From: an uncultured Gammaproteobacteria bacterium
GTDB taxonomy: Bacteria > Pseudomonadota > Gammaproteobacteria > Steroidobacterales > Steroidobacteraceae
Assembly (NCBI GenBank): GCA_963801865.1
Contig: CAWDGY010000008.1
Location: 30,440 to 94,439, forward strand
Reading direction: 5' to 3'
DNA length: 64,000 bases
Position numbers and translations under genes: made by a program. Below are positions 1 through 64,000 of the stretch, in pieces. The notes below the pieces were generated by a model, which worked only from the letters and a program-made list of their open reading frames with translations, had not been told where the DNA came from and searched no databases. The first letter of the stretch is position 1. The number at the start of each line of letters is the position of its first letter.

Positions 1-2745
1 AACCTCGCCGACCTCGGACTGAACTTCGTGCGGCCGCGGCTGGTCACGGTGCAGGGCGCGGGCATTCCCTATCCGTTCGGCGGCAAGACGCCGCAGGTGA
101 TGTTCGACCTCGACACCGCAGCGCTCGAGTCGCGCGGTTTGACCGGCCTCGACGTCGCCAACGCGCTCGCCGCACAGAACCTCATCACCCCCGTTGGCTC
201 GGAAAAGATCGGCGACTACGAATACACGGTGAACCTCAACAGCGCGCCGTCGAAAATCCCTGAGCTCGGCGACCTGCCCATCAAGAGTGTGGGCGGCGCA
301 ATGGTGTACATGCACGACGTCGCACAGGTGCACAACGGCAGTGCGGTGCAGACCAATATCGTGCACGTCGACGGCAACCGCTCGGTGCTCTTGAGCGTGT
401 TCAAGAACGGCGCGACCTCGACGCTCGATATCGTCAGCGGCATCAAGAAGATGCTTCAAGTCATCAAACCCTCGCTACCCGATGCGCTCGACATCAAACC
501 GATCGGCGATCAGTCGATCTTCGTGCGTGCTTCGATCCAGGGGGTCATCCGCGAGGGGGTGATTGCGGCGGCGCTGACGAGCCTGATGATCCTGCTGTTC
601 CTCGGCAGCGCGCGCTCGACCTTGATCGTGACCACCTCGATACCACTGTCGATCCTGGGCGCCATCGGCACGCTTTGGGCGTTCGGCGAGACGCTTAACA
701 TCATGACGTTGGGGGGGCTCGCGCTCGCCGTCGGGATACTCGTCGACGAGGCGACGGTGACGATCGAGAGCATCAACTATCATCTCGAACAGGGTAAGGA
801 GGTGGAGGCGGCGATCATCGCCGGTGCCTCGCAGATCGTCGTTCCGGCTTTTGTATCATTGCTCTGCATCTGCATCGTGTTCATTCCGATGTTCTTCCTG
901 AGCGGCGTGGCACGCTTCTTGTTCGTGCCGATGGCGGAGAGCGTGATGTTTGCCATGGTCTTCTCGTTCCTGCTGTCGCGAACCCTGGTGCCGACGCTGG
1001 CCAAATATCTGCTTCACATGCACGTCGCGGCCGTTGATGGGCACGATAACGTCATCGAGCCGGCGCCGTCGAAGAATCCGCTGGTGCGCTTACAGCGTGC
1101 CTTCGAGGGTTATTTTGCGCGGCTGCGCGCCGCGTATCGTGGCCTCTTGGCGCTTGCCATCGAGCATCGCAGGCTATTCATCGGGGCTTTTCTCGGCTTC
1201 ATTGGCGTCTCGTTCCTGCTGGTTCCATTTCTCGGCCGCAATTTCTTTCCACAGGTTGACGGCGGTCAGATGCTGCTGCACGTGCGGGCGCCGGTCGGCA
1301 TGCGTATCGAGGAAACCGCCGCGCGCTTTGCCGATGTGGAGAAGGCGATCCGCGAGGTGATCCCGCCGACCGAGGTGGTGGCGGTCGTCGACAACATCGG
1401 CACCTATCTTTCGTCGATCAATACGATCTACAACAATACCGGAACGATCGGTGAGTCGGATGGGGACATTCAGATCTCGCTCAAGCAGGGGCACGCACCG
1501 ACCGCAGATTACGTCAATCGCCTGCGCACTGAGCTGCCGCGCCGCTTCCCGGGTATGACCTTCTCCTTTCTGCCAGCCGATATCGTCAGCCAAATCCTCA
1601 ATTTCGGCGCGCCCGCACCGGTCGATCTTCAAGTTCGCGGCAACGATCTGAGTGCGGATTTCGACTACGCCAACAAGCTCCTGGCGCAAATCCGTCATGT
1701 CCCCGGAGTAGCAGATGCGCGCATCCATCAATCGGCCGCGCTCCCGACGATCGAGGTCAATATGGACCGCACGCGGGCCAGATACGCCGGCGTGACCGCG
1801 GCCGATGTGACCGACAGCCTGGTCGTCAACCTCGCGAGCTCGAGCCAGGTGGCGCCCACCTACTGGCTCAACGAGAAGAACGGCGTCACCTATCCGATTG
1901 CGCTGCAGACGCCGCAATACCAAATTGACACGCTCCCGGCTCTCCGGAATGTGCCGATCAACGCAAGCGGCGCGCCCACCACGGTGCTCGGCGGCATCGC
2001 CGACATTCGCCGTACCCACAGCGACGCCGTCGTCTCGCAGTACGACATCTCCCCGATGGTGGATATCTATGCGACAACCCAAGGGCGCGATCTCGGCGCG
2101 GTCTCGAGTGACATCGAGAAAATCATGGCGAGGAACGACAAGCACAAGCCAAAGGGCTCGATCGTCGCCCTGGTAGGTCAGACGGCGACCATGAACAGTG
2201 CCTACTCGGGCTTGCTGTTCGGCCTCCTGGGCGCGATCGTACTCATTTATTTCCTGATCGTGATCAACTTCCAGTCCTGGAGCGACCCCTTCGTCATCAT
2301 CACCGCGCTCCCGGCGGCACTCGCCGGCATCGTCTGGATGCTGTTTGCGACGCACACGACGCTTTCGGTGCCAGCGCTCACGGGCGCGATCATGTGCATG
2401 GGTGTCGCGACCGCCAACAGCGTGCTGGTGATCAGTTTCGCACGCGAGAAGCTCAAGGAGATCGGTGATGCGACGCAAGCCGCGCTGGAAGCCGGTTTCG
2501 TGCGCCTGCGGCCGGTGATGATGACGGCGCTCGCGATGGTAATCGGCATGCTGCCGATGGCGCTCGGCCTCGGCGAGGGCGGCGAGCAGAATGCGCCGCT
2601 CGGTCGCGCGGTGATCGGAGGCCTCGCCTTCGCTACCATCTCGACACTGTTCTTCGTCCCCGTGATGTTCAGCATCATTCACCGCCACCGCGGCCCCAAG
2701 TCGGCACCGCAAGCCCATCGAAGAGAAGCCAATGCCACAGCCTGA
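1..2745 (+). CDS. RND (HAE1-type) efflux transporter permease, 5'-truncated by the window edge
   Basis: Frame 1 is open from nt 1, with no stop before the listed start at 28. AcrB-like TM4 motif GGLALAVGILVDEATVTIE and two large periplasmic loops between hydrophobic blocks. 905 aa are present, against roughly 1030 aa typical for this family. Adaptor and OMF genes follow. Confidence 0.9.
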   Translation, partial: NLADLGLNFVRPRLVTVQGAGIPYPFGGKTPQVMFDLDTAALESRGLTGLDVANALAAQNLITPVGSEKIGDYEYTVNLNSAPSKIPELGDLPIKSVGGAMVYMHDVAQVHNGSAVQTNIVHVDGNRSVLLSVFKNGATSTLDIVSGIKKMLQVIKPSLPDALDIKPIGDQSIFVRASIQGVIREGVIAAALTSLMILLFLGSARSTLIVTTSIPLSILGAIGTLWAFGETLNIMTLGGLALAVGILVDEATVTIESINYHLEQGKEVEAAIIAGASQIVVPAFVSLLCICIVFIPMFFLSGVARFLFVPMAESVMFAMVFSFLLSRTLVPTLAKYLLHMHVAAVDGHDNVIEPAPSKNPLVRLQRAFEGYFARLRAAYRGLLALAIEHRRLFIGAFLGFIGVSFLLVPFLGRNFFPQVDGGQMLLHVRAPVGMRIEETAARFADVEKAIREVIPPTEVVAVVDNIGTYLSSINTIYNNTGTIGESDGDIQISLKQGHAPTADYVNRLRTELPRRFPGMTFSFLPADIVSQILNFGAPAPVDLQVRGNDLSADFDYANKLLAQIRHVPGVADARIHQSAALPTIEVNMDRTRARYAGVTAADVTDSLVVNLASSSQVAPTYWLNEKNGVTYPIALQTPQYQIDTLPALRNVPINASGAPTTVLGGIADIRRTHSDAVVSQYDISPMVDIYATTQGRDLGAVSSDIEKIMARNDKHKPKGSIVALVGQTATMNSAYSGLLFGLLGAIVLIYFLIVINFQSWSDPFVIITALPAALAGIVWMLFATHTTLSVPALTGAIMCMGVATANSVLVISFAREKLKEIGDATQAALEAGFVRLRPVMMTALAMVIGMLPMALGLGEGGEQNAPLGRAVIGGLAFATISTLFFVPVMFSIIHRHRGPKSAPQAHRREANATA

Positions 2746-3934
2746 TCGCAAACCCGACCTCCCAGGTCAGCACCGCTTGCGCCGTATCGGCGGCGCATTC
2801 GTGCTCCTCGCCATCGCCGTAGTTGCCTACGGCTTGGGCTCGCGCACGGCGCAAGACTCGCGCCTGCACGATTTGACCGAGGCGCAAGCCGTGCCGGTCG
2901 TGGCGATCGTCACGCCGACCAGCGTGGACAATCACGCGGGCCTCGACCTGCCGGGACGCCTGGAGGCCTACATCCGCGCGCCTATCTACGCGCGCGTTCC
3001 CGGGTACCTCAAGAGCTGGAATCATGATATCGGCAGCAAGGTGAAGGCCGGCGAGGTGCTCGCCGAGATCGATACGCCCGATCTCGACCAGCAGTTGATG
3101 CAGGCGCGCGCGGACCTCAGCGTCGCTCAGGCGAATGCCAAGCTCGCCCAGATCGGCGCACAGCGCTGGCAGTCGCTCGCCGGCACCGACGCCGTCGCCA
3201 AGCAAGACGTCGATCAGCGCACGTTCACCTGGAACGCGAGTATCGCGCAGGTCAAGGCAGCACAGGCGAACGTCGACCGACTGGTTGCCGAGGAAGGCTT
3301 CAAGCGCCTGATGGCGCCATTCGACGGTATTGTCACCGCGCGCGAAACCGACATCGGTGCGCTCATCAATGTGGGGGCCGCCGGTGGGGCGGAACTCTTC
3401 GTGGTTTCCGACACGAGGCAGCTGCGCGTCTATGTCAACGTGCCGCAGAATTACGTGCCCAGCGTGCCGCCGGGTACTCAGGCTACGATCCGCGTGCCCG
3501 AACATCCCGACCGAACCTTCAGCGGCGCGGTGGAGGCTTCGGCTCAGGCGGTCAACCCGAGCTCCGGCACGACCTTGATGCAGATCATCGTCGACAATGG
3601 CGCCGGAGAGCTGATGCCTGGTGACTACGCCAGCATTCATTTGCAGATTCCCGCCGCTGCCCATGTGCTCAGCGTGCCGTCAAGCGCGGTCATTTTCGAT
3701 GCCAAGGGGCTTTCCATCGCGACCGTGGACTCGGACAACCGCGTCCTGCTGAAACCCGTGTCGATCGAACGCGATCTGGGTACGATCGTCGAACTCGCCT
3801 CGGGCCTCTCGCCGAACGATCGGGTGATCGAAAACCCACCCGACGGAGTCGGTAATGGCGCATTGGTACGCCTCGGCCGATCGGCGCCGGTCGCAGCGGA
3901 TGGCCAGCCGAAGCATCCAAATGAACGGGGCTAA
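2732..3934 (+). CDS. RND efflux periplasmic adaptor (MFP, HlyD family)
   Basis: N-terminal membrane anchor GGAFVLLAIAVVAYGL. Lipoyl-hairpin halves VKAGEVLAEIDTPDLDQQL and APFDGIVTARETDIG. Start overlaps the permease stop by 14 nt. Confidence 0.88.
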   Translation: MPQPDRKPDLPGQHRLRRIGGAFVLLAIAVVAYGLGSRTAQDSRLHDLTEAQAVPVVAIVTPTSVDNHAGLDLPGRLEAYIRAPIYARVPGYLKSWNHDIGSKVKAGEVLAEIDTPDLDQQLMQARADLSVAQANAKLAQIGAQRWQSLAGTDAVAKQDVDQRTFTWNASIAQVKAAQANVDRLVAEEGFKRLMAPFDGIVTARETDIGALINVGAAGGAELFVVSDTRQLRVYVNVPQNYVPSVPPGTQATIRVPEHPDRTFSGAVEASAQAVNPSSGTTLMQIIVDNGAGELMPGDYASIHLQIPAAAHVLSVPSSAVIFDAKGLSIATVDSDNRVLLKPVSIERDLGTIVELASGLSPNDRVIENPPDGVGNGALVRLGRSAPVAADGQPKHPNERG

Positions 3935-5333
3935 GGTCGTCCCCTGGTCTGGGACAGCGCTCGCGCTGCTGCTCGGCGCCTGCTCGCTGGCGCCGCCCCT
4001 GAAGACCCCAACCATTCCCACGGCGGCTGTCTATAAGGAAATGGGACCCTGGACCCAAGCCCAGCCCGCCGACCGTCTGCCGCGCGACAGCTGGTGGGCG
4101 CTTTACGACAGCGGGGAGCTCGATGGACTCGAGAAAAGGCTGATCGCAGGGAACCCGACCCTCGCCGTCTCGTTGGCCAATTACGCGCAGGCCAGGGCGC
4201 TCGCTGATCAAGCGCGCGCCGGGCTCTTTCCCACCTTGGGTCTGAGCGCCGGCGTCGGACGCAATCGCGAATCGATCAATGCGCCGCTGAGGGGGCCGAC
4301 GACGCCGACCTACTACAATGACAACTCGTTCGGCGGCGCCGTCAGCTACGAGCTCGATCTTTGGGGCCAGATTCGCAACGAGGTCGCCGCGGGCGAAGCC
4401 AATGCCGCGGCGTCCGCAGCGGATCTTGAGAATGCGCGCCTGTCGCTGATTGCACAGCTAGTCGACGATTACATTCAGCTGCGAAGCCTCGACCGCGACA
4501 GCGCGATCCTCGATGAGACGGTGCAAACCTATGCGCGCGCGCTCAGCCTCACCGCGCAGCGCCATGACGCTGGCATCGCACCCGGCCTCGACGTCGCGCA
4601 GGCGCAGACTCAGCTCGATGCCGCACGCTCCCAGGCGGCGCAGACTCTCGCTCAGCGAGCGTTGATGGAACACGCCATTGCGGCGCTCCTTGGCGTGTCG
4701 GCCTCGACATTCTCGATCAAGTCCGAGATCGTAGCCATCAAGCTTCCGCAGATTCCCACTGGCGTCCCCTCCACCTTGCTCGAACGTCGGCCGGATATTG
4801 CGGGCGCACAGCGGCGTATGATTGCGGCGAATGCCAACATCGGGGTCGCACGCGCGGCTTATTTTCCGACGCTGACGCTCGGCGGTCAGGGCGGCTTCGA
4901 GAGCAGAGCCCTCTCGAACTGGCTGAGCGCACCGAGTTCGTTCTGGGCGATTGGACCCAACGCCCTGCTCAGCGTCTTCGACGGCGGCTTGCGCCGGGCC
5001 CAGGTCGCCCAGGCGCGCGCGGGGTTCGACGCCTCCGCCGCGAATTACCGCAGCACTGTCGTGAGTGCATTTCAACAGGTCGAAGACAGCCTCGCCACGC
5101 TCAACCATTACCACGACGCCGCTGTAGAAGAGAAGGCCGCGCTCGACGCCGCCCAGCGTACGCTGGATCTGTCGCTGGCGCTCTACAAGCAAGGTGCGAC
5201 CGACTATCTCACCGTCGTCACCTCGCAGACAGCCCTCCTGCAGACGCAGCTGCAGGCGCTCAATCTCGATACCCTGCAGTTGCGCGCCAGCGTCGACCTG
5301 ATCCGGGCGCTCGGGGGCGGTTGGGAGGGTTAA
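3921..5333 (+). CDS. Efflux outer-membrane factor lipoprotein, NodT family
   Basis: Start moved to the ATG at 3921 (MNGAKVV...), giving the signal peptide plus lipobox ALLLGAC. NodT-type repeat RRPDIAGAQRRMIAANANIGVARAAYFPTLTL. Overlaps the adaptor stop (3932-3934). Confidence 0.88.
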   Translation: MNGAKVVPWSGTALALLLGACSLAPPLKTPTIPTAAVYKEMGPWTQAQPADRLPRDSWWALYDSGELDGLEKRLIAGNPTLAVSLANYAQARALADQARAGLFPTLGLSAGVGRNRESINAPLRGPTTPTYYNDNSFGGAVSYELDLWGQIRNEVAAGEANAAASAADLENARLSLIAQLVDDYIQLRSLDRDSAILDETVQTYARALSLTAQRHDAGIAPGLDVAQAQTQLDAARSQAAQTLAQRALMEHAIAALLGVSASTFSIKSEIVAIKLPQIPTGVPSTLLERRPDIAGAQRRMIAANANIGVARAAYFPTLTLGGQGGFESRALSNWLSAPSSFWAIGPNALLSVFDGGLRRAQVAQARAGFDASAANYRSTVVSAFQQVEDSLATLNHYHDAAVEEKAALDAAQRTLDLSLALYKQGATDYLTVVTSQTALLQTQLQALNLDTLQLRASVDLIRALGGGWEG

Positions 5334-5368
5334 CCCACTCGCAGGATTACTGCTTCCGCCAATCCGGG

Positions 5369-6235
5369 CTACAACCCGGCACTTCGAACGGCATCGGCTA
5401 CCAATTTCATATAATCGATGTGTTGATCGATCGTCTTGAAGTTCTGGCCCATCGTGGCCACAGAAACGTGAGTCCCTCCGATGTCGCGCCAGCGCGAGGC
5501 CGTCTCGACCACAGCCTGGGGGGTTTTCGCCCGAATCATATTGCACTGCAGACCGAAGCCGGTTTCCGTGCGCCCGGCCTCCTTCAAGAATTGCCGCAAG
5601 CGCGAGATGAGTTCGAACGCATTTCCGGCCCCGTCCACGAAGATAAAGCCGTCACCGAGCGCCGCGGCCCGGCGGATCGCCACGTCCGCAAACCCTCCGA
5701 ACCAGATAGGGATCGTGCGCCGCGGCCGCGGGTTCAGCGCCGCCCGGTCGATGCGGTCGAAGGTCCCTTTAAAATCGACCAGTGGTTCCGACCAGAGACG
5801 GCGCAATAGGGTGATCTGCTCGCCAACCCGCTTGCCGCGACTATGAAAGTCCTGACCCAGCGCGTCGTACTCGACATAGTTCCAGCCGATTCCGACGCCA
5901 AGTCTCAATCGCTCATGCGATAGCAGATCCAGATCAGCTGCTTGCCGGGCAACCAGCACGGTTTGACGCTGGGGCAGAATGAGAATGCCGGGTACGAGCT
6001 CGATGCGCTTCGTCATTCCTGCGAGATACGCAAACATGACGAAGGGGTCGTGAAAAGGGTGTTGGTCGGTGTAGGGGCCCGTAAGCTTCGGCTCACGGTC
6101 ATGGGTTGCACCGAGCACATGGTCGTAGGTGAGAAGATGATCGTAGCCCAGCTCTTCGGCGGCCAGTCCGATTCGGCGCACCGCCTCGGGGTCGCCGTGC
6201 AGCTCAGTTTGAGGGTAGATGACGCCGATCTTCAT
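5369..6235 (-). CDS. Luciferase-like (LLM class) flavin/F420-dependent oxidoreductase
   Basis: MKIGVIYPQTE... TIM-barrel LLM pattern with ...RLRLGVGIGWNYVEYDALG... and C-terminal ...IPIWFGG.... 288 aa is typical for the TIGR03619-like group. Confidence 0.75.
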   Translation of the reverse strand: MKIGVIYPQTELHGDPEAVRRIGLAAEELGYDHLLTYDHVLGATHDREPKLTGPYTDQHPFHDPFVMFAYLAGMTKRIELVPGILILPQRQTVLVARQAADLDLLSHERLRLGVGIGWNYVEYDALGQDFHSRGKRVGEQITLLRRLWSEPLVDFKGTFDRIDRAALNPRPRRTIPIWFGGFADVAIRRAAALGDGFIFVDGAGNAFELISRLRQFLKEAGRTETGFGLQCNMIRAKTPQAVVETASRWRDIGGTHVSVATMGQNFKTIDQHIDYMKLVADAVRSAGL

Positions 6236-6273
6236 CGTTCGATCCTGATACGACCGCGGCTTTCCCGCGGATT

Positions 6274-6717
6274 TCAGTCACAGCCTAATCCTGCCGCTTT
6301 CTTCCTCTGCCCCTCCACGCCCGAAAGGAGCGGACCGATCTTCTCATCGGCCAGGATAGTGCAGAAATATTCGTTGACCTGCTTGATCTTATCGTCGTGA
6401 AATGTAAATACCATGCAGTACTGATTGCAATAGCGCTCGCCGTTCGCGAGCGTGGCGTCGCCCTCGAATTCGACGGCCACCCGATCTCCTTCGCCCGTCA
6501 CGGACAGGAAGCAAGGCCGCAGGCCGCTCGGGATGACCTCCTTGAACGCGCCGGTGGTGGCGAGGATAAGCTGATAGGACCGGGCGCCGGAAAGCTTACC
6601 GAAGCCCTTCGCTATCGTCACCGCGTCCGGAGCCAGGCACGCCTTCGCCCCCTCAACATCGGCCCTGCTGAAGGCTTCGATGAATCTGACGGCAGTTTGC
6701 TTGTTCTGCTCGCTCAT
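6274..6717 (-). CDS. SnoaL-like / NTF2-fold protein
   Basis: Start moved to the ATG at 6717 (MSEQNKQTAVRFIEAF...), preceded by a GGAGA Shine-Dalgarno. Small alpha+beta barrel pattern ...YCMVFTFHDDKIKQVNEYF. Confidence 0.65.
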   Translation of the reverse strand: MSEQNKQTAVRFIEAFSRADVEGAKACLAPDAVTIAKGFGKLSGARSYQLILATTGAFKEVIPSGLRPCFLSVTGEGDRVAVEFEGDATLANGERYCNQYCMVFTFHDDKIKQVNEYFCTILADEKIGPLLSGVEGQRKKAAGLGCD

Positions 6718-6740
6718 GTCATTTCTCCTGCTTTCTATGG

Positions 6741-7301
6741 TCAAACGGGTCCGAATATCGCCCGCCACAGGTGACGCAGCCCGTTGCCGACGGCTCCAAG
6801 CACCGAAAGCTGGTCACGCTCGGATGCGTCGAAGCCGTGAGCGGCAGCGGCTTTCTCGATCTCGGCCTTGAGCTGTCCGGCAAAAGACTTCGCCAATTGC
6901 GGCAAGAGCGGCTTGCTCATGGCCTCCCACAATGGGGACATCGGCCCGCTTCCTTGAACGCGCAGCTTCAACGTGACTTCGGTCTCACGGTCTGTCTTTC
7001 GCAGGGCAACATAGGAGCCGCCACCCACAACGGGATCGCCTTCGAGTTTGTAGGAAAACTTCACCTGCTCCGGCTCATCCCACTGATCCACGTGAACCAG
7101 GACGTTGACCGTCCGTACGAGGCCGCCTACGCCGACCTTGAGGGTCCAGCGGGAATCATCGGGGTTTATGACTGTGCAGGCCCGGCACCCGGGCATGAGG
7201 CTCGCCCATTTCTGAATGTCGTTGACGTATCTCCAGACGTTTTCAATGGCGGAATTGATCGAGATCGTTTGCTCGGCTTCGATCACGTAAAACTGCCTCA
7301 A
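6741..7301 (-). CDS. SRPBCC-fold protein, CoxG (carbon monoxide dehydrogenase subunit G)-like
   Basis: ...ISINSAIENVWRYVNDIQKWASLMPGC... is typical of the CoxG/SRPBCC N-terminus, followed by a C-terminal amphipathic tail. The listed start is a TTG (7299-7301); a GTG at 7286 is an alternative. Confidence 0.65.
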   Translation of the reverse strand: MRQFYVIEAEQTISINSAIENVWRYVNDIQKWASLMPGCRACTVINPDDSRWTLKVGVGGLVRTVNVLVHVDQWDEPEQVKFSYKLEGDPVVGGGSYVALRKTDRETEVTLKLRVQGSGPMSPLWEAMSKPLLPQLAKSFAGQLKAEIEKAAAAHGFDASERDQLSVLGAVGNGLRHLWRAIFGPV

Positions 7302-7530
7302 AGCCCCAATCGCTCGATTTCCCGTTGCAACAAATTGCTCGGATTTCCGGCAGCGTGGAGGCCGGCAAGATGGCCGTGGGTCATGCCGCGCGCATTCGAG
7401 ATCCCGCTCTGCATGGCTGCGCCGGTTTCCAGACGAGCCACGGAATTACCCGCGACGTAAAGGCCCTCAATTCAGTTCGACAAGATCCGTGCGGAGCTTC
7501 CCGGCGTCCGCAAGAAGAGGTGGGTGCGCT
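7298..7530 (-). pseudogene. Remnant of the C-terminus of an FAD-dependent oxidoreductase (KstD / fumarate-reductase flavoprotein type)
   Basis: My minus-strand translation of 7298-7465 gives IEGLYVAGNSVARLETGAAMQSGISNARGMTHGHLAGLHAAGN...*, the conserved C-terminal FAD-contact segment. An in-frame TGA lies immediately upstream and there is no start codon. A further piece (..AGKLRTDLVELN*) sits in another frame at about 7470-7530. The roughly 500 aa expected upstream are absent. Confidence 0.4.
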
Positions 7531-7709
7531 CATCCGGAGCGTCGTCCACGGCACCCGTCATCGCGCATCATTAGCACCTTGGTAGTTTCAATGCTGAAAG
7601 ATATCGCAGGCGGCCGTCGCACGCAAATTGGGGTCCCGGCTCGACCTAAACGGAACGGCGACCTGCTGAAAGAGCCTCAGGGCACGTTCCACCAGTTGCG
7701 CCAGATTGA

Positions 7710-9392
7710 TCACGCATGAAGAGCGCGATGAACCTGCTGGATGCAAGCAGATCCTTCCCCGACCGCAGCGGCAACCCGCTTGACGCTACCGTAGCGAACG
7801 TCGCCCACGGCAAAAATCCCGGGAACATTGGTCTCAAAGAATTCGGGTTGACGGGCGCCCGCCCACTTGTCAGGCAGTAGATCACGAGCTCCGAGATCGG
7901 CCCCTGTGCGCACGAACCCCTTCTCGTTGAGTGCGATGCAACCCCTGAGCCAATTCGTCGAGGGTACCGCGCCGGTCATCAGGAACACGTGCCCAATGGC
8001 GTGGGTTTCAGGCTCGAGCTGCGCACTCTTCCACGTGACCCGCGCGAGTTGCTCGTCGCCCTCCAGCGATGTGATCTCCGTGTTCACGTGCAGGGTGATG
8101 TTCACTGCTTCTGCGATACGGCGAATGAGGTACTGCGACATGCTATCTGCCAAGCCCTTCGAGCGAACCAGCAGATGCACATGCCGACAACTGCCGGCGA
8201 GAAATACCGCGGCTTGACCTGCGGAGTTGCCGCCTCCGACCACGATGACTTCGCGGTCTCCGCAACGCCGCGCTTCGGTCGAAGTCGCTGCATAATAGAT
8301 CCCCATACCGAGAAATCGCGACTCATTGGGCAGGGCGAGTTGACGGTACTCGGCCCCGGTGGCGACGATTACGGAGTGTGCGGGTACGAGCTCGCCGTGC
8401 GCGAGCTCGATGGCGTAGGGACGCCGATCGCATCGTAGCTTGAGCGCGGAGTACGCAGTCCTGATTTCCGCTCCGAATTTTTGCGCTTGGATGAGCGCGC
8501 GCGATGCCAATGCAAGCCCCGAAATCCCGGTCGGAAATCCCAGATAGTTTTCGATCTTCGAGCTTGAACCGGCCTGACCGCCGGGCGTACCCGTTTCAAG
8601 GACCAGCACGTCGAGCCCCTCGGAGGCGGCGTAGACGGCCGCCGCCAATCCGGCCGGCCCGGCGCCCACCACGATGACGTCCCGAATCCGGTCGTCGTCG
8701 ATCTGCTGATTCATGCCCAGACAGGCGGCAACTTCCTCGTTACTGGGATTCTTGAGGACGACCGCGCCCCGGCAGAGCACCACGGGTAAGTCTTCCACTT
8801 TCACGTGAAAGCGCTCGAGCAATTCGCGGACGGAAGAATCGCTGTCGAGGTCGAGATTGACGTAAGGAAAGGCATTGCGGGTGAGAAACTGCTGCAGCCG
8901 CAGGGTGCCCGCGGAGTGCATGGAGCCGAGCAAAACGACGTCCCCACGCTGCGACTCGATGAGAAGAACACGGCGCAAAATGAATGCACGCATGAACAGC
9001 TCGCCGAGCTGCGGGTCGGTCTGGATGATGGTGCGCAGTTGAGGCTCATCGATTACCAAGACTTGGCCCGCTTCGCGGACGCGCATACGGACGACACCGC
9101 CGATGCCGCGCAACGTGCTCATCTCTCCGCTGAAGCTCCCAGGCACGTGCAGCGCCACATGTACTTCGCCGGCCATCCCGACCTGCATGACTTCTATGCT
9201 GCCCGATAGAACCACATACATCGGGCGGCGCTCGCCGGGCTCCGCCAGCACCTGCCCCGCGCGCGTCGTGAGCTTGCTGGCGTGCGACTCGAGCCGGGAA
9301 ATTTGCGCCGCCGTCAGCTTGGGGAACAGCTGTGCCTGCCGGCCTGCGTAAGGAGATTGCACGGCAGAACCCGGATTGTCTTCGGTGTCCAT
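7710..9392 (-). CDS. Cyclic-nucleotide-binding domain fused to a thioredoxin-reductase-fold FAD/NAD(P) oxidoreductase (no CxxC)
   Basis: N-terminal cNMP-binding beta-barrel (...SFSGEMSTLRG...). FAD motif VIVVGAGPAGLAAAVYA, NAD(P) motif VIVVGGGNSAGQAA and C-terminal FAVGDVR. The E. coli TrxR CATCDG position reads AATSTE. Confidence 0.8.
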   Translation of the reverse strand: MDTEDNPGSAVQSPYAGRQAQLFPKLTAAQISRLESHASKLTTRAGQVLAEPGERRPMYVVLSGSIEVMQVGMAGEVHVALHVPGSFSGEMSTLRGIGGVVRMRVREAGQVLVIDEPQLRTIIQTDPQLGELFMRAFILRRVLLIESQRGDVVLLGSMHSAGTLRLQQFLTRNAFPYVNLDLDSDSSVRELLERFHVKVEDLPVVLCRGAVVLKNPSNEEVAACLGMNQQIDDDRIRDVIVVGAGPAGLAAAVYAASEGLDVLVLETGTPGGQAGSSSKIENYLGFPTGISGLALASRALIQAQKFGAEIRTAYSALKLRCDRRPYAIELAHGELVPAHSVIVATGAEYRQLALPNESRFLGMGIYYAATSTEARRCGDREVIVVGGGNSAGQAAVFLAGSCRHVHLLVRSKGLADSMSQYLIRRIAEAVNITLHVNTEITSLEGDEQLARVTWKSAQLEPETHAIGHVFLMTGAVPSTNWLRGCIALNEKGFVRTGADLGARDLLPDKWAGARQPEFFETNVPGIFAVGDVRYGSVKRVAAAVGEGSACIQQVHRALHA

Positions 9393-9457
9393 ATTAGATT
9401 CCGCTCACGGAACTGACCTGTTGGAGAGAAATGCAAATGCCGCCCCCGAGCAGGCTA

Positions 9458-11407
9458 TTACGCGGCAGCGCCCATCTCGACCAGCTGAATCCTGCGATCG
9501 GCGGCCGCCGTTTCAAATTCGGTGTTGATCACGGTCAGCTCCCGTGCATCGCGGGCGGTCACGGCGCTGATCAAACAGGCTCGATCGCGGCCACGTCGCT
9601 TGGCTTCGTACAGGGCTTTATCGACCAGGCCAATGGCGCTATCCAATGAAATCTGCGTTTCGGATCCGGCCATTGGAAAGCACGCGTATCCGATGGAAAT
9701 GGTGCATTGAATGGTCTGCCCTCTCCACAGCACAGGGTCGCGGCGCATGGCGTTCAGAAGCCTTGCGACGGTCTGGTCGGCCTGCTGAGGCGTGATCGGA
9801 TCGAGAATGGCGAGGAATTCCTCACCACCCCAACGCACCAGCTTATCGCTTTCGCGCAGCGCCGCAGAGAGCCGATGACTGACCGTTGCCAGCACCGCAT
9901 CTCCCGCCTGGTGTCCCAACGTGTCGTTGATTCGCTTGAAATGATCGAGATCCGCCAGCAGGACGCAACCTCCAACCGGGCGTGCACCTTCGACGCTCAG
10001 TACATGTTCATTGAAATAGCGACGATTGCGAAGTCCCGTCAGCGCGTCACGTTCGCTGTTGAAGCGCAGACGATCGTTGGCCTTCCTCACGCGGCTGAAT
10101 GCCCAAAAGAGCGCGCCGCAAATGCACGTCACGAACAATGCCCCGGCCAGAATGAGTTGCTGCCGCAAATGCTGCGCGTGCATCTCCGCCGCGTTGAGCT
10201 CATTGTCGCGCCGCAAGAGTTCGAGCTCGCGCGCCTTGCGTTCGTCCTCGAATCTTGCCGACAGCTCGAGAAAGGCGCGCTGACGGGTGTTCGTCATGGT
10301 CTTCTCGCTGACCTCGTCATACCGATGATAGACCTGAATGGCCATCATCAAATACCCGGCGTGCTCGAGGGCATCGGCGTATTCGCGCAGGAGTTCCTGG
10401 GCGTCCAGCAGGTTGTTGCCGGCAACGGCTTCGCCTATGGCGCTCTCCGCCAATTTTTCTCCCGGCTTTATATTGCCGAGGCCGATGTAGGCGAGGCCTT
10501 CGTTGAATAAGACGATCGTCTCGTCACCACTTTCACGCCGTTTCAAGACGAGCGGTAGCGCCAGTTTGGAGTACTTGAGCGATTCAGCGAAGTCGCGGGT
10601 CTTGAGGTACGAATCACCCAGATTGAGGAGCGCATGCGCCAGCCATTTATTGCTTCCCGCGCGCCTGGCGTGCTCGAGCGCAGCGACGCTGGCACGGCGC
10701 TCCGCGACCCGATCCCCTCGCTGATCAGCGATGGCAGAGACGCAAACTTCGATTTCGACGAGCGCCGTCTCGTCGCCGAGCATCATTGCCAGGCGTCGAG
10801 CGGTCTCCAACTGAGCGGACGCGCTCTCCAAATTGCCGGTATTCGTGTAGATGCGAGCCAACCACAACATGGCGTGCAGGACGCGTCGATCATCGTGCAT
10901 CTCGTGCGCGATATCCAAACCACTCTCCAGAAACGGCAACGCAGCCTCGGCCTGACCGAGCGTACGCAGGGTGTTGCCGCGCAGAATCGAGAAGCGATAG
11001 CGCTCGGCGTGCGTGGCGATCGAGTCGATCTCGACGCCGTTGAGCTCGGCGCTCGCGGCTGCATATTGGTCATGCTGATAGAGTGAGTACGCCCTAACAT
11101 AGTGCACTGCCAGGGCGGCGGACTCATCGCCCTCCCGGGCAAGCGTCTGCAGACGGGTGATCGTTGCATCGACGTCCGAATCCCGGCGCACGTCGACATA
11201 CACCATGCCGCGCACTTCGAGCATTTGGACCTCGGAAGCTCGATTTTCAGCGGCTGTCGATCCGGTGTCGGCAATTTCGGCCGCACGCTCGGGATCGGAC
11301 CAGTCGAGCATCTCGATCCGGTCGACCAGAGTTTGCTCGGCGGAGGCCCCCGCCGCGGCCGACCACCCGATGACAGCGGCCAGTGCGATTTTTCGAAAAT
11401 GCCGCAT
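9458..11407 (-). CDS. TPR-repeat periplasmic sensor diguanylate cyclase (GGDEF)
   Basis: Start moved to the ATG at 11407 (MRHFRKIALAAVIGWSAAAGASA, a signal peptide). TPR-like repeats, one TM segment (LILAGALFVTCICGALFWAF), then RDALTGLRNRRYF and an RESD I-site five residues before GGEEF. Confidence 0.88.
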   Translation of the reverse strand: MRHFRKIALAAVIGWSAAAGASAEQTLVDRIEMLDWSDPERAAEIADTGSTAAENRASEVQMLEVRGMVYVDVRRDSDVDATITRLQTLAREGDESAALAVHYVRAYSLYQHDQYAAASAELNGVEIDSIATHAERYRFSILRGNTLRTLGQAEAALPFLESGLDIAHEMHDDRRVLHAMLWLARIYTNTGNLESASAQLETARRLAMMLGDETALVEIEVCVSAIADQRGDRVAERRASVAALEHARRAGSNKWLAHALLNLGDSYLKTRDFAESLKYSKLALPLVLKRRESGDETIVLFNEGLAYIGLGNIKPGEKLAESAIGEAVAGNNLLDAQELLREYADALEHAGYLMMAIQVYHRYDEVSEKTMTNTRQRAFLELSARFEDERKARELELLRRDNELNAAEMHAQHLRQQLILAGALFVTCICGALFWAFSRVRKANDRLRFNSERDALTGLRNRRYFNEHVLSVEGARPVGGCVLLADLDHFKRINDTLGHQAGDAVLATVSHRLSAALRESDKLVRWGGEEFLAILDPITPQQADQTVARLLNAMRRDPVLWRGQTIQCTISIGYACFPMAGSETQISLDSAIGLVDKALYEAKRRGRDRACLISAVTARDARELTVINTEFETAAADRRIQLVEMGAAA

Positions 11408-11634
11408 ACCCGGTAACATCCAGTCTGCAGTGCAGCGCCCAGTATGACATTGTGCTCGCGCCCGGTGACGGCACGGCGTGATGGAGGTCATCTACCGATG
11501 TTTTGAGGCGGAATTCCTGGCGGTGCGATATGTCGCATCCCGGCGCTCCGAGGGGATGCGTATCACCGAATCCTACACAGGGAAATCTACTGCCACGTGG
11601 AGGTGGGGAGCAGTTCTCAGCGGCACGGCGTCGG

Positions 11635-13179
11635 TCAGAGTGCATTGAGGAATGCGACCAGATCCTCTTTTTGCTCCTCCGTCAAATTCATCTGAAACCG
11701 CTGATTGTAGAAATTCACGAGCTCATGCAAGTTGGCGGCGGCGCCGTTATGGAAATACGGAGCGCGGGCTGCAAGTCCACGCAGAATCGGGCCTTTGCCG
11801 CGGTTGAAGTCGCTGCACAGCCCGGAGATGAGCGCCTTGCCGAGGTCGGTCGTGTAGAACGATTCCGGCTCTCCCGGTTGGAAAGGATTCGAGCAGCCGC
11901 TGATGAGATAGACCGGGAGGTCTGGCATCGAAAGCTCCGCAAGCCCCGCAGCGATGTTCGGATCAGACTCGACGCCCGGCAGCACCGAGTGCGCGGTACC
12001 GATATCGAGCGGCAGCGGAAACGAGTGGTTTCCGATGTTCGGGGTGTCGTGGCACGTGGTGCAAGTGCCCGTAAACGTAGGGGGATCGCCGAGCGTGGCA
12101 TTGTCATTCAAGCCTCGGACGTTGGAGATCTGCACCGGCGCGCTATTGAAGAGCGCTGCGCCGGCTGCGATCTTCTGTCGCTGCGCGTCCAGGCGCGCTC
12201 CGTTCCCCTCGTCATCGCTCAGATTCGACCACGCGGCAAACATCGTCATGGATGTCGGGTTGAAGGCCGCACCGTCTGGGTCCGCGCCCAAGGAGTCGTT
12301 GATTCCCGGGTAATACAGCTCGCCGGCAACATTAACGGGTCCTCCATACGCGCCGTGCGCATTGAGCGCCCCCGCGCCCGCGTCATAGACCTGCGCGCTA
12401 AACAAGCCCAGCTCGAATCGTACGATGTCCGCGAGCTGGCCCGCTTGTGGAGGCTGGGCCGCCTGCGCGTGAATGCTGATCGCATCGAGTGCCTGCTGGA
12501 TGAGATCCGTGTTCAGGTTTGCAAGGAAGGTATGGCCGTTGTTGAGCGGCGCGTGCGTTTCGCGGCCGTCGAACATGATGGTGCTCAGGAAATTGAGATT
12601 GGTCGTCGGCAGTGGCCGCCGGTACACGGAGATGACAGGCTGGCTGCCATTGAGGCCCGGCAGCAGCGCGCATCCATAGGGGTCGTGCACCACCGATACG
12701 GTGAACTGCGCATTCACCGGGAGCGGGAGGAAGATACGGATCAGCCCATGCCCCAAAAGTAAACTATGGTCCGCAGCATTGCCGGTGCGGGCGTTCGGGC
12801 AGTTTGCACCGTCAACCGCGGCAAACAACGGGTCCTTGCCCCTGGTTTGCGAAAATCGAAGCTGGATTCCACTCGTGCTCAGGCTCATGGCTTGGCTTGC
12901 AACGTGGCAGGTCGCGCACGTGCGACCGTTCGTTCCGAGGCTTTGAAAGAACGCGCCCTGTTCGTTGACCGGCCCATTGACGTCCAGGGTTCCGATGATG
13001 CCGGTGCGATCGAAGAAGAGCTGTAGGCCCTGCGGCGCTGCGTCGGGCAGGTCCGCGCGAGCTTCGCCGCAGACCGCGGCACCCGCCATTGCGAGCGCGA
13101 CGATTGCCGCCGGTGCGTGGGGAGGGATTGGCCGGAATCGCGTTTTCAGGTGCCGAATGAGAGACGCAGTGTGATTCAT
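11635..13179 (-). CDS. Di-haem cytochrome c peroxidase family protein
   Basis: Start moved to the ATG at 13179 (MNHTASL..., with signal-like AIVALAMAGAAVCGEARA). Two CxxCH motifs (CATCH, CTTCH). CCP-type tail APYFHNGAAANLHELVNFY and LTEEQKEDLVAFLNAL. Confidence 0.8.
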   Translation of the reverse strand: MNHTASLIRHLKTRFRPIPPHAPAAIVALAMAGAAVCGEARADLPDAAPQGLQLFFDRTGIIGTLDVNGPVNEQGAFFQSLGTNGRTCATCHVASQAMSLSTSGIQLRFSQTRGKDPLFAAVDGANCPNARTGNAADHSLLLGHGLIRIFLPLPVNAQFTVSVVHDPYGCALLPGLNGSQPVISVYRRPLPTTNLNFLSTIMFDGRETHAPLNNGHTFLANLNTDLIQQALDAISIHAQAAQPPQAGQLADIVRFELGLFSAQVYDAGAGALNAHGAYGGPVNVAGELYYPGINDSLGADPDGAAFNPTSMTMFAAWSNLSDDEGNGARLDAQRQKIAAGAALFNSAPVQISNVRGLNDNATLGDPPTFTGTCTTCHDTPNIGNHSFPLPLDIGTAHSVLPGVESDPNIAAGLAELSMPDLPVYLISGCSNPFQPGEPESFYTTDLGKALISGLCSDFNRGKGPILRGLAARAPYFHNGAAANLHELVNFYNQRFQMNLTEEQKEDLVAFLNAL

Positions 13180-13379
13180 GGAAGTTATTCTCGAATGGCT
13201 GTTCGGGTCCCTGCGCAAGAAATCGGAATCGGCCGCCCAAAACTGACATGGAAGCGGCGAGGGTTGCCGCACTGCGGCGATGCGTCGGATGTGACATATT
13301 GCGGGTGCCCCGGTCGCGGCTGCGGGTTGCGGCGTCGTTCTCGATTCGGCATGCTGAAGCGACTGCGTGGAGTGCGTAC

Positions 13380-13934
13380 ATGGGGATTGAGCTGCCGGTA
13401 ATCGCGGACCAGGTGCCCGATGCGACCGATGTCGCCAAGAATCGGCAGCTGTTCGCCTCGCTGTACAGCGATCTCAGGCGGCTGGCGGAGCATCAATTGC
13501 GGCGCAGCGAAGCTCAATTCGTCAGCCCGACGACGCTGCTCCATGAAGCGTACATCGGAATGTCCGATCGCGGGGCACATTTCCCCGATCGGGAAAGATT
13601 CATGGGATATGCAGCGCGAGTGATGCGTGGCCTCATCATCGATCTCGTGCGTGAGCGGTGCGCGCTCAAGCGCGGCGGGGCTTATCACATCACCCAACTA
13701 CCCACGGAGGTCGAGGAATCGGCAGAGAATGCAACCGACCTGGCGCGGTTGTCGGACGCACTCGATGAGCTTGCGATCCGCGATCCGCGCCTTGCCGGGG
13801 TGGTGGACCTCAAGTATTTCTGCGGCTTCACATTTGAAGAGATCGCCGCGCAGCGGGGGACCTCGGTGCGCACCGTCATCCGCGACTGGGAGAAGGCTCG
13901 CCTGATTCTCTTCAGAGGATTGAACGAGAGTTAG
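13380..13934 (+). CDS. ECF-type sigma-70 factor (TIGR02999 / kinase-associated ECF group)
   Basis: Start moved to the ATG at 13380 (MGIELPV...). Region 2 ...TTLLHEAYIGM... and region 4 HTH DLKYFCGFTFEEIAAQRGTSVRTVIRDWEKARLIL. A Ser/Thr kinase gene lies immediately downstream, as is typical for this ECF group. Confidence 0.85.
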   Translation: MGIELPVIADQVPDATDVAKNRQLFASLYSDLRRLAEHQLRRSEAQFVSPTTLLHEAYIGMSDRGAHFPDRERFMGYAARVMRGLIIDLVRERCALKRGGAYHITQLPTEVEESAENATDLARLSDALDELAIRDPRLAGVVDLKYFCGFTFEEIAAQRGTSVRTVIRDWEKARLILFRGLNES

Positions 13935-14010
13935 CGCCGCCGTAGCGGCGAATGACGTGTTTTCAGTTGAATTTCCGATTTAAACCATGGGAACGTCCAC
14001 GAGGAGCCCG

Positions 14011-16706
14011 ATGCAGGATTTATCGGAGGAGCAATGGCGTTCGTTCAGCGATAACCTCGACCACGCCCTTGAGTTGCCGGAGTCGGAACGTGCGCCATGG
14101 CTTGCCGCGCTCGCATCCACGCACCCGGACATCGCCGCAGAGATTGAGCGGTCGCTTGCAGGGCGCGACCGCCAGGGATATGCCGAGTTCCTCTCCGACT
14201 CTCCATTTCCGAGCGCCCAGATCACCGCAGCGACCCTCATCGGACGCCCTGTCGGCCCCTACGTCATCGAATCCGAGATCGGTCGGGGCGGCATGGGCAG
14301 CGTATGGCGGGCGCGCCGAGCCGACGGACGATTCGAGGGTACGGTCGCGATCAAGTTCGTCCATCCCTACTGGCTCGGTCGGGCCGGAGAGGAACGATTC
14401 CGCAGCGAAGGACGAATGCTCGGCAGGCTGGATCATCCCAATATCGCTCGCCTCATCGATGCCGGAGTCATCGACGATTCGCAACCCTACCTCGTGCTCG
14501 AGTACGTCGAGGGCGAGCCGATCGACTCGTACTGCGACCGTCGGGCACTTGGCCTCGAGGCGCGGGTCGCGCTGTTCCAGGGCGTCCTTGCCGCGGTTGG
14601 CCACGCGCACAGCCATCTCGTCATTCATCGCGACTTGAAGCCGGCCAACGTCTTCGTCACCCGCGAAGGGATCGTCAAACTACTCGACTTTGGAGTCGCA
14701 AAGCTGCTCACTCAGGACGGCGGCGCCGCACTCACGCAAACGAGCGAACAGGCATTGACTCCACAGTATGCGGCGCCGGAGCAGCTTTTGGGCCGGCCCG
14801 TTACCACGGCAACCGACGTGTACGCGCTCGGCCTCGTGCTCTACGTGCTTCTGACCGGTACACATCCGGTCGGCCCGCGGCGCGCGCTCTACGCCCGAGC
14901 TGATCCATGCCGTCCTCAAGGAGGAAGCGCCCCGTGCCTCGACGGTCGCGAGCGCGCCAATCTCGAGGCGCCGCGCGCTCGAAGGTGACCTCGACACCAT
15001 TCTTGGCAAGGCGCTCAAAAAGGACCCCGCCGAGCGTTACGCGTCCGTCGGGGCTTTCGCGGAGGACCTGCGGCGCTTCCTTTCCCACGAGCCGATCAGC
15101 GCCCGGCCCGACACGGTGCCCTATCGGGTAGCGAAATTCGTGCGTCGTAACCGAGGCAGCGTCGTTTCAGGCCTGCTCGTCGCCATCGGTCTCATCGCCA
15201 CGAGCGCATTCGCTCTCAGTCAGATGCAGTCGGCGCGTGCCCAGCGCGACCGCGCACTCGAAGAGGCGAAGCGGGCAAATGCACAAGCCGATCTCACGCA
15301 ATACATTTTGGACGATAAATCGAGCAGGCTCTCCCCCGCCGCGGAGAGTCAGCGCCTCGATCGTGCGCGCCAATTTCTCGCAGCTCGATTTCGCAACGAC
15401 CCGCTTCTGGCGGCACGGCTCCTGATCGACGTGTCAGGCCGCTATATCGATATTGGTGATTTTCGGACCGCGGCCGACGTCGCCGTAGAGGCGGGGAACA
15501 TCGGACACCGCTTCGACGATGCGGATATTTTGGGACAACTCGCCTGCATTCGCACGGAAGATCTCGCCATCGCCCGCGATTTCACGGCGGCGCGCGCTCA
15601 GCTCGCGCAGGGCCTTGCGCAAATGCGCCGGCTGGATCCGGTACCTCCGGGCATTGAGGCGGAGTGCTCTACCGCCGAAGCCTTCGTCGCGCAGGAGGAA
15701 GGCGAATTCGCACGCGCCGTCGACGGCCTGCGCACGACCATTGCGGATCTCGATCGAGCGGGAATGCATGGATCGTCCCGCTATCTCGCCACCTCGAATG
15801 ATCTCGCGCGCGCGCTGCTGATCGCAGGGCAGTACCGTGAGGCGTGGGAGGTCGGCCGCCGCAACGTGGCACTGGGGAGCGAGATGGGGCGTGCGGACAC
15901 CGGATGCTTACCTCGCCTATGTCAACGGCGTGTGCTCCGCCCTGCGCAATGGGGGGCAGCCGGGCAGAGCGGTTGCGTACATTGATGCCGGCACCACCAA
16001 GCTGCGACACGATGCAGGCTATGCCGATATGGGTATCAGCAGCGAGAGCTGCTGGGCCCTGTCTCGCCTCGACAGGGGCGAACCTCAACAGGCGGAGCCC
16101 GCCATCCTCGAGGCGGCGACCAGAGCGGAGCAGGGTGGCATCACGTATCAGGCGGCGCTCTTGCGCGCGTCGGCCGTGATCGCCGCCCTTGCGCGCGCGG
16201 ACCTTGCCACGGCGGAGATCCGCTGGGCTCAGCTCCTGCCGGATGAAGAGCACCGGCTCGCCGTGAACGAGAAGGGGATCGAGGTCGTCCGCCTGCTGTT
16301 GGTGAGCGCACGGCTCGACATGGCCCGACACCGACCCGATGAGGCTTTGAAATCGCTCGAGCGTGCCGGGGCGTTGATCGCGTCGCGCCGCCAGAGGACC
16401 AACCCCGATGCACGCGAGTTGGAAGCGCTGCGAAGCTCGGCCTTGTTGGCAACGCAGCGTTACGTCGAAGCCGCACAGCACGCGCAAGCGGCGCTCGAAC
16501 TCGCGCGGACCGGCGCAATCGATCCCAACTCTTCGTCATGGATCGGCGAGGCACTCGTGCTCCGCGCACGCGCCGAAGCGGCAGCCGGTCGCAAAGCCGC
16601 CTCGGGAACCGCCCAGGAGGCATTGACCCACCTCGTGGCGAATCTTGATCCCACGCATCCGCTCATTGCACAAGCGCGAGAGATCGCATCCAGTCCCGGG
16701 CCGTAA
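14011..16706 (+). pseudogene. Ser/Thr protein kinase with TM segment and C-terminal TPR-like domain, interrupted by two +1 frameshifts
   Basis: Listed ORFs 13987-14988, 15116-15985 and 15837-16706 are consecutive pieces of one kinase. Piece 1 carries GRGGMGSVW, AIK, HRDLKPANV, DFG and APE. The expected continuation STPELIHAVL...GDLDTILGKALKKDPAERYAS...ARPDTVPYRVAKFVRRNRG is open in frame 2 from about 14882. A second shift to frame 0 occurs near 15890-15905 (..SEMGRAD / PDAYLAYVNG..). The likely start is the ATG at 14011, 5 nt after a GGAG. Confidence 0.8.
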
Positions 16707-16836
16707 GCCGTCAAGACAGGACCGCTCCTTGCCGGCTTCGAGCGTGATCGCCGGATTACGGAAGGCGAAGATCGTCGCATCAAGTGTTACCCTTGTATCT
16801 GGAAACGCCACCACCGGATAGGACTGCAGGTCAACA

Positions 16837-19821
16837 ATGCAGACGATCGAATCTGTGCGACGGCGTTTTCTGCTCACGGTATTCGTCGTCTCCGGATTCA
16901 CAGGACTGATTTACGAGTCCATCTGGTCGCACTACCTCAAACTCTTCCTCGGGCATGCCGCGTACGCCCAGACTCTGGTGCTCGCCATCTTCATGGGAGG
17001 GATGGCGCTTGGATCCTGGGCGGTTGCGCACTACTCCTTGCGCATCCGCCAGCTCCTTTGGGCCTACGTTCTGGTCGAGGGGCTGATCGGGATACTGGGC
17101 CTCTTCTTTCATGAAACGTTCGTCGCCGCCGTCAATTTCTCATTTGCCTCGGTAATACCCGCGCTTTCCGGCGCGTTCTCGATTCAAGTCTACAAATGGT
17201 CCCTGGCCGCTCTTCTCATCCTTCCGCAGTCCGTGCTGCTGGGCATGACCTTTCCGTTGATCAGCGGCGCTCTCATTCGCCGCTGGCCCGATCAGCCGGG
17301 CAAGACCCTCGCCACCCTCTATTTCACGAACAGCCTGGGCGCAGCGATCGGGGTTCTGGTCAGTGGATTCGTGCTGATTAGCGCCGTCGGCCTTCCAGGA
17401 ACCATCCGCACCGCCGGGCTGCTGAACATCGTCATGGCTTTGGCGATCTGGGCGATCGTTCGCGGGCGCACCGAGCCCCCGGCCGCGATTCTGTCCGCCT
17501 CCGCACCGTCTCCGGGGCAAGACCGGTTGACCGGATGGTTCACGGTCGCGGCATTGCTGACCGGCACGGCGTCATTCATGTACGAATTGGGCTGGATCCG
17601 CATGCTGAGCCTGGTCCTCGGCAGCTCGACGCATTCGTTCGAGCTGATGCTCAGCGCGTTCATCTTCGGTCTGGCATTCGGCGGATTGTATGTACGGCGG
17701 GGCATCGAGCGAATCCGCGATCCAGCGGCTTACGTGGCCCAAATCATGGTTGTGACGGGTGCCTTGGCCGCTCTGACCTTACCCGCTTACAACCTGACCT
17801 TTGATTTCATGGCGTGGTTCTTGGGCGTCTCACCCCGTACCGCCGCCGGCTATGCCGCGTTCAACGTCATCAGCCAACTGATCGCTGCGTTGATCATGAT
17901 TCCGGCGACGTTTTGCGCGGGAATGACCCTGCCCCTGCTGACGCGCGAACTCATGCGTCGCGGCATCGGCGAGCGGGCTATCGGCACGATCTATTCGGCA
18001 AACACGCTTGGCGCCATCGTCGGCGTGCTGCTCTCGATCCACGTGCTCATACCACTCGTTGGGATCAAGGGCGTCATTCTCGCAGGTGCCGCAATTCACT
18101 TGGGGTTGGGCCTGTCGCGCCTTCCTGCCGGCCGTCGTTTCCCGTCGCGAGCCTCAGCCATGGCAATGGCCGGGGCGGTGGCTGTGTACGGACTCGTCGT
18201 ATTCGTCGTGAATTTGGATCCCGTGAAGATGGCGTCCGGTGTGTACCGTACCGGATCCGCCGCGCTGCCGGACGGCGCGAGCGTCGCCTATCTGCGCGAC
18301 GGCAAGACTGCCACGATCAGTCTGGTGGAGTTGGCAGGCACGGTGACGATTGCCACCAATGGCAAGCCGGATGCGAGCATCCAAATGGGCCCGGGGGAAG
18401 CGACGATCGATGAGAGCACCATGGTGCTTGCCGCAGCGATTCCGCTCAGCATGCTTTCGCACCCGGCGCGCGTCGCGAACATCGGATTCGGATCGGGGCT
18501 CACGACTCATACGCTTCTGGGCACCCCGCTCGTGAAGCGGCTTGACTCGATCGAGATCGAGCCGCTGATGGTGGAGGCTGCGCGCAGGGGTTTTGGTCCT
18601 CGTATCCGGGACGTCTTCGAGGATCCGCGCAGCCACATTGTTTACGAGGATGCAAAGACCTTCTTTGCAAGCACGCGCGAGCCGTATGACCTGATCATCT
18701 CGGAACCGTCCAATCCCTGGGTGAGCGGAGTCGCAAGCCTGTTCTCGGACGAGTTTTACGCCCGTATCTCCCGCTATCTCTCTGCCGATGGGTACTTCGT
18801 GCAGTGGATGCAGGTTTATGAGACGAACGTGGGAGTCGTCGCGTCGGTCATGAAAGCGCTGGCGCCGCACTTCGGTGCGTACGCGCTCTACAATACGGAC
18901 GATGTCGATATTCTGATCGTTGCCACTCGCGGTACGGTGCTGCCGATTCCGGATGATCGCCTGCTTGAATCGCCGCAACTGCGCGCTGAGCTCGCGCGCG
19001 TCGGCGTGCAATCGGTCGCCGACATCCGGCGGCGAAAGATCGGCGATAACCTGACGATTGGTCCGTTGCTTCAGACGATGATGGTTCCGCCGAATTCGGA
19101 TTTCTTTCCCTATGTGGATCTCAATGCTCCGCGCCTGCGCTACATGCGTGAGACCGCGATCGGACTTCCCGCCCTCACCGTATTGCCGATGCCCTTCCTC
19201 GAATTGCTCGACGGTGAGGCACCGCGGTTTGCGACGGTCGAACCCGCGGCCAACAGCGCGCTATTTCGCGATCGTCTGGTGCGGCGGGCGCTGGACATTC
19301 GCCGCGCCGTGTCGAGTGAAAGTCTCGACGATTTGGATCCTCTCAGTGCGGCAAACCTGTGGCGAATTGACACGAATCGCAATGGGTGCGCTGCCGAGGC
19401 AACTCAAACCGCCTGGAAAAGTGCGGTACGTAACATCAGCGATGAAACGGCGGCGTATCTGACTTCGGCCGAGCTTGATGGCATCTGGAACAAGGTCATG
19501 TCGAGCGCCTGTTATCGGGATGTGACGGGTGAGCACAAAATGTGGGCGGATCTACTTGCGGCAGTCTCGCATCGGGACGCCCCGCAGATCGTGAAGTTCG
19601 GTACCGAGCTGCTGGGAGCACATCGGCCTGATTCGCAGGATGATCTCGCCTATCTCACGACCGTCACCGCGGCAGCACAGGTGGGGATGGGGGAGATTGC
19701 ACAAGCACGGAGCCTGCTGCAAGCGCAGTGGCCCCGGCTGAATCACCCCGGGCAATTCGATTTGGCACTGCGCGACCTGGTGGCGCTCACCCGATCGGTG
19801 CCACCACCGAAGCGGCCCTAA
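16837..19821 (+). CDS. Fused polytopic membrane domain / spermidine-synthase-like methyltransferase-fold protein with C-terminal helical domain
   Basis: About 450 aa of repeated hydrophobic helices. SAM-fold motif NIGFGSGLTTHTLL and YDLIISEPSNPWVSGVASLFSDEFY, typical of spermidine-synthase-like fusions. About 270 aa of unassigned C-terminus. Confidence 0.75.
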   Translation: MQTIESVRRRFLLTVFVVSGFTGLIYESIWSHYLKLFLGHAAYAQTLVLAIFMGGMALGSWAVAHYSLRIRQLLWAYVLVEGLIGILGLFFHETFVAAVNFSFASVIPALSGAFSIQVYKWSLAALLILPQSVLLGMTFPLISGALIRRWPDQPGKTLATLYFTNSLGAAIGVLVSGFVLISAVGLPGTIRTAGLLNIVMALAIWAIVRGRTEPPAAILSASAPSPGQDRLTGWFTVAALLTGTASFMYELGWIRMLSLVLGSSTHSFELMLSAFIFGLAFGGLYVRRGIERIRDPAAYVAQIMVVTGALAALTLPAYNLTFDFMAWFLGVSPRTAAGYAAFNVISQLIAALIMIPATFCAGMTLPLLTRELMRRGIGERAIGTIYSANTLGAIVGVLLSIHVLIPLVGIKGVILAGAAIHLGLGLSRLPAGRRFPSRASAMAMAGAVAVYGLVVFVVNLDPVKMASGVYRTGSAALPDGASVAYLRDGKTATISLVELAGTVTIATNGKPDASIQMGPGEATIDESTMVLAAAIPLSMLSHPARVANIGFGSGLTTHTLLGTPLVKRLDSIEIEPLMVEAARRGFGPRIRDVFEDPRSHIVYEDAKTFFASTREPYDLIISEPSNPWVSGVASLFSDEFYARISRYLSADGYFVQWMQVYETNVGVVASVMKALAPHFGAYALYNTDDVDILIVATRGTVLPIPDDRLLESPQLRAELARVGVQSVADIRRRKIGDNLTIGPLLQTMMVPPNSDFFPYVDLNAPRLRYMRETAIGLPALTVLPMPFLELLDGEAPRFATVEPAANSALFRDRLVRRALDIRRAVSSESLDDLDPLSAANLWRIDTNRNGCAAEATQTAWKSAVRNISDETAAYLTSAELDGIWNKVMSSACYRDVTGEHKMWADLLAAVSHRDAPQIVKFGTELLGAHRPDSQDDLAYLTTVTAAAQVGMGEIAQARSLLQAQWPRLNHPGQFDLALRDLVALTRSVPPPKRP

Positions 19822-19841
19822 ACGAACCGATTCGAACGAAA

Positions 19842-19872
19842 TTCCATCGCCGATGCACAACGCGCGATGGAA
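19842..19872 (-). terminator. Candidate intrinsic terminator after the TonB-dependent receptor gene
   Basis: 9-bp inverted repeat TTCCATCGC / GCGATGGAA (19842-19850 and 19864-19872). On the minus strand it is followed by TTTCGTTCG and begins 5 nt after the receptor stop codon. Confidence 0.45.
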
Positions 19873-19876
19873 ATCA

Positions 19877-22363
19877 TCAAAACTTCATGCGAGCGGTGAG
19901 ACCGAATGTGCGAGGAGCGCCCAGAAACGCATCGATTTGGTCATATTGAAACGGCGCATCGAATGCAACCTGGTAATAGAATTTATCCGCGAGGTTTGCC
20001 CCCCACGCCTCGACCGCCCATCTGTCATCCGCTGCGCCGATGCCGATTCGCGCATTCAGCAACCCATAGGCCCCCTGAATCTTTCTTGGATCGAGATCGG
20101 ATCCGGTGTTGTAGGCCGAGTTGTACTTCTCGCTGACGCTGGTACGCAACGCCAGTGAGTTCGGGAGCGGCACCCGGTAGGTGGCCGACACCGCCCCCGA
20201 CCAGAGCGGCGCAAAGGAAAGGCGGTTGTTCAGTCGGGGTAGCGTCGGGTCGGCCTGATTCGGCGCGAACAGGTACAGTGAATTGCCGAACTCGGTAATG
20301 TCGGTGAGCGCATAGGTCACGCCTCCCGAAAAGCTCAACCCATTGAGCGGAGTCACCCAGTCCGTATCGATTTCGACGCCTTTGGATTCCACTCGAGGAA
20401 CCGAACTCACGACGAACAGGATGCCGGTGTAGGTGTTCAGCTGGAAATCCTTGTATTTTTGATCGAACACCGCCGCATTCACGCGCACGGTCCTGTCCGC
20501 GAGCGTGGTCTTGACCCCGAGTTCATAGGAATCGACGGTTTCCTCGGGGAACGACGTGTTGAGCACGGGTGCGAGAGGATTCGCCGCCGCTGGATTCGTC
20601 ACGCGGGCAAGGTTGAATCCGCCCGCCTTGTAGCCATCGGCAAAGGAGATGTACGTCATGACCTGGTCATTCAAGTGATAGGCCAGTTTGATCGTGCCCG
20701 ACACGTTGTTCTCGCTCAGCGATTGGCTATCGTTGAGCTTTGCGAAAAACGGATTGAAGACGACCGAGCACCCGTAGCCAAGGAGGAATTGGTATTCGGG
20801 ACTCGCCGGATTCAGTGCTCCGACTCCGGGGGACGTGAGCAGCGACCCGCAGCCGGCGCCGCCGTCGGTATCGACGTAGTGCGACGTCGCGTCCTTCTTT
20901 TCATGAGTGTACCGAAAACCGCCGGTAACATCGAAGGCGCTGCTAAGCGTGTAGGTCTCGTTGGTAAAGAACGCGTAGCTCTTCGAGGTCTGACGAAAAT
21001 AATCGCTGTATCCGGCCACGCCCGGTACGAACGTGCCGCCCGGTGGTTTTCCGCTAAATTCGGGGATCAAGAGGAAATTCGGTGGGCCGACCGATGCTGA
21101 GGACAATCCGCCCAGATATAGATCGAAGGATTTGCCGGCCCAGAGGGTCATGTTGGGCGTGAGGATTTCGTTCGCGAAGAACCCGCCCACCAGCCAGTTG
21201 AGCGGGCCTTGTTTGCCGGCCAATCGCAACTCTTCGCTGAATTGCTTGAAGTCGGTCGCGTTGCCCTGCGTAGCGGGCTCATACAAAATATCGATCGCCG
21301 TATAGTCGGTATCTTGGCCGGACACGATGGTGTTGTCGCGCCAGGCGGTGATCGAGGTGACTGTTGCGAAGCCCAGATTCCAGTCGATCTGTCCTGAGAA
21401 TCCGAAGTCGCGAATTTGCTGCACCCAGGGCTGGTTTGAATACCCTTGGTAGAAGCGATTGCCGGACGACGCAATGCCGATGGCACCGACTTGTCCCCCC
21501 AGTGCCGGAATCGACGCGAGCGCGTTCGTAATAGGGGCGAACGGCCCAAGAACCGTTGCGGCCGCCGCGCAGCACGCCTCATTGCGTTTCGAAAAATCGC
21601 CGATGAGCAGGATGTCGACATCATCGGTGGGTTTGATCAGATACTGCCCGCGCAGGGTGTAGGCGTTGCGATCGTTGGCGCGGTCGTTCGTGTTGGGACC
21701 CTGCCCGGTATCGATGTTCAACCAGCCGTCCCGTTTTTCATACTCAGCGTACAGGCGAGCGGCTGCTATGGAGCCAATCGGCCCGGTGACCGATGCGGAG
21801 ACTTCGCGCTCGTTGAAATTGCCGCCGGTGATCTCTGCCATGGCGCCGAACGTCATCGAGGGCCGCTTGGTGGTGATGTTGATGACCCCGGCGTCGTTAT
21901 TCTTGCCGAACAGCTCCCCTTGGGGCCCTTCCAGCACTTCGATCTGTTCGATTTCCCCTAAGTTGCCGAAACCGACGCCGTTGCGGGGACGATATACCCC
22001 GTCGATCACGATGCCGACCGAGGATTCCAATCCGGGGTTGTCGCCGACGGTACCGACGCCGCGGATACGCGCCGTGGTGGAATTCTCGTTCGTGGTCGAC
22101 GTCACCGTGAGACCGGGGGTCAACACCGTCAGGTTCTTGATGTCGGTGACCCCGGAATCCTGCAGTTGTTGCGCAGAAAGGGCGATTACGGAGATCGGCA
22201 CGTCCTGGATGTTCTGCGAGCGCTTCTGCGCCGTCACGATGATTTCCGCCAATCCAGGAGTGCTGGTCGCCTCTTGGGCGCGGCTCACGCCGCCCCCGAC
22301 CGCACAGAACATCGCCAACGCCAGAGACACAACCTGGCGCACAAATACGCTTGGATTTGTCAT
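19877..22363 (-). CDS. TonB-dependent outer-membrane receptor
   Basis: Signal peptide ending ...GGVSRAQE. Plug motif EIIVTAQKRSQNIQDVPISV. Long beta-barrel with alternating residues, ending in a terminal aromatic (..LTARMKF). Confidence 0.9.
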   Translation of the reverse strand: MTNPSVFVRQVVSLALAMFCAVGGGVSRAQEATSTPGLAEIIVTAQKRSQNIQDVPISVIALSAQQLQDSGVTDIKNLTVLTPGLTVTSTTNENSTTARIRGVGTVGDNPGLESSVGIVIDGVYRPRNGVGFGNLGEIEQIEVLEGPQGELFGKNNDAGVINITTKRPSMTFGAMAEITGGNFNEREVSASVTGPIGSIAAARLYAEYEKRDGWLNIDTGQGPNTNDRANDRNAYTLRGQYLIKPTDDVDILLIGDFSKRNEACCAAAATVLGPFAPITNALASIPALGGQVGAIGIASSGNRFYQGYSNQPWVQQIRDFGFSGQIDWNLGFATVTSITAWRDNTIVSGQDTDYTAIDILYEPATQGNATDFKQFSEELRLAGKQGPLNWLVGGFFANEILTPNMTLWAGKSFDLYLGGLSSASVGPPNFLLIPEFSGKPPGGTFVPGVAGYSDYFRQTSKSYAFFTNETYTLSSAFDVTGGFRYTHEKKDATSHYVDTDGGAGCGSLLTSPGVGALNPASPEYQFLLGYGCSVVFNPFFAKLNDSQSLSENNVSGTIKLAYHLNDQVMTYISFADGYKAGGFNLARVTNPAAANPLAPVLNTSFPEETVDSYELGVKTTLADRTVRVNAAVFDQKYKDFQLNTYTGILFVVSSVPRVESKGVEIDTDWVTPLNGLSFSGGVTYALTDITEFGNSLYLFAPNQADPTLPRLNNRLSFAPLWSGAVSATYRVPLPNSLALRTSVSEKYNSAYNTGSDLDPRKIQGAYGLLNARIGIGAADDRWAVEAWGANLADKFYYQVAFDAPFQYDQIDAFLGAPRTFGLTARMKF

Positions 22364-22567
22364 ACGTTTCCCCCATTGACGCCGATTCTTATAGGTAGTC
22401 GCGCTCGTCCGCTATCCTACGGAAAAACTCGCCTCAAAACGATCTTTCCCGCACAAGACGTGGTGTGTGAATTTTTACAAAGCCAAGGAGGTCCTGCGCT
22501 TCGCGATCTACCTTGACACGCACACTGATTCGTCGATGATCGGGCAAGGTGATCGCCTTTTAGCCGC

Positions 22568-22598
22568 AAGGAGCGCATTCATGAGACCAATCGCATGA
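22568..22598 (+). promoter_or_regulatory. Shine-Dalgarno plus 5-codon upstream ORF overlapping the downstream start (ATGA)
   Basis: AAGGAG (22568-22573) lies 7 nt before the ATG at 22581. atg aga cca atc gca tga encodes MRPIA*. Its TGA (22596-22598) overlaps the ATG (22595-22597) of the ferritin-like gene, which has no SD of its own. Confidence 0.35.
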
Positions 22599-23452
22599 GG
22601 GAATCGACTGCGATCCGCGTGGGCTCCGACGCCCATCGCGAACTGTTCTGTCGACAATTCATCGATAGCTATACCGACTACGATCCGGCTACTCTGCCCT
22701 GGCCGACGTTGTCCGACGCGGATCTTGCGCGGCTGAGCAGCGTGCCCTTTTGGCAGGAAGTCTTGCATACGGAGCGCCGTGCCGGGTTGATCGTCAGGGC
22801 ATTCGCGGAGACGGTCGACGAGCCCCTCGTACGCAGCGCCATCGACCTGCAGGGGCGCGAGGAGACGCGCCATGCGGACTTGTTGCGCGAAATGGTGCGA
22901 CGTTACCAGATCGTCGTCACGGAGCTGCCGCTCGAGCCGATTGCAGGCGATGTCGAATTGGCATTCAAGGATTTCGGATTCGGCGAATGTCTCGACTCAT
23001 TTCTCGGATTCGGGGCGTTTAAGCTCGCGAGGCAGTCGGCATTTCTACCGGAGAGCATGTTGTCGATTTTCGAGACGCTGATGTATGAGGAGACCCGCCA
23101 TATCGTCTTTTTCGTCAATTGGATGGCTTGGCATGCGGCTCGACAGGGGCAGGGGGCGGCATTGCGTCGAGCGCTGACCTCTCTGCGCTTCTACTACCGG
23201 GCCCTCCGGCGCATGCTCGGGGTGGTTCGCCGAGGACGGGAACTCGGCGATGGTCGCGATTTTTCAGCAACGCAAGCCAACCTATTTCTCCAGGATTTCA
23301 CGTTTCGGAAGTTTCTCGCGGACTGCTATGCCGAGAATAACCGACGCATGGGACACTTCGATGCCGATCTGCTCAGGCCGAGCTTCATGCCGGCTCTCGC
23401 CGGCATCGCTCTGTCGAGCCTTCGCGTGCTGAGTTTTGGCCGTGCTTCCTGA
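22595..23452 (+). CDS. Ferritin-like di-iron carboxylate protein (putative oxygenase/desaturase-like)
   Basis: Two ExxH-type motifs in helices about 90 aa apart: GREETRHADLL and MYEETRHIVFF. This spacing is characteristic of di-iron four-helix-bundle enzymes. The exact family is not resolved. Confidence 0.6.
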   Translation: MRESTAIRVGSDAHRELFCRQFIDSYTDYDPATLPWPTLSDADLARLSSVPFWQEVLHTERRAGLIVRAFAETVDEPLVRSAIDLQGREETRHADLLREMVRRYQIVVTELPLEPIAGDVELAFKDFGFGECLDSFLGFGAFKLARQSAFLPESMLSIFETLMYEETRHIVFFVNWMAWHAARQGQGAALRRALTSLRFYYRALRRMLGVVRRGRELGDGRDFSATQANLFLQDFTFRKFLADCYAENNRRMGHFDADLLRPSFMPALAGIALSSLRVLSFGRAS

Positions 23453-23647
23453 AGAACTCTGTTCGGTGCGCCGGAGAGCCCTCAAGCGGCCGGCTTGATG
23501 AATCGCAGCCGGCGGGGTCTTTGAACGAGTTCGCGGTCGCTACATAGAACGGCTATCATCCCACGCAGCAGATAACAGACCGGGATCCTCATCGACGCGA
23601 CTCTCCTCGAAGCGGGCAAGGTCACATCCCGCGGCAGCCTGCTGCGT

Positions 23648-24949
23648 GTGTTGGGTACGGCGTTTGCGCTCGCCGTTGCCATTGGCACGACCATGGGCGG
23701 CGGTATCCTCTATGCGCCGGGCAAGATCGCCGCGTTGTTGCCCAATCCATGGCTGTACATGACGGTGTGGATATTTGGTGCCGTCAATGCGCTGCTCGGC
23801 GCCACCGTATTCGCGGAACTCGGCGCGATGATCCCGCTGAGCGGTGGCCCCTATCCGTTCGCGCGGCGGGCGCTCGGTGACTATGCCGGCTTTTTTGTCG
23901 GCTATACGCAGTGGGCACTCGATTGCGCCGCCGACGCGGCTCTTCTGCTTCTGGTCGGCGAATACGCCTACGTCCTCGTGCCGGCGCTTGCCGGCCGTGC
24001 GATTGAGGTCGCCTTCGCGACGCTGGTGGTGCTGACCGCGCTGAATTGGCGCAGCGTGCGCCAGGGCGGCCGGATACAGATCATCATGACTGCGGCAAAG
24101 ACGCTTGCGCTCGGCGCGGTGATCGTGGCTGCGTTCGCGATACCGCATTCCCCGACTGCTTCCAGCGCGACGGTCTACGGTACGCCCAGTGGCGTCGCGT
24201 TGATCTCCGCCTTGATCCTCGCGATGCAAGGCGTGGTTTTCGCCTACGACAGCTATTACGTGCCGATCTTCTTCGGCGAAGAAGTGCATGATCCTGGGCG
24301 CGAGATCCCGCGCGCGATATTTCGCGGCCTCGTGGTGATCATCATCATGTACCTGCTGTTGAACGCGGCGTTTCTGTGGGTCGTGCCGATGGCTCGAATG
24401 GCGAATGAGCCGTTCGTCGGCGGGGTGGCCGCGCAGGTGCTTTTCGGTGCTCACGGCGATCAGATCATCCGCGTCATCGTGATTGTCTCGGTGCTCGGGA
24501 CCATCAACGCGGGAGTGCTCATGACCGCGCGCGTCTTGCTCGCGATGGCGCGCGACGGCCTGTTCGCGCATCAAGCCACCCGGGTCAATGAGGGCGGTAC
24601 TCCGACCGTGGCGCTGCTGCTGAGCAGCATCGCTACGGCCGCATTCCTCGTGTCCGGTACGTTCGGCGCAGTATTGGGCGTGATCGCCTTCTTGTTGGCA
24701 GTGAACTATCTGGTGATGTTCATCTCACTCATCGTGTTGAGAATCCGCGAACCGGATACGCCGCGGCCCTATCGGGCCTGGGGCTATCCCTGGACCACGG
24801 GCATCGCCATTCTGATCGGGCTCGTGTTCATCGTCGGCGTTGCGCTCAGCGATCCGCGCAACAGCTTGATCGCGCTGGCGATCCTGGTTGCGAGCTATCC
24901 GCTCTATCGGCGTAGCCGGCGGCTGTTCCTGCACCGGCAGCAGCTGTGA
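23648..24949 (+). CDS. APC-family amino acid/polyamine permease
   Basis: Twelve hydrophobic segments, with TM1 motif AIGTTMGGGILYAPG. GTG 23648 is the first canonical start. The conserved ..SLLRVLG.. lies partly upstream, where no ATG, GTG or TTG exists, so the N-terminus is uncertain. Confidence 0.8.
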   Translation: MLGTAFALAVAIGTTMGGGILYAPGKIAALLPNPWLYMTVWIFGAVNALLGATVFAELGAMIPLSGGPYPFARRALGDYAGFFVGYTQWALDCAADAALLLLVGEYAYVLVPALAGRAIEVAFATLVVLTALNWRSVRQGGRIQIIMTAAKTLALGAVIVAAFAIPHSPTASSATVYGTPSGVALISALILAMQGVVFAYDSYYVPIFFGEEVHDPGREIPRAIFRGLVVIIIMYLLLNAAFLWVVPMARMANEPFVGGVAAQVLFGAHGDQIIRVIVIVSVLGTINAGVLMTARVLLAMARDGLFAHQATRVNEGGTPTVALLLSSIATAAFLVSGTFGAVLGVIAFLLAVNYLVMFISLIVLRIREPDTPRPYRAWGYPWTTGIAILIGLVFIVGVALSDPRNSLIALAILVASYPLYRRSRRLFLHRQQL

Positions 24950-25027
24950 GTTCGTATGCGCTCTGCGCGGTGCTTGCATCGCGAAAGCGTGCTAATTTGT
25001 GCGCGATATGCCACCCGAGAACACCAT

Positions 25028-25255
25028 ATGACCACGATAAAAATCACCCACAACGGCCCGCTCCAGGTGGACGGAGCCGATGTTTCGCTCGTTGATTGGA
25101 ACGGGGCCGCCTATGCCATTGCGAAGCGGCCCTTCTACCTGTGCCGCTGCGGTGCCTCGACGAAGAAGCCCTTCTGCGACGGCACCCATTCGAAGATCGG
25201 ATTCAAAGCCGCCGAAGCGGCCGTGCCCGGGAGCGCCGACAAGCCCGCGCAGTGA
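25028..25255 (+). CDS. CDGSH iron-sulfur domain protein
   Basis: Start moved to the ATG at 25028 (MTTIKITHNGPLQV...). Signature CRCGASTKKPFCDGTH. Confidence 0.85.
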   Translation: MTTIKITHNGPLQVDGADVSLVDWNGAAYAIAKRPFYLCRCGASTKKPFCDGTHSKIGFKAAEAAVPGSADKPAQ

Positions 25256-25272
25256 CTCTAGCGGAACGCGTT

Positions 25273-25869
25273 TCAGGGCGAGTTCAGGGACGGCGGGTAT
25301 TGGGCAAATGCAGCCGCGGCATTGGCCTCGGCACGCTTGGCCGTCGTCTGCGGATTTTTGTCCAGCGTTTGCACCAGATAGGCGCGCCATGCCAGCTGTT
25401 TGCTGCTCGTATCGATGAGGTCGACGATCAAGGTACCTTCCTTGTAGTTGCGTACCTCAACCTCATCATAGGTGCGTCCCCATCGCCCATTCCAATAGGG
25501 ATCGTATCGGCCCCAGACCACCCGTTGTGGCATGCCCGATGAGGGCGCCGTCTGCACCGAGATCTTGTCCTTGGTTCCGACCCAGTACAGCACGACGAGG
25601 TCGGGCTTCGCGTCCTCCGATACCTCGCTGAGTCCTTTGGCTGCGAGTTGTGCGCCGATGATGCCCTTGATGCGTTTGTCGATCAGGGAATTTTCGAGAC
25701 TGCCCTGACCGGTGACATCCTTGCCGCCGGCCCAATAGTACGTGTGGTATCGGGTGAAGTCGGCCGAGGGGTCGAAGTCCGTGCGGACGTTGGTGTGCGT
25801 GCATCCCGCGGCCGCTGCGCCTGCAATCAGCAGCAAAAATAACCGTATATCTGCGCGAAGCATGACCAA
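25273..25869 (-). CDS. DUF4136-type lipoprotein
   Basis: Signal peptide with lipobox AAAAGC. DFDPSADFTRYHTYYW and the C-terminal ...QLAWRAY... pattern are typical of DUF4136. Confidence 0.65.
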   Translation of the reverse strand: MVMLRADIRLFLLLIAGAAAAGCTHTNVRTDFDPSADFTRYHTYYWAGGKDVTGQGSLENSLIDKRIKGIIGAQLAAKGLSEVSEDAKPDLVVLYWVGTKDKISVQTAPSSGMPQRVVWGRYDPYWNGRWGRTYDEVEVRNYKEGTLIVDLIDTSSKQLAWRAYLVQTLDKNPQTTAKRAEANAAAAFAQYPPSLNSP

Positions 25870-26103
25870 CTACTCCATCGATGATGGGCCCACCTCTCGA
25901 ATCTAGCGAAGCGTTTTCAGATAAGCAATGAGTTTAGGCGTGCGGGTAGACCGAGGCGACCACGGACAAGTTCTGCGCATCCCAATGCTGCAAACCGCAC
26001 GGGAACGAACATCCGCACTTACGGAATCGGCTGGCAATACCGCTGGGGCGCCGGGCTCCTGGGCTGCACCGGCGGGTTACCGCGAACCCTGCGGCAAGCA
26101 AGC

Positions 26104-26505
26104 TCAAGCCATCGACGTGACGTGTTCCGGCTGAATGCGGTAGATCACCCTCACCTCGTTCGCTTGACGGAACGGATACTTCTCCTTTCCCAGGTATTTT
26201 TTTGCCATGGCGTCGATGTGCTGGTCCGCGCCGGTGTGAGTGCGCTCGACGGCCTGACCGCGCACCTCCAGGTACTTGTACGGGTTGTCGGGGTCCAGAA
26301 TGGAAAGCGCGACGCGCCGGTCGCGTTGCAGATTCTTGTCCTTCTGGCGGCCCTCCGCGGTATTGATCAGCACGTGGCGTCCGTCGTAGTCGACCCATAC
26401 GGGGGTGACCTGAGGCTGACCATTCGGCATCAGTGTCGCCAGGTTGGCGAACGCCTTTTTCTTGAAGAGATCGACGTGGGATTCGGGGATGACTTGCGCG
26501 GGCAT
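26104..26505 (-). CDS. PPOX-class (pyridoxamine 5'-phosphate oxidase fold) F420/FMN-dependent protein
   Basis: Start moved to the ATG at 26505 (MPAQVIPESHVDLF...), behind a GAGGAA. AFANLATLMPNGQPQVTPVWVDYDGRHVLINT is typical of the family. The listed 278-aa ORF is an upstream extension that collides with the GlcG gene. Confidence 0.75.
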   Translation of the reverse strand: MPAQVIPESHVDLFKKKAFANLATLMPNGQPQVTPVWVDYDGRHVLINTAEGRQKDKNLQRDRRVALSILDPDNPYKYLEVRGQAVERTHTGADQHIDAMAKKYLGKEKYPFRQANEVRVIYRIQPEHVTSMA

Positions 26506-26626
26506 GGCGGCTTCCTCGGTATCAGGGGGGTAGGTCGAGAATACAACCAAGCCCGCGGGACCAACAAGTTGACGGTGGGCGCGGGAGCGCACATCGTGCC
26601 CGTTTTGCACCCGGAGAGGAAATGCG

Positions 26627-27163
26627 ATGCATATGCACACTCTGCCCCTGTTACTCGCCGTGACCGGGTTGTGCGCCGGTGCGGCGGGTAAGGTCCAAGC
26701 CCAAACCCCGCAACCCGTCAACCCGCTCGATGCCGTCCCCGACAGCATGCCCTTCGATGTCCCGTACGGCGCGCCGATCTCACTCGAGCGAGCCGAGGGC
26801 GCGATCGCAGCGGCCCTTGCCGAAGCGAAGAAGCACAACTGGAAACTCAATGTCGCGGTGGTCGATGCGGGTGGCAACTTGGTCGCGTTCGAGCGCATGG
26901 ATGGCGCGCAACTCGCCTCCATCGAGATCTCCCAGCACAAGGCTCGCGCCGCGGCGCGTTTCCGCCGCGAAACGCGGGTTTTCGAGGACAGCGTTCAGCT
27001 GAAGCAAAACTACTACGCCCTCACGCTCGACGGTGTAATTGCCTCGCGCGGCGGAATCCCGCTGATCGTCGGCGGAAAGCTGATCGGCGCCATCGGCTGC
27101 TCGGGGGGCACCGGATCCCAAGATGAGGTGGTGTGCAAGGCGGGCGCAGCCGGCGTCAAATGA
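26627..27163 (+). CDS. GlcG/HbpS-like (DUF336) haem-binding protein, secreted
   Basis: Signal peptide MHMHTLPLLLAVTGLCAGAAGKVQA. Family motif GGIPLIVGGKLIGAIGCSGGTGSQDE. Confidence 0.8.
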   Translation: MHMHTLPLLLAVTGLCAGAAGKVQAQTPQPVNPLDAVPDSMPFDVPYGAPISLERAEGAIAAALAEAKKHNWKLNVAVVDAGGNLVAFERMDGAQLASIEISQHKARAAARFRRETRVFEDSVQLKQNYYALTLDGVIASRGGIPLIVGGKLIGAIGCSGGTGSQDEVVCKAGAAGVK

Positions 27164-27261
27164 AGTCGCGGAGGGCGCGGCTCAGCCGCTCCGGCCGCCA
27201 TTGGCAATGGCCGCCGCCTTGAGTCTATGATACCCAAAAGGGCACGGGTACCGGGGGGTCT

Positions 27262-27639
27262 ATGCAGCAAGCAGTCCGCAAGTATCTCAAGGCTCTGGAA
27301 GCGGGCGACGTCGATAAAGCGGCGGCCTTGTTCACCGCCGATGGTTGGGTGAAGTCACCGTTCCTGGGGAAGATTCCGATACGCGACTACGTGAGCAAGG
27401 TGACCTCGGCCTCGGGTGCCAGCGAACTCACCGTGCACGATGTGCTCGTCAGCGCGGAAGGACACATGCGGGCCGTCGCCTACTACCTCTACGATTGGCG
27501 GCTGAAGGACGGCTCCCAGGTCGCGTTCGAATGCGCGGACGTGTTCAATTTCGATCCGCAGACCGGGCACATCGCCTCGATCGTGCTGGTCTACGACACG
27601 CACCTCGTACGCGACGTGGTCGATAAAAAATACCCGTAA
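27262..27639 (+). CDS. SnoaL-like / NTF2-fold protein
   Basis: 125 aa. N-terminal ...YLKALEAGDVDKAAALFTADG... is typical of the SnoaL_2 fold. Confidence 0.6.
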   Translation: MQQAVRKYLKALEAGDVDKAAALFTADGWVKSPFLGKIPIRDYVSKVTSASGASELTVHDVLVSAEGHMRAVAYYLYDWRLKDGSQVAFECADVFNFDPQTGHIASIVLVYDTHLVRDVVDKKYP

Positions 27640-27715
27640 TACCTTGGACGGAGTGTTCCGGCCAGGTCGCGCCACGTCCCGCCAGGCTGATGTGCGGCCA
27701 GGTCGCGGAGAGTTC

Positions 27716-29605
27716 CTAAGTCGCCGTGTAGGGCACCGATACGGTGCCGGTCTTCACGATTCCCGCATTGTTCGTATAGCTGAACCCCAGCATCAGCGTC
27801 CCGGTGCCGGCGGCGATGGGCGCGTAGGTGAGGGAGAGCTGACAACCGCTGCCGACGCTCACGCTCGCGCAGCTGAACGTGGTCGCCGTGCTGCTCCAGC
27901 CCGTGGGGAGGGTGGCTAATCCCGAGGTTATCGACAGACCGCTCGCGAGATTGCCGTCGTCGGTCGTGAACGTCACCGTGACGCCCGTGCTCGTGCCGCT
28001 CACGACGAGAAGCGGGTTCTGACTTGCCGTGCCGACCACGTTGTCGTTGGTCGTCGCGCGGTAGGGGATGTTGATTGAACCGGTCTTGGACTCACCCGCG
28101 TTATTCTTGTACGCATAGCCCAAGCTCAGCGTGCCGGCCGCCGCCGCCGGGGGAGCGTACGTCAATACGAGCTGGCAGCCGCTGCCGGAGCTGAGGCCGG
28201 CACAGCCAAACGTGCTGCCGGTACTGCTCCAGCCGGCAGGCAAGGTGGCGAGGCTGCTGGTCAGCTGCAATGCAGTGGCCGGCCGGCCATCGTCGGTCGT
28301 GAACGTGATGGACACCGTCTGGCTGCCCATGCCGACCACCGCATTGATCTGGCCGGACGGTGCCGCCGTCGCGACGACGTTGTCGTTCGTCGTCGCGGCG
28401 TAGGGGAGATTCAGCAATCCGGTCTGGGAGGCTCCGGCCGAGTCGGTGTAGGCGTAGCGCAGCGTGAGCGTGCCGCCGGTGAGCGCCGTCGGCGCGTAGG
28501 TCAAGGGCAGTAAACAGCCGTTGCCGGTGCTGACGCTGGCGCACGAGAAGCGGCTCGCCGTGCTGCTCCAGCCCGCGGGCAGCACCGACAAATCAGATAG
28601 CAGCGCCAACCCGGACGCCGGCTTGCCGTCGTCGGTGGTGAAGGTCACGGCGACCGCCTGTCCGCCGGCCTTTTCAATCGCATTGATCTGACCGGTCGGC
28701 GAAGCGGTGGCGACGATGGTGTTCGCGGAGGTCGCGGCGTAGCCGATGTTCACCGCCCCCGTCTTGACGGCGCCCGAATCGTCCGTGTAGCTATAGTTCA
28801 ACGTCAGCGTGCCGCGCCCCGAGGCGGTCGGCGCATAACTCAAGGGCAGTTGACAGCCGTTGCCGGTGCTCACGATGGCGCACGTTAGGCTCGTGGCCGT
28901 GCTGCTCCAGCCCGCCGGCAACGCGGCGAGGGTCGTGGTCAGCGACAGGCCGGTCGCGGCATTCTCATCATCGGTCGTGAAATTCACACTGATCGATTGC
29001 GAGCCCGCACCGACGATGGCGTTGATTTGCCCCGCCGGCGAGGTTGAGCCGATGACATTGTTGTGCGGAGTTGCCGCGTAGGCGACGGTTACGGACCCGC
29101 CGGGTGCTCGTGGAATGTTCGCGTTGTCGACGAAGATGTAGTTCAGCGTGAGCGTACCGCTGTCCACCGCCGTCGGAGCGTACGTGAGGTTGAGGACGCA
29201 GCTGCTGCCGGAACTCACCAAGGCACAGGTGAAGCTTCCCGGGCCGCTCCAGCCCGCCGGAAGAGACAAACTGCCCGAGATTCCGAAACCCGAGATCGCG
29301 AGTCCGTCGCTCGACGTGAAGGTGATGCCGATCGTCTGGCTCGCGCCGGTTACGACCGATACGGCGGGTACGGAGGGTGTGGCGACCACCGAATCTTGGG
29401 CACCCGTGATGCTGCCTTCGCCGCCGACGCCGCCCTTGGTCGTGCCGCCGCCGCCCCCGCCGGTTCCTCCGGTGCCGGACGCGACCGGATTCGTGCCGTA
29501 ATCGGATCCCACGCCGCTGCTGCCCCACGGAGAATCCATTTTGCACGCGGATAGCAGCAACAGCGAGCAAGCACCGAGGAGCAGTGAACGATGGAGCAGC
29601 TGCAT
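27716..29605 (-). CDS. Lipoprotein made of a Gly-rich linker plus five tandem ~113-aa Cys-pair repeats (unknown family)
   Basis: Lipobox LLLLSAC, then linker GTGGTGGGGGGTTKGGVGGEG. Five repeats each contain ..GQINA..G.GSQ.V.VTFTTDDG.PA..L.L.S.L..LPAGWSST...F.CA.VS.G.GC.L.LTYAP.A..GTL.L.Y.Y....G..KTG..N..Y.AT. Confidence 0.85.
   Translation of the reverse strand: MQLLHRSLLLGACSLLLLSACKMDSPWGSSGVGSDYGTNPVASGTGGTGGGGGGTTKGGVGGEGSITGAQDSVVATPSVPAVSVVTGASQTIGITFTSSDGLAISGFGISGSLSLPAGWSGPGSFTCALVSSGSSCVLNLTYAPTAVDSGTLTLNYIFVDNANIPRAPGGSVTVAYAATPHNNVIGSTSPAGQINAIVGAGSQSISVNFTTDDENAATGLSLTTTLAALPAGWSSTATSLTCAIVSTGNGCQLPLSYAPTASGRGTLTLNYSYTDDSGAVKTGAVNIGYAATSANTIVATASPTGQINAIEKAGGQAVAVTFTTDDGKPASGLALLSDLSVLPAGWSSTASRFSCASVSTGNGCLLPLTYAPTALTGGTLTLRYAYTDSAGASQTGLLNLPYAATTNDNVVATAAPSGQINAVVGMGSQTVSITFTTDDGRPATALQLTSSLATLPAGWSSTGSTFGCAGLSSGSGCQLVLTYAPPAAAAGTLSLGYAYKNNAGESKTGSINIPYRATTNDNVVGTASQNPLLVVSGTSTGVTVTFTTDDGNLASGLSITSGLATLPTGWSSTATTFSCASVSVGSGCQLSLTYAPIAAGTGTLMLGFSYTNNAGIVKTGTVSVPYTAT
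27719..29395 (-). repeat. Five in-frame tandem coding repeats, period about 333-342 nt
   Basis: LP(A/T)GWS recurs at aa 115, 229, 342, 455 and 566 of the 629-aa product, a spacing of 114, 113, 113 and 111 aa. Confidence 0.85.
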
Positions 29606-29868
29606 ATCCCTAACCTCAGTCGCCCGCCTCGACGGGAGTTCGAAGAGATCAAAAGCTATGCTGCGCGCCGCGGCGGCGGCGTTAATTGCATCACACTATC
29701 GACGGGGAGCGTCGGACGGGCCGCGTGCGATGAGCGCAGCCGTGGTTTTTAGCACACAAACGCTTACACATTGTTAAGTATGCGCTGCGGCGGCAGCGCG
29801 GCGCGCTTGGTTGAGCGCGGCACGGTCGAGCGCCAGCTAGCGCTTGAGCGCAGCGCGCGCTCGAGCAG

Positions 29869-32076
29869 CTAGCGGTACTTCGCTTTTGCGTCGAGCAGGC
29901 GCGAGTCCACGAATGCGGGCTTTGTCCCGCCGATGCTGAGCAATGAGGCCAATTGCGGTGCGAGCACCGGGCGGGCGAAATAGAACCCCTGTCCTTCGGG
30001 GCAATGATGGGCTTGCAGAAAGGCGAGCTGCTCGCGCGTCTGGATCCCTTCGGCGACGACGCTCATGTTGAGGCTGCGCCCCATGTTGATCACTGCGCTG
30101 ACGATGCTTGCATCGTCGGAGTCCGAGGTCATATCGCGCACGAACGATTGATCGATTTTCAGCGTATCGATCGGAAAGAGCTTCATGAAGCTCAAGCTCG
30201 AGTACCCGGTGCCGAAATCATCGAGCGCGATCTTCACGCCGATGGCTTTCAGGGCGCGCAGAATATCCGCGGTGGACTTCCAGTCCTGAAGCATGAAGGT
30301 CTCGGTCAATTCTATTTCGAGAAAACGTGGCTCGAGGCGCGATCTGCGCAGGATGTCGCGCACGCCGTCCAGGAAATCCTTGGCCCGCAGCTCCACGGCG
30401 GAAATGTTGATCGCGACGACGATCGGCGCGAGCCCGGCATCCATCCACGCGCGCGCTTGACGGCAAGCCTCCTCCAGCACCCAACGCCCGATGCGCAAAA
30501 TGAGACCCGACTCCTCGGCAATCGGAATGAATTGCGCGGGTTGAACCAGACCGCGCTGCGGGCGCTGCCAGCGAATCAACGCTTCGACCCCCGATATGGC
30601 CCCGGTCGCGAGGTTGACCTTGGGCTGGTAATTCAGGAGAAACTCCTGCCGGTCGATGGCACTGCGCAAATCCGTTTCGACCGCTTGACGCTCGATCGCG
30701 TTGGCGTTCATTTCCGGCTTGAAGAACTGATAGTTGTTGCGGCCGCTGTATTTCGCCTGATACATGGCGAAATCCGCATTCTTCAGCAGCGTCTCCGCGT
30801 CCGCGGCGTCATCGGGATAGGTCGCGATGCCGATGCTCGCCGTGAGGCGCAACTCGTGCTCGCCGATTCGATGCGGCGCCTCCAAAGCCTGGATGATCTT
30901 GTCCGCGCAAACGGCGGCATCGTGCGCATGGACCACATCGGCGAGCAGAATCAAAAATTCGTCGCCGCCTTGCCGGCTTACCGTGTCGGAACTGCGTACG
31001 CAGGCGAGGAGTCTGCGTGCAACGGAGCGCAGCAACTCATCGCCGATCGCGTGGCCGAGGGAGTCATTGATGTGCTTGAAGCGATCCAAGTCGATGAACA
31101 GCAGCGCGACCGAGCTGCCGCTGCGCTGTGCCCGCATGATGGCCTGCTCGAGCCGATCGCTCAACAGGGTGCGATTGGGCACATCGGTGAGGCTGTCGTG
31201 CAACGCCAGCCGCGCCAGCTTGTGCGAGAGCTCCCGCGCCGCGGTTACATCGTGCGCCACCATCACCGCTCCTATGACGCCGCCCTGGCGATCGTGGATC
31301 GGCGCCGCGGAGGCTTCCACGGCGAGTTCCACGCCGTCGCGCCGGATGAGCACGCAGTCGGTTTCCAGGCCGAGGGTCTTATCCTCGATGATGGCTCGCG
31401 TCGACGGACTGTGGACCTTCTCGCGAGCCGCCGCGTCGACGAGCTGAAACACATCGTCCAGCACGCACCCGGCGGCCTGCGCCTGTGTCCATCCCGTCAT
31501 CTTCTCGGCCACCACGTTCAAATACGTGACGTGTCCGCGAAAGTTGCTGCTGATGACGGCATCGCCGATCGAGTTGAGCGTGACTTGGGCGCGCTCCTTT
31601 TCCTCGAACAACGCCTCGGCGTTCTCTGCCCGCGACTCTTCGCTGGTTTGCAGCGCGCGCTCCACGGCGCGCCGGCTGCTGATGTCTCGAAATACGATGA
31701 CCGCGCCGGTGAAGTGCTCGCGGCGGTCGCGCAGCGGCACTGCGCTGTATTCGATGGCCACCCGGCCGGAACGCGCGTTCAATACGGCCGCATGATTCGT
31801 CGGATGCGATCTGTTGGCGGGGTGGCGCAGAGACTCGATGGGATTTTCGATCGGTGTCCCGGCATCGTCGTCGTGAATGATCGAAAAGACGCGTTTCAGC
31901 GGGCGGCCGGCCGCATCGCTCATCGTCCATCCGGACAGCGATTCGGCGATGCGGTTCAAATAGGTGATGCGGCCGCGTGCATCGGTGGTGATGACGGCGT
32001 CGACGATGTTCGCGAGTGCCACCTCGAAGTGCGCTCGTTGAGCTTCGACGTCGTCCCCTCCGGTAGCGGAACCCAC
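29869..32076 (-). CDS. PAS-PAS-GGDEF-EAL c-di-GMP turnover protein
   Basis: Two PAS modules (..DAVITTDARGRITYLN.., ..DAVISSNFRGHVTYLN..). RSSD I-site plus GGDEF. EAL domain with GVEALIRW and DDFGTGYSSL. Confidence 0.9.
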   Translation of the reverse strand: MGSATGGDDVEAQRAHFEVALANIVDAVITTDARGRITYLNRIAESLSGWTMSDAAGRPLKRVFSIIHDDDAGTPIENPIESLRHPANRSHPTNHAAVLNARSGRVAIEYSAVPLRDRREHFTGAVIVFRDISSRRAVERALQTSEESRAENAEALFEEKERAQVTLNSIGDAVISSNFRGHVTYLNVVAEKMTGWTQAQAAGCVLDDVFQLVDAAAREKVHSPSTRAIIEDKTLGLETDCVLIRRDGVELAVEASAAPIHDRQGGVIGAVMVAHDVTAARELSHKLARLALHDSLTDVPNRTLLSDRLEQAIMRAQRSGSSVALLFIDLDRFKHINDSLGHAIGDELLRSVARRLLACVRSSDTVSRQGGDEFLILLADVVHAHDAAVCADKIIQALEAPHRIGEHELRLTASIGIATYPDDAADAETLLKNADFAMYQAKYSGRNNYQFFKPEMNANAIERQAVETDLRSAIDRQEFLLNYQPKVNLATGAISGVEALIRWQRPQRGLVQPAQFIPIAEESGLILRIGRWVLEEACRQARAWMDAGLAPIVVAINISAVELRAKDFLDGVRDILRRSRLEPRFLEIELTETFMLQDWKSTADILRALKAIGVKIALDDFGTGYSSLSFMKLFPIDTLKIDQSFVRDMTSDSDDASIVSAVINMGRSLNMSVVAEGIQTREQLAFLQAHHCPEGQGFYFARPVLAPQLASLLSIGGTKPAFVDSRLLDAKAKYR

Positions 32077-32243
32077 AGTCGGTCAGCCGATTGGCGCGTG
32101 TGACGCCGCGTACACGCACGAAACCCTTGTCGGTACCATCGATTCAGCCTACACAGAAAAATCGTCGGGATTAATCGGCAAGCGCCTCATCGGCCGTAGG
32201 ATGCGGCTGACATCGTGTGAGGGCAATGACGTAAACTGCGCCC

Positions 32244-33095
32244 ATGGTCCAATTCCTATCGCGGCTGCCGATGCGGGCGCTGTACGCGTTCTCGAGTTTT
32301 CTATACTTTCTCGCCTATTACGTCGTGCGTCATCGGCATCTCGTGATCCGTGAGCAGCTGCTCAAGGTGTTTCCGGCCACGTCCGAGGCCGAGCGCGCGG
32401 CCATCCATCGGCGCTTCCTGAAGAATTTCTGCGACGTCATGATGGAGGTGCTGAAATCTGCATCGCTGAGCCCTGAGGCGATGAGCGCGAGAGTCAACAT
32501 TCTCAACTTGCCGCTCGCCCGCGGCTACCTGAACGCCGGCCAATCGGTCATGTTCGTGACTTCGCACCTGTGCAACTGGGAATGGCTTCTGCAAGGGGTC
32601 GCGCTGCAGCTTGGGTATCCTCTCGATGCGGCCTACAAGCCCTTGCACGATGCCTGGGCGGAGCGCTTGATGCTCAAGATCCGCTCACGCTTCGGAGCGC
32701 GGCTGGTGCCGGCCAAGGAGCTGCTCGCCGATTTCCTGCGCCGCCGCGGCGTCGTACGTGCAGTCGCCATGAATGCGGACCAGGCGCCCGTGTCGACCGA
32801 CAAGCGCTACTGGACGCAGTTCCTCGGTCAGGACACCGCCTTCTACGTCGGCGCCGAACAGATCGCGCGAGGCACCCGATTGCCCATCATGTATCTGGTG
32901 ATGCGGCGGGTGCGTCGCGGCCATTACGAGGTCGAACTGCGGCAGTTATGGGACGGCCGCGAAACGCTGCCTGCGAACGCCATCACCGAGCGCTATGCGC
33001 GGGCCTGCGAGCTCGACGTGCTCAAGTCCCCAGCCGATTGGCTGTGGTCGTACCGGCGCTGGCGGTTGAAGAAGCCCTTGTATGGTGCCGACTGA
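32244..33095 (+). CDS. LpxL/LpxM-family (lipid A late) acyltransferase
   Basis: N-terminal membrane anchor, HX4E catalytic motif in VTSHLCNWEW, and a length of about 283 aa. C-terminal ...DWLWSYRRWRLK... is as in lauroyl/myristoyl acyltransferases. Confidence 0.75.
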   Translation: MVQFLSRLPMRALYAFSSFLYFLAYYVVRHRHLVIREQLLKVFPATSEAERAAIHRRFLKNFCDVMMEVLKSASLSPEAMSARVNILNLPLARGYLNAGQSVMFVTSHLCNWEWLLQGVALQLGYPLDAAYKPLHDAWAERLMLKIRSRFGARLVPAKELLADFLRRRGVVRAVAMNADQAPVSTDKRYWTQFLGQDTAFYVGAEQIARGTRLPIMYLVMRRVRRGHYEVELRQLWDGRETLPANAITERYARACELDVLKSPADWLWSYRRWRLKKPLYGAD

Positions 33096-33104
33096 ACGGC
33101 CTGT

Positions 33105-35096
33105 CTACGTCGCTGCCGGCTTGACGCCCGGCGGCTGGAGCGCCGATTGCTTCAGCTTTGCTTCCAAGTGCTTCGCCAGATCCGCGATGGTCGGGTGATC
33201 GAAAAGCTCCGTGAGATCGATGAGACCCGGGAACTCGCGGTCGATGTTCTCGTGAATCTCGATCAGCTTGAGCGAACTGGCCCCGATCTCGAATAGGTTG
33301 TCGTTCACCTCGATCCGCTTTCCCGGCAACGCGTTTTCACAGATCGACTGAAGCTGGGCTTCGAGCTCCGAACCGGTGACGTGAGCTCCGGCATGCGACT
33401 CGCGCAGCTTCTGCAGCGCGGCCAATTCGGCGTCGAATTCGCCCTCGATGTGCGCGACCTCCAACAGATGCCTCTGAACTTTGCCGCTCGTGGTCTTCGG
33501 TATCCGTTTCACCGGGATGACCTGCGCCACCTCGAGTCCGGTGTGCTCATTGATGAGGCGGCTGACGGCGGCGGCGATGGGCAGAAACTCCTCGGTGCTG
33601 CCGCGATGCAGGACGAACACCACCAGCTCTTCGCCCGCGGCGCCCGGCTTGGCGATGCCGGCGGCCACGACTTTGTTCAGATCCAGGCCCGGCGCACGCT
33701 GGGCGATGTTCTCGAGGTCGTAAGGGTAGTAATTCTGGCCGTTGATGAAGATGATTTCCTTGCTGCGGCCGGTGATGTACAGATCACCCTCATGCAGGAC
33801 ACCGACATCGCCGGTATCGACCCAGCCGTCGGCGCCGATGGCGAGGGCGGTCGCCTCGGGATCGCCGAAATAGCCGCGGGTGACGCTCGGGCCGCGGATC
33901 AAAATGTGTCCCACCTGCTCCTCCGGAACGGCGGCGCGCTGCTCATCCGCGATGCGCAATTCCGTGTTCGGAACGACTCGTCCGACGCACATCAATTCGA
34001 TGGCATCGCGCGGATCGGCGGGGTTCACCTCGATGGTGGCTCCGATCCCGAGCTTGTGCCGGTTGGCGCGAATCCAGCGGTAGTCGGCGCCGAGTTCAGG
34101 GAACGTGACGGCGAGACAGGCTTCCGCGAGCCCATACACCGGATACATCGCGCGATGCGCCAGTCCGGTGTAGGCGAGGGCCTGCATGAACTCATTGCAC
34201 AGCTGCACCGAGATCGGCTCGGCGCCGTTGTAAATCGAGCGGATGGACGACAGGTCGACATTCTCCAGCCGGCGATTGCCCAACACCTTGAGAAAATGGC
34301 GATAGCCGAAATTCGGCGAACAGGTGAGAGTCACGCGCTTGTTCGATGCCAGCTGCAACCACAGCAGCGGACGCCGCACGAAGAGGTCTGTCGGCATCAA
34401 GTTGACGTGCGCGCGATTGGCGAATTGCACCAGATAGAAGCCGATCAGACCCATGTCGTGGGTGAGCGGCATCCAGCTCAAGGTCACGTCCTGATCGCTG
34501 TACTTGCCGACGGCCGTGGCACCCGTGATGTTCGCGAGCAAGTTGCCGTGAGTGAGCATGACGCCCTTCGGTTCGCTGGTCGAGCCGGAGGAGAATTGGA
34601 TGAAGGCGAGATCCTCCGCGCTCGGGCGATGCAGCTTCCCCGCCCGCGAGATGTCGGTGATCGATTCGACCAGGAAGGAGCGTGCCTTGAGCTCGGTGAA
34701 CAGCGCCGTCTCTCCGACCTGTTCCGCCAGGACCTGAAGGCGCTCCAGGCTCTTTGCATCCGTGTACAGCAGCGGCTTGCCGAGCTTGCGCGCCACGCGC
34801 AGCAGCTTGTGCCGGTGCTCGTCGCTGATGCCGACGGCCAGCGGTACCGGCACGATGCCGCCGCACACGGCGGCCCAGAAGCCGTCGAGGAACTGCTCGT
34901 TGTTGCTGAGGAAGATGATCAGCTTGTCGCCGCGCTGCGCGCCGATGGCTTGCAGGTGGTGCAGGATGCCGACGGCTCGCGAAAATACGTCGCCGTATTT
35001 CACGCGCCGCTCGGCGTTCTCGCCTTCGACGTAGGTCACGGCGCGATCCACATCGCGGTTGTTCTCGAGAATGTCGAGCAGGGTCGTTTGCGTCAT
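33105..35096 (-). CDS. Fatty-acyl-AMP ligase (FAAL) fused to an acyl/peptidyl carrier domain
   Basis: Start moved to the ATG at 35096 (MTQTTLLDILENN...), which overlaps the P450 stop as ATGA. Adenylation motifs FSSGSTSEPKG, SPNFGY (FAAL-like), YGLAE, TGD, and the Lys in KTTSGKVQR. C-terminal carrier domain has its Ser in LFEIGASSLKLIE. The listed 839-aa ORF is an antisense-overlapping extension. Confidence 0.85.
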   Translation of the reverse strand: MTQTTLLDILENNRDVDRAVTYVEGENAERRVKYGDVFSRAVGILHHLQAIGAQRGDKLIIFLSNNEQFLDGFWAAVCGGIVPVPLAVGISDEHRHKLLRVARKLGKPLLYTDAKSLERLQVLAEQVGETALFTELKARSFLVESITDISRAGKLHRPSAEDLAFIQFSSGSTSEPKGVMLTHGNLLANITGATAVGKYSDQDVTLSWMPLTHDMGLIGFYLVQFANRAHVNLMPTDLFVRRPLLWLQLASNKRVTLTCSPNFGYRHFLKVLGNRRLENVDLSSIRSIYNGAEPISVQLCNEFMQALAYTGLAHRAMYPVYGLAEACLAVTFPELGADYRWIRANRHKLGIGATIEVNPADPRDAIELMCVGRVVPNTELRIADEQRAAVPEEQVGHILIRGPSVTRGYFGDPEATALAIGADGWVDTGDVGVLHEGDLYITGRSKEIIFINGQNYYPYDLENIAQRAPGLDLNKVVAAGIAKPGAAGEELVVFVLHRGSTEEFLPIAAAVSRLINEHTGLEVAQVIPVKRIPKTTSGKVQRHLLEVAHIEGEFDAELAALQKLRESHAGAHVTGSELEAQLQSICENALPGKRIEVNDNLFEIGASSLKLIEIHENIDREFPGLIDLTELFDHPTIADLAKHLEAKLKQSALQPPGVKPAAT

Positions 35097-36388
35097 CTTT
35101 CGGTCACTTGCATCATGAGATTGGAGCGCGGTCGCAGGTTGATTTGCGCCTCGAGCTCGATCGGTTCGTCGCCGAGGCGGGTCAAACGAAAGCGGCGCAC
35201 CATGCGATTCACGTGCACCAGCATTTCGAACATGGCCATGTTCTCCCCGATGCAGTGGCGCGGGCCGACGGAAAAGGGAATGTAGGCGAAGCGGTGCCGC
35301 TCCTTGGCGTCCACCCCGGCGAAGCGCTCGGGCCGGAATTCCTCGGCCTCGCTCCAGAACGCGGGGTGGCGGTGCAAGGTGTAGGGACTGATGAACACAT
35401 CCGTGCGCGCCGGCACGGCAAAGCCCCCAAGCTCGTCGGCCTCCACGGTGCGGCGCGTGAACAGCCAACCGGGCGGATAGAGGCGCAGCGCCTCCTGCAG
35501 CACTTGGTGGGTGAATGCGAGCGATTCGGCGGCGTCGAGACTCAGGGTGTCCCGCGTCGTCCGGTCCGCTTCGGCCTCGAGCTGCGCCGTCGTTTCCGGA
35601 TGCTGGGCGATGAGGTACCAGCACCAGGTGAGCGCCGCGGCGGTGGTCTCATGGCCGGCGACGATCAACGTCAAGACCTCGTCGATCATCTCCTTGTCGC
35701 TCATCGCGGTGCTGTTGTCCCGGTCGCGCGCCGCCATCAGCATGCTCAGGAAATCGAACCGCTCCTCGGGTTCGCGACGGCGGCGTTCGATCAGCTCCGC
35801 CACGAGCTTGGTGAGCGAACGAAAGCGAAATGCGAACTTCAGATCCCGATTCTGTTCCTTGGCGACGACTTCGAACGGATTTGCCCCCAATTGGCGTTCG
35901 AGACGCTCCAGATCACTGCCGAATATCGAGCGCAGCACGATCTGCAGCGTGAGCTCGCTGACATCGTCCGTGATGTTCACCGCCCCGCCCCGTGCGGCCT
36001 GCGTGGCCCAGCGCTCGGCGAACCGCTCGTTGACCTCATGGATCAAGCCGCTGAAGCGATCGATGACTCGCCGATGAAAGCAAGGCTGCATCATGCGGCG
36101 CTGCCGCCGCCAAAAGTCGCCCTCGCTGGTCATGATCCCGTTGCCCAGGAGGATCTTGACCCGATCCATGCCTTCGCCCTTCGTGTAATTGCGGTGATTC
36201 GACAACAGCACGTGTTTGATGTCGTCGGGATGGTTGATGACGTAATTAAACACGCCGCGGCCGGGAGCGAAAACGCGGTAGACGTCGCCGAAGCGCGAAA
36301 AATACTCGCGCAGCCGGGCCAATGATTCTTCGCTCCCGCCGAGGTCGAAGCCCTCGGCAGGGCCTGGGGGAAGGGCCACTGTTTGCAT
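35093..36388 (-). CDS. Cytochrome P450 (class with PPGP N-terminus, CYP4/CYP102-like)
   Basis: Start moved to the ATG at 36388 (MQTVALPPGP...). I-helix AGHETTA, ExxR in QEALRLYPP, and haem loop FSVGPRHCIG. Confidence 0.88.
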   Translation of the reverse strand: MQTVALPPGPAEGFDLGGSEESLARLREYFSRFGDVYRVFAPGRGVFNYVINHPDDIKHVLLSNHRNYTKGEGMDRVKILLGNGIMTSEGDFWRRQRRMMQPCFHRRVIDRFSGLIHEVNERFAERWATQAARGGAVNITDDVSELTLQIVLRSIFGSDLERLERQLGANPFEVVAKEQNRDLKFAFRFRSLTKLVAELIERRRREPEERFDFLSMLMAARDRDNSTAMSDKEMIDEVLTLIVAGHETTAAALTWCWYLIAQHPETTAQLEAEADRTTRDTLSLDAAESLAFTHQVLQEALRLYPPGWLFTRRTVEADELGGFAVPARTDVFISPYTLHRHPAFWSEAEEFRPERFAGVDAKERHRFAYIPFSVGPRHCIGENMAMFEMLVHVNRMVRRFRLTRLGDEPIELEAQINLRPRSNLMMQVTER

Positions 36389-36474
36389 CGGCGCATTGTA
36401 GCGTAGCTGGACTGGCCTGCAGGCCGCACACGCTGTGCGTGACCGCTTTGCGTAGGCTTGCGCGGCGCGCGACA

Positions 36475-37227
36475 ATGAGTCCTGTGGAAAAAAAACCCGA
36501 CGGCGGCCTTCGTAATACCCTCTACGAGCAACAAACACGGTCGAGCCGGCGCCTGACTCGCAGCCGTCTTTCCCTCTACAAGATGCTGGTGCCCCCGGGT
36601 CTCGGGTTACTGCGCCTGGTGTGGAGGTGGTGCCGGGTGGTGCGGGTGGTGGGTACTGAGCACATTTCGGCGGCGCTCGCCCGGGCCCCTTCCTTCATCC
36701 CGGTGTACTGGCATCAGCACCAAATCTTCTGCGTGAAGCAGCTGCTCGACATGCGGGATGCCGGCGTCAAGTTGGGGTTCTTGATCAGCCCGTCGGTGGA
36801 CGGAGAACTCGGCGCCATGCTCGTTCGACGTGCCGGCGGGGAAGTGATCCGTGGGTCATCGTCTTATACCGGAGCGCGCGCCTTGCGCGACTATTATCAG
36901 GCGCTCGCGCACGAGGGCATCTCTCCGGCGATCACGCCGGACGGTCCGCGCGGACCGCCGTGGAAGTTCAAACCGGGGGCGATCTTGCTCTCGCAGCTAT
37001 CGCAGCGGCCCATCATTCCCATGGCGTACGCCGCCTCGCACGCCTGGAAAATCAAATGGGACCGTTTCGTCATTCCCGTCCCAGGCGCGCGCATCGCGAT
37101 CGTGGTGGGCGAGCCGGTGTATGTCGCGAAAGGGCTCGATGCCGCGGGGCTCGTCCGGCTACAGCAGGAGATGGAGCGGAATTTGATGGGGTTGTACGCC
37201 CAAGCCAGGGCCGTTTTGCGGCTTTAA
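36475..37227 (+). CDS. DUF374 family protein (LpxJ-like lysophospholipid/lipid A acyltransferase superfamily)
   Basis: Start moved to the ATG at 36475 (MSPVEKKP...). DUF374 core ISPSVDGELGAMLVRRAGGEVIRGSSS.GARAL......GISPAITPDGPRGP..KFKPGAILLSQLS..PIIP. Confidence 0.7.
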   Translation: MSPVEKKPDGGLRNTLYEQQTRSSRRLTRSRLSLYKMLVPPGLGLLRLVWRWCRVVRVVGTEHISAALARAPSFIPVYWHQHQIFCVKQLLDMRDAGVKLGFLISPSVDGELGAMLVRRAGGEVIRGSSSYTGARALRDYYQALAHEGISPAITPDGPRGPPWKFKPGAILLSQLSQRPIIPMAYAASHAWKIKWDRFVIPVPGARIAIVVGEPVYVAKGLDAAGLVRLQQEMERNLMGLYAQARAVLRL

Positions 37228-37239
37228 GCGTCAAGCCCT

Positions 37240-37268
37240 AGGAATACAACTGCTTAGCTTGTATTCCT
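37240..37268 (+). terminator. Perfect AT-rich 10-bp hairpin after the DUF374 gene (candidate terminator or regulatory stem)
   Basis: AGGAATACAA (37240-37249) and TTGTATTCCT (37259-37268) with a 9-nt loop, starting 13 nt after the stop. No clear U-tract follows. Confidence 0.35.
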
Positions 37269-37410
37269 TACAACATGTGCGAGAATCCGGATGTATGTTC
37301 CACACCAGGCGAACTTAAGAACTGTGTGACGCATTCGAATTTAGGCTCCAATCGAGTGGCAAACTGTTGATGGACAACCGTATTCATAATCCGGGGACCC
37401 TCGAAGGCGC

Positions 37411-40095
37411 ATGGCGATAGCTCCCAACGATCCCCGACACCCCGACCTCACCGCATCGGATGTCCTCTCTCCGCAAACCTGGCCCAGGCGCGGGATTCGC
37501 CCCGCGGTGGGGCTCGATGTCATCTGCACCAAAATCGCGGTGGATTTCCAAACGATGACGGCGGCTACCGCCGCAGACTGCATTTACGCGAATTTGGAAT
37601 TGCTGCGCGATGCGACGCGCACCGATACCGCCTTTCACATGAGTTTCGACACGGAGACATCGACCTTCGCCGATGTCCAGGTGGCGCGCGGATTGTTGGC
37701 GACGGGAAACCCCGAGCAGCTGCGCGGCCAAAACTTCGACGTGCTGCCCTGGCTACGCTCGCGACTCGCGCCGCTGCGCGTAACGGAATTTCGAGATACG
37801 GCCAATCCCCGGCCCGATCAGGCCGAAGATGCGGCGGTGTGGGCCGACCTGGGGATCGGATCGATTTTGATGATCGGCTACGTCATCGAGGGCCGTCCGG
37901 CGGGGGTTCTCGGCATCGCCGGTGCGCGCCCGCGCGACAATTGGGAGGTGCAGCTGCACCTGCTCATGAAGCTGGTTGGCAGCAGCCTCGCGACCGGACT
38001 CGAGCGCATCGAGATCCAGGCGCATTTGCGCGATCTGGAGGAGCGCAATGAGCTGGCACTCTACAGCGCGAACGACGGCCTATGGGATTTCGACACGCTC
38101 AACAACCGCGTGTATCTGTCGCCGCGCTGGAAGGCGATGCTCGGCTACGACGAAGAGCACGTAGAGCAGGCGCCGGATTGGCGGACACTCGTGCATTCGG
38201 ACGACATGTCGCGGGTTCAGGCCGCCATTCGCGATCACGTGGCGGGCAAGACGCCGATCTTCGAGAGTCTGCACCGGATGCGCCATGCGTCGGGCGAGTG
38301 GCGCTGGGTGATCAGCCGGGCCAAGGCGCGGGTGGATGAGAAAGGCCGCTTGCTGCGCCTGGTGGGTGTGGAGCTCGACATCACCGAACGCAAGCTCTAC
38401 GAAGAGGCGCTGTTCCGGGAAAAGGAAAGCGCGCAGATCACGCTGCAGAGCATCGGCGACGGTGTCATCACCACCGACGCCAAGGGCGTGATCGACTACT
38501 TGAATCCGGTGGCGGAATCCCTGACGGGGTGGCGCCTCGAGGACAGCCAGGGGCGCGCGATCGAGGAGATCTTCCGCGCATTTCACGAGGAGACCTGCGA
38601 GCCGCTCGAAAATCCTCTGGCGGTGGCGATCCGCCGCACCCGCTCGATCAAATCGGTGCGCCCCATGCTGCTCATCCGGCGCGACGGCAATGAAATCTAT
38701 GTCGAAAGCACTGCCTCGCCGATTCGCGACGGCAGCGGCGCGGTCTCGGGCGGCGTACTCGTATTCCACGATGTCAGCGAGGCGCGCGAGCTGAATCGCC
38801 GCCTGAGCTACCACGCCAGTCACGACGTGCTCACCGGTCTGGTCAATCGCCGCGAGTTCGAGAATCGCATGGAACGGGCGCTCAAGAGCGCGAAGGCGCG
38901 CGAGACATCCTATGCGCTGTGCTGCCTCGACCTCGATCAGTTCAAGATCGTCAACGATACCTGCGGCCACAGCGCCGGCGACGCCCTGCTCGGGCAGGTG
39001 GGCGCGCTGCTGAAATCGAAGGTTCGGTGGCGCGATACCCTGGCGCGGCTCGGCGGCGATGAGTTTGGGATTTTGCTCGAGAGCTGCTCACTCGACGAGG
39101 CGATGCGCACGGCGGAGTCACTGCGCGAAGCGGTGCGCAATTTCAAGTTCACCTGGGAAGAGCGCACGTTTCGCCTGGGCGCGAGCATCGGTGTGGTGCC
39201 GATTTCGGCCGACAATGCCGACGTCGCCTCGGTTCTGAGCGCCGCCGACAGCGCCTGTCAGGCGGCCAAGGAAGCCGGACGCAACCGCGTGCACAGCTTC
39301 GAGGAAAACGACATCGATCTGATGCGCCGGCGCCGCGAAATGCAGTGGGCGGCACGCATCAACAACGCGCTCGAGGAAGGCCGATTCGAGCTGTTCCGGC
39401 AGACGATCCTGCCGCTCCAGCAAGTGGAGAACGGCGCGCATTACGAGCTGCTGCTGCGCATGCGCGACGAGACGGGCAAGATCGTCGCGCCGGATAATTT
39501 CATCACCGCGGCCGAGCGCTACGGCATCACGCCGAGCATCGATCGCTGGGTCATCGAGAACGCCTTTCGCTGGCTCGTCTCCGAGGCGGACGAGCGCGAG
39601 AAGCTCGCCATGTGCTCGATCAATCTGTCCGGTCAGAGCCTCGGCGATGACAAGTTCCTGCCGTACGTGATCGATCAGTTCCACCGTAGCGGCCTGGACG
39701 CGACCAAAATCTGCTTCGAGATCACGGAGACCGCGGCGATAGCGAGCTTCTCGCAGGCCAACCGCTTCATCCAGGCGTTGAAGGAATTGGGCTGCAAGTT
39801 TGCGCTGGACGACTTCGGCACGGGACTCTCCTCGTTCGGCTACTTGAAGCACTTTCCGGTCGATTACCTGAAAATCGACGGCAGCTTCGTCAAAGAGATC
39901 CTGCACGATCCGATCGACCGCGAGATGGTGCGCTCGATCAACGAGATCGGGCATCTGACCGGCAAGCAAACGATCGCCGAATTCGCCGAGAACCTCGAGA
40001 TCATCAACATGCTGCGCAGCCTCGGCGTCGACTACGCGCAGGGCTACGGCGTGTCCCAGCCGCAGCGCGTACTCAAGGCCGCGAATAGCGCCTGA
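37411..40095 (+). CDS. N-terminal sensor (GAF-like)-PAS-PAS-GGDEF-EAL c-di-GMP turnover protein
   Basis: PAS modules (..NDGLWDFDTLNNRVYLSPRW.., ..DGVITTDAKGVIDYLN..). RWRD I-site plus GGDEF. EAL domain with the ELL variant (HYELLLRM) and DDFGTGLSSF. Confidence 0.9.
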   Translation: MAIAPNDPRHPDLTASDVLSPQTWPRRGIRPAVGLDVICTKIAVDFQTMTAATAADCIYANLELLRDATRTDTAFHMSFDTETSTFADVQVARGLLATGNPEQLRGQNFDVLPWLRSRLAPLRVTEFRDTANPRPDQAEDAAVWADLGIGSILMIGYVIEGRPAGVLGIAGARPRDNWEVQLHLLMKLVGSSLATGLERIEIQAHLRDLEERNELALYSANDGLWDFDTLNNRVYLSPRWKAMLGYDEEHVEQAPDWRTLVHSDDMSRVQAAIRDHVAGKTPIFESLHRMRHASGEWRWVISRAKARVDEKGRLLRLVGVELDITERKLYEEALFREKESAQITLQSIGDGVITTDAKGVIDYLNPVAESLTGWRLEDSQGRAIEEIFRAFHEETCEPLENPLAVAIRRTRSIKSVRPMLLIRRDGNEIYVESTASPIRDGSGAVSGGVLVFHDVSEARELNRRLSYHASHDVLTGLVNRREFENRMERALKSAKARETSYALCCLDLDQFKIVNDTCGHSAGDALLGQVGALLKSKVRWRDTLARLGGDEFGILLESCSLDEAMRTAESLREAVRNFKFTWEERTFRLGASIGVVPISADNADVASVLSAADSACQAAKEAGRNRVHSFEENDIDLMRRRREMQWAARINNALEEGRFELFRQTILPLQQVENGAHYELLLRMRDETGKIVAPDNFITAAERYGITPSIDRWVIENAFRWLVSEADEREKLAMCSINLSGQSLGDDKFLPYVIDQFHRSGLDATKICFEITETAAIASFSQANRFIQALKELGCKFALDDFGTGLSSFGYLKHFPVDYLKIDGSFVKEILHDPIDREMVRSINEIGHLTGKQTIAEFAENLEIINMLRSLGVDYAQGYGVSQPQRVLKAANSA

Positions 40096-40242
40096 GCGTA
40101 GCCGCCGGCCGCCACGCGGTCAGGTGTCGGCGTTTCTCCTACACCGAACATCAAAACATTTCCCCGCGAACTCCGTTGCCGGGTGAACTCCCCAGGTGTC
40201 ATTATGTCGAACCGACTTTGTGGCCGCGCGGCGGAGGGATTT

Positions 40243-40695
40243 ATGGCCCGAGTTACCGAAAAGGTGAGCATTCCGATGGACCCGGACTTGCTGTGGGAAA
40301 ACATCGGCGGATTCGGCGCAGTCGGCGTCTGGCACCCGATGCTCGAGAAGGTCGACGTTCAGCGCGAGGAGCTCGGGGCGGTGCGCACGGCGCACGGGCG
40401 CGATGGCAGCACGCATGTCGAGCGCTTGGTGGACGTGGAACCCGAACAACACCGCTACCGCTATAAGATGGAATCGACGCCGCTTCCCGTCGGAAATTAC
40501 GTGGGGGAATTCAGAATCGAAAGCGATGCCGAGCACGAGAGCTCGGTGGTTTGGGCGGCCGACTTCGAGGTCACGAAAGGCGACGAGGCGAAGACCGTTG
40601 GCGCGGTCCGTCAATTCTTGAGATCGGGGCTCGATCAATTGCGTGCGGCTTATGGCGGTTCGCACTGCAACCGCGTGATGGTGACCATTCCCTGA
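40243..40695 (+). CDS. SRPBCC-fold (polyketide cyclase/dehydrase-like) protein
   Basis: Start moved to the ATG at 40243 (MARVTEKVSIPMDPDLLWENIGGFG...). The pattern ..W.P....V.....G..R.......H.ERL...D...H.Y.Y is typical of this fold. Confidence 0.6.
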   Translation: MARVTEKVSIPMDPDLLWENIGGFGAVGVWHPMLEKVDVQREELGAVRTAHGRDGSTHVERLVDVEPEQHRYRYKMESTPLPVGNYVGEFRIESDAEHESSVVWAADFEVTKGDEAKTVGAVRQFLRSGLDQLRAAYGGSHCNRVMVTIP

Positions 40696-40780
40696 GCTGA
40701 ACCGGCCGGGTGAAATAAACTATCCACTGCCCACGATTAGTTCGCTTGTCGGATCCCGTGGTCCGGCGGACCATCGGTCG

Positions 40781-41374
40781 GTGAGCAACTATCGAAAGCT
40801 TTTCTCCCACGAAGCCGCCGCGCTCGGCGGTCACCTGGCCCGCCTCGGTGGCGAAGAGCGGTCGCTGCGCTTCATGGGCGCGATGAGCGATGAGGCCGTT
40901 CAGGAGTACTGCGAAGAGCTCGACTGGTTTCGCATCGTCGTCATCGGAATCTTCGACGCGGGCGTGCTGCGCGGTTGCGCCGAGATGAACATTCCGGATC
41001 GTCGCCATCCGATCCTCTGCGAGGTGGCGATTACGGTCGAAACCGCATGGCAGCACCACGGCATCGCGACCGAGCTGCTCCGCCGCGTGCTCGTGGTGGC
41101 GCAGAATCGATCCGTGCGCGGCCTCCATATCACCTGCTTTGGCCACAATCACCGCATACAACACATCGCCGAGAAATTCGGCGCGCGATTTCGCAGCCGG
41201 GACGGGGAATCGGAGGCCGACATTCCAACGGGCGCTCCGACCTACTCGTCGCTCTGTGAAGAGACGATCGACGATGGTTTCGGATGCATGAACATCTGGT
41301 TCGACTACGTCGCCCGGCGCCTACGCGCGCTGCACGGGACGGGCCTCTCGCCGTTCGGACACGCAATTCGCTAG
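40781..41374 (+). CDS. GNAT-family N-acetyltransferase
   Basis: Acetyl-CoA loop-like segment ETAWQHHGIATELLRRVL followed by a beta strand. Listed GTG start. The N-terminal roughly 60 aa are unassigned. Confidence 0.55.
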   Translation: MSNYRKLFSHEAAALGGHLARLGGEERSLRFMGAMSDEAVQEYCEELDWFRIVVIGIFDAGVLRGCAEMNIPDRRHPILCEVAITVETAWQHHGIATELLRRVLVVAQNRSVRGLHITCFGHNHRIQHIAEKFGARFRSRDGESEADIPTGAPTYSSLCEETIDDGFGCMNIWFDYVARRLRALHGTGLSPFGHAIR

Positions 41375-41838
41375 CGTTTGGGGTAGGGCGTCCCGTCTCT
41401 CTTTGCAAACCCCGCATCCCCCTTGAGGAAGCGCATATCAATGTCCGGATAATCCCCTTCATCGTCGGCGACCTTCCGCGATCCCACTTCCAGCAGCACG
41501 GCATCTCGGTGCGAGCGGTTTTGCAAATGATGTCCATCGCGGACGCCCGCCTTGAAGCCCGCGCAATCGCCCGCGTGCAATACTTCCTCGCCGCCGTCCG
41601 TGACCAGCACCAACTCTCCTTCGAGAACGTACACGAACTCATCTTCCGCCGAGTGCCAGTGCCGCTGACTGGACCAACTGCCCGGCGGCAAGCGAAGCAG
41701 GTTGACTCCGAAATCCGTGAGACCGGCGGCATCGCCCAATCGCTGCCGTGCGCGGGCCGCACACGGTACGTCGAACGGCGACGGATACCCGGACCCGGTG
41801 ACGACCGGAACTGTTCTCACGTCGATGTGTTTCGGCAT
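41371..41838 (-). CDS. Cupin-domain protein
   Basis: Cupin motif 1 in SSQRHWHSAEDEFVYVLEGELVL and motif 2 in GDCAGFKAGVRDGHHLQN. Confidence 0.75.
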   Translation of the reverse strand: MPKHIDVRTVPVVTGSGYPSPFDVPCAARARQRLGDAAGLTDFGVNLLRLPPGSWSSQRHWHSAEDEFVYVLEGELVLVTDGGEEVLHAGDCAGFKAGVRDGHHLQNRSHRDAVLLEVGSRKVADDEGDYPDIDMRFLKGDAGFAKRDGTPYPKR

Positions 41839-41863
41839 GGTTCAACTCCTTATGAGTGTCAAT

Positions 41864-42790
41864 TTACTCGACCGCGACAGCGGGTATCTTAGAGGCATTG
41901 CGGCACTGCTCCGCCACGTGCTCGCGGATGAGCTCGGCCAAACGCAGGGTTCCCGGGCCCGCGTAGTCGCGATCGGCGAACACCAAATAGAGCTCGCCCC
42001 AGCGCTCGCCGCCTTCGCGCAGCGGCAATGGCTTGAGCAGGCCGCCGGCAATTTCGCCTCGAATCGTGTCTTCGGCATACCAAGCGAAGCCGAGTCCCAT
42101 CACCGCAGCATGGATCGATGTGGCCTTGTGGCTCACGGTCCAACTTTGCTCCGCGCCGAGCCAGCTGCCGCTGCGACGCTGGCTGCCGGTATCGCGGATG
42201 ACCAGATGGCGGTGCTTTCTTAGATCCTGCAGAGTGAGTTCGCGCCCGAGCTGGTGCAGCGCATGCTGGGGATGTGCGGCTGCGACGAATCGCAGCCGCA
42301 TCAACGGATCGCCGGTAAACCCGGGAGGCACCTGCGAGCAGATGGCGAGATCGACTTTCCGCTGCAGCAGCGTCTCCTCGGTACCGCTGAGCACGGTCTC
42401 ATACAGCTCGATGCGCGTCTGGGGCCGCTCGTCGGCGAAGCGCGCAAAGCACTGCAGCAGCAGCCACGTAGGGAAGATGATCTCCACCGCAAGCCGCAGC
42501 TCCGGTTCCCAACCCGCCGCAAGGCTGCCGGCGGCACTCTCGAGTGCGCCGGCTTCATCGAGGAGTGCCTTCGCGCGCCGGTACAGAACTTCGCCCGTCG
42601 GCGTGAGATGCGCCTTTCGGCCGACCACCTCGAATACCTTCACCCTGAGCAGCGATTCGATCTTTTGCACGGCGTAGGTAACCGCCGACTGGCTCTTGTG
42701 CAGCATTTCCGCTGCTTGGGCATACCCTCCTGCGTCAACCACGGCTTGCAGGGCACGCCATAACTCCAACGAAACCCGAGGGGCTGCCAT
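41864..42790 (-). CDS. LysR-family transcriptional regulator
   Basis: N-terminal wHTH LELWRALQAVVDAGGYAQAAEMLHKSQSAVTYAVQKIE, with a periplasmic-binding-fold effector domain. Divergent from azoR. Confidence 0.88.
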   Translation of the reverse strand: MAAPRVSLELWRALQAVVDAGGYAQAAEMLHKSQSAVTYAVQKIESLLRVKVFEVVGRKAHLTPTGEVLYRRAKALLDEAGALESAAGSLAAGWEPELRLAVEIIFPTWLLLQCFARFADERPQTRIELYETVLSGTEETLLQRKVDLAICSQVPPGFTGDPLMRLRFVAAAHPQHALHQLGRELTLQDLRKHRHLVIRDTGSQRRSGSWLGAEQSWTVSHKATSIHAAVMGLGFAWYAEDTIRGEIAGGLLKPLPLREGGERWGELYLVFADRDYAGPGTLRLAELIREHVAEQCRNASKIPAVAVE

Positions 42791-42800
42791 CAGTGCCTTA

Positions 42801-42861
42801 TATCCAATTATTAGATAGGTATACCCTATATTTTGCTCTTTTTTATCTATCCAATCAATAG
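42801..42861. promoter_or_regulatory. Candidate LysR-type operator sites in an AT-rich divergent promoter
   Basis: Dyads TATC-N9-GATA (42801-42817) and CTAT-N7-ATAG (42847-42861), each containing the direct repeat TATCCAAT. They lie between the LysR gene and azoR. Confidence 0.4.
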
Positions 42862-42908
42862 TTAACTAACACCCACTGTTCCACCAAACGATTTTGAGGA
42901 GAAGTGCC

Positions 42909-43514
42909 ATGACCACCCTGCTGCAACTCCACGCCAGCATCAACAACAGCAACGGCCAGTCGAGCCAGTTGGCCAACCAGTTCGTCGCGGCTTTCCTGGA
43001 AAAGCATCCGCACACCAAGATCGTGGTGCGCGACGTCGCCGCAGGGGAGGCGGTGCCGCATCTGGATGCCGATCGCTTCGGCGCCTTCATCACCAAACAG
43101 GAAGAGCGCAGCCACGCGCAGCACGCGGTCGTTGCCTATTCCGACGCGCTCATCGCCGAACTGCAGCAGGCCGACGTGATCGTCCTGGGTCTGCCGATGT
43201 ACAACTTCGGCGTACCATCGCAGCTCAAGGCCTATTTCGATCACATCGCTCGCGCCGGCGTCACCTTCAAGTACACCGAGAAGGGCCCCGAGGGTTTGCT
43301 TACCGGCAAGAGAGTGTTCGTGTTCGCCGCGCGCGGCGGTCTCTATGCCGGCACGCCGATGGATACGCAGACCGGCTACGTGCGCGACTTTTTGCACTTT
43401 CTCGGCATGACCGATGTCGAATTCGTCTACGCTGAAGGTCTCGCCGTCAGCCCGCAAAGCAAAGAGGCGGGTCTCGCGAGGGCCGTGGCCGAGATCGCAC
43501 GTCTCGCCGCCTGA
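42909..43514 (+). CDS. azoR: FMN-dependent NADH-azoreductase
   Basis: Start moved to the ATG at 42909, behind GAGGAGAAG. Collinear with E. coli AzoR: ...VRDVAA..VPHLD..., DVIVLGLPMYNFGVPSQLKAYFDHIARAGVTFKYTEKGPEGLLTGK. Confidence 0.88.
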   Translation: MTTLLQLHASINNSNGQSSQLANQFVAAFLEKHPHTKIVVRDVAAGEAVPHLDADRFGAFITKQEERSHAQHAVVAYSDALIAELQQADVIVLGLPMYNFGVPSQLKAYFDHIARAGVTFKYTEKGPEGLLTGKRVFVFAARGGLYAGTPMDTQTGYVRDFLHFLGMTDVEFVYAEGLAVSPQSKEAGLARAVAEIARLAA

Positions 43515-43537
43515 GCCAATCCGAGGAGAATGCTTCA

Positions 43538-44431
43538 ATGACTACCCGCTCATTAGTTCATGTTATTCAATCGATGCCGACCTCCGATGGCGCCGGCGTC
43601 AAGTTGCGTCGCAGCCTCGGCAGTCAACGGGGGCTGCACGTGGATCCGTTCCTCATGCTCGATGAGTTCTATTCCGACAACCCGGACGACTACATCGCCG
43701 GCTTTCCGTCCCATCCGCATCGAGGCTTCGAAACCGTCACCTATATGCTCGACGGCCATATGCGCCATGAGGACCATCTCGGAAATCGCGGCGATCTCGG
43801 CCCGGGCGGCGTGCAGTGGATGACGGCCGCGCGCGGCATCATTCACTCTGAAATGCCCCAACAGAGCGAAGGCCGATTGCGCGGCTTCCAGCTGTGGCTC
43901 AACCTGCCGTCGCAGGAGAAGATGAAGCCGGCGAGTTATCGCGACATTCCGGCGGCCGAGATCCCGCTCGTGAACCTGCCGCAGCGTGGCGAGGCGAAGA
44001 TCATTGCCGGTACGCTCGAGCTGAACGGCGATTCCTACAGTGGCCCGATCAATGGCCGGGGCCCGATCAATGGCGGAGGCCCGAAGCTCAGCACCGATCC
44101 GCTGTACCTGGATGTTGTCTTGCCGGCGGGCGCCGAGTTCAGCGCACCGATCGCAGCGGGGCACAATGCCTTCCTCTATGCCTACGAAGGCAGCGCGCAG
44201 ATCGGACCCGCCGGTTCCGCCAAACCACTGCCGCATCGTGCCGCGGGCGTGCTGTCCGATGGCGACCGCGTGCAGGTGCAGGCCGGCGCGGATGGCGTAC
44301 GCTTTCTGCTCCTCGCCGCCAAACCGATACGGGAGCCGGTGGTGCAGTACGGACCGTTCGTGATGAACACGCGCGAGGAAATCGAGCAGGCGCTCGCGGA
44401 CTATCGCGACGGGCGGCTGGCCGCGGCATGA
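43538..44431 (+). CDS. Pirin-family protein
   Basis: Metal site GFPSHPHRGFETVTYMLDGHMRHED plus a second cupin domain. Contains an in-frame GPINGR/GPINGG duplication. Confidence 0.88.
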   Translation: MTTRSLVHVIQSMPTSDGAGVKLRRSLGSQRGLHVDPFLMLDEFYSDNPDDYIAGFPSHPHRGFETVTYMLDGHMRHEDHLGNRGDLGPGGVQWMTAARGIIHSEMPQQSEGRLRGFQLWLNLPSQEKMKPASYRDIPAAEIPLVNLPQRGEAKIIAGTLELNGDSYSGPINGRGPINGGGPKLSTDPLYLDVVLPAGAEFSAPIAAGHNAFLYAYEGSAQIGPAGSAKPLPHRAAGVLSDGDRVQVQAGADGVRFLLLAAKPIREPVVQYGPFVMNTREEIEQALADYRDGRLAAA

Positions 44432-44461
44432 AAGGATGTCGTTTCGGCGTCGTGCGCGGCC

Positions 44462-45076
44462 CTAGCCACGCCAGTCGGTAAACACGAGGCGCACGCGGCG
44501 GGCGAGCCGGCGGAACATTTGCGTGAAGGTGATGCTCGAATCGGCCAGATACATCCCGAAATGCTGATTCAACAACGCGAAGATGACTGCCGTTGCGTCC
44601 CCCAACGGCAGTCGATGATCGAGTTGCCCGGCGTTTCGGTATTTCTCCAAGAGGCGGCGGATCTGCGCCTGTGCCTCGGATTCGGCCTCGAGCACCAGTT
44701 CCTTCAACAGCCCCTCGTTCCCAACTCCCGGAAATACCGTGAGTTGCAGCAGTTCCCGGCTCGCCCAATCGTGTCCCCCCAGATCGCGGTAGGCGGCGAG
44801 CAACGCGACCATCGACTCGGCCGGATCGACGAGGGGACCGTCGATGAGGCGTTGCGCACGGGCAAGCATGTTGGTCAACTCCGGGCGCAGCAGCGCGTGG
44901 ACGATTCCCTGCTTGGAATCGAAGTACTTGTACACCGTGGCGACTCCGACCCCGGCTTCCGCGGCGATCTGCTCGAAGGTGGTACGCGCGTACCCATGCT
45001 TTTCGAATAATCGCGCTGCCGCCGCCAACATGGCGCTGCGCCGCATTTGCTTTTGCGCGTTACGGCGCCCGGTCAA
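44462..45076 (-). CDS. TetR/AcrR-family transcriptional regulator (last gene of the copper operon)
   Basis: HTH AAARLFEKHGYARTTFEQIAAEAGVGVATVYKYFDSKQG. Proposed TTG start at 45076 (MTGRRNAQKQ...) overlaps the SCO1 stop as TTGA. The start is uncertain; the listed ORF extends to 45232, inside the SCO1 gene. Confidence 0.75.
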   Translation of the reverse strand: MTGRRNAQKQMRRSAMLAAAARLFEKHGYARTTFEQIAAEAGVGVATVYKYFDSKQGIVHALLRPELTNMLARAQRLIDGPLVDPAESMVALLAAYRDLGGHDWASRELLQLTVFPGVGNEGLLKELVLEAESEAQAQIRRLLEKYRNAGQLDHRLPLGDATAVIFALLNQHFGMYLADSSITFTQMFRRLARRVRLVFTDWRG

Positions 45077-45630
45077 CGTCGCATCTTTTCGGTCAGACGA
45101 CTTTGAATTTGACCGGCGAGCTCGGAGACGGACTGCTGCGGATGGAACGTCTCGACGATGCGGCCGTCCGGATTCGCGAGATACATGAGCATGCCGTGAT
45201 CGATGTAATCCGTCGAATCCCTGCGCTGCCACGGCACGCCGAAGGTTTGAGCGGCATCCGCGACGGCCTCAGGGCTTCCGGACAAGGCGCGCAGGCGCGG
45301 ATGGAACCGGCTCGCGAAATCGCGCAGCTGCGCCGGCGAATCACGCGGGTCCAGGCTCACGAAGAGGGGCAGGATGGGATCGGCGGCGGCCCCGAGACGG
45401 TCGAGGACCACCGACATTTTCCTCAACGCCGCGGGGCACACTTCGGGACAGTTCGTGTAACCGAAGTACACCAGCAGCCAGCGCCCCGCCAGTTCGTGCG
45501 CATCGAGAGGGTGTCCGAACTGGTCGATCATGCGGGAGTCGCTCGCTCCGCAAACTGAAGCCGCGAGGTTCAAGACGACCACGGCTGCCAGCATCCGAGC
45601 GCACGCCATTGGCCTCATGCCCGGCCTCAT
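45073..45630 (-). CDS. SCO1/SenC-family copper chaperone / thiol-disulfide protein
   Basis: CxxxC in FGYTNCPEVCPAAL plus the distal His in IDHGMLMYL, with an N-terminal membrane anchor. The ATG at 45630 overlaps the oxidase stop (ATGA). Confidence 0.85.
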   Translation of the reverse strand: MRPGMRPMACARMLAAVVVLNLAASVCGASDSRMIDQFGHPLDAHELAGRWLLVYFGYTNCPEVCPAALRKMSVVLDRLGAAADPILPLFVSLDPRDSPAQLRDFASRFHPRLRALSGSPEAVADAAQTFGVPWQRRDSTDYIDHGMLMYLANPDGRIVETFHPQQSVSELAGQIQSRLTEKMRR

Positions 45631-46652
45631 ATGGCGACGATCCAACCCATGGCACCGCGCTCGGCCATCCGACTCTGATGGGGATGAAACATGTATCGGC
45701 CGCGACGCGGCAGACGAAACTCGAGAATCGCGCGTTCCGCCGGCCCGAGGCTGACGATGTCGGTGTGTTCATGGGCGGAGACCGACGTACCGGACCGAAA
45801 GAGGTCGAAGGTCTGGGCGTGCAAATGAAACGATGCAATGGGGTCGGGCTCGACCATGTTCATCAGATAGATTCGAACCAGCTCGCCCACCGGCACTTTG
45901 AGCGGAAAACGCTCGTAGTATCCCGCCATGCCGTTCCAGGCATAAACCTCATTGTGCCCGTCGCCGTCGACGTCGAAACCGCATAGACACAGAAGAAATT
46001 CGTGTGCGGTGGGACGGGGCACGAGCGGATCCACGATCATGGCGCCGTACATGCCTTTGGCGACGTGCCGCGCGTAGGGCGGTACGTGGCAATGGTAAGG
46101 GTGCAGTCCGGCAGGCCCAGCCTCGAATTCGTAGGAGTGATCCTCGCCTTTCGCGACGCGGCCGAGTCCGTCCTGCGACACATCGTGCGCGCCATGAAAA
46201 TGCACGCTGTGGGCGGAATTGGCGCGGTTCCCGAGCGCGACCTTCACGCGCTCTCCGACCGTTGCGCGCACGATGGGGCCCGGCACCGTTCCGCCGTACG
46301 CCCATGCCGTGATGTTCTGGCCGTCGGCAACCTCGAGCGTCGTTTCGATCACCGACAAATCGAACGTGCGCACGCCGCTCTGCGGCGGCGACCAGGGCGG
46401 CGGTGTGTGTAATTCGTCACGACTTCCAGCCGCGAGATAGCCGGGCGGCGTGAACTTCGCCGAATAAGCGGCGCCCATGCCGGCGCCCGAGGTATCGGCT
46501 GCGCAATCGACATCGAGGAGCGGCAGCGATGCCGTGCGGGTGTCATTCGCGCCCGTGCGCCGCTTAACGGCCGGCCACGCCCAGCCGCCGAGGAAGCCCA
46601 ATGCGCCGCCCAGACCCCCGAGTCCAAACAAGTCGCGCCGGCGAATAGCCAT
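45627..46652 (-). CDS. Tat-exported two-domain multicopper oxidase (T1 site in domain 1)
   Basis: Start moved to the ATG at 46652 (MAIRRRDLFGLGG..., a twin-arginine signal). Copper ligand motifs HSVHFHG, YHCHVPPYARHVAKGM, FHLHAQ and FHPHQSRM. Confidence 0.8.
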   Translation of the reverse strand: MAIRRRDLFGLGGLGGALGFLGGWAWPAVKRRTGANDTRTASLPLLDVDCAADTSGAGMGAAYSAKFTPPGYLAAGSRDELHTPPPWSPPQSGVRTFDLSVIETTLEVADGQNITAWAYGGTVPGPIVRATVGERVKVALGNRANSAHSVHFHGAHDVSQDGLGRVAKGEDHSYEFEAGPAGLHPYHCHVPPYARHVAKGMYGAMIVDPLVPRPTAHEFLLCLCGFDVDGDGHNEVYAWNGMAGYYERFPLKVPVGELVRIYLMNMVEPDPIASFHLHAQTFDLFRSGTSVSAHEHTDIVSLGPAERAILEFRLPRRGRYMFHPHQSRMAERGAMGWIVAI

Positions 46653-46654
46653 CG

Positions 46655-46963
46655 TCAGCTGATTCCGCCCAAGGCGACTCCCAGCACCAACACGAGTGCA
46701 TACGCGGCGCCGCCGCCCAACGCGATGAACTTGATGCGCGGGGCGAGATGCGAACCGCTCAGGAACAGATAGCCAAGGGCGCCGATGAAGGGGAGGGCGA
46801 ATATCAGAAATGCCCAGATCCACGCCCTCACCGCCGTCGCGTCGCCGCGCCGACCAAGGTCCCAGAGCGCGAGCGTGGTCCACACCGCGTAGAGAAGCAA
46901 CGGCAGCAGAAAGGCATACAGCCCGAGGAGCATTTGCAAGTTACCCGGCAATGTGACGTTCAT
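46655..46963 (-). CDS. PLDc_N-type small membrane protein (paralog 2)
   Basis: Start moved to the ATG at 46963, behind GGAGG. 102 aa. LLPLLLYAVWTTLALWDLGRR...WIWAFLIFALPFIGALGYL is typical of PLD-nuclease N-terminal-domain small proteins. Confidence 0.7.
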   Translation of the reverse strand: MNVTLPGNLQMLLGLYAFLLPLLLYAVWTTLALWDLGRRGDATAVRAWIWAFLIFALPFIGALGYLFLSGSHLAPRIKFIALGGGAAYALVLVLGVALGGIS

Positions 46964-46977
46964 CGATACCTCCAGGA

Positions 46978-47316
46978 TCAACTCAATGCTTTGGGTCCGA
47001 GCGGGCCGCCGGCAAGCCAAATGCCGACCGCCAGAGGCAGCAGCCAGACGCAAAGTCCGGTGACCACGATGGCGAGCCGCGACGCTCGGGTGAGCGTGCG
47101 TGCGCTGCTCAGCAAGTACCACGCGCCGCCCAGCAGCGGCACCAGGAGGACGAATGCCCCCCATCCCCACTTCGCCGTGTCGGCGCGCTCGTTCAGGTCC
47201 ATCATGGCAAGCGATGCCCACGTGGCGTACAGAAGAAACGGCAACAGGTAGAGGTAGACCACGAACCAGACCTGAAAAATGGTCGTGGGACCGGCCAGTG
47301 AGAACAGCGAGGGCAT
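46978..47316 (-). CDS. PLDc_N-type small membrane protein (paralog 1)
   Basis: Start moved to the ATG at 47316, behind GGAGA. 112 aa. LLPFLLYATWASLAMMDLNER...WGWGAFVLLVPLLGGAWYL parallels the next gene. Confidence 0.7.
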   Translation of the reverse strand: MPSLFSLAGPTTIFQVWFVVYLYLLPFLLYATWASLAMMDLNERADTAKWGWGAFVLLVPLLGGAWYLLSSARTLTRASRLAIVVTGLCVWLLPLAVGIWLAGGPLGPKALS

Positions 47317-47317
47317 C

Positions 47318-48979
47318 TCAATTCTCCTTGCGCGCGACGATGCGGTCCGCGCTCGTCGAGTGCTCGGCGGGTGTCTTGATCGATTCGAGGTCGAGCCGTG
47401 CTGCTTCGAACACGTGGACCGCCGGGCGCACGGGAGCATTCGCACCGCCGGGGATGCTCGCTTGCGGCGGCGGCACCGGCCGCGTGCGGTAATCGCTCAG
47501 TGTGAAGCGGCCCAGGCGGATCTGCGCGATGGAGCCGAAGAAGGTCATCGATGTCGAGAGGTCGGATGCCACCGGGATGCGAGCGGCCCGGCATCCGTTC
47601 AATGTCTCGAGTCCCCACGGTATGGAAGTTCGATAGCTGTTGCTGGAGAAACAATTGTGCATGGTGCCCAAGCCGCCGGCCGCAAGATCTGCGCGTCCGG
47701 ATCCCTGGATGACGTTGCTGCGCACCACGTGGCCGGTCGAGGGCCAATAGTGGCGGTCCAGAAGCGGCACGATCAGAATCCCATTATTGCGGCTGCGCAC
47801 GACGAGGTTGTGCTCCACCCGATTGTTGTGCGTCCCGACGAGCGCAATGCCCTGACCGGCCAGCGTCTCGGTCGCATAGAAGCCGGCGGCCTCGTTGTCG
47901 AAACCGCTATCGCTCACCACGTTTCCCATGATGGTCGTATCGCGGCCCGGCGGGTTGAGCTCGATGTCGAACGTCGTCGTGCTGATCCCGCTGCGGTTGT
48001 GCTCGAAGCGCGAATTCAGGATATACATGTCGCCGCTGGAATTCGTGCCGGAATAGCCGAGCCCGCTGTAGTTGCCGATGACATCGTTCAACACCACCCG
48101 GCAGGGCGCGCATTGGCCGACGTAGAACGCCGAGTCGGGAGATCCGCTCGCAAGGGAGTGTTCGAACAGCCCGTCGCTGGAGCCGAACGCATAGATTCCA
48201 TAGTCGCCGTTGTTGTAGGCGGTCAGGTACGAGCCGCGAAACCCCTGGACACCGGTCCAGAAGAATCCATTGAGCGTGAAGTTTCGCGCGGTCATGTTCT
48301 CGACCGCCACTCCGTTGCCGCCGATCATGATGCCGGTGGCGAGTTCGAACTTGCCGTCGAGAATGACCGCGTTCCGATCCACGCCGCGCAAGGTGATGCT
48401 CGGTGTCGTGACGAAGACGGCCTCGTTGTATTCTCCCTGGTCGATGAGCACGAGGTCGCCGGGATTTGCCGCATCCACCCCGTTCTGAATGGTCGGGTAC
48501 TCTTGCGGTACGCGGCGGGTGACGCCCGTGGGTATCTCGACGGTCGGGAGGACGCCGCGCGTGCCCGAGGGCGGCGTATATTGGATGTTGCCGACGACCA
48601 CGACGCCGATCATTCCCGTCTTGCCGTCCGGCGTCGCATGAAAGCTGCAATAGAAGGGATACACCCCTTCCTTGCCGATCACGATCTCGGTCATGTCGTC
48701 CGGACGCATCTTGATGTTGCCGAAGGTTTTCTCGCTCGACCAGGATTTGTCGACCGCGATGACATTGTGGTCGTTGCGTCCGACGTTCATGAACACGATC
48801 GATCCGCCGGCGGGGATCCTGACGATGGCGGGCGAATAGCTGTTGTCCGCCATTGAAACGAGCACGGTGCCGGTGGGTTTCACCTCCGGCTTGCCGCATC
48901 CGCCCAAGGCCGCCGTCAAGCCGAGCGCTGCGATGATGCAGAAGGTTCCGTGGCGCGATTTTAGAACCGTCTTGTCCAT
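47318..48979 (-). CDS. Lipoprotein fusing a cupredoxin domain to a NosD-like right-handed parallel beta-helix
   Basis: Lipobox ALGGC. Cupredoxin ligands: His in RNDHNV and C..H........M in YPFYCSFHATPDGKTGM. This is followed by TIQNGVDAANPGDLVLIDQGEYNEAV and repeated G/N-rich beta-helix turns. Confidence 0.75.
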   Translation of the reverse strand: MDKTVLKSRHGTFCIIAALGLTAALGGCGKPEVKPTGTVLVSMADNSYSPAIVRIPAGGSIVFMNVGRNDHNVIAVDKSWSSEKTFGNIKMRPDDMTEIVIGKEGVYPFYCSFHATPDGKTGMIGVVVVGNIQYTPPSGTRGVLPTVEIPTGVTRRVPQEYPTIQNGVDAANPGDLVLIDQGEYNEAVFVTTPSITLRGVDRNAVILDGKFELATGIMIGGNGVAVENMTARNFTLNGFFWTGVQGFRGSYLTAYNNGDYGIYAFGSSDGLFEHSLASGSPDSAFYVGQCAPCRVVLNDVIGNYSGLGYSGTNSSGDMYILNSRFEHNRSGISTTTFDIELNPPGRDTTIMGNVVSDSGFDNEAAGFYATETLAGQGIALVGTHNNRVEHNLVVRSRNNGILIVPLLDRHYWPSTGHVVRSNVIQGSGRADLAAGGLGTMHNCFSSNSYRTSIPWGLETLNGCRAARIPVASDLSTSMTFFGSIAQIRLGRFTLSDYRTRPVPPPQASIPGGANAPVRPAVHVFEAARLDLESIKTPAEHSTSADRIVARKEN

Positions 48980-49139
48980 GAGAATCGTAGAGTAATTGTG
49001 GTTTTACTATCGTTTCGTACGGCGACGATATTCCTCGGGGCGGTCGCTGTCAAATCATCGGAAGATCGGCTCGCATACGGCGCGGTCGAACGGCGGGTCC
49101 GTCACATCGAATACACATTGCGTGATTAGCTTGCGGCAT

Positions 49140-51989
49140 ATGGTAGTTTTGCAGCGCGTGATCACCGTCGACGTCGCGAAGTCTCTACTCCTGGGCGCCC
49201 TGCTGCTCCCGTGGGCTCACAGCGCCGCCGCGGCGGAACCGCTTGCCGAGCAACTGCTGCCCACCGGACAGGTGCTCACCCCGACGGCGGCGCCGGGATC
49301 GAGATTTACGACGCTCAACCCGCATCTCGCGGATGCGCCGCGGTTCGTCGCCGGGCAAAGCATCAGTGAGGCGTTGAGCCCGGATCGCAAGACCTTGCTC
49401 GTTCTCACGAGCGGCTACAACCGCCGCCGGGACCGGCGCGGCCATCTGATTCCGGGCGACTCCCGGGAGTACGTATTCGTCTTCGATGTAGCCGCGGGAG
49501 TCGCCCGGGGCAGGCAGGTATTGCAGGTACCCAACACCTACGTCGGCATTGCCTTCGTGCCGTCGGGAGACCGCTTCGTGGTGTCGGGCGGCGTCGACGA
49601 TACATTGCATCTCTTCGACCGGGTGGGGTCACGCTGGCGGGAGAACGGATCGTCACCCATCAGGCTCGGCCACACCTCCGGCATCGGTATCGACCAGAAG
49701 CCGATGGCGCAAGGCGTCGCCGTCACCCCCGATGGCTCGCGCGCCGTCGTCGCGAATCGCTACAACGCCTCCGTGACGGTCGTCGATTTGATCTCGGCCA
49801 AGGTCGTCAAGGAGATCGACCTGCGTCCGGGCGTAATCGATCGAAGCCAATCCGGCACGGCGGGCGGCGAGTTTCCCGTCGCCATCTGCATCGAGGGCAA
49901 GGAGACCGCCTTCGTCTCCAGCGAGCGGGACCGCGAGATCGTCGTCGTCGATCTGGGATCCCAAGCCGTGGTCGCCCGCGTCCCCGTCAGCGGCAACCCC
50001 AACCGCATGATCCTCAATCGCGATGCGAGCCGGCTATTCGTCGCCCTCGACAATGCCGACGTGGTTGCGGTCATCGACACTCAGCGGCGCGTCGTGATCG
50101 ATGAGATTCAGACCGTGGCCCCGCCGGGGATGCTGCGGCTGGCCAAGCGCTATCGCGGCGCTTCCCCGAATGCGATGGCGCTCGCCGCAGACGAGAAAAC
50201 GCTGTTCGTGACCAATCGCGGCACGAACTCAGTGGCGGTCATCGACAATGACGATGCGGCGCGGCAGGTGCGCGGATTGATTCCAACCGGTTGGTATCCG
50301 TCGGATCTGGTCGTCGGGCCGGGCGAGGTTCTCTATATCGTCAACACCCAAAGCGTTCCCGGTCCGAATGGCGGCAATTGCCTGGGCTATCAGACCGTAC
50401 CCTGCCCGGTCAGACGCACGCCCGTTCGTTTCGCAGCGAACGAATATATCCTCGATTTGAGCAAGGGAGGGCTGCTCAGTCTTCCCCTGCCGCGCGCAGA
50501 GGTGCTGCCGAGGTTGACTCGGCAAGTGGCCGCCAACAATCGCTTTGAAAGCGCCAATCGCGACTCGCAGGTCATGGAGGCGTTGCACGCAAGAATCAAA
50601 CACGTGATCTACATCATCAAGGAAAACCGCACCTACGATCAGGTGCTCGGCGATATCGGGCGCGGCAAGAGCGACCCGCACCTCGCGGAATTCCCTTTCA
50701 CGACGACGCCGAATCAACACAATCTCGCCAACCAGTTCGTCCTGTTGGACAGTTTCTATGATCCCGGCAATGTGAGTGGCAACGGCTGGCCGTGGAGCAT
50801 GTCGGCGCGCGAGTCCGATGCGGGAGCGAAAATGGTCCCGGTCACCTATGCGAACCGCGGCGGGTCCTACGACTGGGAAAGCACGAACAGCAACGTCAAT
50901 GTCGGACTTGCCGGAGCGGAGCGGCTCGCCGCCAACCCTTTGTCGGCGAACCGATCCTCCGGCAAGCTCGATCCCGACGAGCTTCCAGGCACCAATAACG
51001 TTGCTGCGCCCGACGGACCGGACGGGGAAATGCAGCAGGGGTATCTGTGGAATGCCGCCATTCGCGCGGGACTCTCCGTGCGCAACTACGGTTTCATGAT
51101 CGATGTGATGCGTTACGGCCCCGAGTTGCTGGCGTCGCCATCGCGCGCGCAGTTCTATATTCCACTGGAAACCGACCCGGCGTCCAAGAATTTGACCGTA
51201 GCCTACGCAGCCAATCCCGAGCTCGTGACCCGAACCGACGGATTTTTCCGCGGCTTCGATACGGCGTTTCCGGACACTTTCCGTGAACGAGAGTGGGCGC
51301 GCGAATTTCATCAATTCGAGAAGAACGGAAGCTTGCCGGCGCTATCGTTGGTGCGCTTGATGGCGGATCACACGGGTTCCTATTCGCGGGCGATCGCCGG
51401 CGTGAATACGCCCGAGCTGCAGGTGGCCGACAATGATTTCGCCGTGGGCATGCTCGTCGAGGCGGTCGCGCACAGTTCTTACGCCAAGGATACCTTGATC
51501 TTCATCGTCGAAGATGACGCGCAAGACGGTCCCGATCACATCGACGCACACCGCAGCACCGCCTTCGTGGTCGGTCCGTACGTCAAACACGGAGCCGTCG
51601 TCAGCCGCCGCTTCACGACGATCAATATGCTGCGCACCATCACGGACGTGCTCGGCATCGATCATCTCAGCCTCTTCGACGCCACGCAGAGCCCGATGGC
51701 CGATGTGTTCGACCTGGAAAAACCGGATTGGGACTACACGGCGGAGGTTTCGAGTTTATTGAAATCCCCCGGCGTCACGCTCCCCATCCCGAGCGGAACG
51801 AAAGTCGCCGGCGCACTGCGACGTCCGACGCATGGCGTCGCCTATTGGGCCGCACGAACCGCCCATATGGACTTTTCCGCCGAAGATCGAGTCGATGCGG
51901 ACGACTATAACCGCACCTTGTGGAAGGGACTCATGGGCGGCCAGCCGTATCCCGCGGCGTCCCGAACCTCAGTGGGCGGCCGTGACTGA
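49140..51989 (+). CDS. Secreted beta-propeller (YncE/YVTN-like) fused to a phosphoesterase (PlcN/AcpA family) domain
   Basis: Start moved to the ATG at 49140 (MVVLQRV..., signal ending HSAAAA). Repeated ..VAV.PDGSRAVVAN.. propeller blades. Phosphoesterase motif HVIYIIKENRTYDQVLGD and later IFIVEDDAQDGPDHIDAHRS. Confidence 0.8.
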   Translation: MVVLQRVITVDVAKSLLLGALLLPWAHSAAAAEPLAEQLLPTGQVLTPTAAPGSRFTTLNPHLADAPRFVAGQSISEALSPDRKTLLVLTSGYNRRRDRRGHLIPGDSREYVFVFDVAAGVARGRQVLQVPNTYVGIAFVPSGDRFVVSGGVDDTLHLFDRVGSRWRENGSSPIRLGHTSGIGIDQKPMAQGVAVTPDGSRAVVANRYNASVTVVDLISAKVVKEIDLRPGVIDRSQSGTAGGEFPVAICIEGKETAFVSSERDREIVVVDLGSQAVVARVPVSGNPNRMILNRDASRLFVALDNADVVAVIDTQRRVVIDEIQTVAPPGMLRLAKRYRGASPNAMALAADEKTLFVTNRGTNSVAVIDNDDAARQVRGLIPTGWYPSDLVVGPGEVLYIVNTQSVPGPNGGNCLGYQTVPCPVRRTPVRFAANEYILDLSKGGLLSLPLPRAEVLPRLTRQVAANNRFESANRDSQVMEALHARIKHVIYIIKENRTYDQVLGDIGRGKSDPHLAEFPFTTTPNQHNLANQFVLLDSFYDPGNVSGNGWPWSMSARESDAGAKMVPVTYANRGGSYDWESTNSNVNVGLAGAERLAANPLSANRSSGKLDPDELPGTNNVAAPDGPDGEMQQGYLWNAAIRAGLSVRNYGFMIDVMRYGPELLASPSRAQFYIPLETDPASKNLTVAYAANPELVTRTDGFFRGFDTAFPDTFREREWAREFHQFEKNGSLPALSLVRLMADHTGSYSRAIAGVNTPELQVADNDFAVGMLVEAVAHSSYAKDTLIFIVEDDAQDGPDHIDAHRSTAFVVGPYVKHGAVVSRRFTTINMLRTITDVLGIDHLSLFDATQSPMADVFDLEKPDWDYTAEVSSLLKSPGVTLPIPSGTKVAGALRRPTHGVAYWAARTAHMDFSAEDRVDADDYNRTLWKGLMGGQPYPAASRTSVGGRD

Positions 51990-53555
51990 CCCCAGGGCGG
52001 CACTCGCGCGCGCCGGCCGCGCGAGCCAGATCACGCCGACCAACAACACAAACAGCACCGCGGAGGCGAGGAAGATGTCGTTGGCGGAGAGCATGAACGC
52101 CTGGGTGTCCACCATCCGATTGAGCAGCGGAATTCCCTGCTCGGAGCCCAGGCCGCCGGCCTGCAGATTGGCCAGGCTCTGGGCGGCAACGGGATCGCCC
52201 GGCGTCAGGTGCTCGATCAAGCGGGCGTGATGCAGCGTCGCGCGCCGATCCCACAGCGTGGTCACGATGGAGGTGCCGAACGAGCCTGCCGTGATGCGCG
52301 CGAAATTGAAAAGTCCCGAGGCCGCCGGAATCCGCTCGGCGGCAAGCCCCGACAGGGAGAGCGTGACGAGCGGCACGAAGAAGCAAGCCATGGCCACGCC
52401 CTGAATGAGCGTGGGCACCAGCAGCGTGCCGAACGGCGTATCGGTGTTGAAGTGCGCGCGCATGCCGAGGATGAGCGCGAATACCAGGAACGCCACCGTC
52501 GAGATCAGACGCGGATCGGTTCGCCGCATCGCTCGACCGACTACGGGCGTCAGCAGAATCGCGAGCAGGCCGACGGGTGCGAGCACCATGCCCGCCAGGG
52601 TGGCGGTGTAGCCCATGTACTGCTGCAGCCACAAAGGCAGCAGCACGGCGTTGCCGAAGAAGGTTCCGTAGGCAAGCGCCATGGCGAGAGTGGCGGTCCA
52701 GAAATTGCGGTTGCGGAACAGACTCAGATCGACGATCGGATGCCGTTCGGTGAGTTCCCAAACCAAAAAGGCGAACAATCCGATGGCCGTCACGATGGCG
52801 AGGGTCACGATCTGACCGGACTCGAACCAGTCGAGGTCCTTACCCCGGTCGAGCAGGACCTGCAGCGACCCCACCCAAATGACGAGCAGCGCCAACCCCA
52901 CCTTGTCGATCGGCACCTTCACGGTCGGCGTTTCGCGCCTGCGATAGATGACCCACGTCGCGAGCCCGGCGCCGAGACCCACCGGCACATTGATGTAGAA
53001 GATCCAGGGCCAGGAGATATTGTCGGTGATCCATCCGCCGAGCAGAGGCCCGACCACCGGCGCCACCATCGTGGTGATCGCCCAAACCGACAGGGCGGTG
53101 CCGGATTTCGCCTTCGGGTAGCTCGAGATCAGAAGCGACTGGGACAACGGGATCATCGGCCCGGCCACGGCGCCCTGCAGCACGCGAAAGCAAATGAGCA
53201 GTCCGATCGTGGGCGCGAGCGCACACAGGAAGGAGGCGGCGACGAACAGTGCGATCGACCAGGTGAACAGCCGCACCTGTCCGAAACGGCGCGTCAACCA
53301 GCCGGTCAGCGGCAACGAAATCGCGTTGGCCACGCCGAAGGAGGTGATCACCCATGTGCCCTGATCCGGCGAGACACCGAGGTCGCCGGCGATGGCGGGA
53401 ATCGACACGTTGGCAATCGAGGTGTCGAGGACATTCATGAATGTCGCGAGCGACAGAGCGATCGCACCCACCGCCAACGGTACACCGCGAAGCGGTGCGG
53501 GCTCGGCTGGAACGCCCTTGCCGGTGTCCTCGACACTCATATCATCGGCGCTCAT
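51969..53555 (-). CDS. MFS DHA2-family (14-TMS, EmrB/QacA-type) drug efflux transporter
   Basis: LATFMNVLDTSIANVSIPAIAGDLG, with 14 hydrophobic segments. Follows the EmrA-like adaptor. Confidence 0.88.
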   Translation of the reverse strand: MSADDMSVEDTGKGVPAEPAPLRGVPLAVGAIALSLATFMNVLDTSIANVSIPAIAGDLGVSPDQGTWVITSFGVANAISLPLTGWLTRRFGQVRLFTWSIALFVAASFLCALAPTIGLLICFRVLQGAVAGPMIPLSQSLLISSYPKAKSGTALSVWAITTMVAPVVGPLLGGWITDNISWPWIFYINVPVGLGAGLATWVIYRRRETPTVKVPIDKVGLALLVIWVGSLQVLLDRGKDLDWFESGQIVTLAIVTAIGLFAFLVWELTERHPIVDLSLFRNRNFWTATLAMALAYGTFFGNAVLLPLWLQQYMGYTATLAGMVLAPVGLLAILLTPVVGRAMRRTDPRLISTVAFLVFALILGMRAHFNTDTPFGTLLVPTLIQGVAMACFFVPLVTLSLSGLAAERIPAASGLFNFARITAGSFGTSIVTTLWDRRATLHHARLIEHLTPGDPVAAQSLANLQAGGLGSEQGIPLLNRMVDTQAFMLSANDIFLASAVLFVLLVGVIWLARPARASAALGSVTAAH

Positions 53556-53560
53556 GACCG

Positions 53561-54823
53561 CTACTTCGACGGGCTGCGCATGCCCTGCAGGTGCGCGGTG
53601 TTGGCAGCTGTGGAGGGCGTTTCGGTACGCGCCGCCCGCGCGCGCGGCGCGGCCGGCGCGGTGGCCGATTCGTTGGCGAGAATGATCGAGCGCACGCGCT
53701 CCTCGGCGAGCAAGTCGTTGGAGTCAAACACTTGCGTCGCATAACCGGCGTCGCTGCGGGCGAGGCGCGGCAAGCGCGGACCGTGGCGATCGTGCGTATC
53801 GACCTCGGCACGCATCGACAAGCCGATCTGCAGCGGATTGGCCGCCAACTCGCGGGCGTCGAGCGCAATGCGCACCGGCACGCGCTGAATGATCTTGATC
53901 CAGTTGCCCGTGGCGTTCTGCGCCGGCAGCAGCGAAAACACCGAGCCCGTGCCGGCGCCGAAACCGGCCACGGTGCCGTGATAAATCACGCTGCGTCCGT
54001 ACAAATCGGCGGACAACTTCACCGGTTGGCCGACACGCATTGAGGCGAGTTGGGGCTCCTTGAAGTTGGCATCGACCCACACCTCATCGAGCGGCACGAT
54101 GGCCATCAGCGCGAGGCCCGGGCTCACGCGCTGACCGAGCTGCACGTTACGCTTGGCGACGAAGCCGGCGAGCGGTGCGGGCAGGATCGTGCGCGAGTAA
54201 GTCAGATAGGCGCCGCGCACTTGGGCGGCGGCGTTGCGTACGTCGGGATGCTCCTCGATGTCCGTGCCCTCGGTGCGCGCGCGGCCGGCCCGCAGCTGCT
54301 CCTCGGCGGAAAGCAACGCGGCGGCGGCGCTGCGTGCGGTATCGCGGGCGTGCTGCAGCTCCTCGCTTGAAATCGCGCCGGAGCTGCCGAGCCGCTCGCG
54401 CCGCGCGAGATCCTGCTCGGCCATCGACAGATCCGAGCGGCGCAGGTCCACCATCGCTTGCAGCTGCGAGGAGGTGGCATACAAGGTGCGCACTTCACGC
54501 ACGGTCTTGGCGAGCCCGGCTTCCGCCTCGTCGAGCGCCACCCTGGCGTCGGCCTGATCGAGAACCACCAGCGGTGCTCCGACCGGCACGAACTGCGTGT
54601 CGTCTACGCCGATGCCGACCACGGTGCCGGAAATTTGCGGCGTGATCTGCACGACGTTGCCGCTCACATAGGCATCGTCCGTCGATTGGCGGTACCGCAG
54701 CGTATGCGTCCAGTAGGCGCCGAAGGCGAGAGCGCCAAGCACGAAACTGCCGAGACCGAGGCTGAGCCAGCGGCGGCGTGTGCGGCCGGCGGCAGTCGTC
54801 TCGGATGGGGTGGGAGTGTTCAT
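53561..54823 (-). CDS. HlyD/EmrA-type membrane fusion protein
   Basis: Single N-terminal TM (LGLGSFVLGALAFGAYW), DDAYVSGNVVQITPQISG, a long coiled coil, and APLAGFVAKRNVQLGQ. Confidence 0.85.
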   Translation of the reverse strand: MNTPTPSETTAAGRTRRRWLSLGLGSFVLGALAFGAYWTHTLRYRQSTDDAYVSGNVVQITPQISGTVVGIGVDDTQFVPVGAPLVVLDQADARVALDEAEAGLAKTVREVRTLYATSSQLQAMVDLRRSDLSMAEQDLARRERLGSSGAISSEELQHARDTARSAAAALLSAEEQLRAGRARTEGTDIEEHPDVRNAAAQVRGAYLTYSRTILPAPLAGFVAKRNVQLGQRVSPGLALMAIVPLDEVWVDANFKEPQLASMRVGQPVKLSADLYGRSVIYHGTVAGFGAGTGSVFSLLPAQNATGNWIKIIQRVPVRIALDARELAANPLQIGLSMRAEVDTHDRHGPRLPRLARSDAGYATQVFDSNDLLAEERVRSIILANESATAPAAPRARAARTETPSTAANTAHLQGMRSPSK

Positions 54824-54838
54824 GGGGGATCTCCGAAA

Positions 54839-56320
54839 TTACCGTGTGTAGGCCAGCGCACCGCTCGCGGCTTCGAAGCCGCCGCCGAGCGCACCGGTCA
54901 GAGCGACCGACAGGTCGAGGCTGCGCGCGCGCAGATCCGCAGCGAGACGCTGTTGAGTGAGCAGCTGATCTTCCGTGGAGAGCACTTGCAGGTAATTGCC
55001 GACCCCTTCGCGGTAGCGAAGCACGGCGAGGTCGTAGGCGTCTCGGGCGGTGGCGAGCGCCTGCTCTTGCTCGGCGCGCTGCGCCGCAACGCTGCGCAAA
55101 GAACTCAATTGGTCTGCGACATCGCGCAACGCATCCGCGAGCGTCTGGTTGTACTGCTCGACCGCCTCATCGTAGGCGGCATCGGCGCCCGCGAGCTGTG
55201 CGCGGCGCCGGCCGGCATCGAACAGCGGCAGGCTCAACGCGGGAGCGACCCCGAGTTGGCGCTCCCCGGCGCTGATCAGGGCGCCCGGGCCCAGCCGCTG
55301 GAAACCGGCGAATGCCACGAGATCCACGTTCGGGTAGAAATCCGCTTGACGCATCTTGATCGCGTCCGCGGCGGCGGCCGCGCGCAGGCGCTGCGCGATC
55401 AAGTCCGGGCGGCGGCCGAGCAGGTCCGACGGCAAGCGGCTCGGCAGCGACGGCTCCGTCATCGCCGTTGCAGCCGGTCGCGCGATCGCAGCGCCGCGAT
55501 CAGGCCCCGCGCCGAGCAGCGCCGCGAGTTGATGGCGTGCGAGCTCGATGGTCTCCTCGAGCTGGATGATTTGCTCGCGCGTAGCCGGCAGGGCCTCCTC
55601 GGTCTGTTTGACTTCGAGTCTCGAATCCAGGCCCGCCGCGTTCCGATCGCGCGTGAGCGAGGTGATGCGCTCGCGCTGCTCGAGCGTGGACTTGGCGACA
55701 TCGAGCAATAAATAAGCGTGCTGCAGCTCGATGTAGGCGTGCGCAATGCTGGTGGAGAGCGCGAGGCGCGCAGCCTCGGCGTCCACCGCGCTTGCGCGCG
55801 CAAGTCCGAGGGCGCTCTGGTAGGCGGCGCGCCGCTTGCCCCAGAAGTCCAGTTCCCAGCTGAGCGAGGCCTGCAGGTTGCTGATCGTGGTGGTGGTGCC
55901 GGCGAAGGGCGGCGGGAAGAAGCCATTCTCCGAGAGCCGTGTGCGTGCGGCGTCCGCAGACAGGCTCGCCTGCGGAGCACGGGCGGCCTCGCTCACACCG
56001 GCTTCGGCGAGCGCCGCCCGGGTGCGAGCCGCGGCGACTTTGAGCGTCGGACTGTCGCGCAAAGCCTCGCGAATAAGTGCATCGAGCTGCGGGTCGCGGA
56101 GCGCCGTCCACCAGTCTCGGGCGGGCCAGGCGCCCTCGCGCAGCGGCGCGTCGGCGAGCGTCTTCTCGGCGGCCAGTCTGTCGGCACTCTGCAGCGTCGC
56201 GGCGGGCTTGAGTCCGTGCGTGCTCGCGCATCCGGTTGCCAAGATCGCCAGCGACCAGCCCGCGAACTGCATGCGCAGGTTGAACCGCCCTCGCAGGTTG
56301 AACGCGCTGCGCGGGGTCAT
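54839..56320 (-). CDS. Efflux outer-membrane factor lipoprotein, NodT family
   Basis: Lipobox ILATGC. Start chosen at the ATG at 56320 (MTPRSAFNLRGRFNLRMQFAGWSLAILATGC). The listed start at 56473 would put about 80 aa before the lipobox. The start is uncertain (alternative 56272). Confidence 0.8.
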   Translation of the reverse strand: MTPRSAFNLRGRFNLRMQFAGWSLAILATGCASTHGLKPAATLQSADRLAAEKTLADAPLREGAWPARDWWTALRDPQLDALIREALRDSPTLKVAAARTRAALAEAGVSEAARAPQASLSADAARTRLSENGFFPPPFAGTTTTISNLQASLSWELDFWGKRRAAYQSALGLARASAVDAEAARLALSTSIAHAYIELQHAYLLLDVAKSTLEQRERITSLTRDRNAAGLDSRLEVKQTEEALPATREQIIQLEETIELARHQLAALLGAGPDRGAAIARPAATAMTEPSLPSRLPSDLLGRRPDLIAQRLRAAAAADAIKMRQADFYPNVDLVAFAGFQRLGPGALISAGERQLGVAPALSLPLFDAGRRRAQLAGADAAYDEAVEQYNQTLADALRDVADQLSSLRSVAAQRAEQEQALATARDAYDLAVLRYREGVGNYLQVLSTEDQLLTQQRLAADLRARSLDLSVALTGALGGGFEAASGALAYTR

Positions 56321-56492
56321 GAGCGCAGCGTCGTGAGCGGGCGATGTCGGTATAGCCATACGGCCAAGGCAATGAGACTGCCGCCGGGCAGCAGCGCAAG
56401 TGCCAAGTAGGGCCCGAACTCCTGCATCGCCAGGCGGGCGCGCCGGATCAGCATGTGGGCGATGTTCATACATTTTCCTCGTAAAACACTGC

Positions 56493-56520
56493 TTTAGCTG
56501 CCAATGCCTAGGCAGCTAAA
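56493..56520 (-). promoter_or_regulatory. 10-bp inverted repeat with an embedded perfect palindrome between the marR-type gene and the OMF gene
   Basis: TTTAGCTGCC-N8-GGCAGCTAAA (56493-56502 and 56511-56520). It encloses TGCCTAGGCA (56505-56514) and starts 14 nt after the MarR stop. Either an operator or an attenuating hairpin. Confidence 0.4.
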
Positions 56521-56533
56521 TAATCAAAAAAAT

Positions 56534-57004
56534 TCAGGCGTTTTGCAGCATGCGGGTCAGAAACCCCTCGAGTTGGCGCGCCTCGGCTTGAGTGAAGCCA
56601 CGCATGAAGTGGTTCAACACCCGCACCGAGCATTCCCGCAGCTTCGGGATCGCCGCGAGCCCCGCTTCGGTCAATTCCAGCTTCACCAGCCGGCGATCGT
56701 CCGGGCAGCGCCGCCGACTGATGAGACCTTTCGCCTCGAGCCGATCGACCATCCGGGTCATGGCGCCGCCGTCATACGAGATGTCCTTGCACAATTGCGC
56801 CGCCGAATCGACGCCGCGCTGGGCAAGCACGTTCAAGATCACATACTGGGCGGCACTGACTTCGAGTGCCACCAGGTCCGGCTCGTGGGCGAGCGCCTGG
56901 TCGAGGGCGTTCATGTAGGCCGAGCGCACCCGATACATCAGCTGCCCAGCGCATTTGGCGGGCTGATAGGTCTTGGCGTCGTAAATCGGGTTGTCGGGAC
57001 TCAT
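56534..57004 (-). CDS. MarR-family transcriptional regulator (EmrR-like)
   Basis: Winged HTH AAQLCKDISYDGGAMTRMVDRLEAKGLISRRRCPDDRRLVKLELTEAG. First gene of the marR-OMF-MFP-MFS operon. Confidence 0.88.
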   Translation of the reverse strand: MSPDNPIYDAKTYQPAKCAGQLMYRVRSAYMNALDQALAHEPDLVALEVSAAQYVILNVLAQRGVDSAAQLCKDISYDGGAMTRMVDRLEAKGLISRRRCPDDRRLVKLELTEAGLAAIPKLRECSVRVLNHFMRGFTQAEARQLEGFLTRMLQNA

Positions 57005-57022
57005 GGCGATACCTTGGACGTT

Positions 57023-57050
57023 ATTATATTGCCTAAGCAGTGATTGTCAA
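57023..57050 (-). promoter_or_regulatory. Consensus sigma-70 promoter of the efflux operon
   Basis: On the minus strand, TTGACA (57050-57045), a 16-nt spacer, then TATAAT (57028-57023), ending 18 nt upstream of the MarR ATG. The spacer contains TGCCTAAGCAG. Confidence 0.65.
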
Positions 57051-57073
57051 GGCTGTTATTGTACATGCAGCGA

Positions 57074-57961
57074 TTATCCCCTCAGCGAGGGCCATTCGAA
57101 GCGCATCGACAGGTCGACCGCGCGCAGGTGCTTGGTGATGCTGCCCACGGAGATAGAGTCGACGCCGGTCTCCGCGATCCGACGTATGGTTTCGAGCGTC
57201 ACGCCGCCCGAGGCCTCGAGCTTGAGCGGTCGGAGTGCCCGACGGTTGAGAAGCACCGCATCGGACATGGCCGGCAGCGAGAAATCATCGAGCATCGCGA
57301 TGTCCGCGCCTGCGGCGATGGCTTGCTGCAACTCATCGAGGTTCTCCACTTCGACCTCGATGGGGACGCTCCTGCCGGTCGCTTTGGCGGCTGCCACCGC
57401 CTGGGCGATCGAGCCGGCGGCCATGATGTGATTTTCCTTGATCAGAATTCCATCAAACAGGCCGATGCGATGATTTTGACCCCCGCCGACGCGCACCGCG
57501 TATTTTTGTGCCGAGCGCAGCCCGGGGATGGTCTTGCGGGTGTCGAGCACACGGCAGGGCGTCCCCTCGAGCCGCTGCGCATAGGCGTGTGCCGCGGTGG
57601 CCGTGCCCGAGAGCAGCTGCAGAAAATTGAGCGCAGTGCGCTCGCCGGTCAAGAGCGCACGAGCCGGCCCGGCGATCCTGAACAAGACCTGGTTCGGTGC
57701 AACGGCAGCGCCCTCGGCGGCCTGCCAGTCGATGCGCACGCCGGGGTCGAGGCGCGCGAACACCGCGTCGACGTACGGGCTGCCGCACAGAATGGCGCTT
57801 TCGCGCGTGATGACCGATGCCCGTGCCGTGGCACGCGAGGGAATGAGCGCGGCCGTCAAATCGCCTCGCCCGATATCCTCCTCGAGCGCACGATCGACCT
57901 GCTGGGCTAAGTCGCCTGGCACCGGTACCTGGGAGCTCATGGGTTTTTCCAGCGATTCCAT
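57074..57961 (-). CDS. nadC: Nicotinate-nucleotide diphosphorylase (carboxylating) / quinolinate phosphoribosyltransferase
   Basis: ...ALEEDIGRGDLTA..., ..GERTALNFLQLLSGTAT.., ..DTRKTIPGLR..QKYAVRVGGG.NHR.GL.D..LIKENH.. are collinear with NadC. An alternative start lies at 57940. Confidence 0.88.
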   Translation of the reverse strand: MESLEKPMSSQVPVPGDLAQQVDRALEEDIGRGDLTAALIPSRATARASVITRESAILCGSPYVDAVFARLDPGVRIDWQAAEGAAVAPNQVLFRIAGPARALLTGERTALNFLQLLSGTATAAHAYAQRLEGTPCRVLDTRKTIPGLRSAQKYAVRVGGGQNHRIGLFDGILIKENHIMAAGSIAQAVAAAKATGRSVPIEVEVENLDELQQAIAAGADIAMLDDFSLPAMSDAVLLNRRALRPLKLEASGGVTLETIRRIAETGVDSISVGSITKHLRAVDLSMRFEWPSLRG

Positions 57962-58051
57962 GCGCTTAGCTCATGACAACGAGGGGCCGCTCCACGCACC
58001 CCGCGGGCGGGAGGCTGGAAGAATAGGCAATGAGCCCCAATACTGCAAACG

Positions 58052-58240
58052 ATGCCGGAAATGCCGCCCGAATCGCCCTGTATCAATATCTGCGCGCTGG
58101 ACGCACACGGATACTGCATCGGCTGTTATCGTACAATCGAAGAAATCGCCGGCTGGCGCAGCATGAGCAGCGCCGAACAGTGGGCCGTGTTACGGCTGTT
58201 AGGGGAGCGCGCCGCACGGCGCGCCGCGAAACCCAAGTGA
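58052..58240 (+). CDS. DUF1289 small Cys-rich protein
   Basis: [28 protein letters not shown] matches the four-Cys DUF1289 signature. Confidence 0.75.
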
Positions 58241-58253
58241 AGCAATTGGAGAT

Positions 58254-58586
58254 GTGTCGACCATGAATGCAATTGAACGGATCAAGAGTCAGCTCTCCGC
58301 CGCCCCGGTGGTGTTGTACATGAAGGGCACTCCCGATTTTCCGCAGTGCGGATTCTCGGCTCAAACCGTGGGGGCCTTGCGCGCCTGCAAGGCCAAGTTC
58401 GCGCACGTGAATATTTTTGAAGACCCGGAAGTGCGTGACGCGCTGAAGTCCTATTCGAATTGGCCCACCTTCCCCCAGCTCTATGTCAATGGCGAGCTGG
58501 TCGGAGGCTGCGACATCACCATCGAGATGTACAAGAGCGGCGAGCTGAAGCAGCTGCTGGCCGAAGCGGGCGCGGTAACCGCCTGA
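58254..58586 (+). CDS. grxD: Monothiol glutaredoxin, Grx4 family
   Basis: VVLYMKGTPDFPQCGFS active site, WPTFPQLYVNGELVGGCDI, 110 aa. Confidence 0.9.
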   Translation: MSTMNAIERIKSQLSAAPVVLYMKGTPDFPQCGFSAQTVGALRACKAKFAHVNIFEDPEVRDALKSYSNWPTFPQLYVNGELVGGCDITIEMYKSGELKQLLAEAGAVTA

Positions 58587-58599
58587 GGGCGGCCTGCCT

Positions 58600-59307
58600 C
58601 TAGGAACCCGGCGCTTGAGATTCGGGCGTCTCGGGTTCCGGCGCTTCGGATTCCACTTCGAGCGGGCCCATCGCGGCCAGCCGCCGGCGGCTCGCTTCGA
58701 ACACGCCCTGGAACTGATTGCAGATCGTGCAGAACAGGTCCGCCGTTCGCTCGGCATCATAGGCGGCCGAATGTGCCGATCCGGTATCCCATTCGAGCCC
58801 CGCGGCGAGCGTCGCGCGCATCAGCACCGTCTGGCCGAAGGCGACGCCTCCCAAGGTGGCGGTGTCGAAGCTCGAGAAGGGATGGAACGGGTTGCGTTTG
58901 ATCTGCGTGCGCGCGACCGCGGCGTTCAAGAAATTCAAGTCGAAGAAGGCGTTGTGCCCGACGAGAACCGCACGGGTGCAGTCAGCCGCGCGCACGGCGT
59001 TGCGCACCTCGCGAAAGATCCGCTGCAGCGCATCCTCCTCTGCGATGGCGGGCCGTAGCGGATGGTGTGGATCGATGCCGGTCACGGCGAGCGAGGCGGG
59101 TTCCATGTTGGAGCCCGGAAACGGCGTCACGTGATAACGATGCGTTTCGCCGCGCGTCAAGGAGCCGTCGCTGCGCATTTCGATCAGCACGGCCGCAATC
59201 TCGAGCAAGGCGTCGGTCTGCGAATTGAATCCACCGGTTTCCACGTCGATCACGACCGGCAGGAAACCGCGAAAGCGTGTCGCAAAGGTGATGGGTGGGA
59301 GCGTCAC
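58600..59307 (-). CDS. rnt: Ribonuclease T
   Basis: [27 protein letters not shown] and [10 protein letters not shown]...[14 protein letters not shown]...[11 protein letters not shown] are collinear with E. coli RNase T. An acidic, Pro-rich C-terminal tail is extra. Confidence 0.88.
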
Positions 59308-60365
59308 TCGCCCCCCATCGGGTCAAGCCGCCAGGCGATTGCCTCGCCGCTGCGATACGGCACCAACGCGCCGCCGGCGAAAGGGTAGGACTCTGGGGGC
59401 ACCCAAGGCTCCTTGATGATGGTGAGGAGGTCATCGTGACGCGGCAATTCGTAGAAATCCGCGCCAAAATGGCTGGCAAACGACTGCAGGCGATTCAAGT
59501 GGCCGGCCCGCTCGAACGCCTCGGCATACAGCTCGAGCGCCGCATGGGCGGTGAACATACCGGCGCAGCCGCAGGCATTCTCCTTGGTCGATCGCTCGTG
59601 CGGGGCGCTATCGGTGCCGAGAAAGAAGCGCGGATTGCCGCTGGTCGCGGCCGCCACGAGCGCGCGCCGATCCTGCTCGCGCTTGAGTATCGGCAGGCAA
59701 TAGAAGTGCGGCTTGATGCCGCCTGAAAAAATGGCGTTGCGATTGTGCAGCAGATGCTGCGGCGTGATCGTCGCAGCGACGCCCTCGCGTGCGCCGGCGA
59801 CGAACTCCGCGGCACGGGCCGTCGTAATGTGCTCGAAAACGACTTTTAGCTTGACGAAGCGCGCCAGCAGGGGCGCGAGCACCGTATCGATGAACACCTC
59901 TTCCCGATCGAAGACGTCGACGTCCGCGCGCGTCGTCTCGCCGTGCACCAGGAGCGGCATACCGAGCTCTTCCATGCGCGTCAATACGGCGAAAGTCTTG
60001 CGGATGTCCGTGACTCCCGCGTCCGAATGCGTGGTCGCCCCGGCAGGGTAGAATTTGATCCCGTGCACGAAGCCGCTGGCGCAAGCCCGATCGATCTCCT
60101 GCGGCGCGGTGGAGTCGGTCAGATACAAGGTCATCAACGGGGTGAAGCGCGTGTCCGCGGGCAGTGCGGCGAGGATGCGCTCCCGATAGGCCGCGGCGAG
60201 CGCCACGGTCGTGACGGGCGGCTTGAGATTCGGCATGACGATGGCGCGCCCGAAACGCGCCGCCGTAAATTTCACCACGGCCGCGAGCGCTTCTCCGTCG
60301 CGCAGGTGTACGTGCCAGTCGTCGGGCCGCTGAATCGTCAAGCGTGGCGCCAATTCGCCTTTCAT
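59304..60365 (-). CDS. pyrC: Dihydroorotase, homodimeric type
   Basis: Start moved to the ATG at 60365 (ATGA overlap with the peptidase stop). [50 protein letters not shown] and FLGTDSAPH are collinear with E. coli PyrC. Confidence 0.9.
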
Positions 60366-61876
60366 CGGGCCGCCGCCGCAGCGGGCCAACCACGGCGCAG
60401 CAAATCGAGCGTGAAGCGCACCCCGAACCCGGTGATTTCGGTGGGGATGTGGGCGAGGCCGCCGTGGCGCGAGCCGGCGGCAAGGTCCAAGTGCAGCCAC
60501 GGAATCGTCTCGGGCACGAAGCGGTTAAGAAAGCGAGCCGCCAGAATGTGATCGCCTTTGGCCTCGGGCGAACACTGCAGCACATCGGCGACGCTGCTTT
60601 CAAGATCCGTGTCGTAGTCCGCATCCATCGGGAAACACCATACCCGTTCGCCGCTGCCGGCGCCCGCCGCCTCGATGAGCTCGCGCGCCGCCGGCCGGTT
60701 CGTGAACGCTCCGCTGTAGCGTTCCGTGAGCGCATGCACGCAGGCGCCCGTGAGCGTGGCGTAGTCGATGATCGCGCGCGGCCTGCCGCGCGCGGCGAGG
60801 CTCAGTGCATCCGCCAATATCATGCGTCCTTCTGCATCGGTGTGGATCACCTGGATCGTCGTGCCGTTGGCGGCGCGCACCACGTCCTGCGGCTTGTAGG
60901 CAAGCGCGCCGGTGAGATTTTCGGTGATGGCCAACCAGCAGTCCACCGCCAATGGCGAACGCAGCAAATGCAGGGCGTAGAGGCTGCCGAGGGCCACCGC
61001 GCTGCCCTGCATGTCGGTGTGCATGTCGAGCATGCTCTTGTGCGTCTTGAGGTTCGTACCGCCGGTGTCGAAACACACACCCTTGCCGACGAGGCTCACC
61101 GCCGGTGCGGCCGCACCGCGCGGCCGGTACGACAGGTGCACTATGCCCGCATCGTGCGCGGGATTGGCGCGTGCGACGGCGAGGAATGCGCCCGCTCCGA
61201 GGCGCCGCAAATCCTTTTCTCCGTAGAATCGATACCTCAAGCCGAGAGATTGCGCGAAATCCTTGGTCAGGCGTCGGTAGACGGCAGCGTCCAACGTGTT
61301 CGGCGGCAACGCAGTGAGCCAGCGGGCGATATTGTTTCCGGCGGCCGTCGCGAGCGCGAGATCGAGGTCCCGGAGCTTGCCGCCCGCGGCAATATCGATG
61401 CGCGCGAGGCGCCGGCGCGGTTTCGGTTTGCTCTTGAAGGTGGCGAAGCGAAACACCGCCGCTTCGAGCGCGGCAACGGCGGCGACCAACGCTGCCGCGG
61501 CTGCATCGGGGTCGCAGCCTTGCTGCCACAGCAGCAGCGACTGCGGCTCGCACTCGATCAGGCTGCGCGCGAGCTTGCCGGCTGCCTGCAGCCGCTCGAA
61601 GGTGCTTGCCTGCGCGGGCAGGCAGGCGACGAGCAGCGCGGTCTCGGCCTGCGCTCCCACCCGGAGAAGAAAACTATCGCCGGCTTTGCGCACCCGGCGC
61701 GCGAACACCGCCCGCAGCACGTTGCCGTACGGCAGCGCCGCCCAATCGGCGGCGGCCGGCTTCAACGGCAGGAACACGATGGCGGCCGAATAGCGAGCGA
61801 GCTTGGATGCCGAGAGCCGCGCGCCGATTTGGCGCACGGGTACTAGCAGCGAGCTGAAGGGCAAACGAATCGGCAT
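60362..61876 (-). CDS. M17-family (leucyl aminopeptidase-like) metallopeptidase
   Basis: VGKGVCFDTGGTNLKTHKSMLDMHTDMQGSA and the VIHTDAEGRMILADAL catalytic signature. Confidence 0.8.
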   Translation of the reverse strand: MPIRLPFSSLLVPVRQIGARLSASKLARYSAAIVFLPLKPAAADWAALPYGNVLRAVFARRVRKAGDSFLLRVGAQAETALLVACLPAQASTFERLQAAGKLARSLIECEPQSLLLWQQGCDPDAAAAALVAAVAALEAAVFRFATFKSKPKPRRRLARIDIAAGGKLRDLDLALATAAGNNIARWLTALPPNTLDAAVYRRLTKDFAQSLGLRYRFYGEKDLRRLGAGAFLAVARANPAHDAGIVHLSYRPRGAAAPAVSLVGKGVCFDTGGTNLKTHKSMLDMHTDMQGSAVALGSLYALHLLRSPLAVDCWLAITENLTGALAYKPQDVVRAANGTTIQVIHTDAEGRMILADALSLAARGRPRAIIDYATLTGACVHALTERYSGAFTNRPAARELIEAAGAGSGERVWCFPMDADYDTDLESSVADVLQCSPEAKGDHILAARFLNRFVPETIPWLHLDLAAGSRHGGLAHIPTEITGFGVRFTLDLLRRGWPAAAAAR

Positions 61877-62055
61877 ATCATTGATCTGCTGGCTTTTCGC
61901 CGGCGCTCTGCTTGACCGAGAAAAACCAAACCCCGAAGATAGTGCCGCTAAACTCCGTAGTGGCAGTTCGCGCAGGGGCGCTGTAACGTGCCTGACATCT
62001 TAACAGGACACGTCGGCGTGTGCATGTGCACGTGCCTGTAGCCCCAGGGTTCTTT

Positions 62056-64000
62056 ATGACGCAACGATCCCCGTACGAAGACATCGACCCCACGGAAACT
62101 CAGGAGTGGCTCGAATCCATCGAGTCGGTCATGCGTGCGCAGGGCCCCGAGCGCGCGCATTTTCTGCTCGAGAAGTTGGTCGACTTCACGCGCCGTTCCG
62201 GCGCCTATTTGCCCTTCAAACCGAATACCGCCTATCTCAATACCATCTCCAAGGCGCAGGAGCCGGACTATCCGGGCGACCGTTCGCTCGAGCGGCGCAA
62301 CGAAGCCTACATTCGCTGGAATGCGCTCGCCATGGTCGTGCAAGCCAATCGCGCCAGCTCCGAGTACGGCGGCCACATCGCAACCTACGCATCCGCTGCG
62401 ACGCTCTATGAGGTCGGATTCAATCACTTCTGGCGCGCCCGCAGCGCCGACCACCCGGGGGACATGATTTTCATCCAGGGACATTCGAGCCCCGGCATAT
62501 ACGCGCGGGCCTACCTCGAAGGGCGGCTGGACGAAGGTCAGCTGATGCGCTTTCGCCAGGAAGTGCGCGGCGATGGCCTGTCGTCCTATCCACATCCGTG
62601 GCTCATGCCGGATTTCTGGCAATTCCCCACGGTGTCGATGGGCCTGGGTCCGATGATGGCGATATTCCAGGCACGGTTCGTGCGCTATCTCGAGCATCGC
62701 GGCATCGTCCCGGCCTCCGACCGCAAGGTCTGGGCCTTTCTCGGCGACGGCGAGATGGACGAGCCGGAGTCGATGGGTGCCTTGACCATGCCCGTGCGCG
62801 AGAAGCTCGACAATCTGATCTTCGTGATCAATTGCAACCTGCAGCGTCTCGACGGTCCGGTGCGCGGCAACGGCAAGATCATCCAGGAGCTCGAGGCGGC
62901 TTTTCTCGGCGCCGGGTGGAATGTCATCAAAGTTCTGTGGGGTTCGCGCTGGGACCCGCTGCTCGAGCGCGATCACAAAGGGCTGCTCAAGCGCCTGATG
63001 GAAGAGTGCGTGGACGGCGAGTATCAGAATTTCAAATCGAAGGGCGGCGCCTACACCCGCGAGCATTTCTTCGGCAAGTATCCGGAGCTGAAGGAAATGG
63101 TCGCCAATATGTCCGATGAGGAAATATGGCGGCTCAATCGCGGCGGACATGATCCGCAGAAAGTCTTTGCTGCTTACAGTTCTGCGGTAGCGAACAAGGG
63201 CTCACCGACCGTGATACTCGCGAAGACGGTCAAGGGTTTCGGCCTCGGCAAGGCCGCCGAGGGACTCAACGTCGCCCACCAGCAAAAAAAGCTCGGCGAC
63301 GAGGCGCTCAAAGCGGTTCGCGACCGCTTCAACATCCAGATTTCCGATGAGGAGATCGCCGGATTGACCTTTCGCAAGCCGGTGCCCGAAAGCGAAGAGA
63401 TGAAATACCTGCAGCAGCGCCGAGCCGATCTCGGCGGCTATTTGCCGGCGCGCAATTCATCGGCGCCGCCGCTGATCGTGCCGCCGCTCGAAGCGTTCAG
63501 CGCGCTTTTGGAGGGCACGAACGATCGCGAGATTTCCACCACCATGGCGCTGGTGCGCATCCTCACCATCCTGGTCAAGGACAAGAACGTCGGCAGGCAC
63601 ATCGTGCCGATCGTGCCGGACGAGGCGCGCACCTTCGGCATGGAGGGCATGTTTCGGCAAGTCGGCATTTATTCCTCGGTGGGTCAGCTGTACACCCCGC
63701 AGGATGCCGACCAGCTCATGTTCTACCGCGAGGACAAACAAGGCCAGATTCTCGAGGAGGGAATCAACGAGGCGGGCAGTCTGTGCTCGTGGCTCGCCGC
63801 GGCGACCGCCTACTCCAATCATGGCGTCAGCATGGTGCCATTCTACATTTACTATTCGATGTTCGGTTTTCAGCGCGTCGGGGACTTCATTTGGGCGGCG
63901 GGCGACAGTCAGGCGCGCGGTTTCCTGATCGGCGGCACTGCCGGTCGCACGACGCTCGCGGGCGAGGGATTGCAGCATCAAGACGGCCACAGCCAGTTGG
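62056..64000 (+). CDS. aceE: Pyruvate dehydrogenase E1 component, homodimeric type, 3'-truncated by the window edge
   Basis: Not in the ORF track because it has no stop inside the window. My translation from the ATG at 62056 gives MTQRSPYEDIDPTETQEWLESIESV..., GHSSPGIYARAYLEGRL, the ThDP motif FLGDGEMDEPES...NLIFVINCNLQRLDGPVRGN, and ...TLAGEGLQHQDGHSQL, with no stop through nt 64000. Confidence 0.9.
   Translation, partial: MTQRSPYEDIDPTETQEWLESIESVMRAQGPERAHFLLEKLVDFTRRSGAYLPFKPNTAYLNTISKAQEPDYPGDRSLERRNEAYIRWNALAMVVQANRASSEYGGHIATYASAATLYEVGFNHFWRARSADHPGDMIFIQGHSSPGIYARAYLEGRLDEGQLMRFRQEVRGDGLSSYPHPWLMPDFWQFPTVSMGLGPMMAIFQARFVRYLEHRGIVPASDRKVWAFLGDGEMDEPESMGALTMPVREKLDNLIFVINCNLQRLDGPVRGNGKIIQELEAAFLGAGWNVIKVLWGSRWDPLLERDHKGLLKRLMEECVDGEYQNFKSKGGAYTREHFFGKYPELKEMVANMSDEEIWRLNRGGHDPQKVFAAYSSAVANKGSPTVILAKTVKGFGLGKAAEGLNVAHQQKKLGDEALKAVRDRFNIQISDEEIAGLTFRKPVPESEEMKYLQQRRADLGGYLPARNSSAPPLIVPPLEAFSALLEGTNDREISTTMALVRILTILVKDKNVGRHIVPIVPDEARTFGMEGMFRQVGIYSSVGQLYTPQDADQLMFYREDKQGQILEEGINEAGSLCSWLAAATAYSNHGVSMVPFYIYYSMFGFQRVGDFIWAAGDSQARGFLIGGTAGRTTLAGEGLQHQDGHSQL

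Follow-up and report, generated by a model that had tools for sequence, protein, structure and literature searches.

A candidate acyl-delivery cassette linking a fatty acyl-AMP ligase-carrier fusion and a cytochrome P450 to lipid A-type acyltransferases in Steroidobacteraceae

In rhizobia, a hydroxylated very-long acyl chain is brought to the specialised acyltransferase LpxXL by a dedicated carrier, AcpXL, and not by AcpP. The chain is made by dedicated FAS-type enzymes (FabF/FabZ XL, dehydrogenase), and its hydroxyl stems from synthesis. Escherichia coli Aas (acyl-ACP synthetase/2-acyl-GPE acyltransferase) adenylates free fatty acid and passes it onto ACP, and an HX4D enzyme then transfers it to membrane lyso-lipid. 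In Vibrio cholerae AlmEFG, a ligase loads a carrier and AlmG moves glycine to lipid A, a precedent in which a PF03279 transferase works on lipid A together with an adenylating enzyme and a carrier (PMC4278540). JamABC/TtuABC-type alkyne cassettes combine a fatty acyl-AMP ligase (FAAL), which loads a dedicated ACP, with a chain-tailoring oxidative enzyme (PMC8406139). FAALs are typically associated with PKS/NRPS (PMC8460268).

On a 64-kb stretch of DNA (the window) from a soil bacterium of the Steroidobacteraceae, we analysed a cassette whose closest precedents are AlmEFG, AcpXL/LpxXL and JamABC, with AlmEFG nearer in architecture than AcpXL/LpxXL. As in AlmEFG, an adenylate-forming ligase would load a phosphopantetheinylated carrier, a divergent PF03279-type protein is the counterpart of AlmG, and the genes are clustered (PMC4278540). 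Whereas AlmE is a DltA-like amino-acid ligase, AlmF a separate carrier protein and glycine the cargo, here the ligase is a FAAL, the carrier is fused and the proposed cargo is a fatty acid; the cassette also has a P450 and a DUF374 gene, neither of which occurs in AlmEFG. Its own carrier and specialised LpxL-family enzyme recall AcpXL/LpxXL, but FAS genes are absent, such that the FAAL would take a ready-made acid and the P450 would give the oxygen. Like JamABC/TtuABC, it is a portable three-function unit of ligase, carrier and tailoring oxidase; there, however, the tailoring enzyme is a membrane desaturase instead of a P450, the ACP is free-standing instead of fused, and products go to PKS/NRPS or a thioesterase instead of the lipid acyltransferase proposed here. 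With Aas, whose model NF006386 was among the weaker NCBIfam matches, it would share PKS/NRPS-independent lipid remodelling from free fatty acid. The Aas acyltransferase is PlsC-type, fused to the ligase and uses AcpP without an oxygenase, in contrast to the separate LpxL-type enzyme, fused carrier and P450 found here. No described precedent for a FAAL-carrier/P450/lipid-A-type acyltransferase route was found in the searchable literature.

Pfam profiles recovered all four families named in the original prediction (Lip_A_acyltrans, DUF374, AMP-binding with PP-binding, and p450; Table 1). The motifs that it quoted (HLCNWE, SSGSTSEPKG, SPNFGY, YGLAE, GASSL, PPGP, AGHETTA and FSVGPRHCIG) were all present, and its coordinates, ATGA overlap and 9-nt and 86-bp spacers agree with ours. 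The P450 gene lies upstream of the FAAL-carrier gene and is translationally coupled to it by ATGA, and the DUF374 gene is divergent from the P450 gene. The chosen starts agree with homologue lengths for the P450 (407-445 aa) and with most homologous gene calls for the DUF374 protein (227-259 aa); a 338-aa DUF374 call in one related locus (L083) probably swallows the adjoining PPTase reading frame. No terminator-like hairpin was found in the 9-nt spacer and no sigma-70 consensus in the 86-bp intergenic region. Two PAS-GGDEF-EAL genes flank the four-gene set. Among 30 reading frames scanned with Pfam over 7.7-53.6 kb of the window, 29 had family hits and none encoded a ketosynthase, condensation, thioesterase or reductase domain, a free ACP or a ferredoxin, consistent with the earlier claim that PKS/NRPS, thioesterase and ferredoxin genes are absent nearby. 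Neither a PPTase nor a P450 redox partner was found in the 64-kb window.

Table 1. Features of the cassette and its encoded proteins (positions in the window).
Feature	Position	Strand	Basis
LpxL/LpxM-superfamily membrane acyltransferase, 283 aa	32244..33095	+	PF03279 Lip_A_acyltrans, E 6.9e-29 (Pfam)
HX4E motif HLCNWE of the LpxL-like protein, residues 108-113	32565-32582	+	
Spacer, 9 nt, between convergent stops of LpxL-like and FAAL-carrier genes	33096..33104	.	stops at 33095, 33105
FAAL fused to carrier domain, 663 aa	33105..35096	-	AMP-binding E 2.4e-56 and PP-binding E 7.4e-11 (Pfam)
Carrier domain	33165-33329	-	PP-binding
Phosphopantetheine-attachment Ser motif GASSL (Ser607/608)	33270-33284	-	
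Adenylation domain of FAAL-carrier	about 33867-35042	-	
FAAL-type insertion	within 33978-34103	-	gap-free alignment to FAALs
ATGA overlap, P450 to FAAL-carrier	35093-35096	-	reads ...GAA AGA TGA / ATG ACG CAA...
Soluble cytochrome P450, 431 aa	35093..36388	-	p450 PF00067, E 2.2e-77 (Pfam)
Divergent intergenic region P450/DUF374, 86 bp	36389..36474	.	starts at 36388, 36475
DUF374/LpxJ-family acyltransferase, 250 aa	36475..37227	+	PF04028, E 1.6e-18 (Pfam)

The best NCBIfam model for the FAAL-carrier protein was NF006624 (fatty acyl-AMP ligase), and its PDB relatives, the E. coli and Legionella FAALs, aligned gap-free across residues 332-373, a region in which McyG is ~20 residues short. The carrier Ser was invariant in 20 diverse homologues. 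The nearest non-orthologous relatives (30-40% identity) are FAAL-carrier modules at the N terminus of giant NRPS/PKS proteins, and orthologues carry the NCBI label 'non-ribosomal peptide synthetase'. Together with the usual PKS/NRPS association of FAALs, these relationships would fit a stand-alone loading module that, with the P450, starts in trans a PKS/NRPS lipopeptide line whose genes lie elsewhere in the genome. We consider this highly improbable, given that KS, C, TE and R domains were missing from ~15 annotated orthologous loci (+/-8-10 kb) as well as from the scanned window genes, and that the genes conserved with it encode lipid acyltransferases and a PPTase. As anticipated, the FAAL-carrier/P450 pair stood outside PKS/NRPS clusters in every orthologous locus examined, forming a fixed unit.

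Neighbourhood counts were taken over 80 species-level genomes (GTDB), with testable loci as denominators. The P450 adjoined the FAAL-carrier in 70/74 testable GTDB loci, and also in L082, L085, L087, L090 and L171. The order P450 then FAAL-carrier, overlapping or at most 11 nt apart, was kept in every lineage seen (the window, the five loci just named and L083). Within group A, the close group, the LpxL-like gene was convergent with and adjacent to the FAAL gene in 34 of 35 testable loci. The trio of P450, FAAL-carrier and convergent 283-aa LpxL-like protein recurred in Burkholderiales MAGs, where identity is no more than 43-51% and the neighbours are an rRNA operon and TctC genes, and again beside sulfate-assimilation genes in L087. 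The trio is inherited together in three unrelated contexts, namely Steroidobacteraceae, Burkholderiales MAGs and one unclassified lineage. The arrangement seen in the window is not chance, as it recurs in dozens of species-level genomes. In the reverse test, all metagenome LpxL-like orthologues of at least 63% identity lay beside a FAAL gene where the contig was long enough. This co-inheritance supports a link between the LpxL-like enzyme and the FAAL-carrier, and we give an even chance to the proposal that the latter supplies the former.

The expected adjacency of the LpxL-like gene to the FAAL-carrier/P450 pair, observed in group A, Burkholderiales and L087, broke down in a 62%-identity Steroidobacteraceae subgroup, in which a Fur-MFP-RND operon intervenes and the gene lay at a distance of 5-7 kb or more; in 14/30 loci it was not within 8 kb. 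The subgroup-B LpxL-like gene has the housekeeping genes ispH-lspA-ileS-ribF as neighbours. In two metagenome loci (L165 and L169), an LpxL-like gene of 50% identity adjoins lspA-ileS-ribF and has no FAAL gene closer than 8 kb, so it may be a core, housekeeping gene in that order. In L171, the P450/FAAL-carrier/PPTase cassette is found inside a sphingolipid locus (serine palmitoyltransferase, 582 bits, over the cut-off). The contig runs 3.6 kb past the pair and shows no LpxL-like gene there, indicating that the cassette is not bound to one acceptor enzyme. A neighbouring GGDEF-EAL gene without obvious functional tie is equally syntenic in Steroidobacteraceae. All of this would suit coincidental neighbours, whereby the LpxL-like and DUF374 proteins are ordinary lipid A late acyltransferases acting on AcpP chains, comparable to the LpxL and LpxJ pair of Epsilonproteobacteria and Rickettsia, and the P450/FAAL-carrier is an independent module for another lipid, sharing the locus through inherited synteny. 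DUF374 relatives have been proven to act as 3'-secondary acyltransferases in place of LpxM (PMC6148475). We nevertheless regard coincidence as unlikely, since the trio shifts jointly to Burkholderiales and L087 surroundings that otherwise have nothing in common with the window, and the PPTase gene adjoins the LpxL-like gene (group C) or forms an operon with DUF374 (group B). Moreover, Burkholderiales are expected to carry their own canonical LpxL, and on the LpxL subfamily model NF005399/PRK06946, which has a cut-off of 343, the cassette copy reaches only 69-88 bits.

More broadly, the LpxL-like proteins scored 86-126 bits against cut-offs of 209-540, so that none is an equivalog of a curated LpxL/LpxM, as would fit a paralogue in an accessory role that draws on a donor of its own. 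The window protein lies far below all NCBIfam LpxL/LpxM/PatA cut-offs, and we read it as a separate subfamily that probably takes the fused carrier as acyl donor. H108 and E113 were invariant in 46 homologues. The best PDB matches of the AF2 model (pLDDT 87.4) were LpxM 5KN7/5KNK (TM 0.77) and PatA (TM 0.70-0.79), and because these fit about equally, the fold does not single out lipid A, the acceptor originally put forward. Lipid A or Kdo2-lipid IVA is still the most likely acceptor, with lipid A itself a tentative choice. By the same mechanism, the LpxL-like enzyme could use the acyl-S-carrier on a non-lipid-A target, such as another glycolipid, an aminolipid, a lyso-lipid or the hydroxyl of an already attached chain. 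PF03279 includes such members, PatA and AlmG (PMC11631085; PMC4278540), which act on phosphatidylinositol mannosides and transfer glycine, respectively. The near-equal likeness to PatA, the scores far under every lipid A equivalog cut-off and the sphingolipid linkage in L171 point this way. We think it improbable, however, as the top sequence models remain lipid A lauroyl-transferases (NF006270, TIGR02207), an LpxJ-family gene shares the locus, and no alternative-acceptor pathway genes were found by Pfam among the scanned window genes.

We place roughly even confidence in the cassette being a PKS/NRPS-independent acyl-delivery system for an envelope lipid. An Sfp-type PPTase would first prime the carrier with phosphopantetheine, after which the FAAL would adenylate a free fatty acid, its presumed substrate, and thioesterify it to the protein's own C-terminal carrier. 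The P450 may oxygenate the acyl chain, either ahead of its loading or once it is on the carrier, a step that is dispensable in at least one lineage. The LpxL-like enzyme would then use the acyl-S-carrier as donor to O-acylate a glycolipid at the inner membrane, and the DUF374/LpxJ-like protein could draw on this donor as well to add a second chain, or could be an ordinary 3'-secondary acyltransferase sharing the locus by chance. If true, a P450-modified fatty acid reaches an envelope lipid through a fused carrier.

The P450 has AGHETTA in its I-helix and FSVGPRHCIG as its Cys-ligand loop. Its nearest relatives are the carotenoid hydroxylases of CYP97 and terpenoid oxidases of the CYP170/pentalenene oxygenase type, with CYP4/CYP102 ranking behind, which speaks against the fatty-acid hydroxylase first expected. 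Hydroxylation would be one chemistry for it here. The proposal of hydroxy-acyl delivery gains from the co-inheritance of the pair with the LpxL-like gene, and loses from this terpenoid/carotenoid kinship, from the L089 lineage, in which the P450 is deleted, and from the sphingolipid setting of L171.

The DUF374 protein resembles characterised LpxJ (lipid A 3'-secondary acyltransferases of Helicobacter, Campylobacter and Rickettsia) in Pfam family and W-H/D/W spacing. Its W79-H80, D156 and W195 are spaced as W60-H61, D132 and W172, which are essential in Rickettsia LpxJ (PMC6148475). For characterised LpxJ, FAAL-carrier, P450 and PPTase partners are not reported, and the activity here is predicted from sequence; the protein may be either the second acyltransferase of the system or a housekeeping LpxJ. 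The gene was upstream of the P450 in L086 and in 63/67 Steroidobacteraceae loci that could be tested. This linkage is confined to lineages of the Steroidobacteraceae type, and in Burkholderiales the rRNA operon stands in the place of DUF374. Of the co-conservation of four genes first envisaged, that of the P450, FAAL-carrier and LpxL-like genes holds, and that of DUF374 holds in Steroidobacteraceae-type lineages.

The fused carrier needs an Sfp-type PPTase, a part absent from the original prediction, which other lineages encode beside the cassette and which for this genome would lie outside the 64-kb window. In Burkholderiales loci (group C), a HetI/Sfp-type PPTase adjoins the LpxL-like gene. 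In subgroup-B loci (L084, L047 and others), the gene of an Sfp-type PPTase (hhalign probability 90.9%, E 1.2e-6; weak ACPS matches in 8/10 members) occupies the P450/DUF374 intergenic position, divergent from the P450 and overlapping DUF374 in an operon with it.

Pfam assigned all four reading frames of the locus to the families named in the original prediction (Table), and every motif quoted there was found in the encoded proteins. The layout was likewise as described: the P450 stop and the start of the ligase (the fatty-acyl-AMP ligase, or FAAL, fused to a carrier domain) share an ATGA overlap, the convergent stop codons of the LpxL-like and ligase genes are separated by 9 nt, and the divergent starts of the P450 and DUF374 genes by 86 bp. 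The four-gene block is bordered by two PAS-GGDEF-EAL genes. A Pfam scan covering 30 frames of the 7.7-53.6 kb interval, 29 of them with family matches, agreed with the proposed absence of ketosynthase, condensation, thioesterase and reductase domains, of a free ACP and of a ferredoxin. Three candidate redox proteins are encoded in the window, none of them within 7 kb of the P450. No sphingolipid genes were found in the window by tblastn, and searching 31.9-37.6 kb for promoters and terminators yielded nothing informative. Antisense ORFs of 405-716 aa opposite the GGDEF-EAL, FAAL and P450 genes do not represent overlapping genes but an artefact that is usual at 62% G+C; the one that was scanned had no family match.

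Coordinates of features in the window and at loci from other genomes and metagenomes (L-numbers)
Sequence	Feature	Position	Strand	Remark
Window	LpxL-like protein, lipid A late-acyltransferase superfamily, 283 aa	32244-33095	+	PF03279, E 6.9e-29
Window	AMP-binding protein with C-terminal phosphopantetheine-attachment domain (FAAL-carrier), 663 aa	33105-35096	-	Pfam
Window	Cytochrome P450, 431 aa	35093-36388	-	Pfam
Window	DUF374 protein, 250 aa	36475-37227	+	Pfam
Window	PAS-GGDEF-EAL protein	37411-40095	+	Directly downstream of DUF374
Window	cNMP-binding pyridine-nucleotide-disulphide oxidoreductase	7710-9392		Candidate redox protein
Window	CDGSH Fe-S protein	24956-25255		Candidate redox protein
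Window	Flavodoxin_2 quinone reductase	42894-43514		Candidate redox protein
Window	Distant RND	22-2679
Window	ECF sigma factor, then Ser/Thr protein kinase	13248-14988	+
Window	994-aa protein with spermine/spermidine-synthase domain	16837-19821	+
Window	Copper-handling cluster	45073-48979	-
Window	Antisense ORF	29953-32103	+	Opposite GGDEF-EAL gene
Window	Antisense ORF	33381-35285	+	Opposite FAAL gene
Window	Antisense ORF	35108-36325	+	Opposite P450 gene
L083	Fur-MFP-RND-LpxL-like string	12043-18122
L047	Fur-MFP-RND-LpxL-like string	10712-15985
L084	Divergent Sfp-type PPTase	8087-8758	-
L047	Divergent Sfp-type PPTase	6048-6797	-
L085	600-aa B12-binding radical SAM protein	3996-5798	-	Between FAAL-carrier and LpxL-like
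L082	356-aa conserved protein	5584-6654	-	After PPTase
L090	356-aa conserved protein	5148-6218	-	After PPTase
L089	Complete rRNA operon	3978-10001		Directly upstream of cassette
L171	Sphingolipid locus with ligase, P450 and PPTase	1-11402

The ligase matches PF00501 (E 2.4e-56), the ANL adenylation fold, and has the core motifs SSGSTSEPKG, YGLAE, TGD and PKTTSGK. An exact-sequence look-up gave no record for it, hence relatives were used for comparison. Its residues 332-373 align without gaps with E. coli FAAL 3PBK and Legionella FAAL 3KXW, and McyG, a non-FAAL relative, is ~20 residues shorter exactly there. With the location of the 3PBK insertion taken from its literature description (PMC8460268), the alignment indicates that the FAAL-specific insertion of the N-terminal domain is present at these residues. 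The top NCBIfam match was NF006624 (fatty acyl-AMP ligase), whose cut-off of 600 bits the protein missed with 373.9; by sequence the enzyme is FAAL-like and outside the curated FAAL subfamilies. Transfer of the acyl-AMP to a holo-carrier, with CoA rejected, is predicted; the fused PP-binding domain and its Ser, invariant in 20 diverse homologues, are consistent with this.

On PF03279 the LpxL-like acyltransferase scored 101.4 bits (cut-off 22.3), covering 270 of 295 profile positions. The HX4D/E dyad is present as H108-x4-E113 (HLCNWE), corresponds in alignment to HFGTWE, the catalytic motif of A. baumannii LpxM, and is invariant across 46 homologues. An AF2 model (pLDDT 87.4, pTM 0.85) points to an LpxM/PatA-type fold: Foldseek searches of the PDB retrieved LpxM (5KN7/5KNK, E 4e-14, TM 0.77) and PatA (E about 3e-11, TM 0.70-0.79) and, beyond these two, no match below E 0.01. 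The protein reached no curated LpxL/LpxP/LpxM cut-off, the top curated LpxL match being NF006270 (88.8 bits against 248), followed by 59.2 bits on TIGR02207 (cut-off 297.8) and 39.8 bits on TIGR02208 (cut-off 336). The same held for orthologues from three other lineages, the whole set scoring 86-126 bits on LpxL, LpxM and PatA models that require 209-540. These profile scores suggest a subfamily of its own within the PF03279 superfamily.

The P450 (261 bits on PF00067) carries the Cys-ligand loop FSVGPRHCIG, the I-helix motif AGHETTA and the ExxR motif EALR; its O2-activating I-helix and Cys loop are normal and it has no membrane anchor. Top PDB relatives were the carotenoid hydroxylases CYP97A3/C1 (E 1.6e-61), 7WZL and CYP170A1, with CYP4B1 and CYP102 ranking lower (1e-38 to 1e-34). 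The top NCBIfam matches were terpenoid oxidases, and pentalenene oxygenase is among the nearest characterised relatives. Fatty-acid hydroxylases of the CYP4, CYP102 and CYP153 type are not the closest characterised relatives, and homology here does not fix the substrate. Given that CYP97, CYP170A1 and pentalenene oxygenase rank nearer, the fatty-acid hydroxylase label carried over from the original prediction is an assumption. Since the enzyme looks more like terpenoid oxidases, we considered a non-fatty cargo with a carboxyl group, for example an oxidised isoprenoid or hopanoid side chain, that would then be esterified to lipid A; we judge this highly improbable. A BioI-like role, in which acyl-ACP is cleaved to pimeloyl-ACP, was rejected; no locus had linked bio genes.

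Orthologues of the ligase (59-84% identity) were compared in 80 species-level genomes, all Steroidobacteraceae-type MAGs; the window itself derives from a Steroidobacteraceae (Gammaproteobacteria) metagenome-assembled genome. Partner genes in the 80 genomes were located by tblastn. The P450 gene lay directly upstream of the ligase in 35 of 38 loci of the close group (at least 70% ligase identity) and 35 of 36 of a 62%-identity subgroup, and the DUF374 gene farther upstream in 33 of 34 and 30 of 33, respectively. The LpxL-like gene was convergent and adjacent to the ligase in 34 of 35 loci of the close group and 6 of 35 of the 62%-identity subgroup, where it is typically at least 5-7 kb downstream and closes a string of genes running co-directionally right after the FAAL-carrier (Fur regulator, membrane-fusion protein, RND pump, LpxL-like). 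This string was seen at L083, L047, L147, L152, L158, L162, L166 and L168; its RND pump may export the product, or the string may be an inserted metal-efflux operon. Except for a distant RND, tblastn found no Fur-MFP-RND orthologues in the window.

As synteny within one family proves little, the search was extended beyond the Steroidobacteraceae. An exhaustive profile-free search for wider relatives of the ligase returned two kinds, stand-alone FAAL-carrier proteins (43-49% identity) and loading modules of giant NRPS/PKS proteins (30-40% identity). Four Burkholderiales/Betaproteobacteria MAGs (L081, L082, L085 and L090) encode the P450, the FAAL-carrier and a convergent 283-aa LpxL-like protein, 43-51% identical to those of the window and followed by a HetI/Sfp-type phosphopantetheinyl transferase (PPTase), in surroundings of an rRNA operon and TctC genes that are entirely unlike the window. 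At L087 the trio adjoins sulfate-assimilation genes, and L086 combines DUF374 and a PPTase fragment with P450 and FAAL-carrier. L088 (ligase P0146, 46% identity) has the ligase alone, with neither P450 nor LpxL-like as neighbour, and the linkage is therefore limited to the orthologous clade. At L089 the P450 gene has been cleanly deleted, its last ~120 nt remaining, and FAAL-carrier, LpxL-like and PPTase are kept, which makes the P450 a tailoring accessory. The rRNA operon upstream of the L089 cassette is complete (5S, 23S, two tRNAs, 16S), and its position in Burkholderiales MAGs accounts for several contigs breaking off there. One Burkholderiales MAG, L085, has an inserted radical SAM gene whose product bears a weak resemblance to BchE, HpnJ/HpnR and lipid C-methylases, hinting at what could be an extra chain-tailoring step. 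A conserved protein without a Pfam match follows the PPTase in L082 and L090 and is not in L085.

The converse search, of metagenomes with an LpxL-like profile, showed that all LpxL-like orthologues of at least 63% identity adjoin the ligase where the contig allows. A class of 50% identity sits behind Fur-MFP-RND. At L165 and L169 a 50%-identical protein is encoded next to lspA-ileS-ribF, the ligase being absent from the surrounding 8 kb, and the acyltransferase may belong to the core genes of that order. Such placements bear on the alternative that the LpxL-like and DUF374 genes are coincidental housekeeping neighbours, which we consider unlikely. The expected co-conservation of all four genes stood for P450, FAAL-carrier and LpxL-like, which recur together in three contexts, and only in part for DUF374, which is not universal. 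FAALs are reported to act together with PKS/NRPS lines (PMC8460268). The FAAL literature takes this association as the rule and notes FAAL-lysophospholipid acyltransferase fusions as curiosities only (PMC8460268; PMC12820801). No PKS/NRPS genes were present at any locus examined, in line with the expectation that the P450/FAAL-carrier pair is not confined to such clusters, and the relation of the ligase to NRPS/PKS loading modules notwithstanding, a trans-acting PKS/NRPS loader is a very improbable role for it. The cassette is a conserved exception to that rule: it occurs with acyltransferases of the lipid A type and, in a single relative, with sphingolipid genes.

A fused carrier domain is inert without a PPTase, and tblastn found none anywhere in the 64-kb window. 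The Burkholderiales loci have a PPTase gene beside LpxL-like. In the 62%-identity subgroup, a fast-evolving frame of 200-250 aa lies between DUF374 and P450 (at L084, L047 and 15 other loci), its end overlapping the DUF374 start and its start region overlapping the region upstream of the P450. As a single sequence it had no Pfam or NCBIfam match. Its motifs FSIxHSG...VGxDxE...AREAxxKA are of Sfp type, profile-profile comparison with the Burkholderiales PPTases gave 90.9% probability (E 1.2e-6), and per-member scans produced weak ACPS matches in 8 of 10 members. The frame is thereby identified as a divergent Sfp-type PPTase, missed by standard single-sequence scans. The lineage of the window has lost this type of PPTase, the divergent spacer being what is left at its position.

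The DUF374 protein scored 66.5 bits on PF04028 (cut-off 26.8). Rickettsia LpxJ is a proven lipid A 3'-secondary acyltransferase, with W60, H61, D132 and W172 essential in R. typhi (PMC6148475); in a comparison of motifs and spacing, not an LpxJ alignment, these are matched by W79-H80, D156 and W195, 76 and 39 residues apart versus 71 and 40 in LpxJ. At the Burkholderiales loci an rRNA operon takes the DUF374 position, placing DUF374 outside the universal core. The best evidence that it is part of the system and not a mere neighbour comes from the 62%-identity subgroup, where two operons, PPTase-DUF374 and P450-FAAL-carrier, face each other. The PAS-GGDEF-EAL gene keeps its position beside DUF374 throughout the Steroidobacteraceae and is better conserved than the lipid genes, full-length matches having 82-96% amino acid identity in close relatives (versus about 71-84% for the ligase) and 69-78% in the 62%-identity subgroup.

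Overall, the observation behind the original prediction was confirmed, and its interpretation, hydroxylation of a carrier-bound fatty acid before transfer to lipid A or another lipid, was supported in part. The ligase, whose family is established, would adenylate a free fatty acid and load its own fused carrier, primed in the window's lineage by a PPTase presumably encoded elsewhere and in sister loci encoded alongside. The P450 would oxygenate the acyl chain, either ahead of loading or on the carrier, and the LpxL-like enzyme, linked to the other two by co-inheritance in three contexts, would acylate a membrane glycolipid with the acyl-S-carrier as donor. That the FAAL-carrier donor feeds the LpxL-like enzyme has, in our estimate, an even chance of being correct. 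Lipid A is the leading candidate acceptor, which we propose only tentatively: the LpxL-like protein is best matched by models of lipid A lauroyl-transferases, and the locus includes a gene of the LpxJ family. The predicted fold is equally PatA-like, which favours the same mechanism acting on a different acceptor, although we find this unlikely too.

At L171, a 48%-identical ligase, a 51%-identical P450 and a PPTase lie inside a betaproteobacterial sphingolipid locus that also contains an additional FAAL, a free ACP and a serine palmitoyltransferase (SPT) above its equivalog cut-off, with CDP-alcohol and nucleotidyl transferases of the inositol-phosphate type upstream. No LpxL-like gene was seen there. 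The FAAL-ACP-SPT triad is a known bacterial arrangement (PMC9386255). The presence of the cassette in such a locus shows it to be portable between lipid pathways. A broader and rather doubtful proposal is that P450/FAAL-carrier, with or without PPTase, makes oxygenated acyl-carrier donors from fatty acids that are free or recycled and so supplies the remodelling of envelope lipids, a specialised LpxL-family enzyme having switched donor from AcpP to the fused carrier in Steroidobacteraceae and some Burkholderiales, and sphingolipid synthesis being served in another betaproteobacterium. Such a donor switch would yield hydroxy- or oxo-acylated lipid A, or a related glycolipid, independently of FAS II and LpxO.

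Literature searches returned no description of a P450/FAAL-carrier/LpxL-like set. AcpXL/LpxXL likewise combines a dedicated carrier with a specialised LpxL, but its chain is built by FAS-type genes (fabF/fabZ XL, dehydrogenase). Those elongation genes are absent here, no ketosynthase or dehydratase being found in the window region or at any orthologous locus. E. coli Aas shares the adenylate-ACP-lysolipid logic, its acyltransferase being a PlsC-type domain. JamABC likewise joins a FAAL, an oxidase and an ACP, but its oxidase is a desaturase and its output goes to secondary metabolism (PMC8406139). The closest architecture is Vibrio AlmEFG, where lipid A is modified by a divergent PF03279 transferase working with a carrier and an adenylating ligase (PMC4278540). 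An AlmEFG-type set of adenylating enzyme, phosphopantetheinyl carrier and PF03279 transferase is present and co-conserved at this locus; AlmEFG carries glycine and has a DltA-like ligase, whereas the ligase here is FAAL-type. We class the locus as a further variation on envelope-lipid acylation that depends on a carrier protein, comprising three or four genes plus a PPTase. If the model is correct, this would be a new Gram-negative route for attaching to an outer-membrane lipid a fatty acid that is oxygenated and may be scavenged, with a new donor specificity inside the LpxL family and a P450 working in envelope biogenesis. Given that Steroidobacteraceae are common in the sampled soil, peat and bog metagenomes, where near-identical copies number in the hundreds, the lipid would be environmentally widespread.

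Elsewhere in the window, the protein with a spermine/spermidine-synthase domain is encoded near the ECF sigma factor/kinase pair, and the copper-handling cluster comprises SCO1/SenC, a multicopper oxidase and a 553-aa cupredoxin + NosD-like beta-helix protein.
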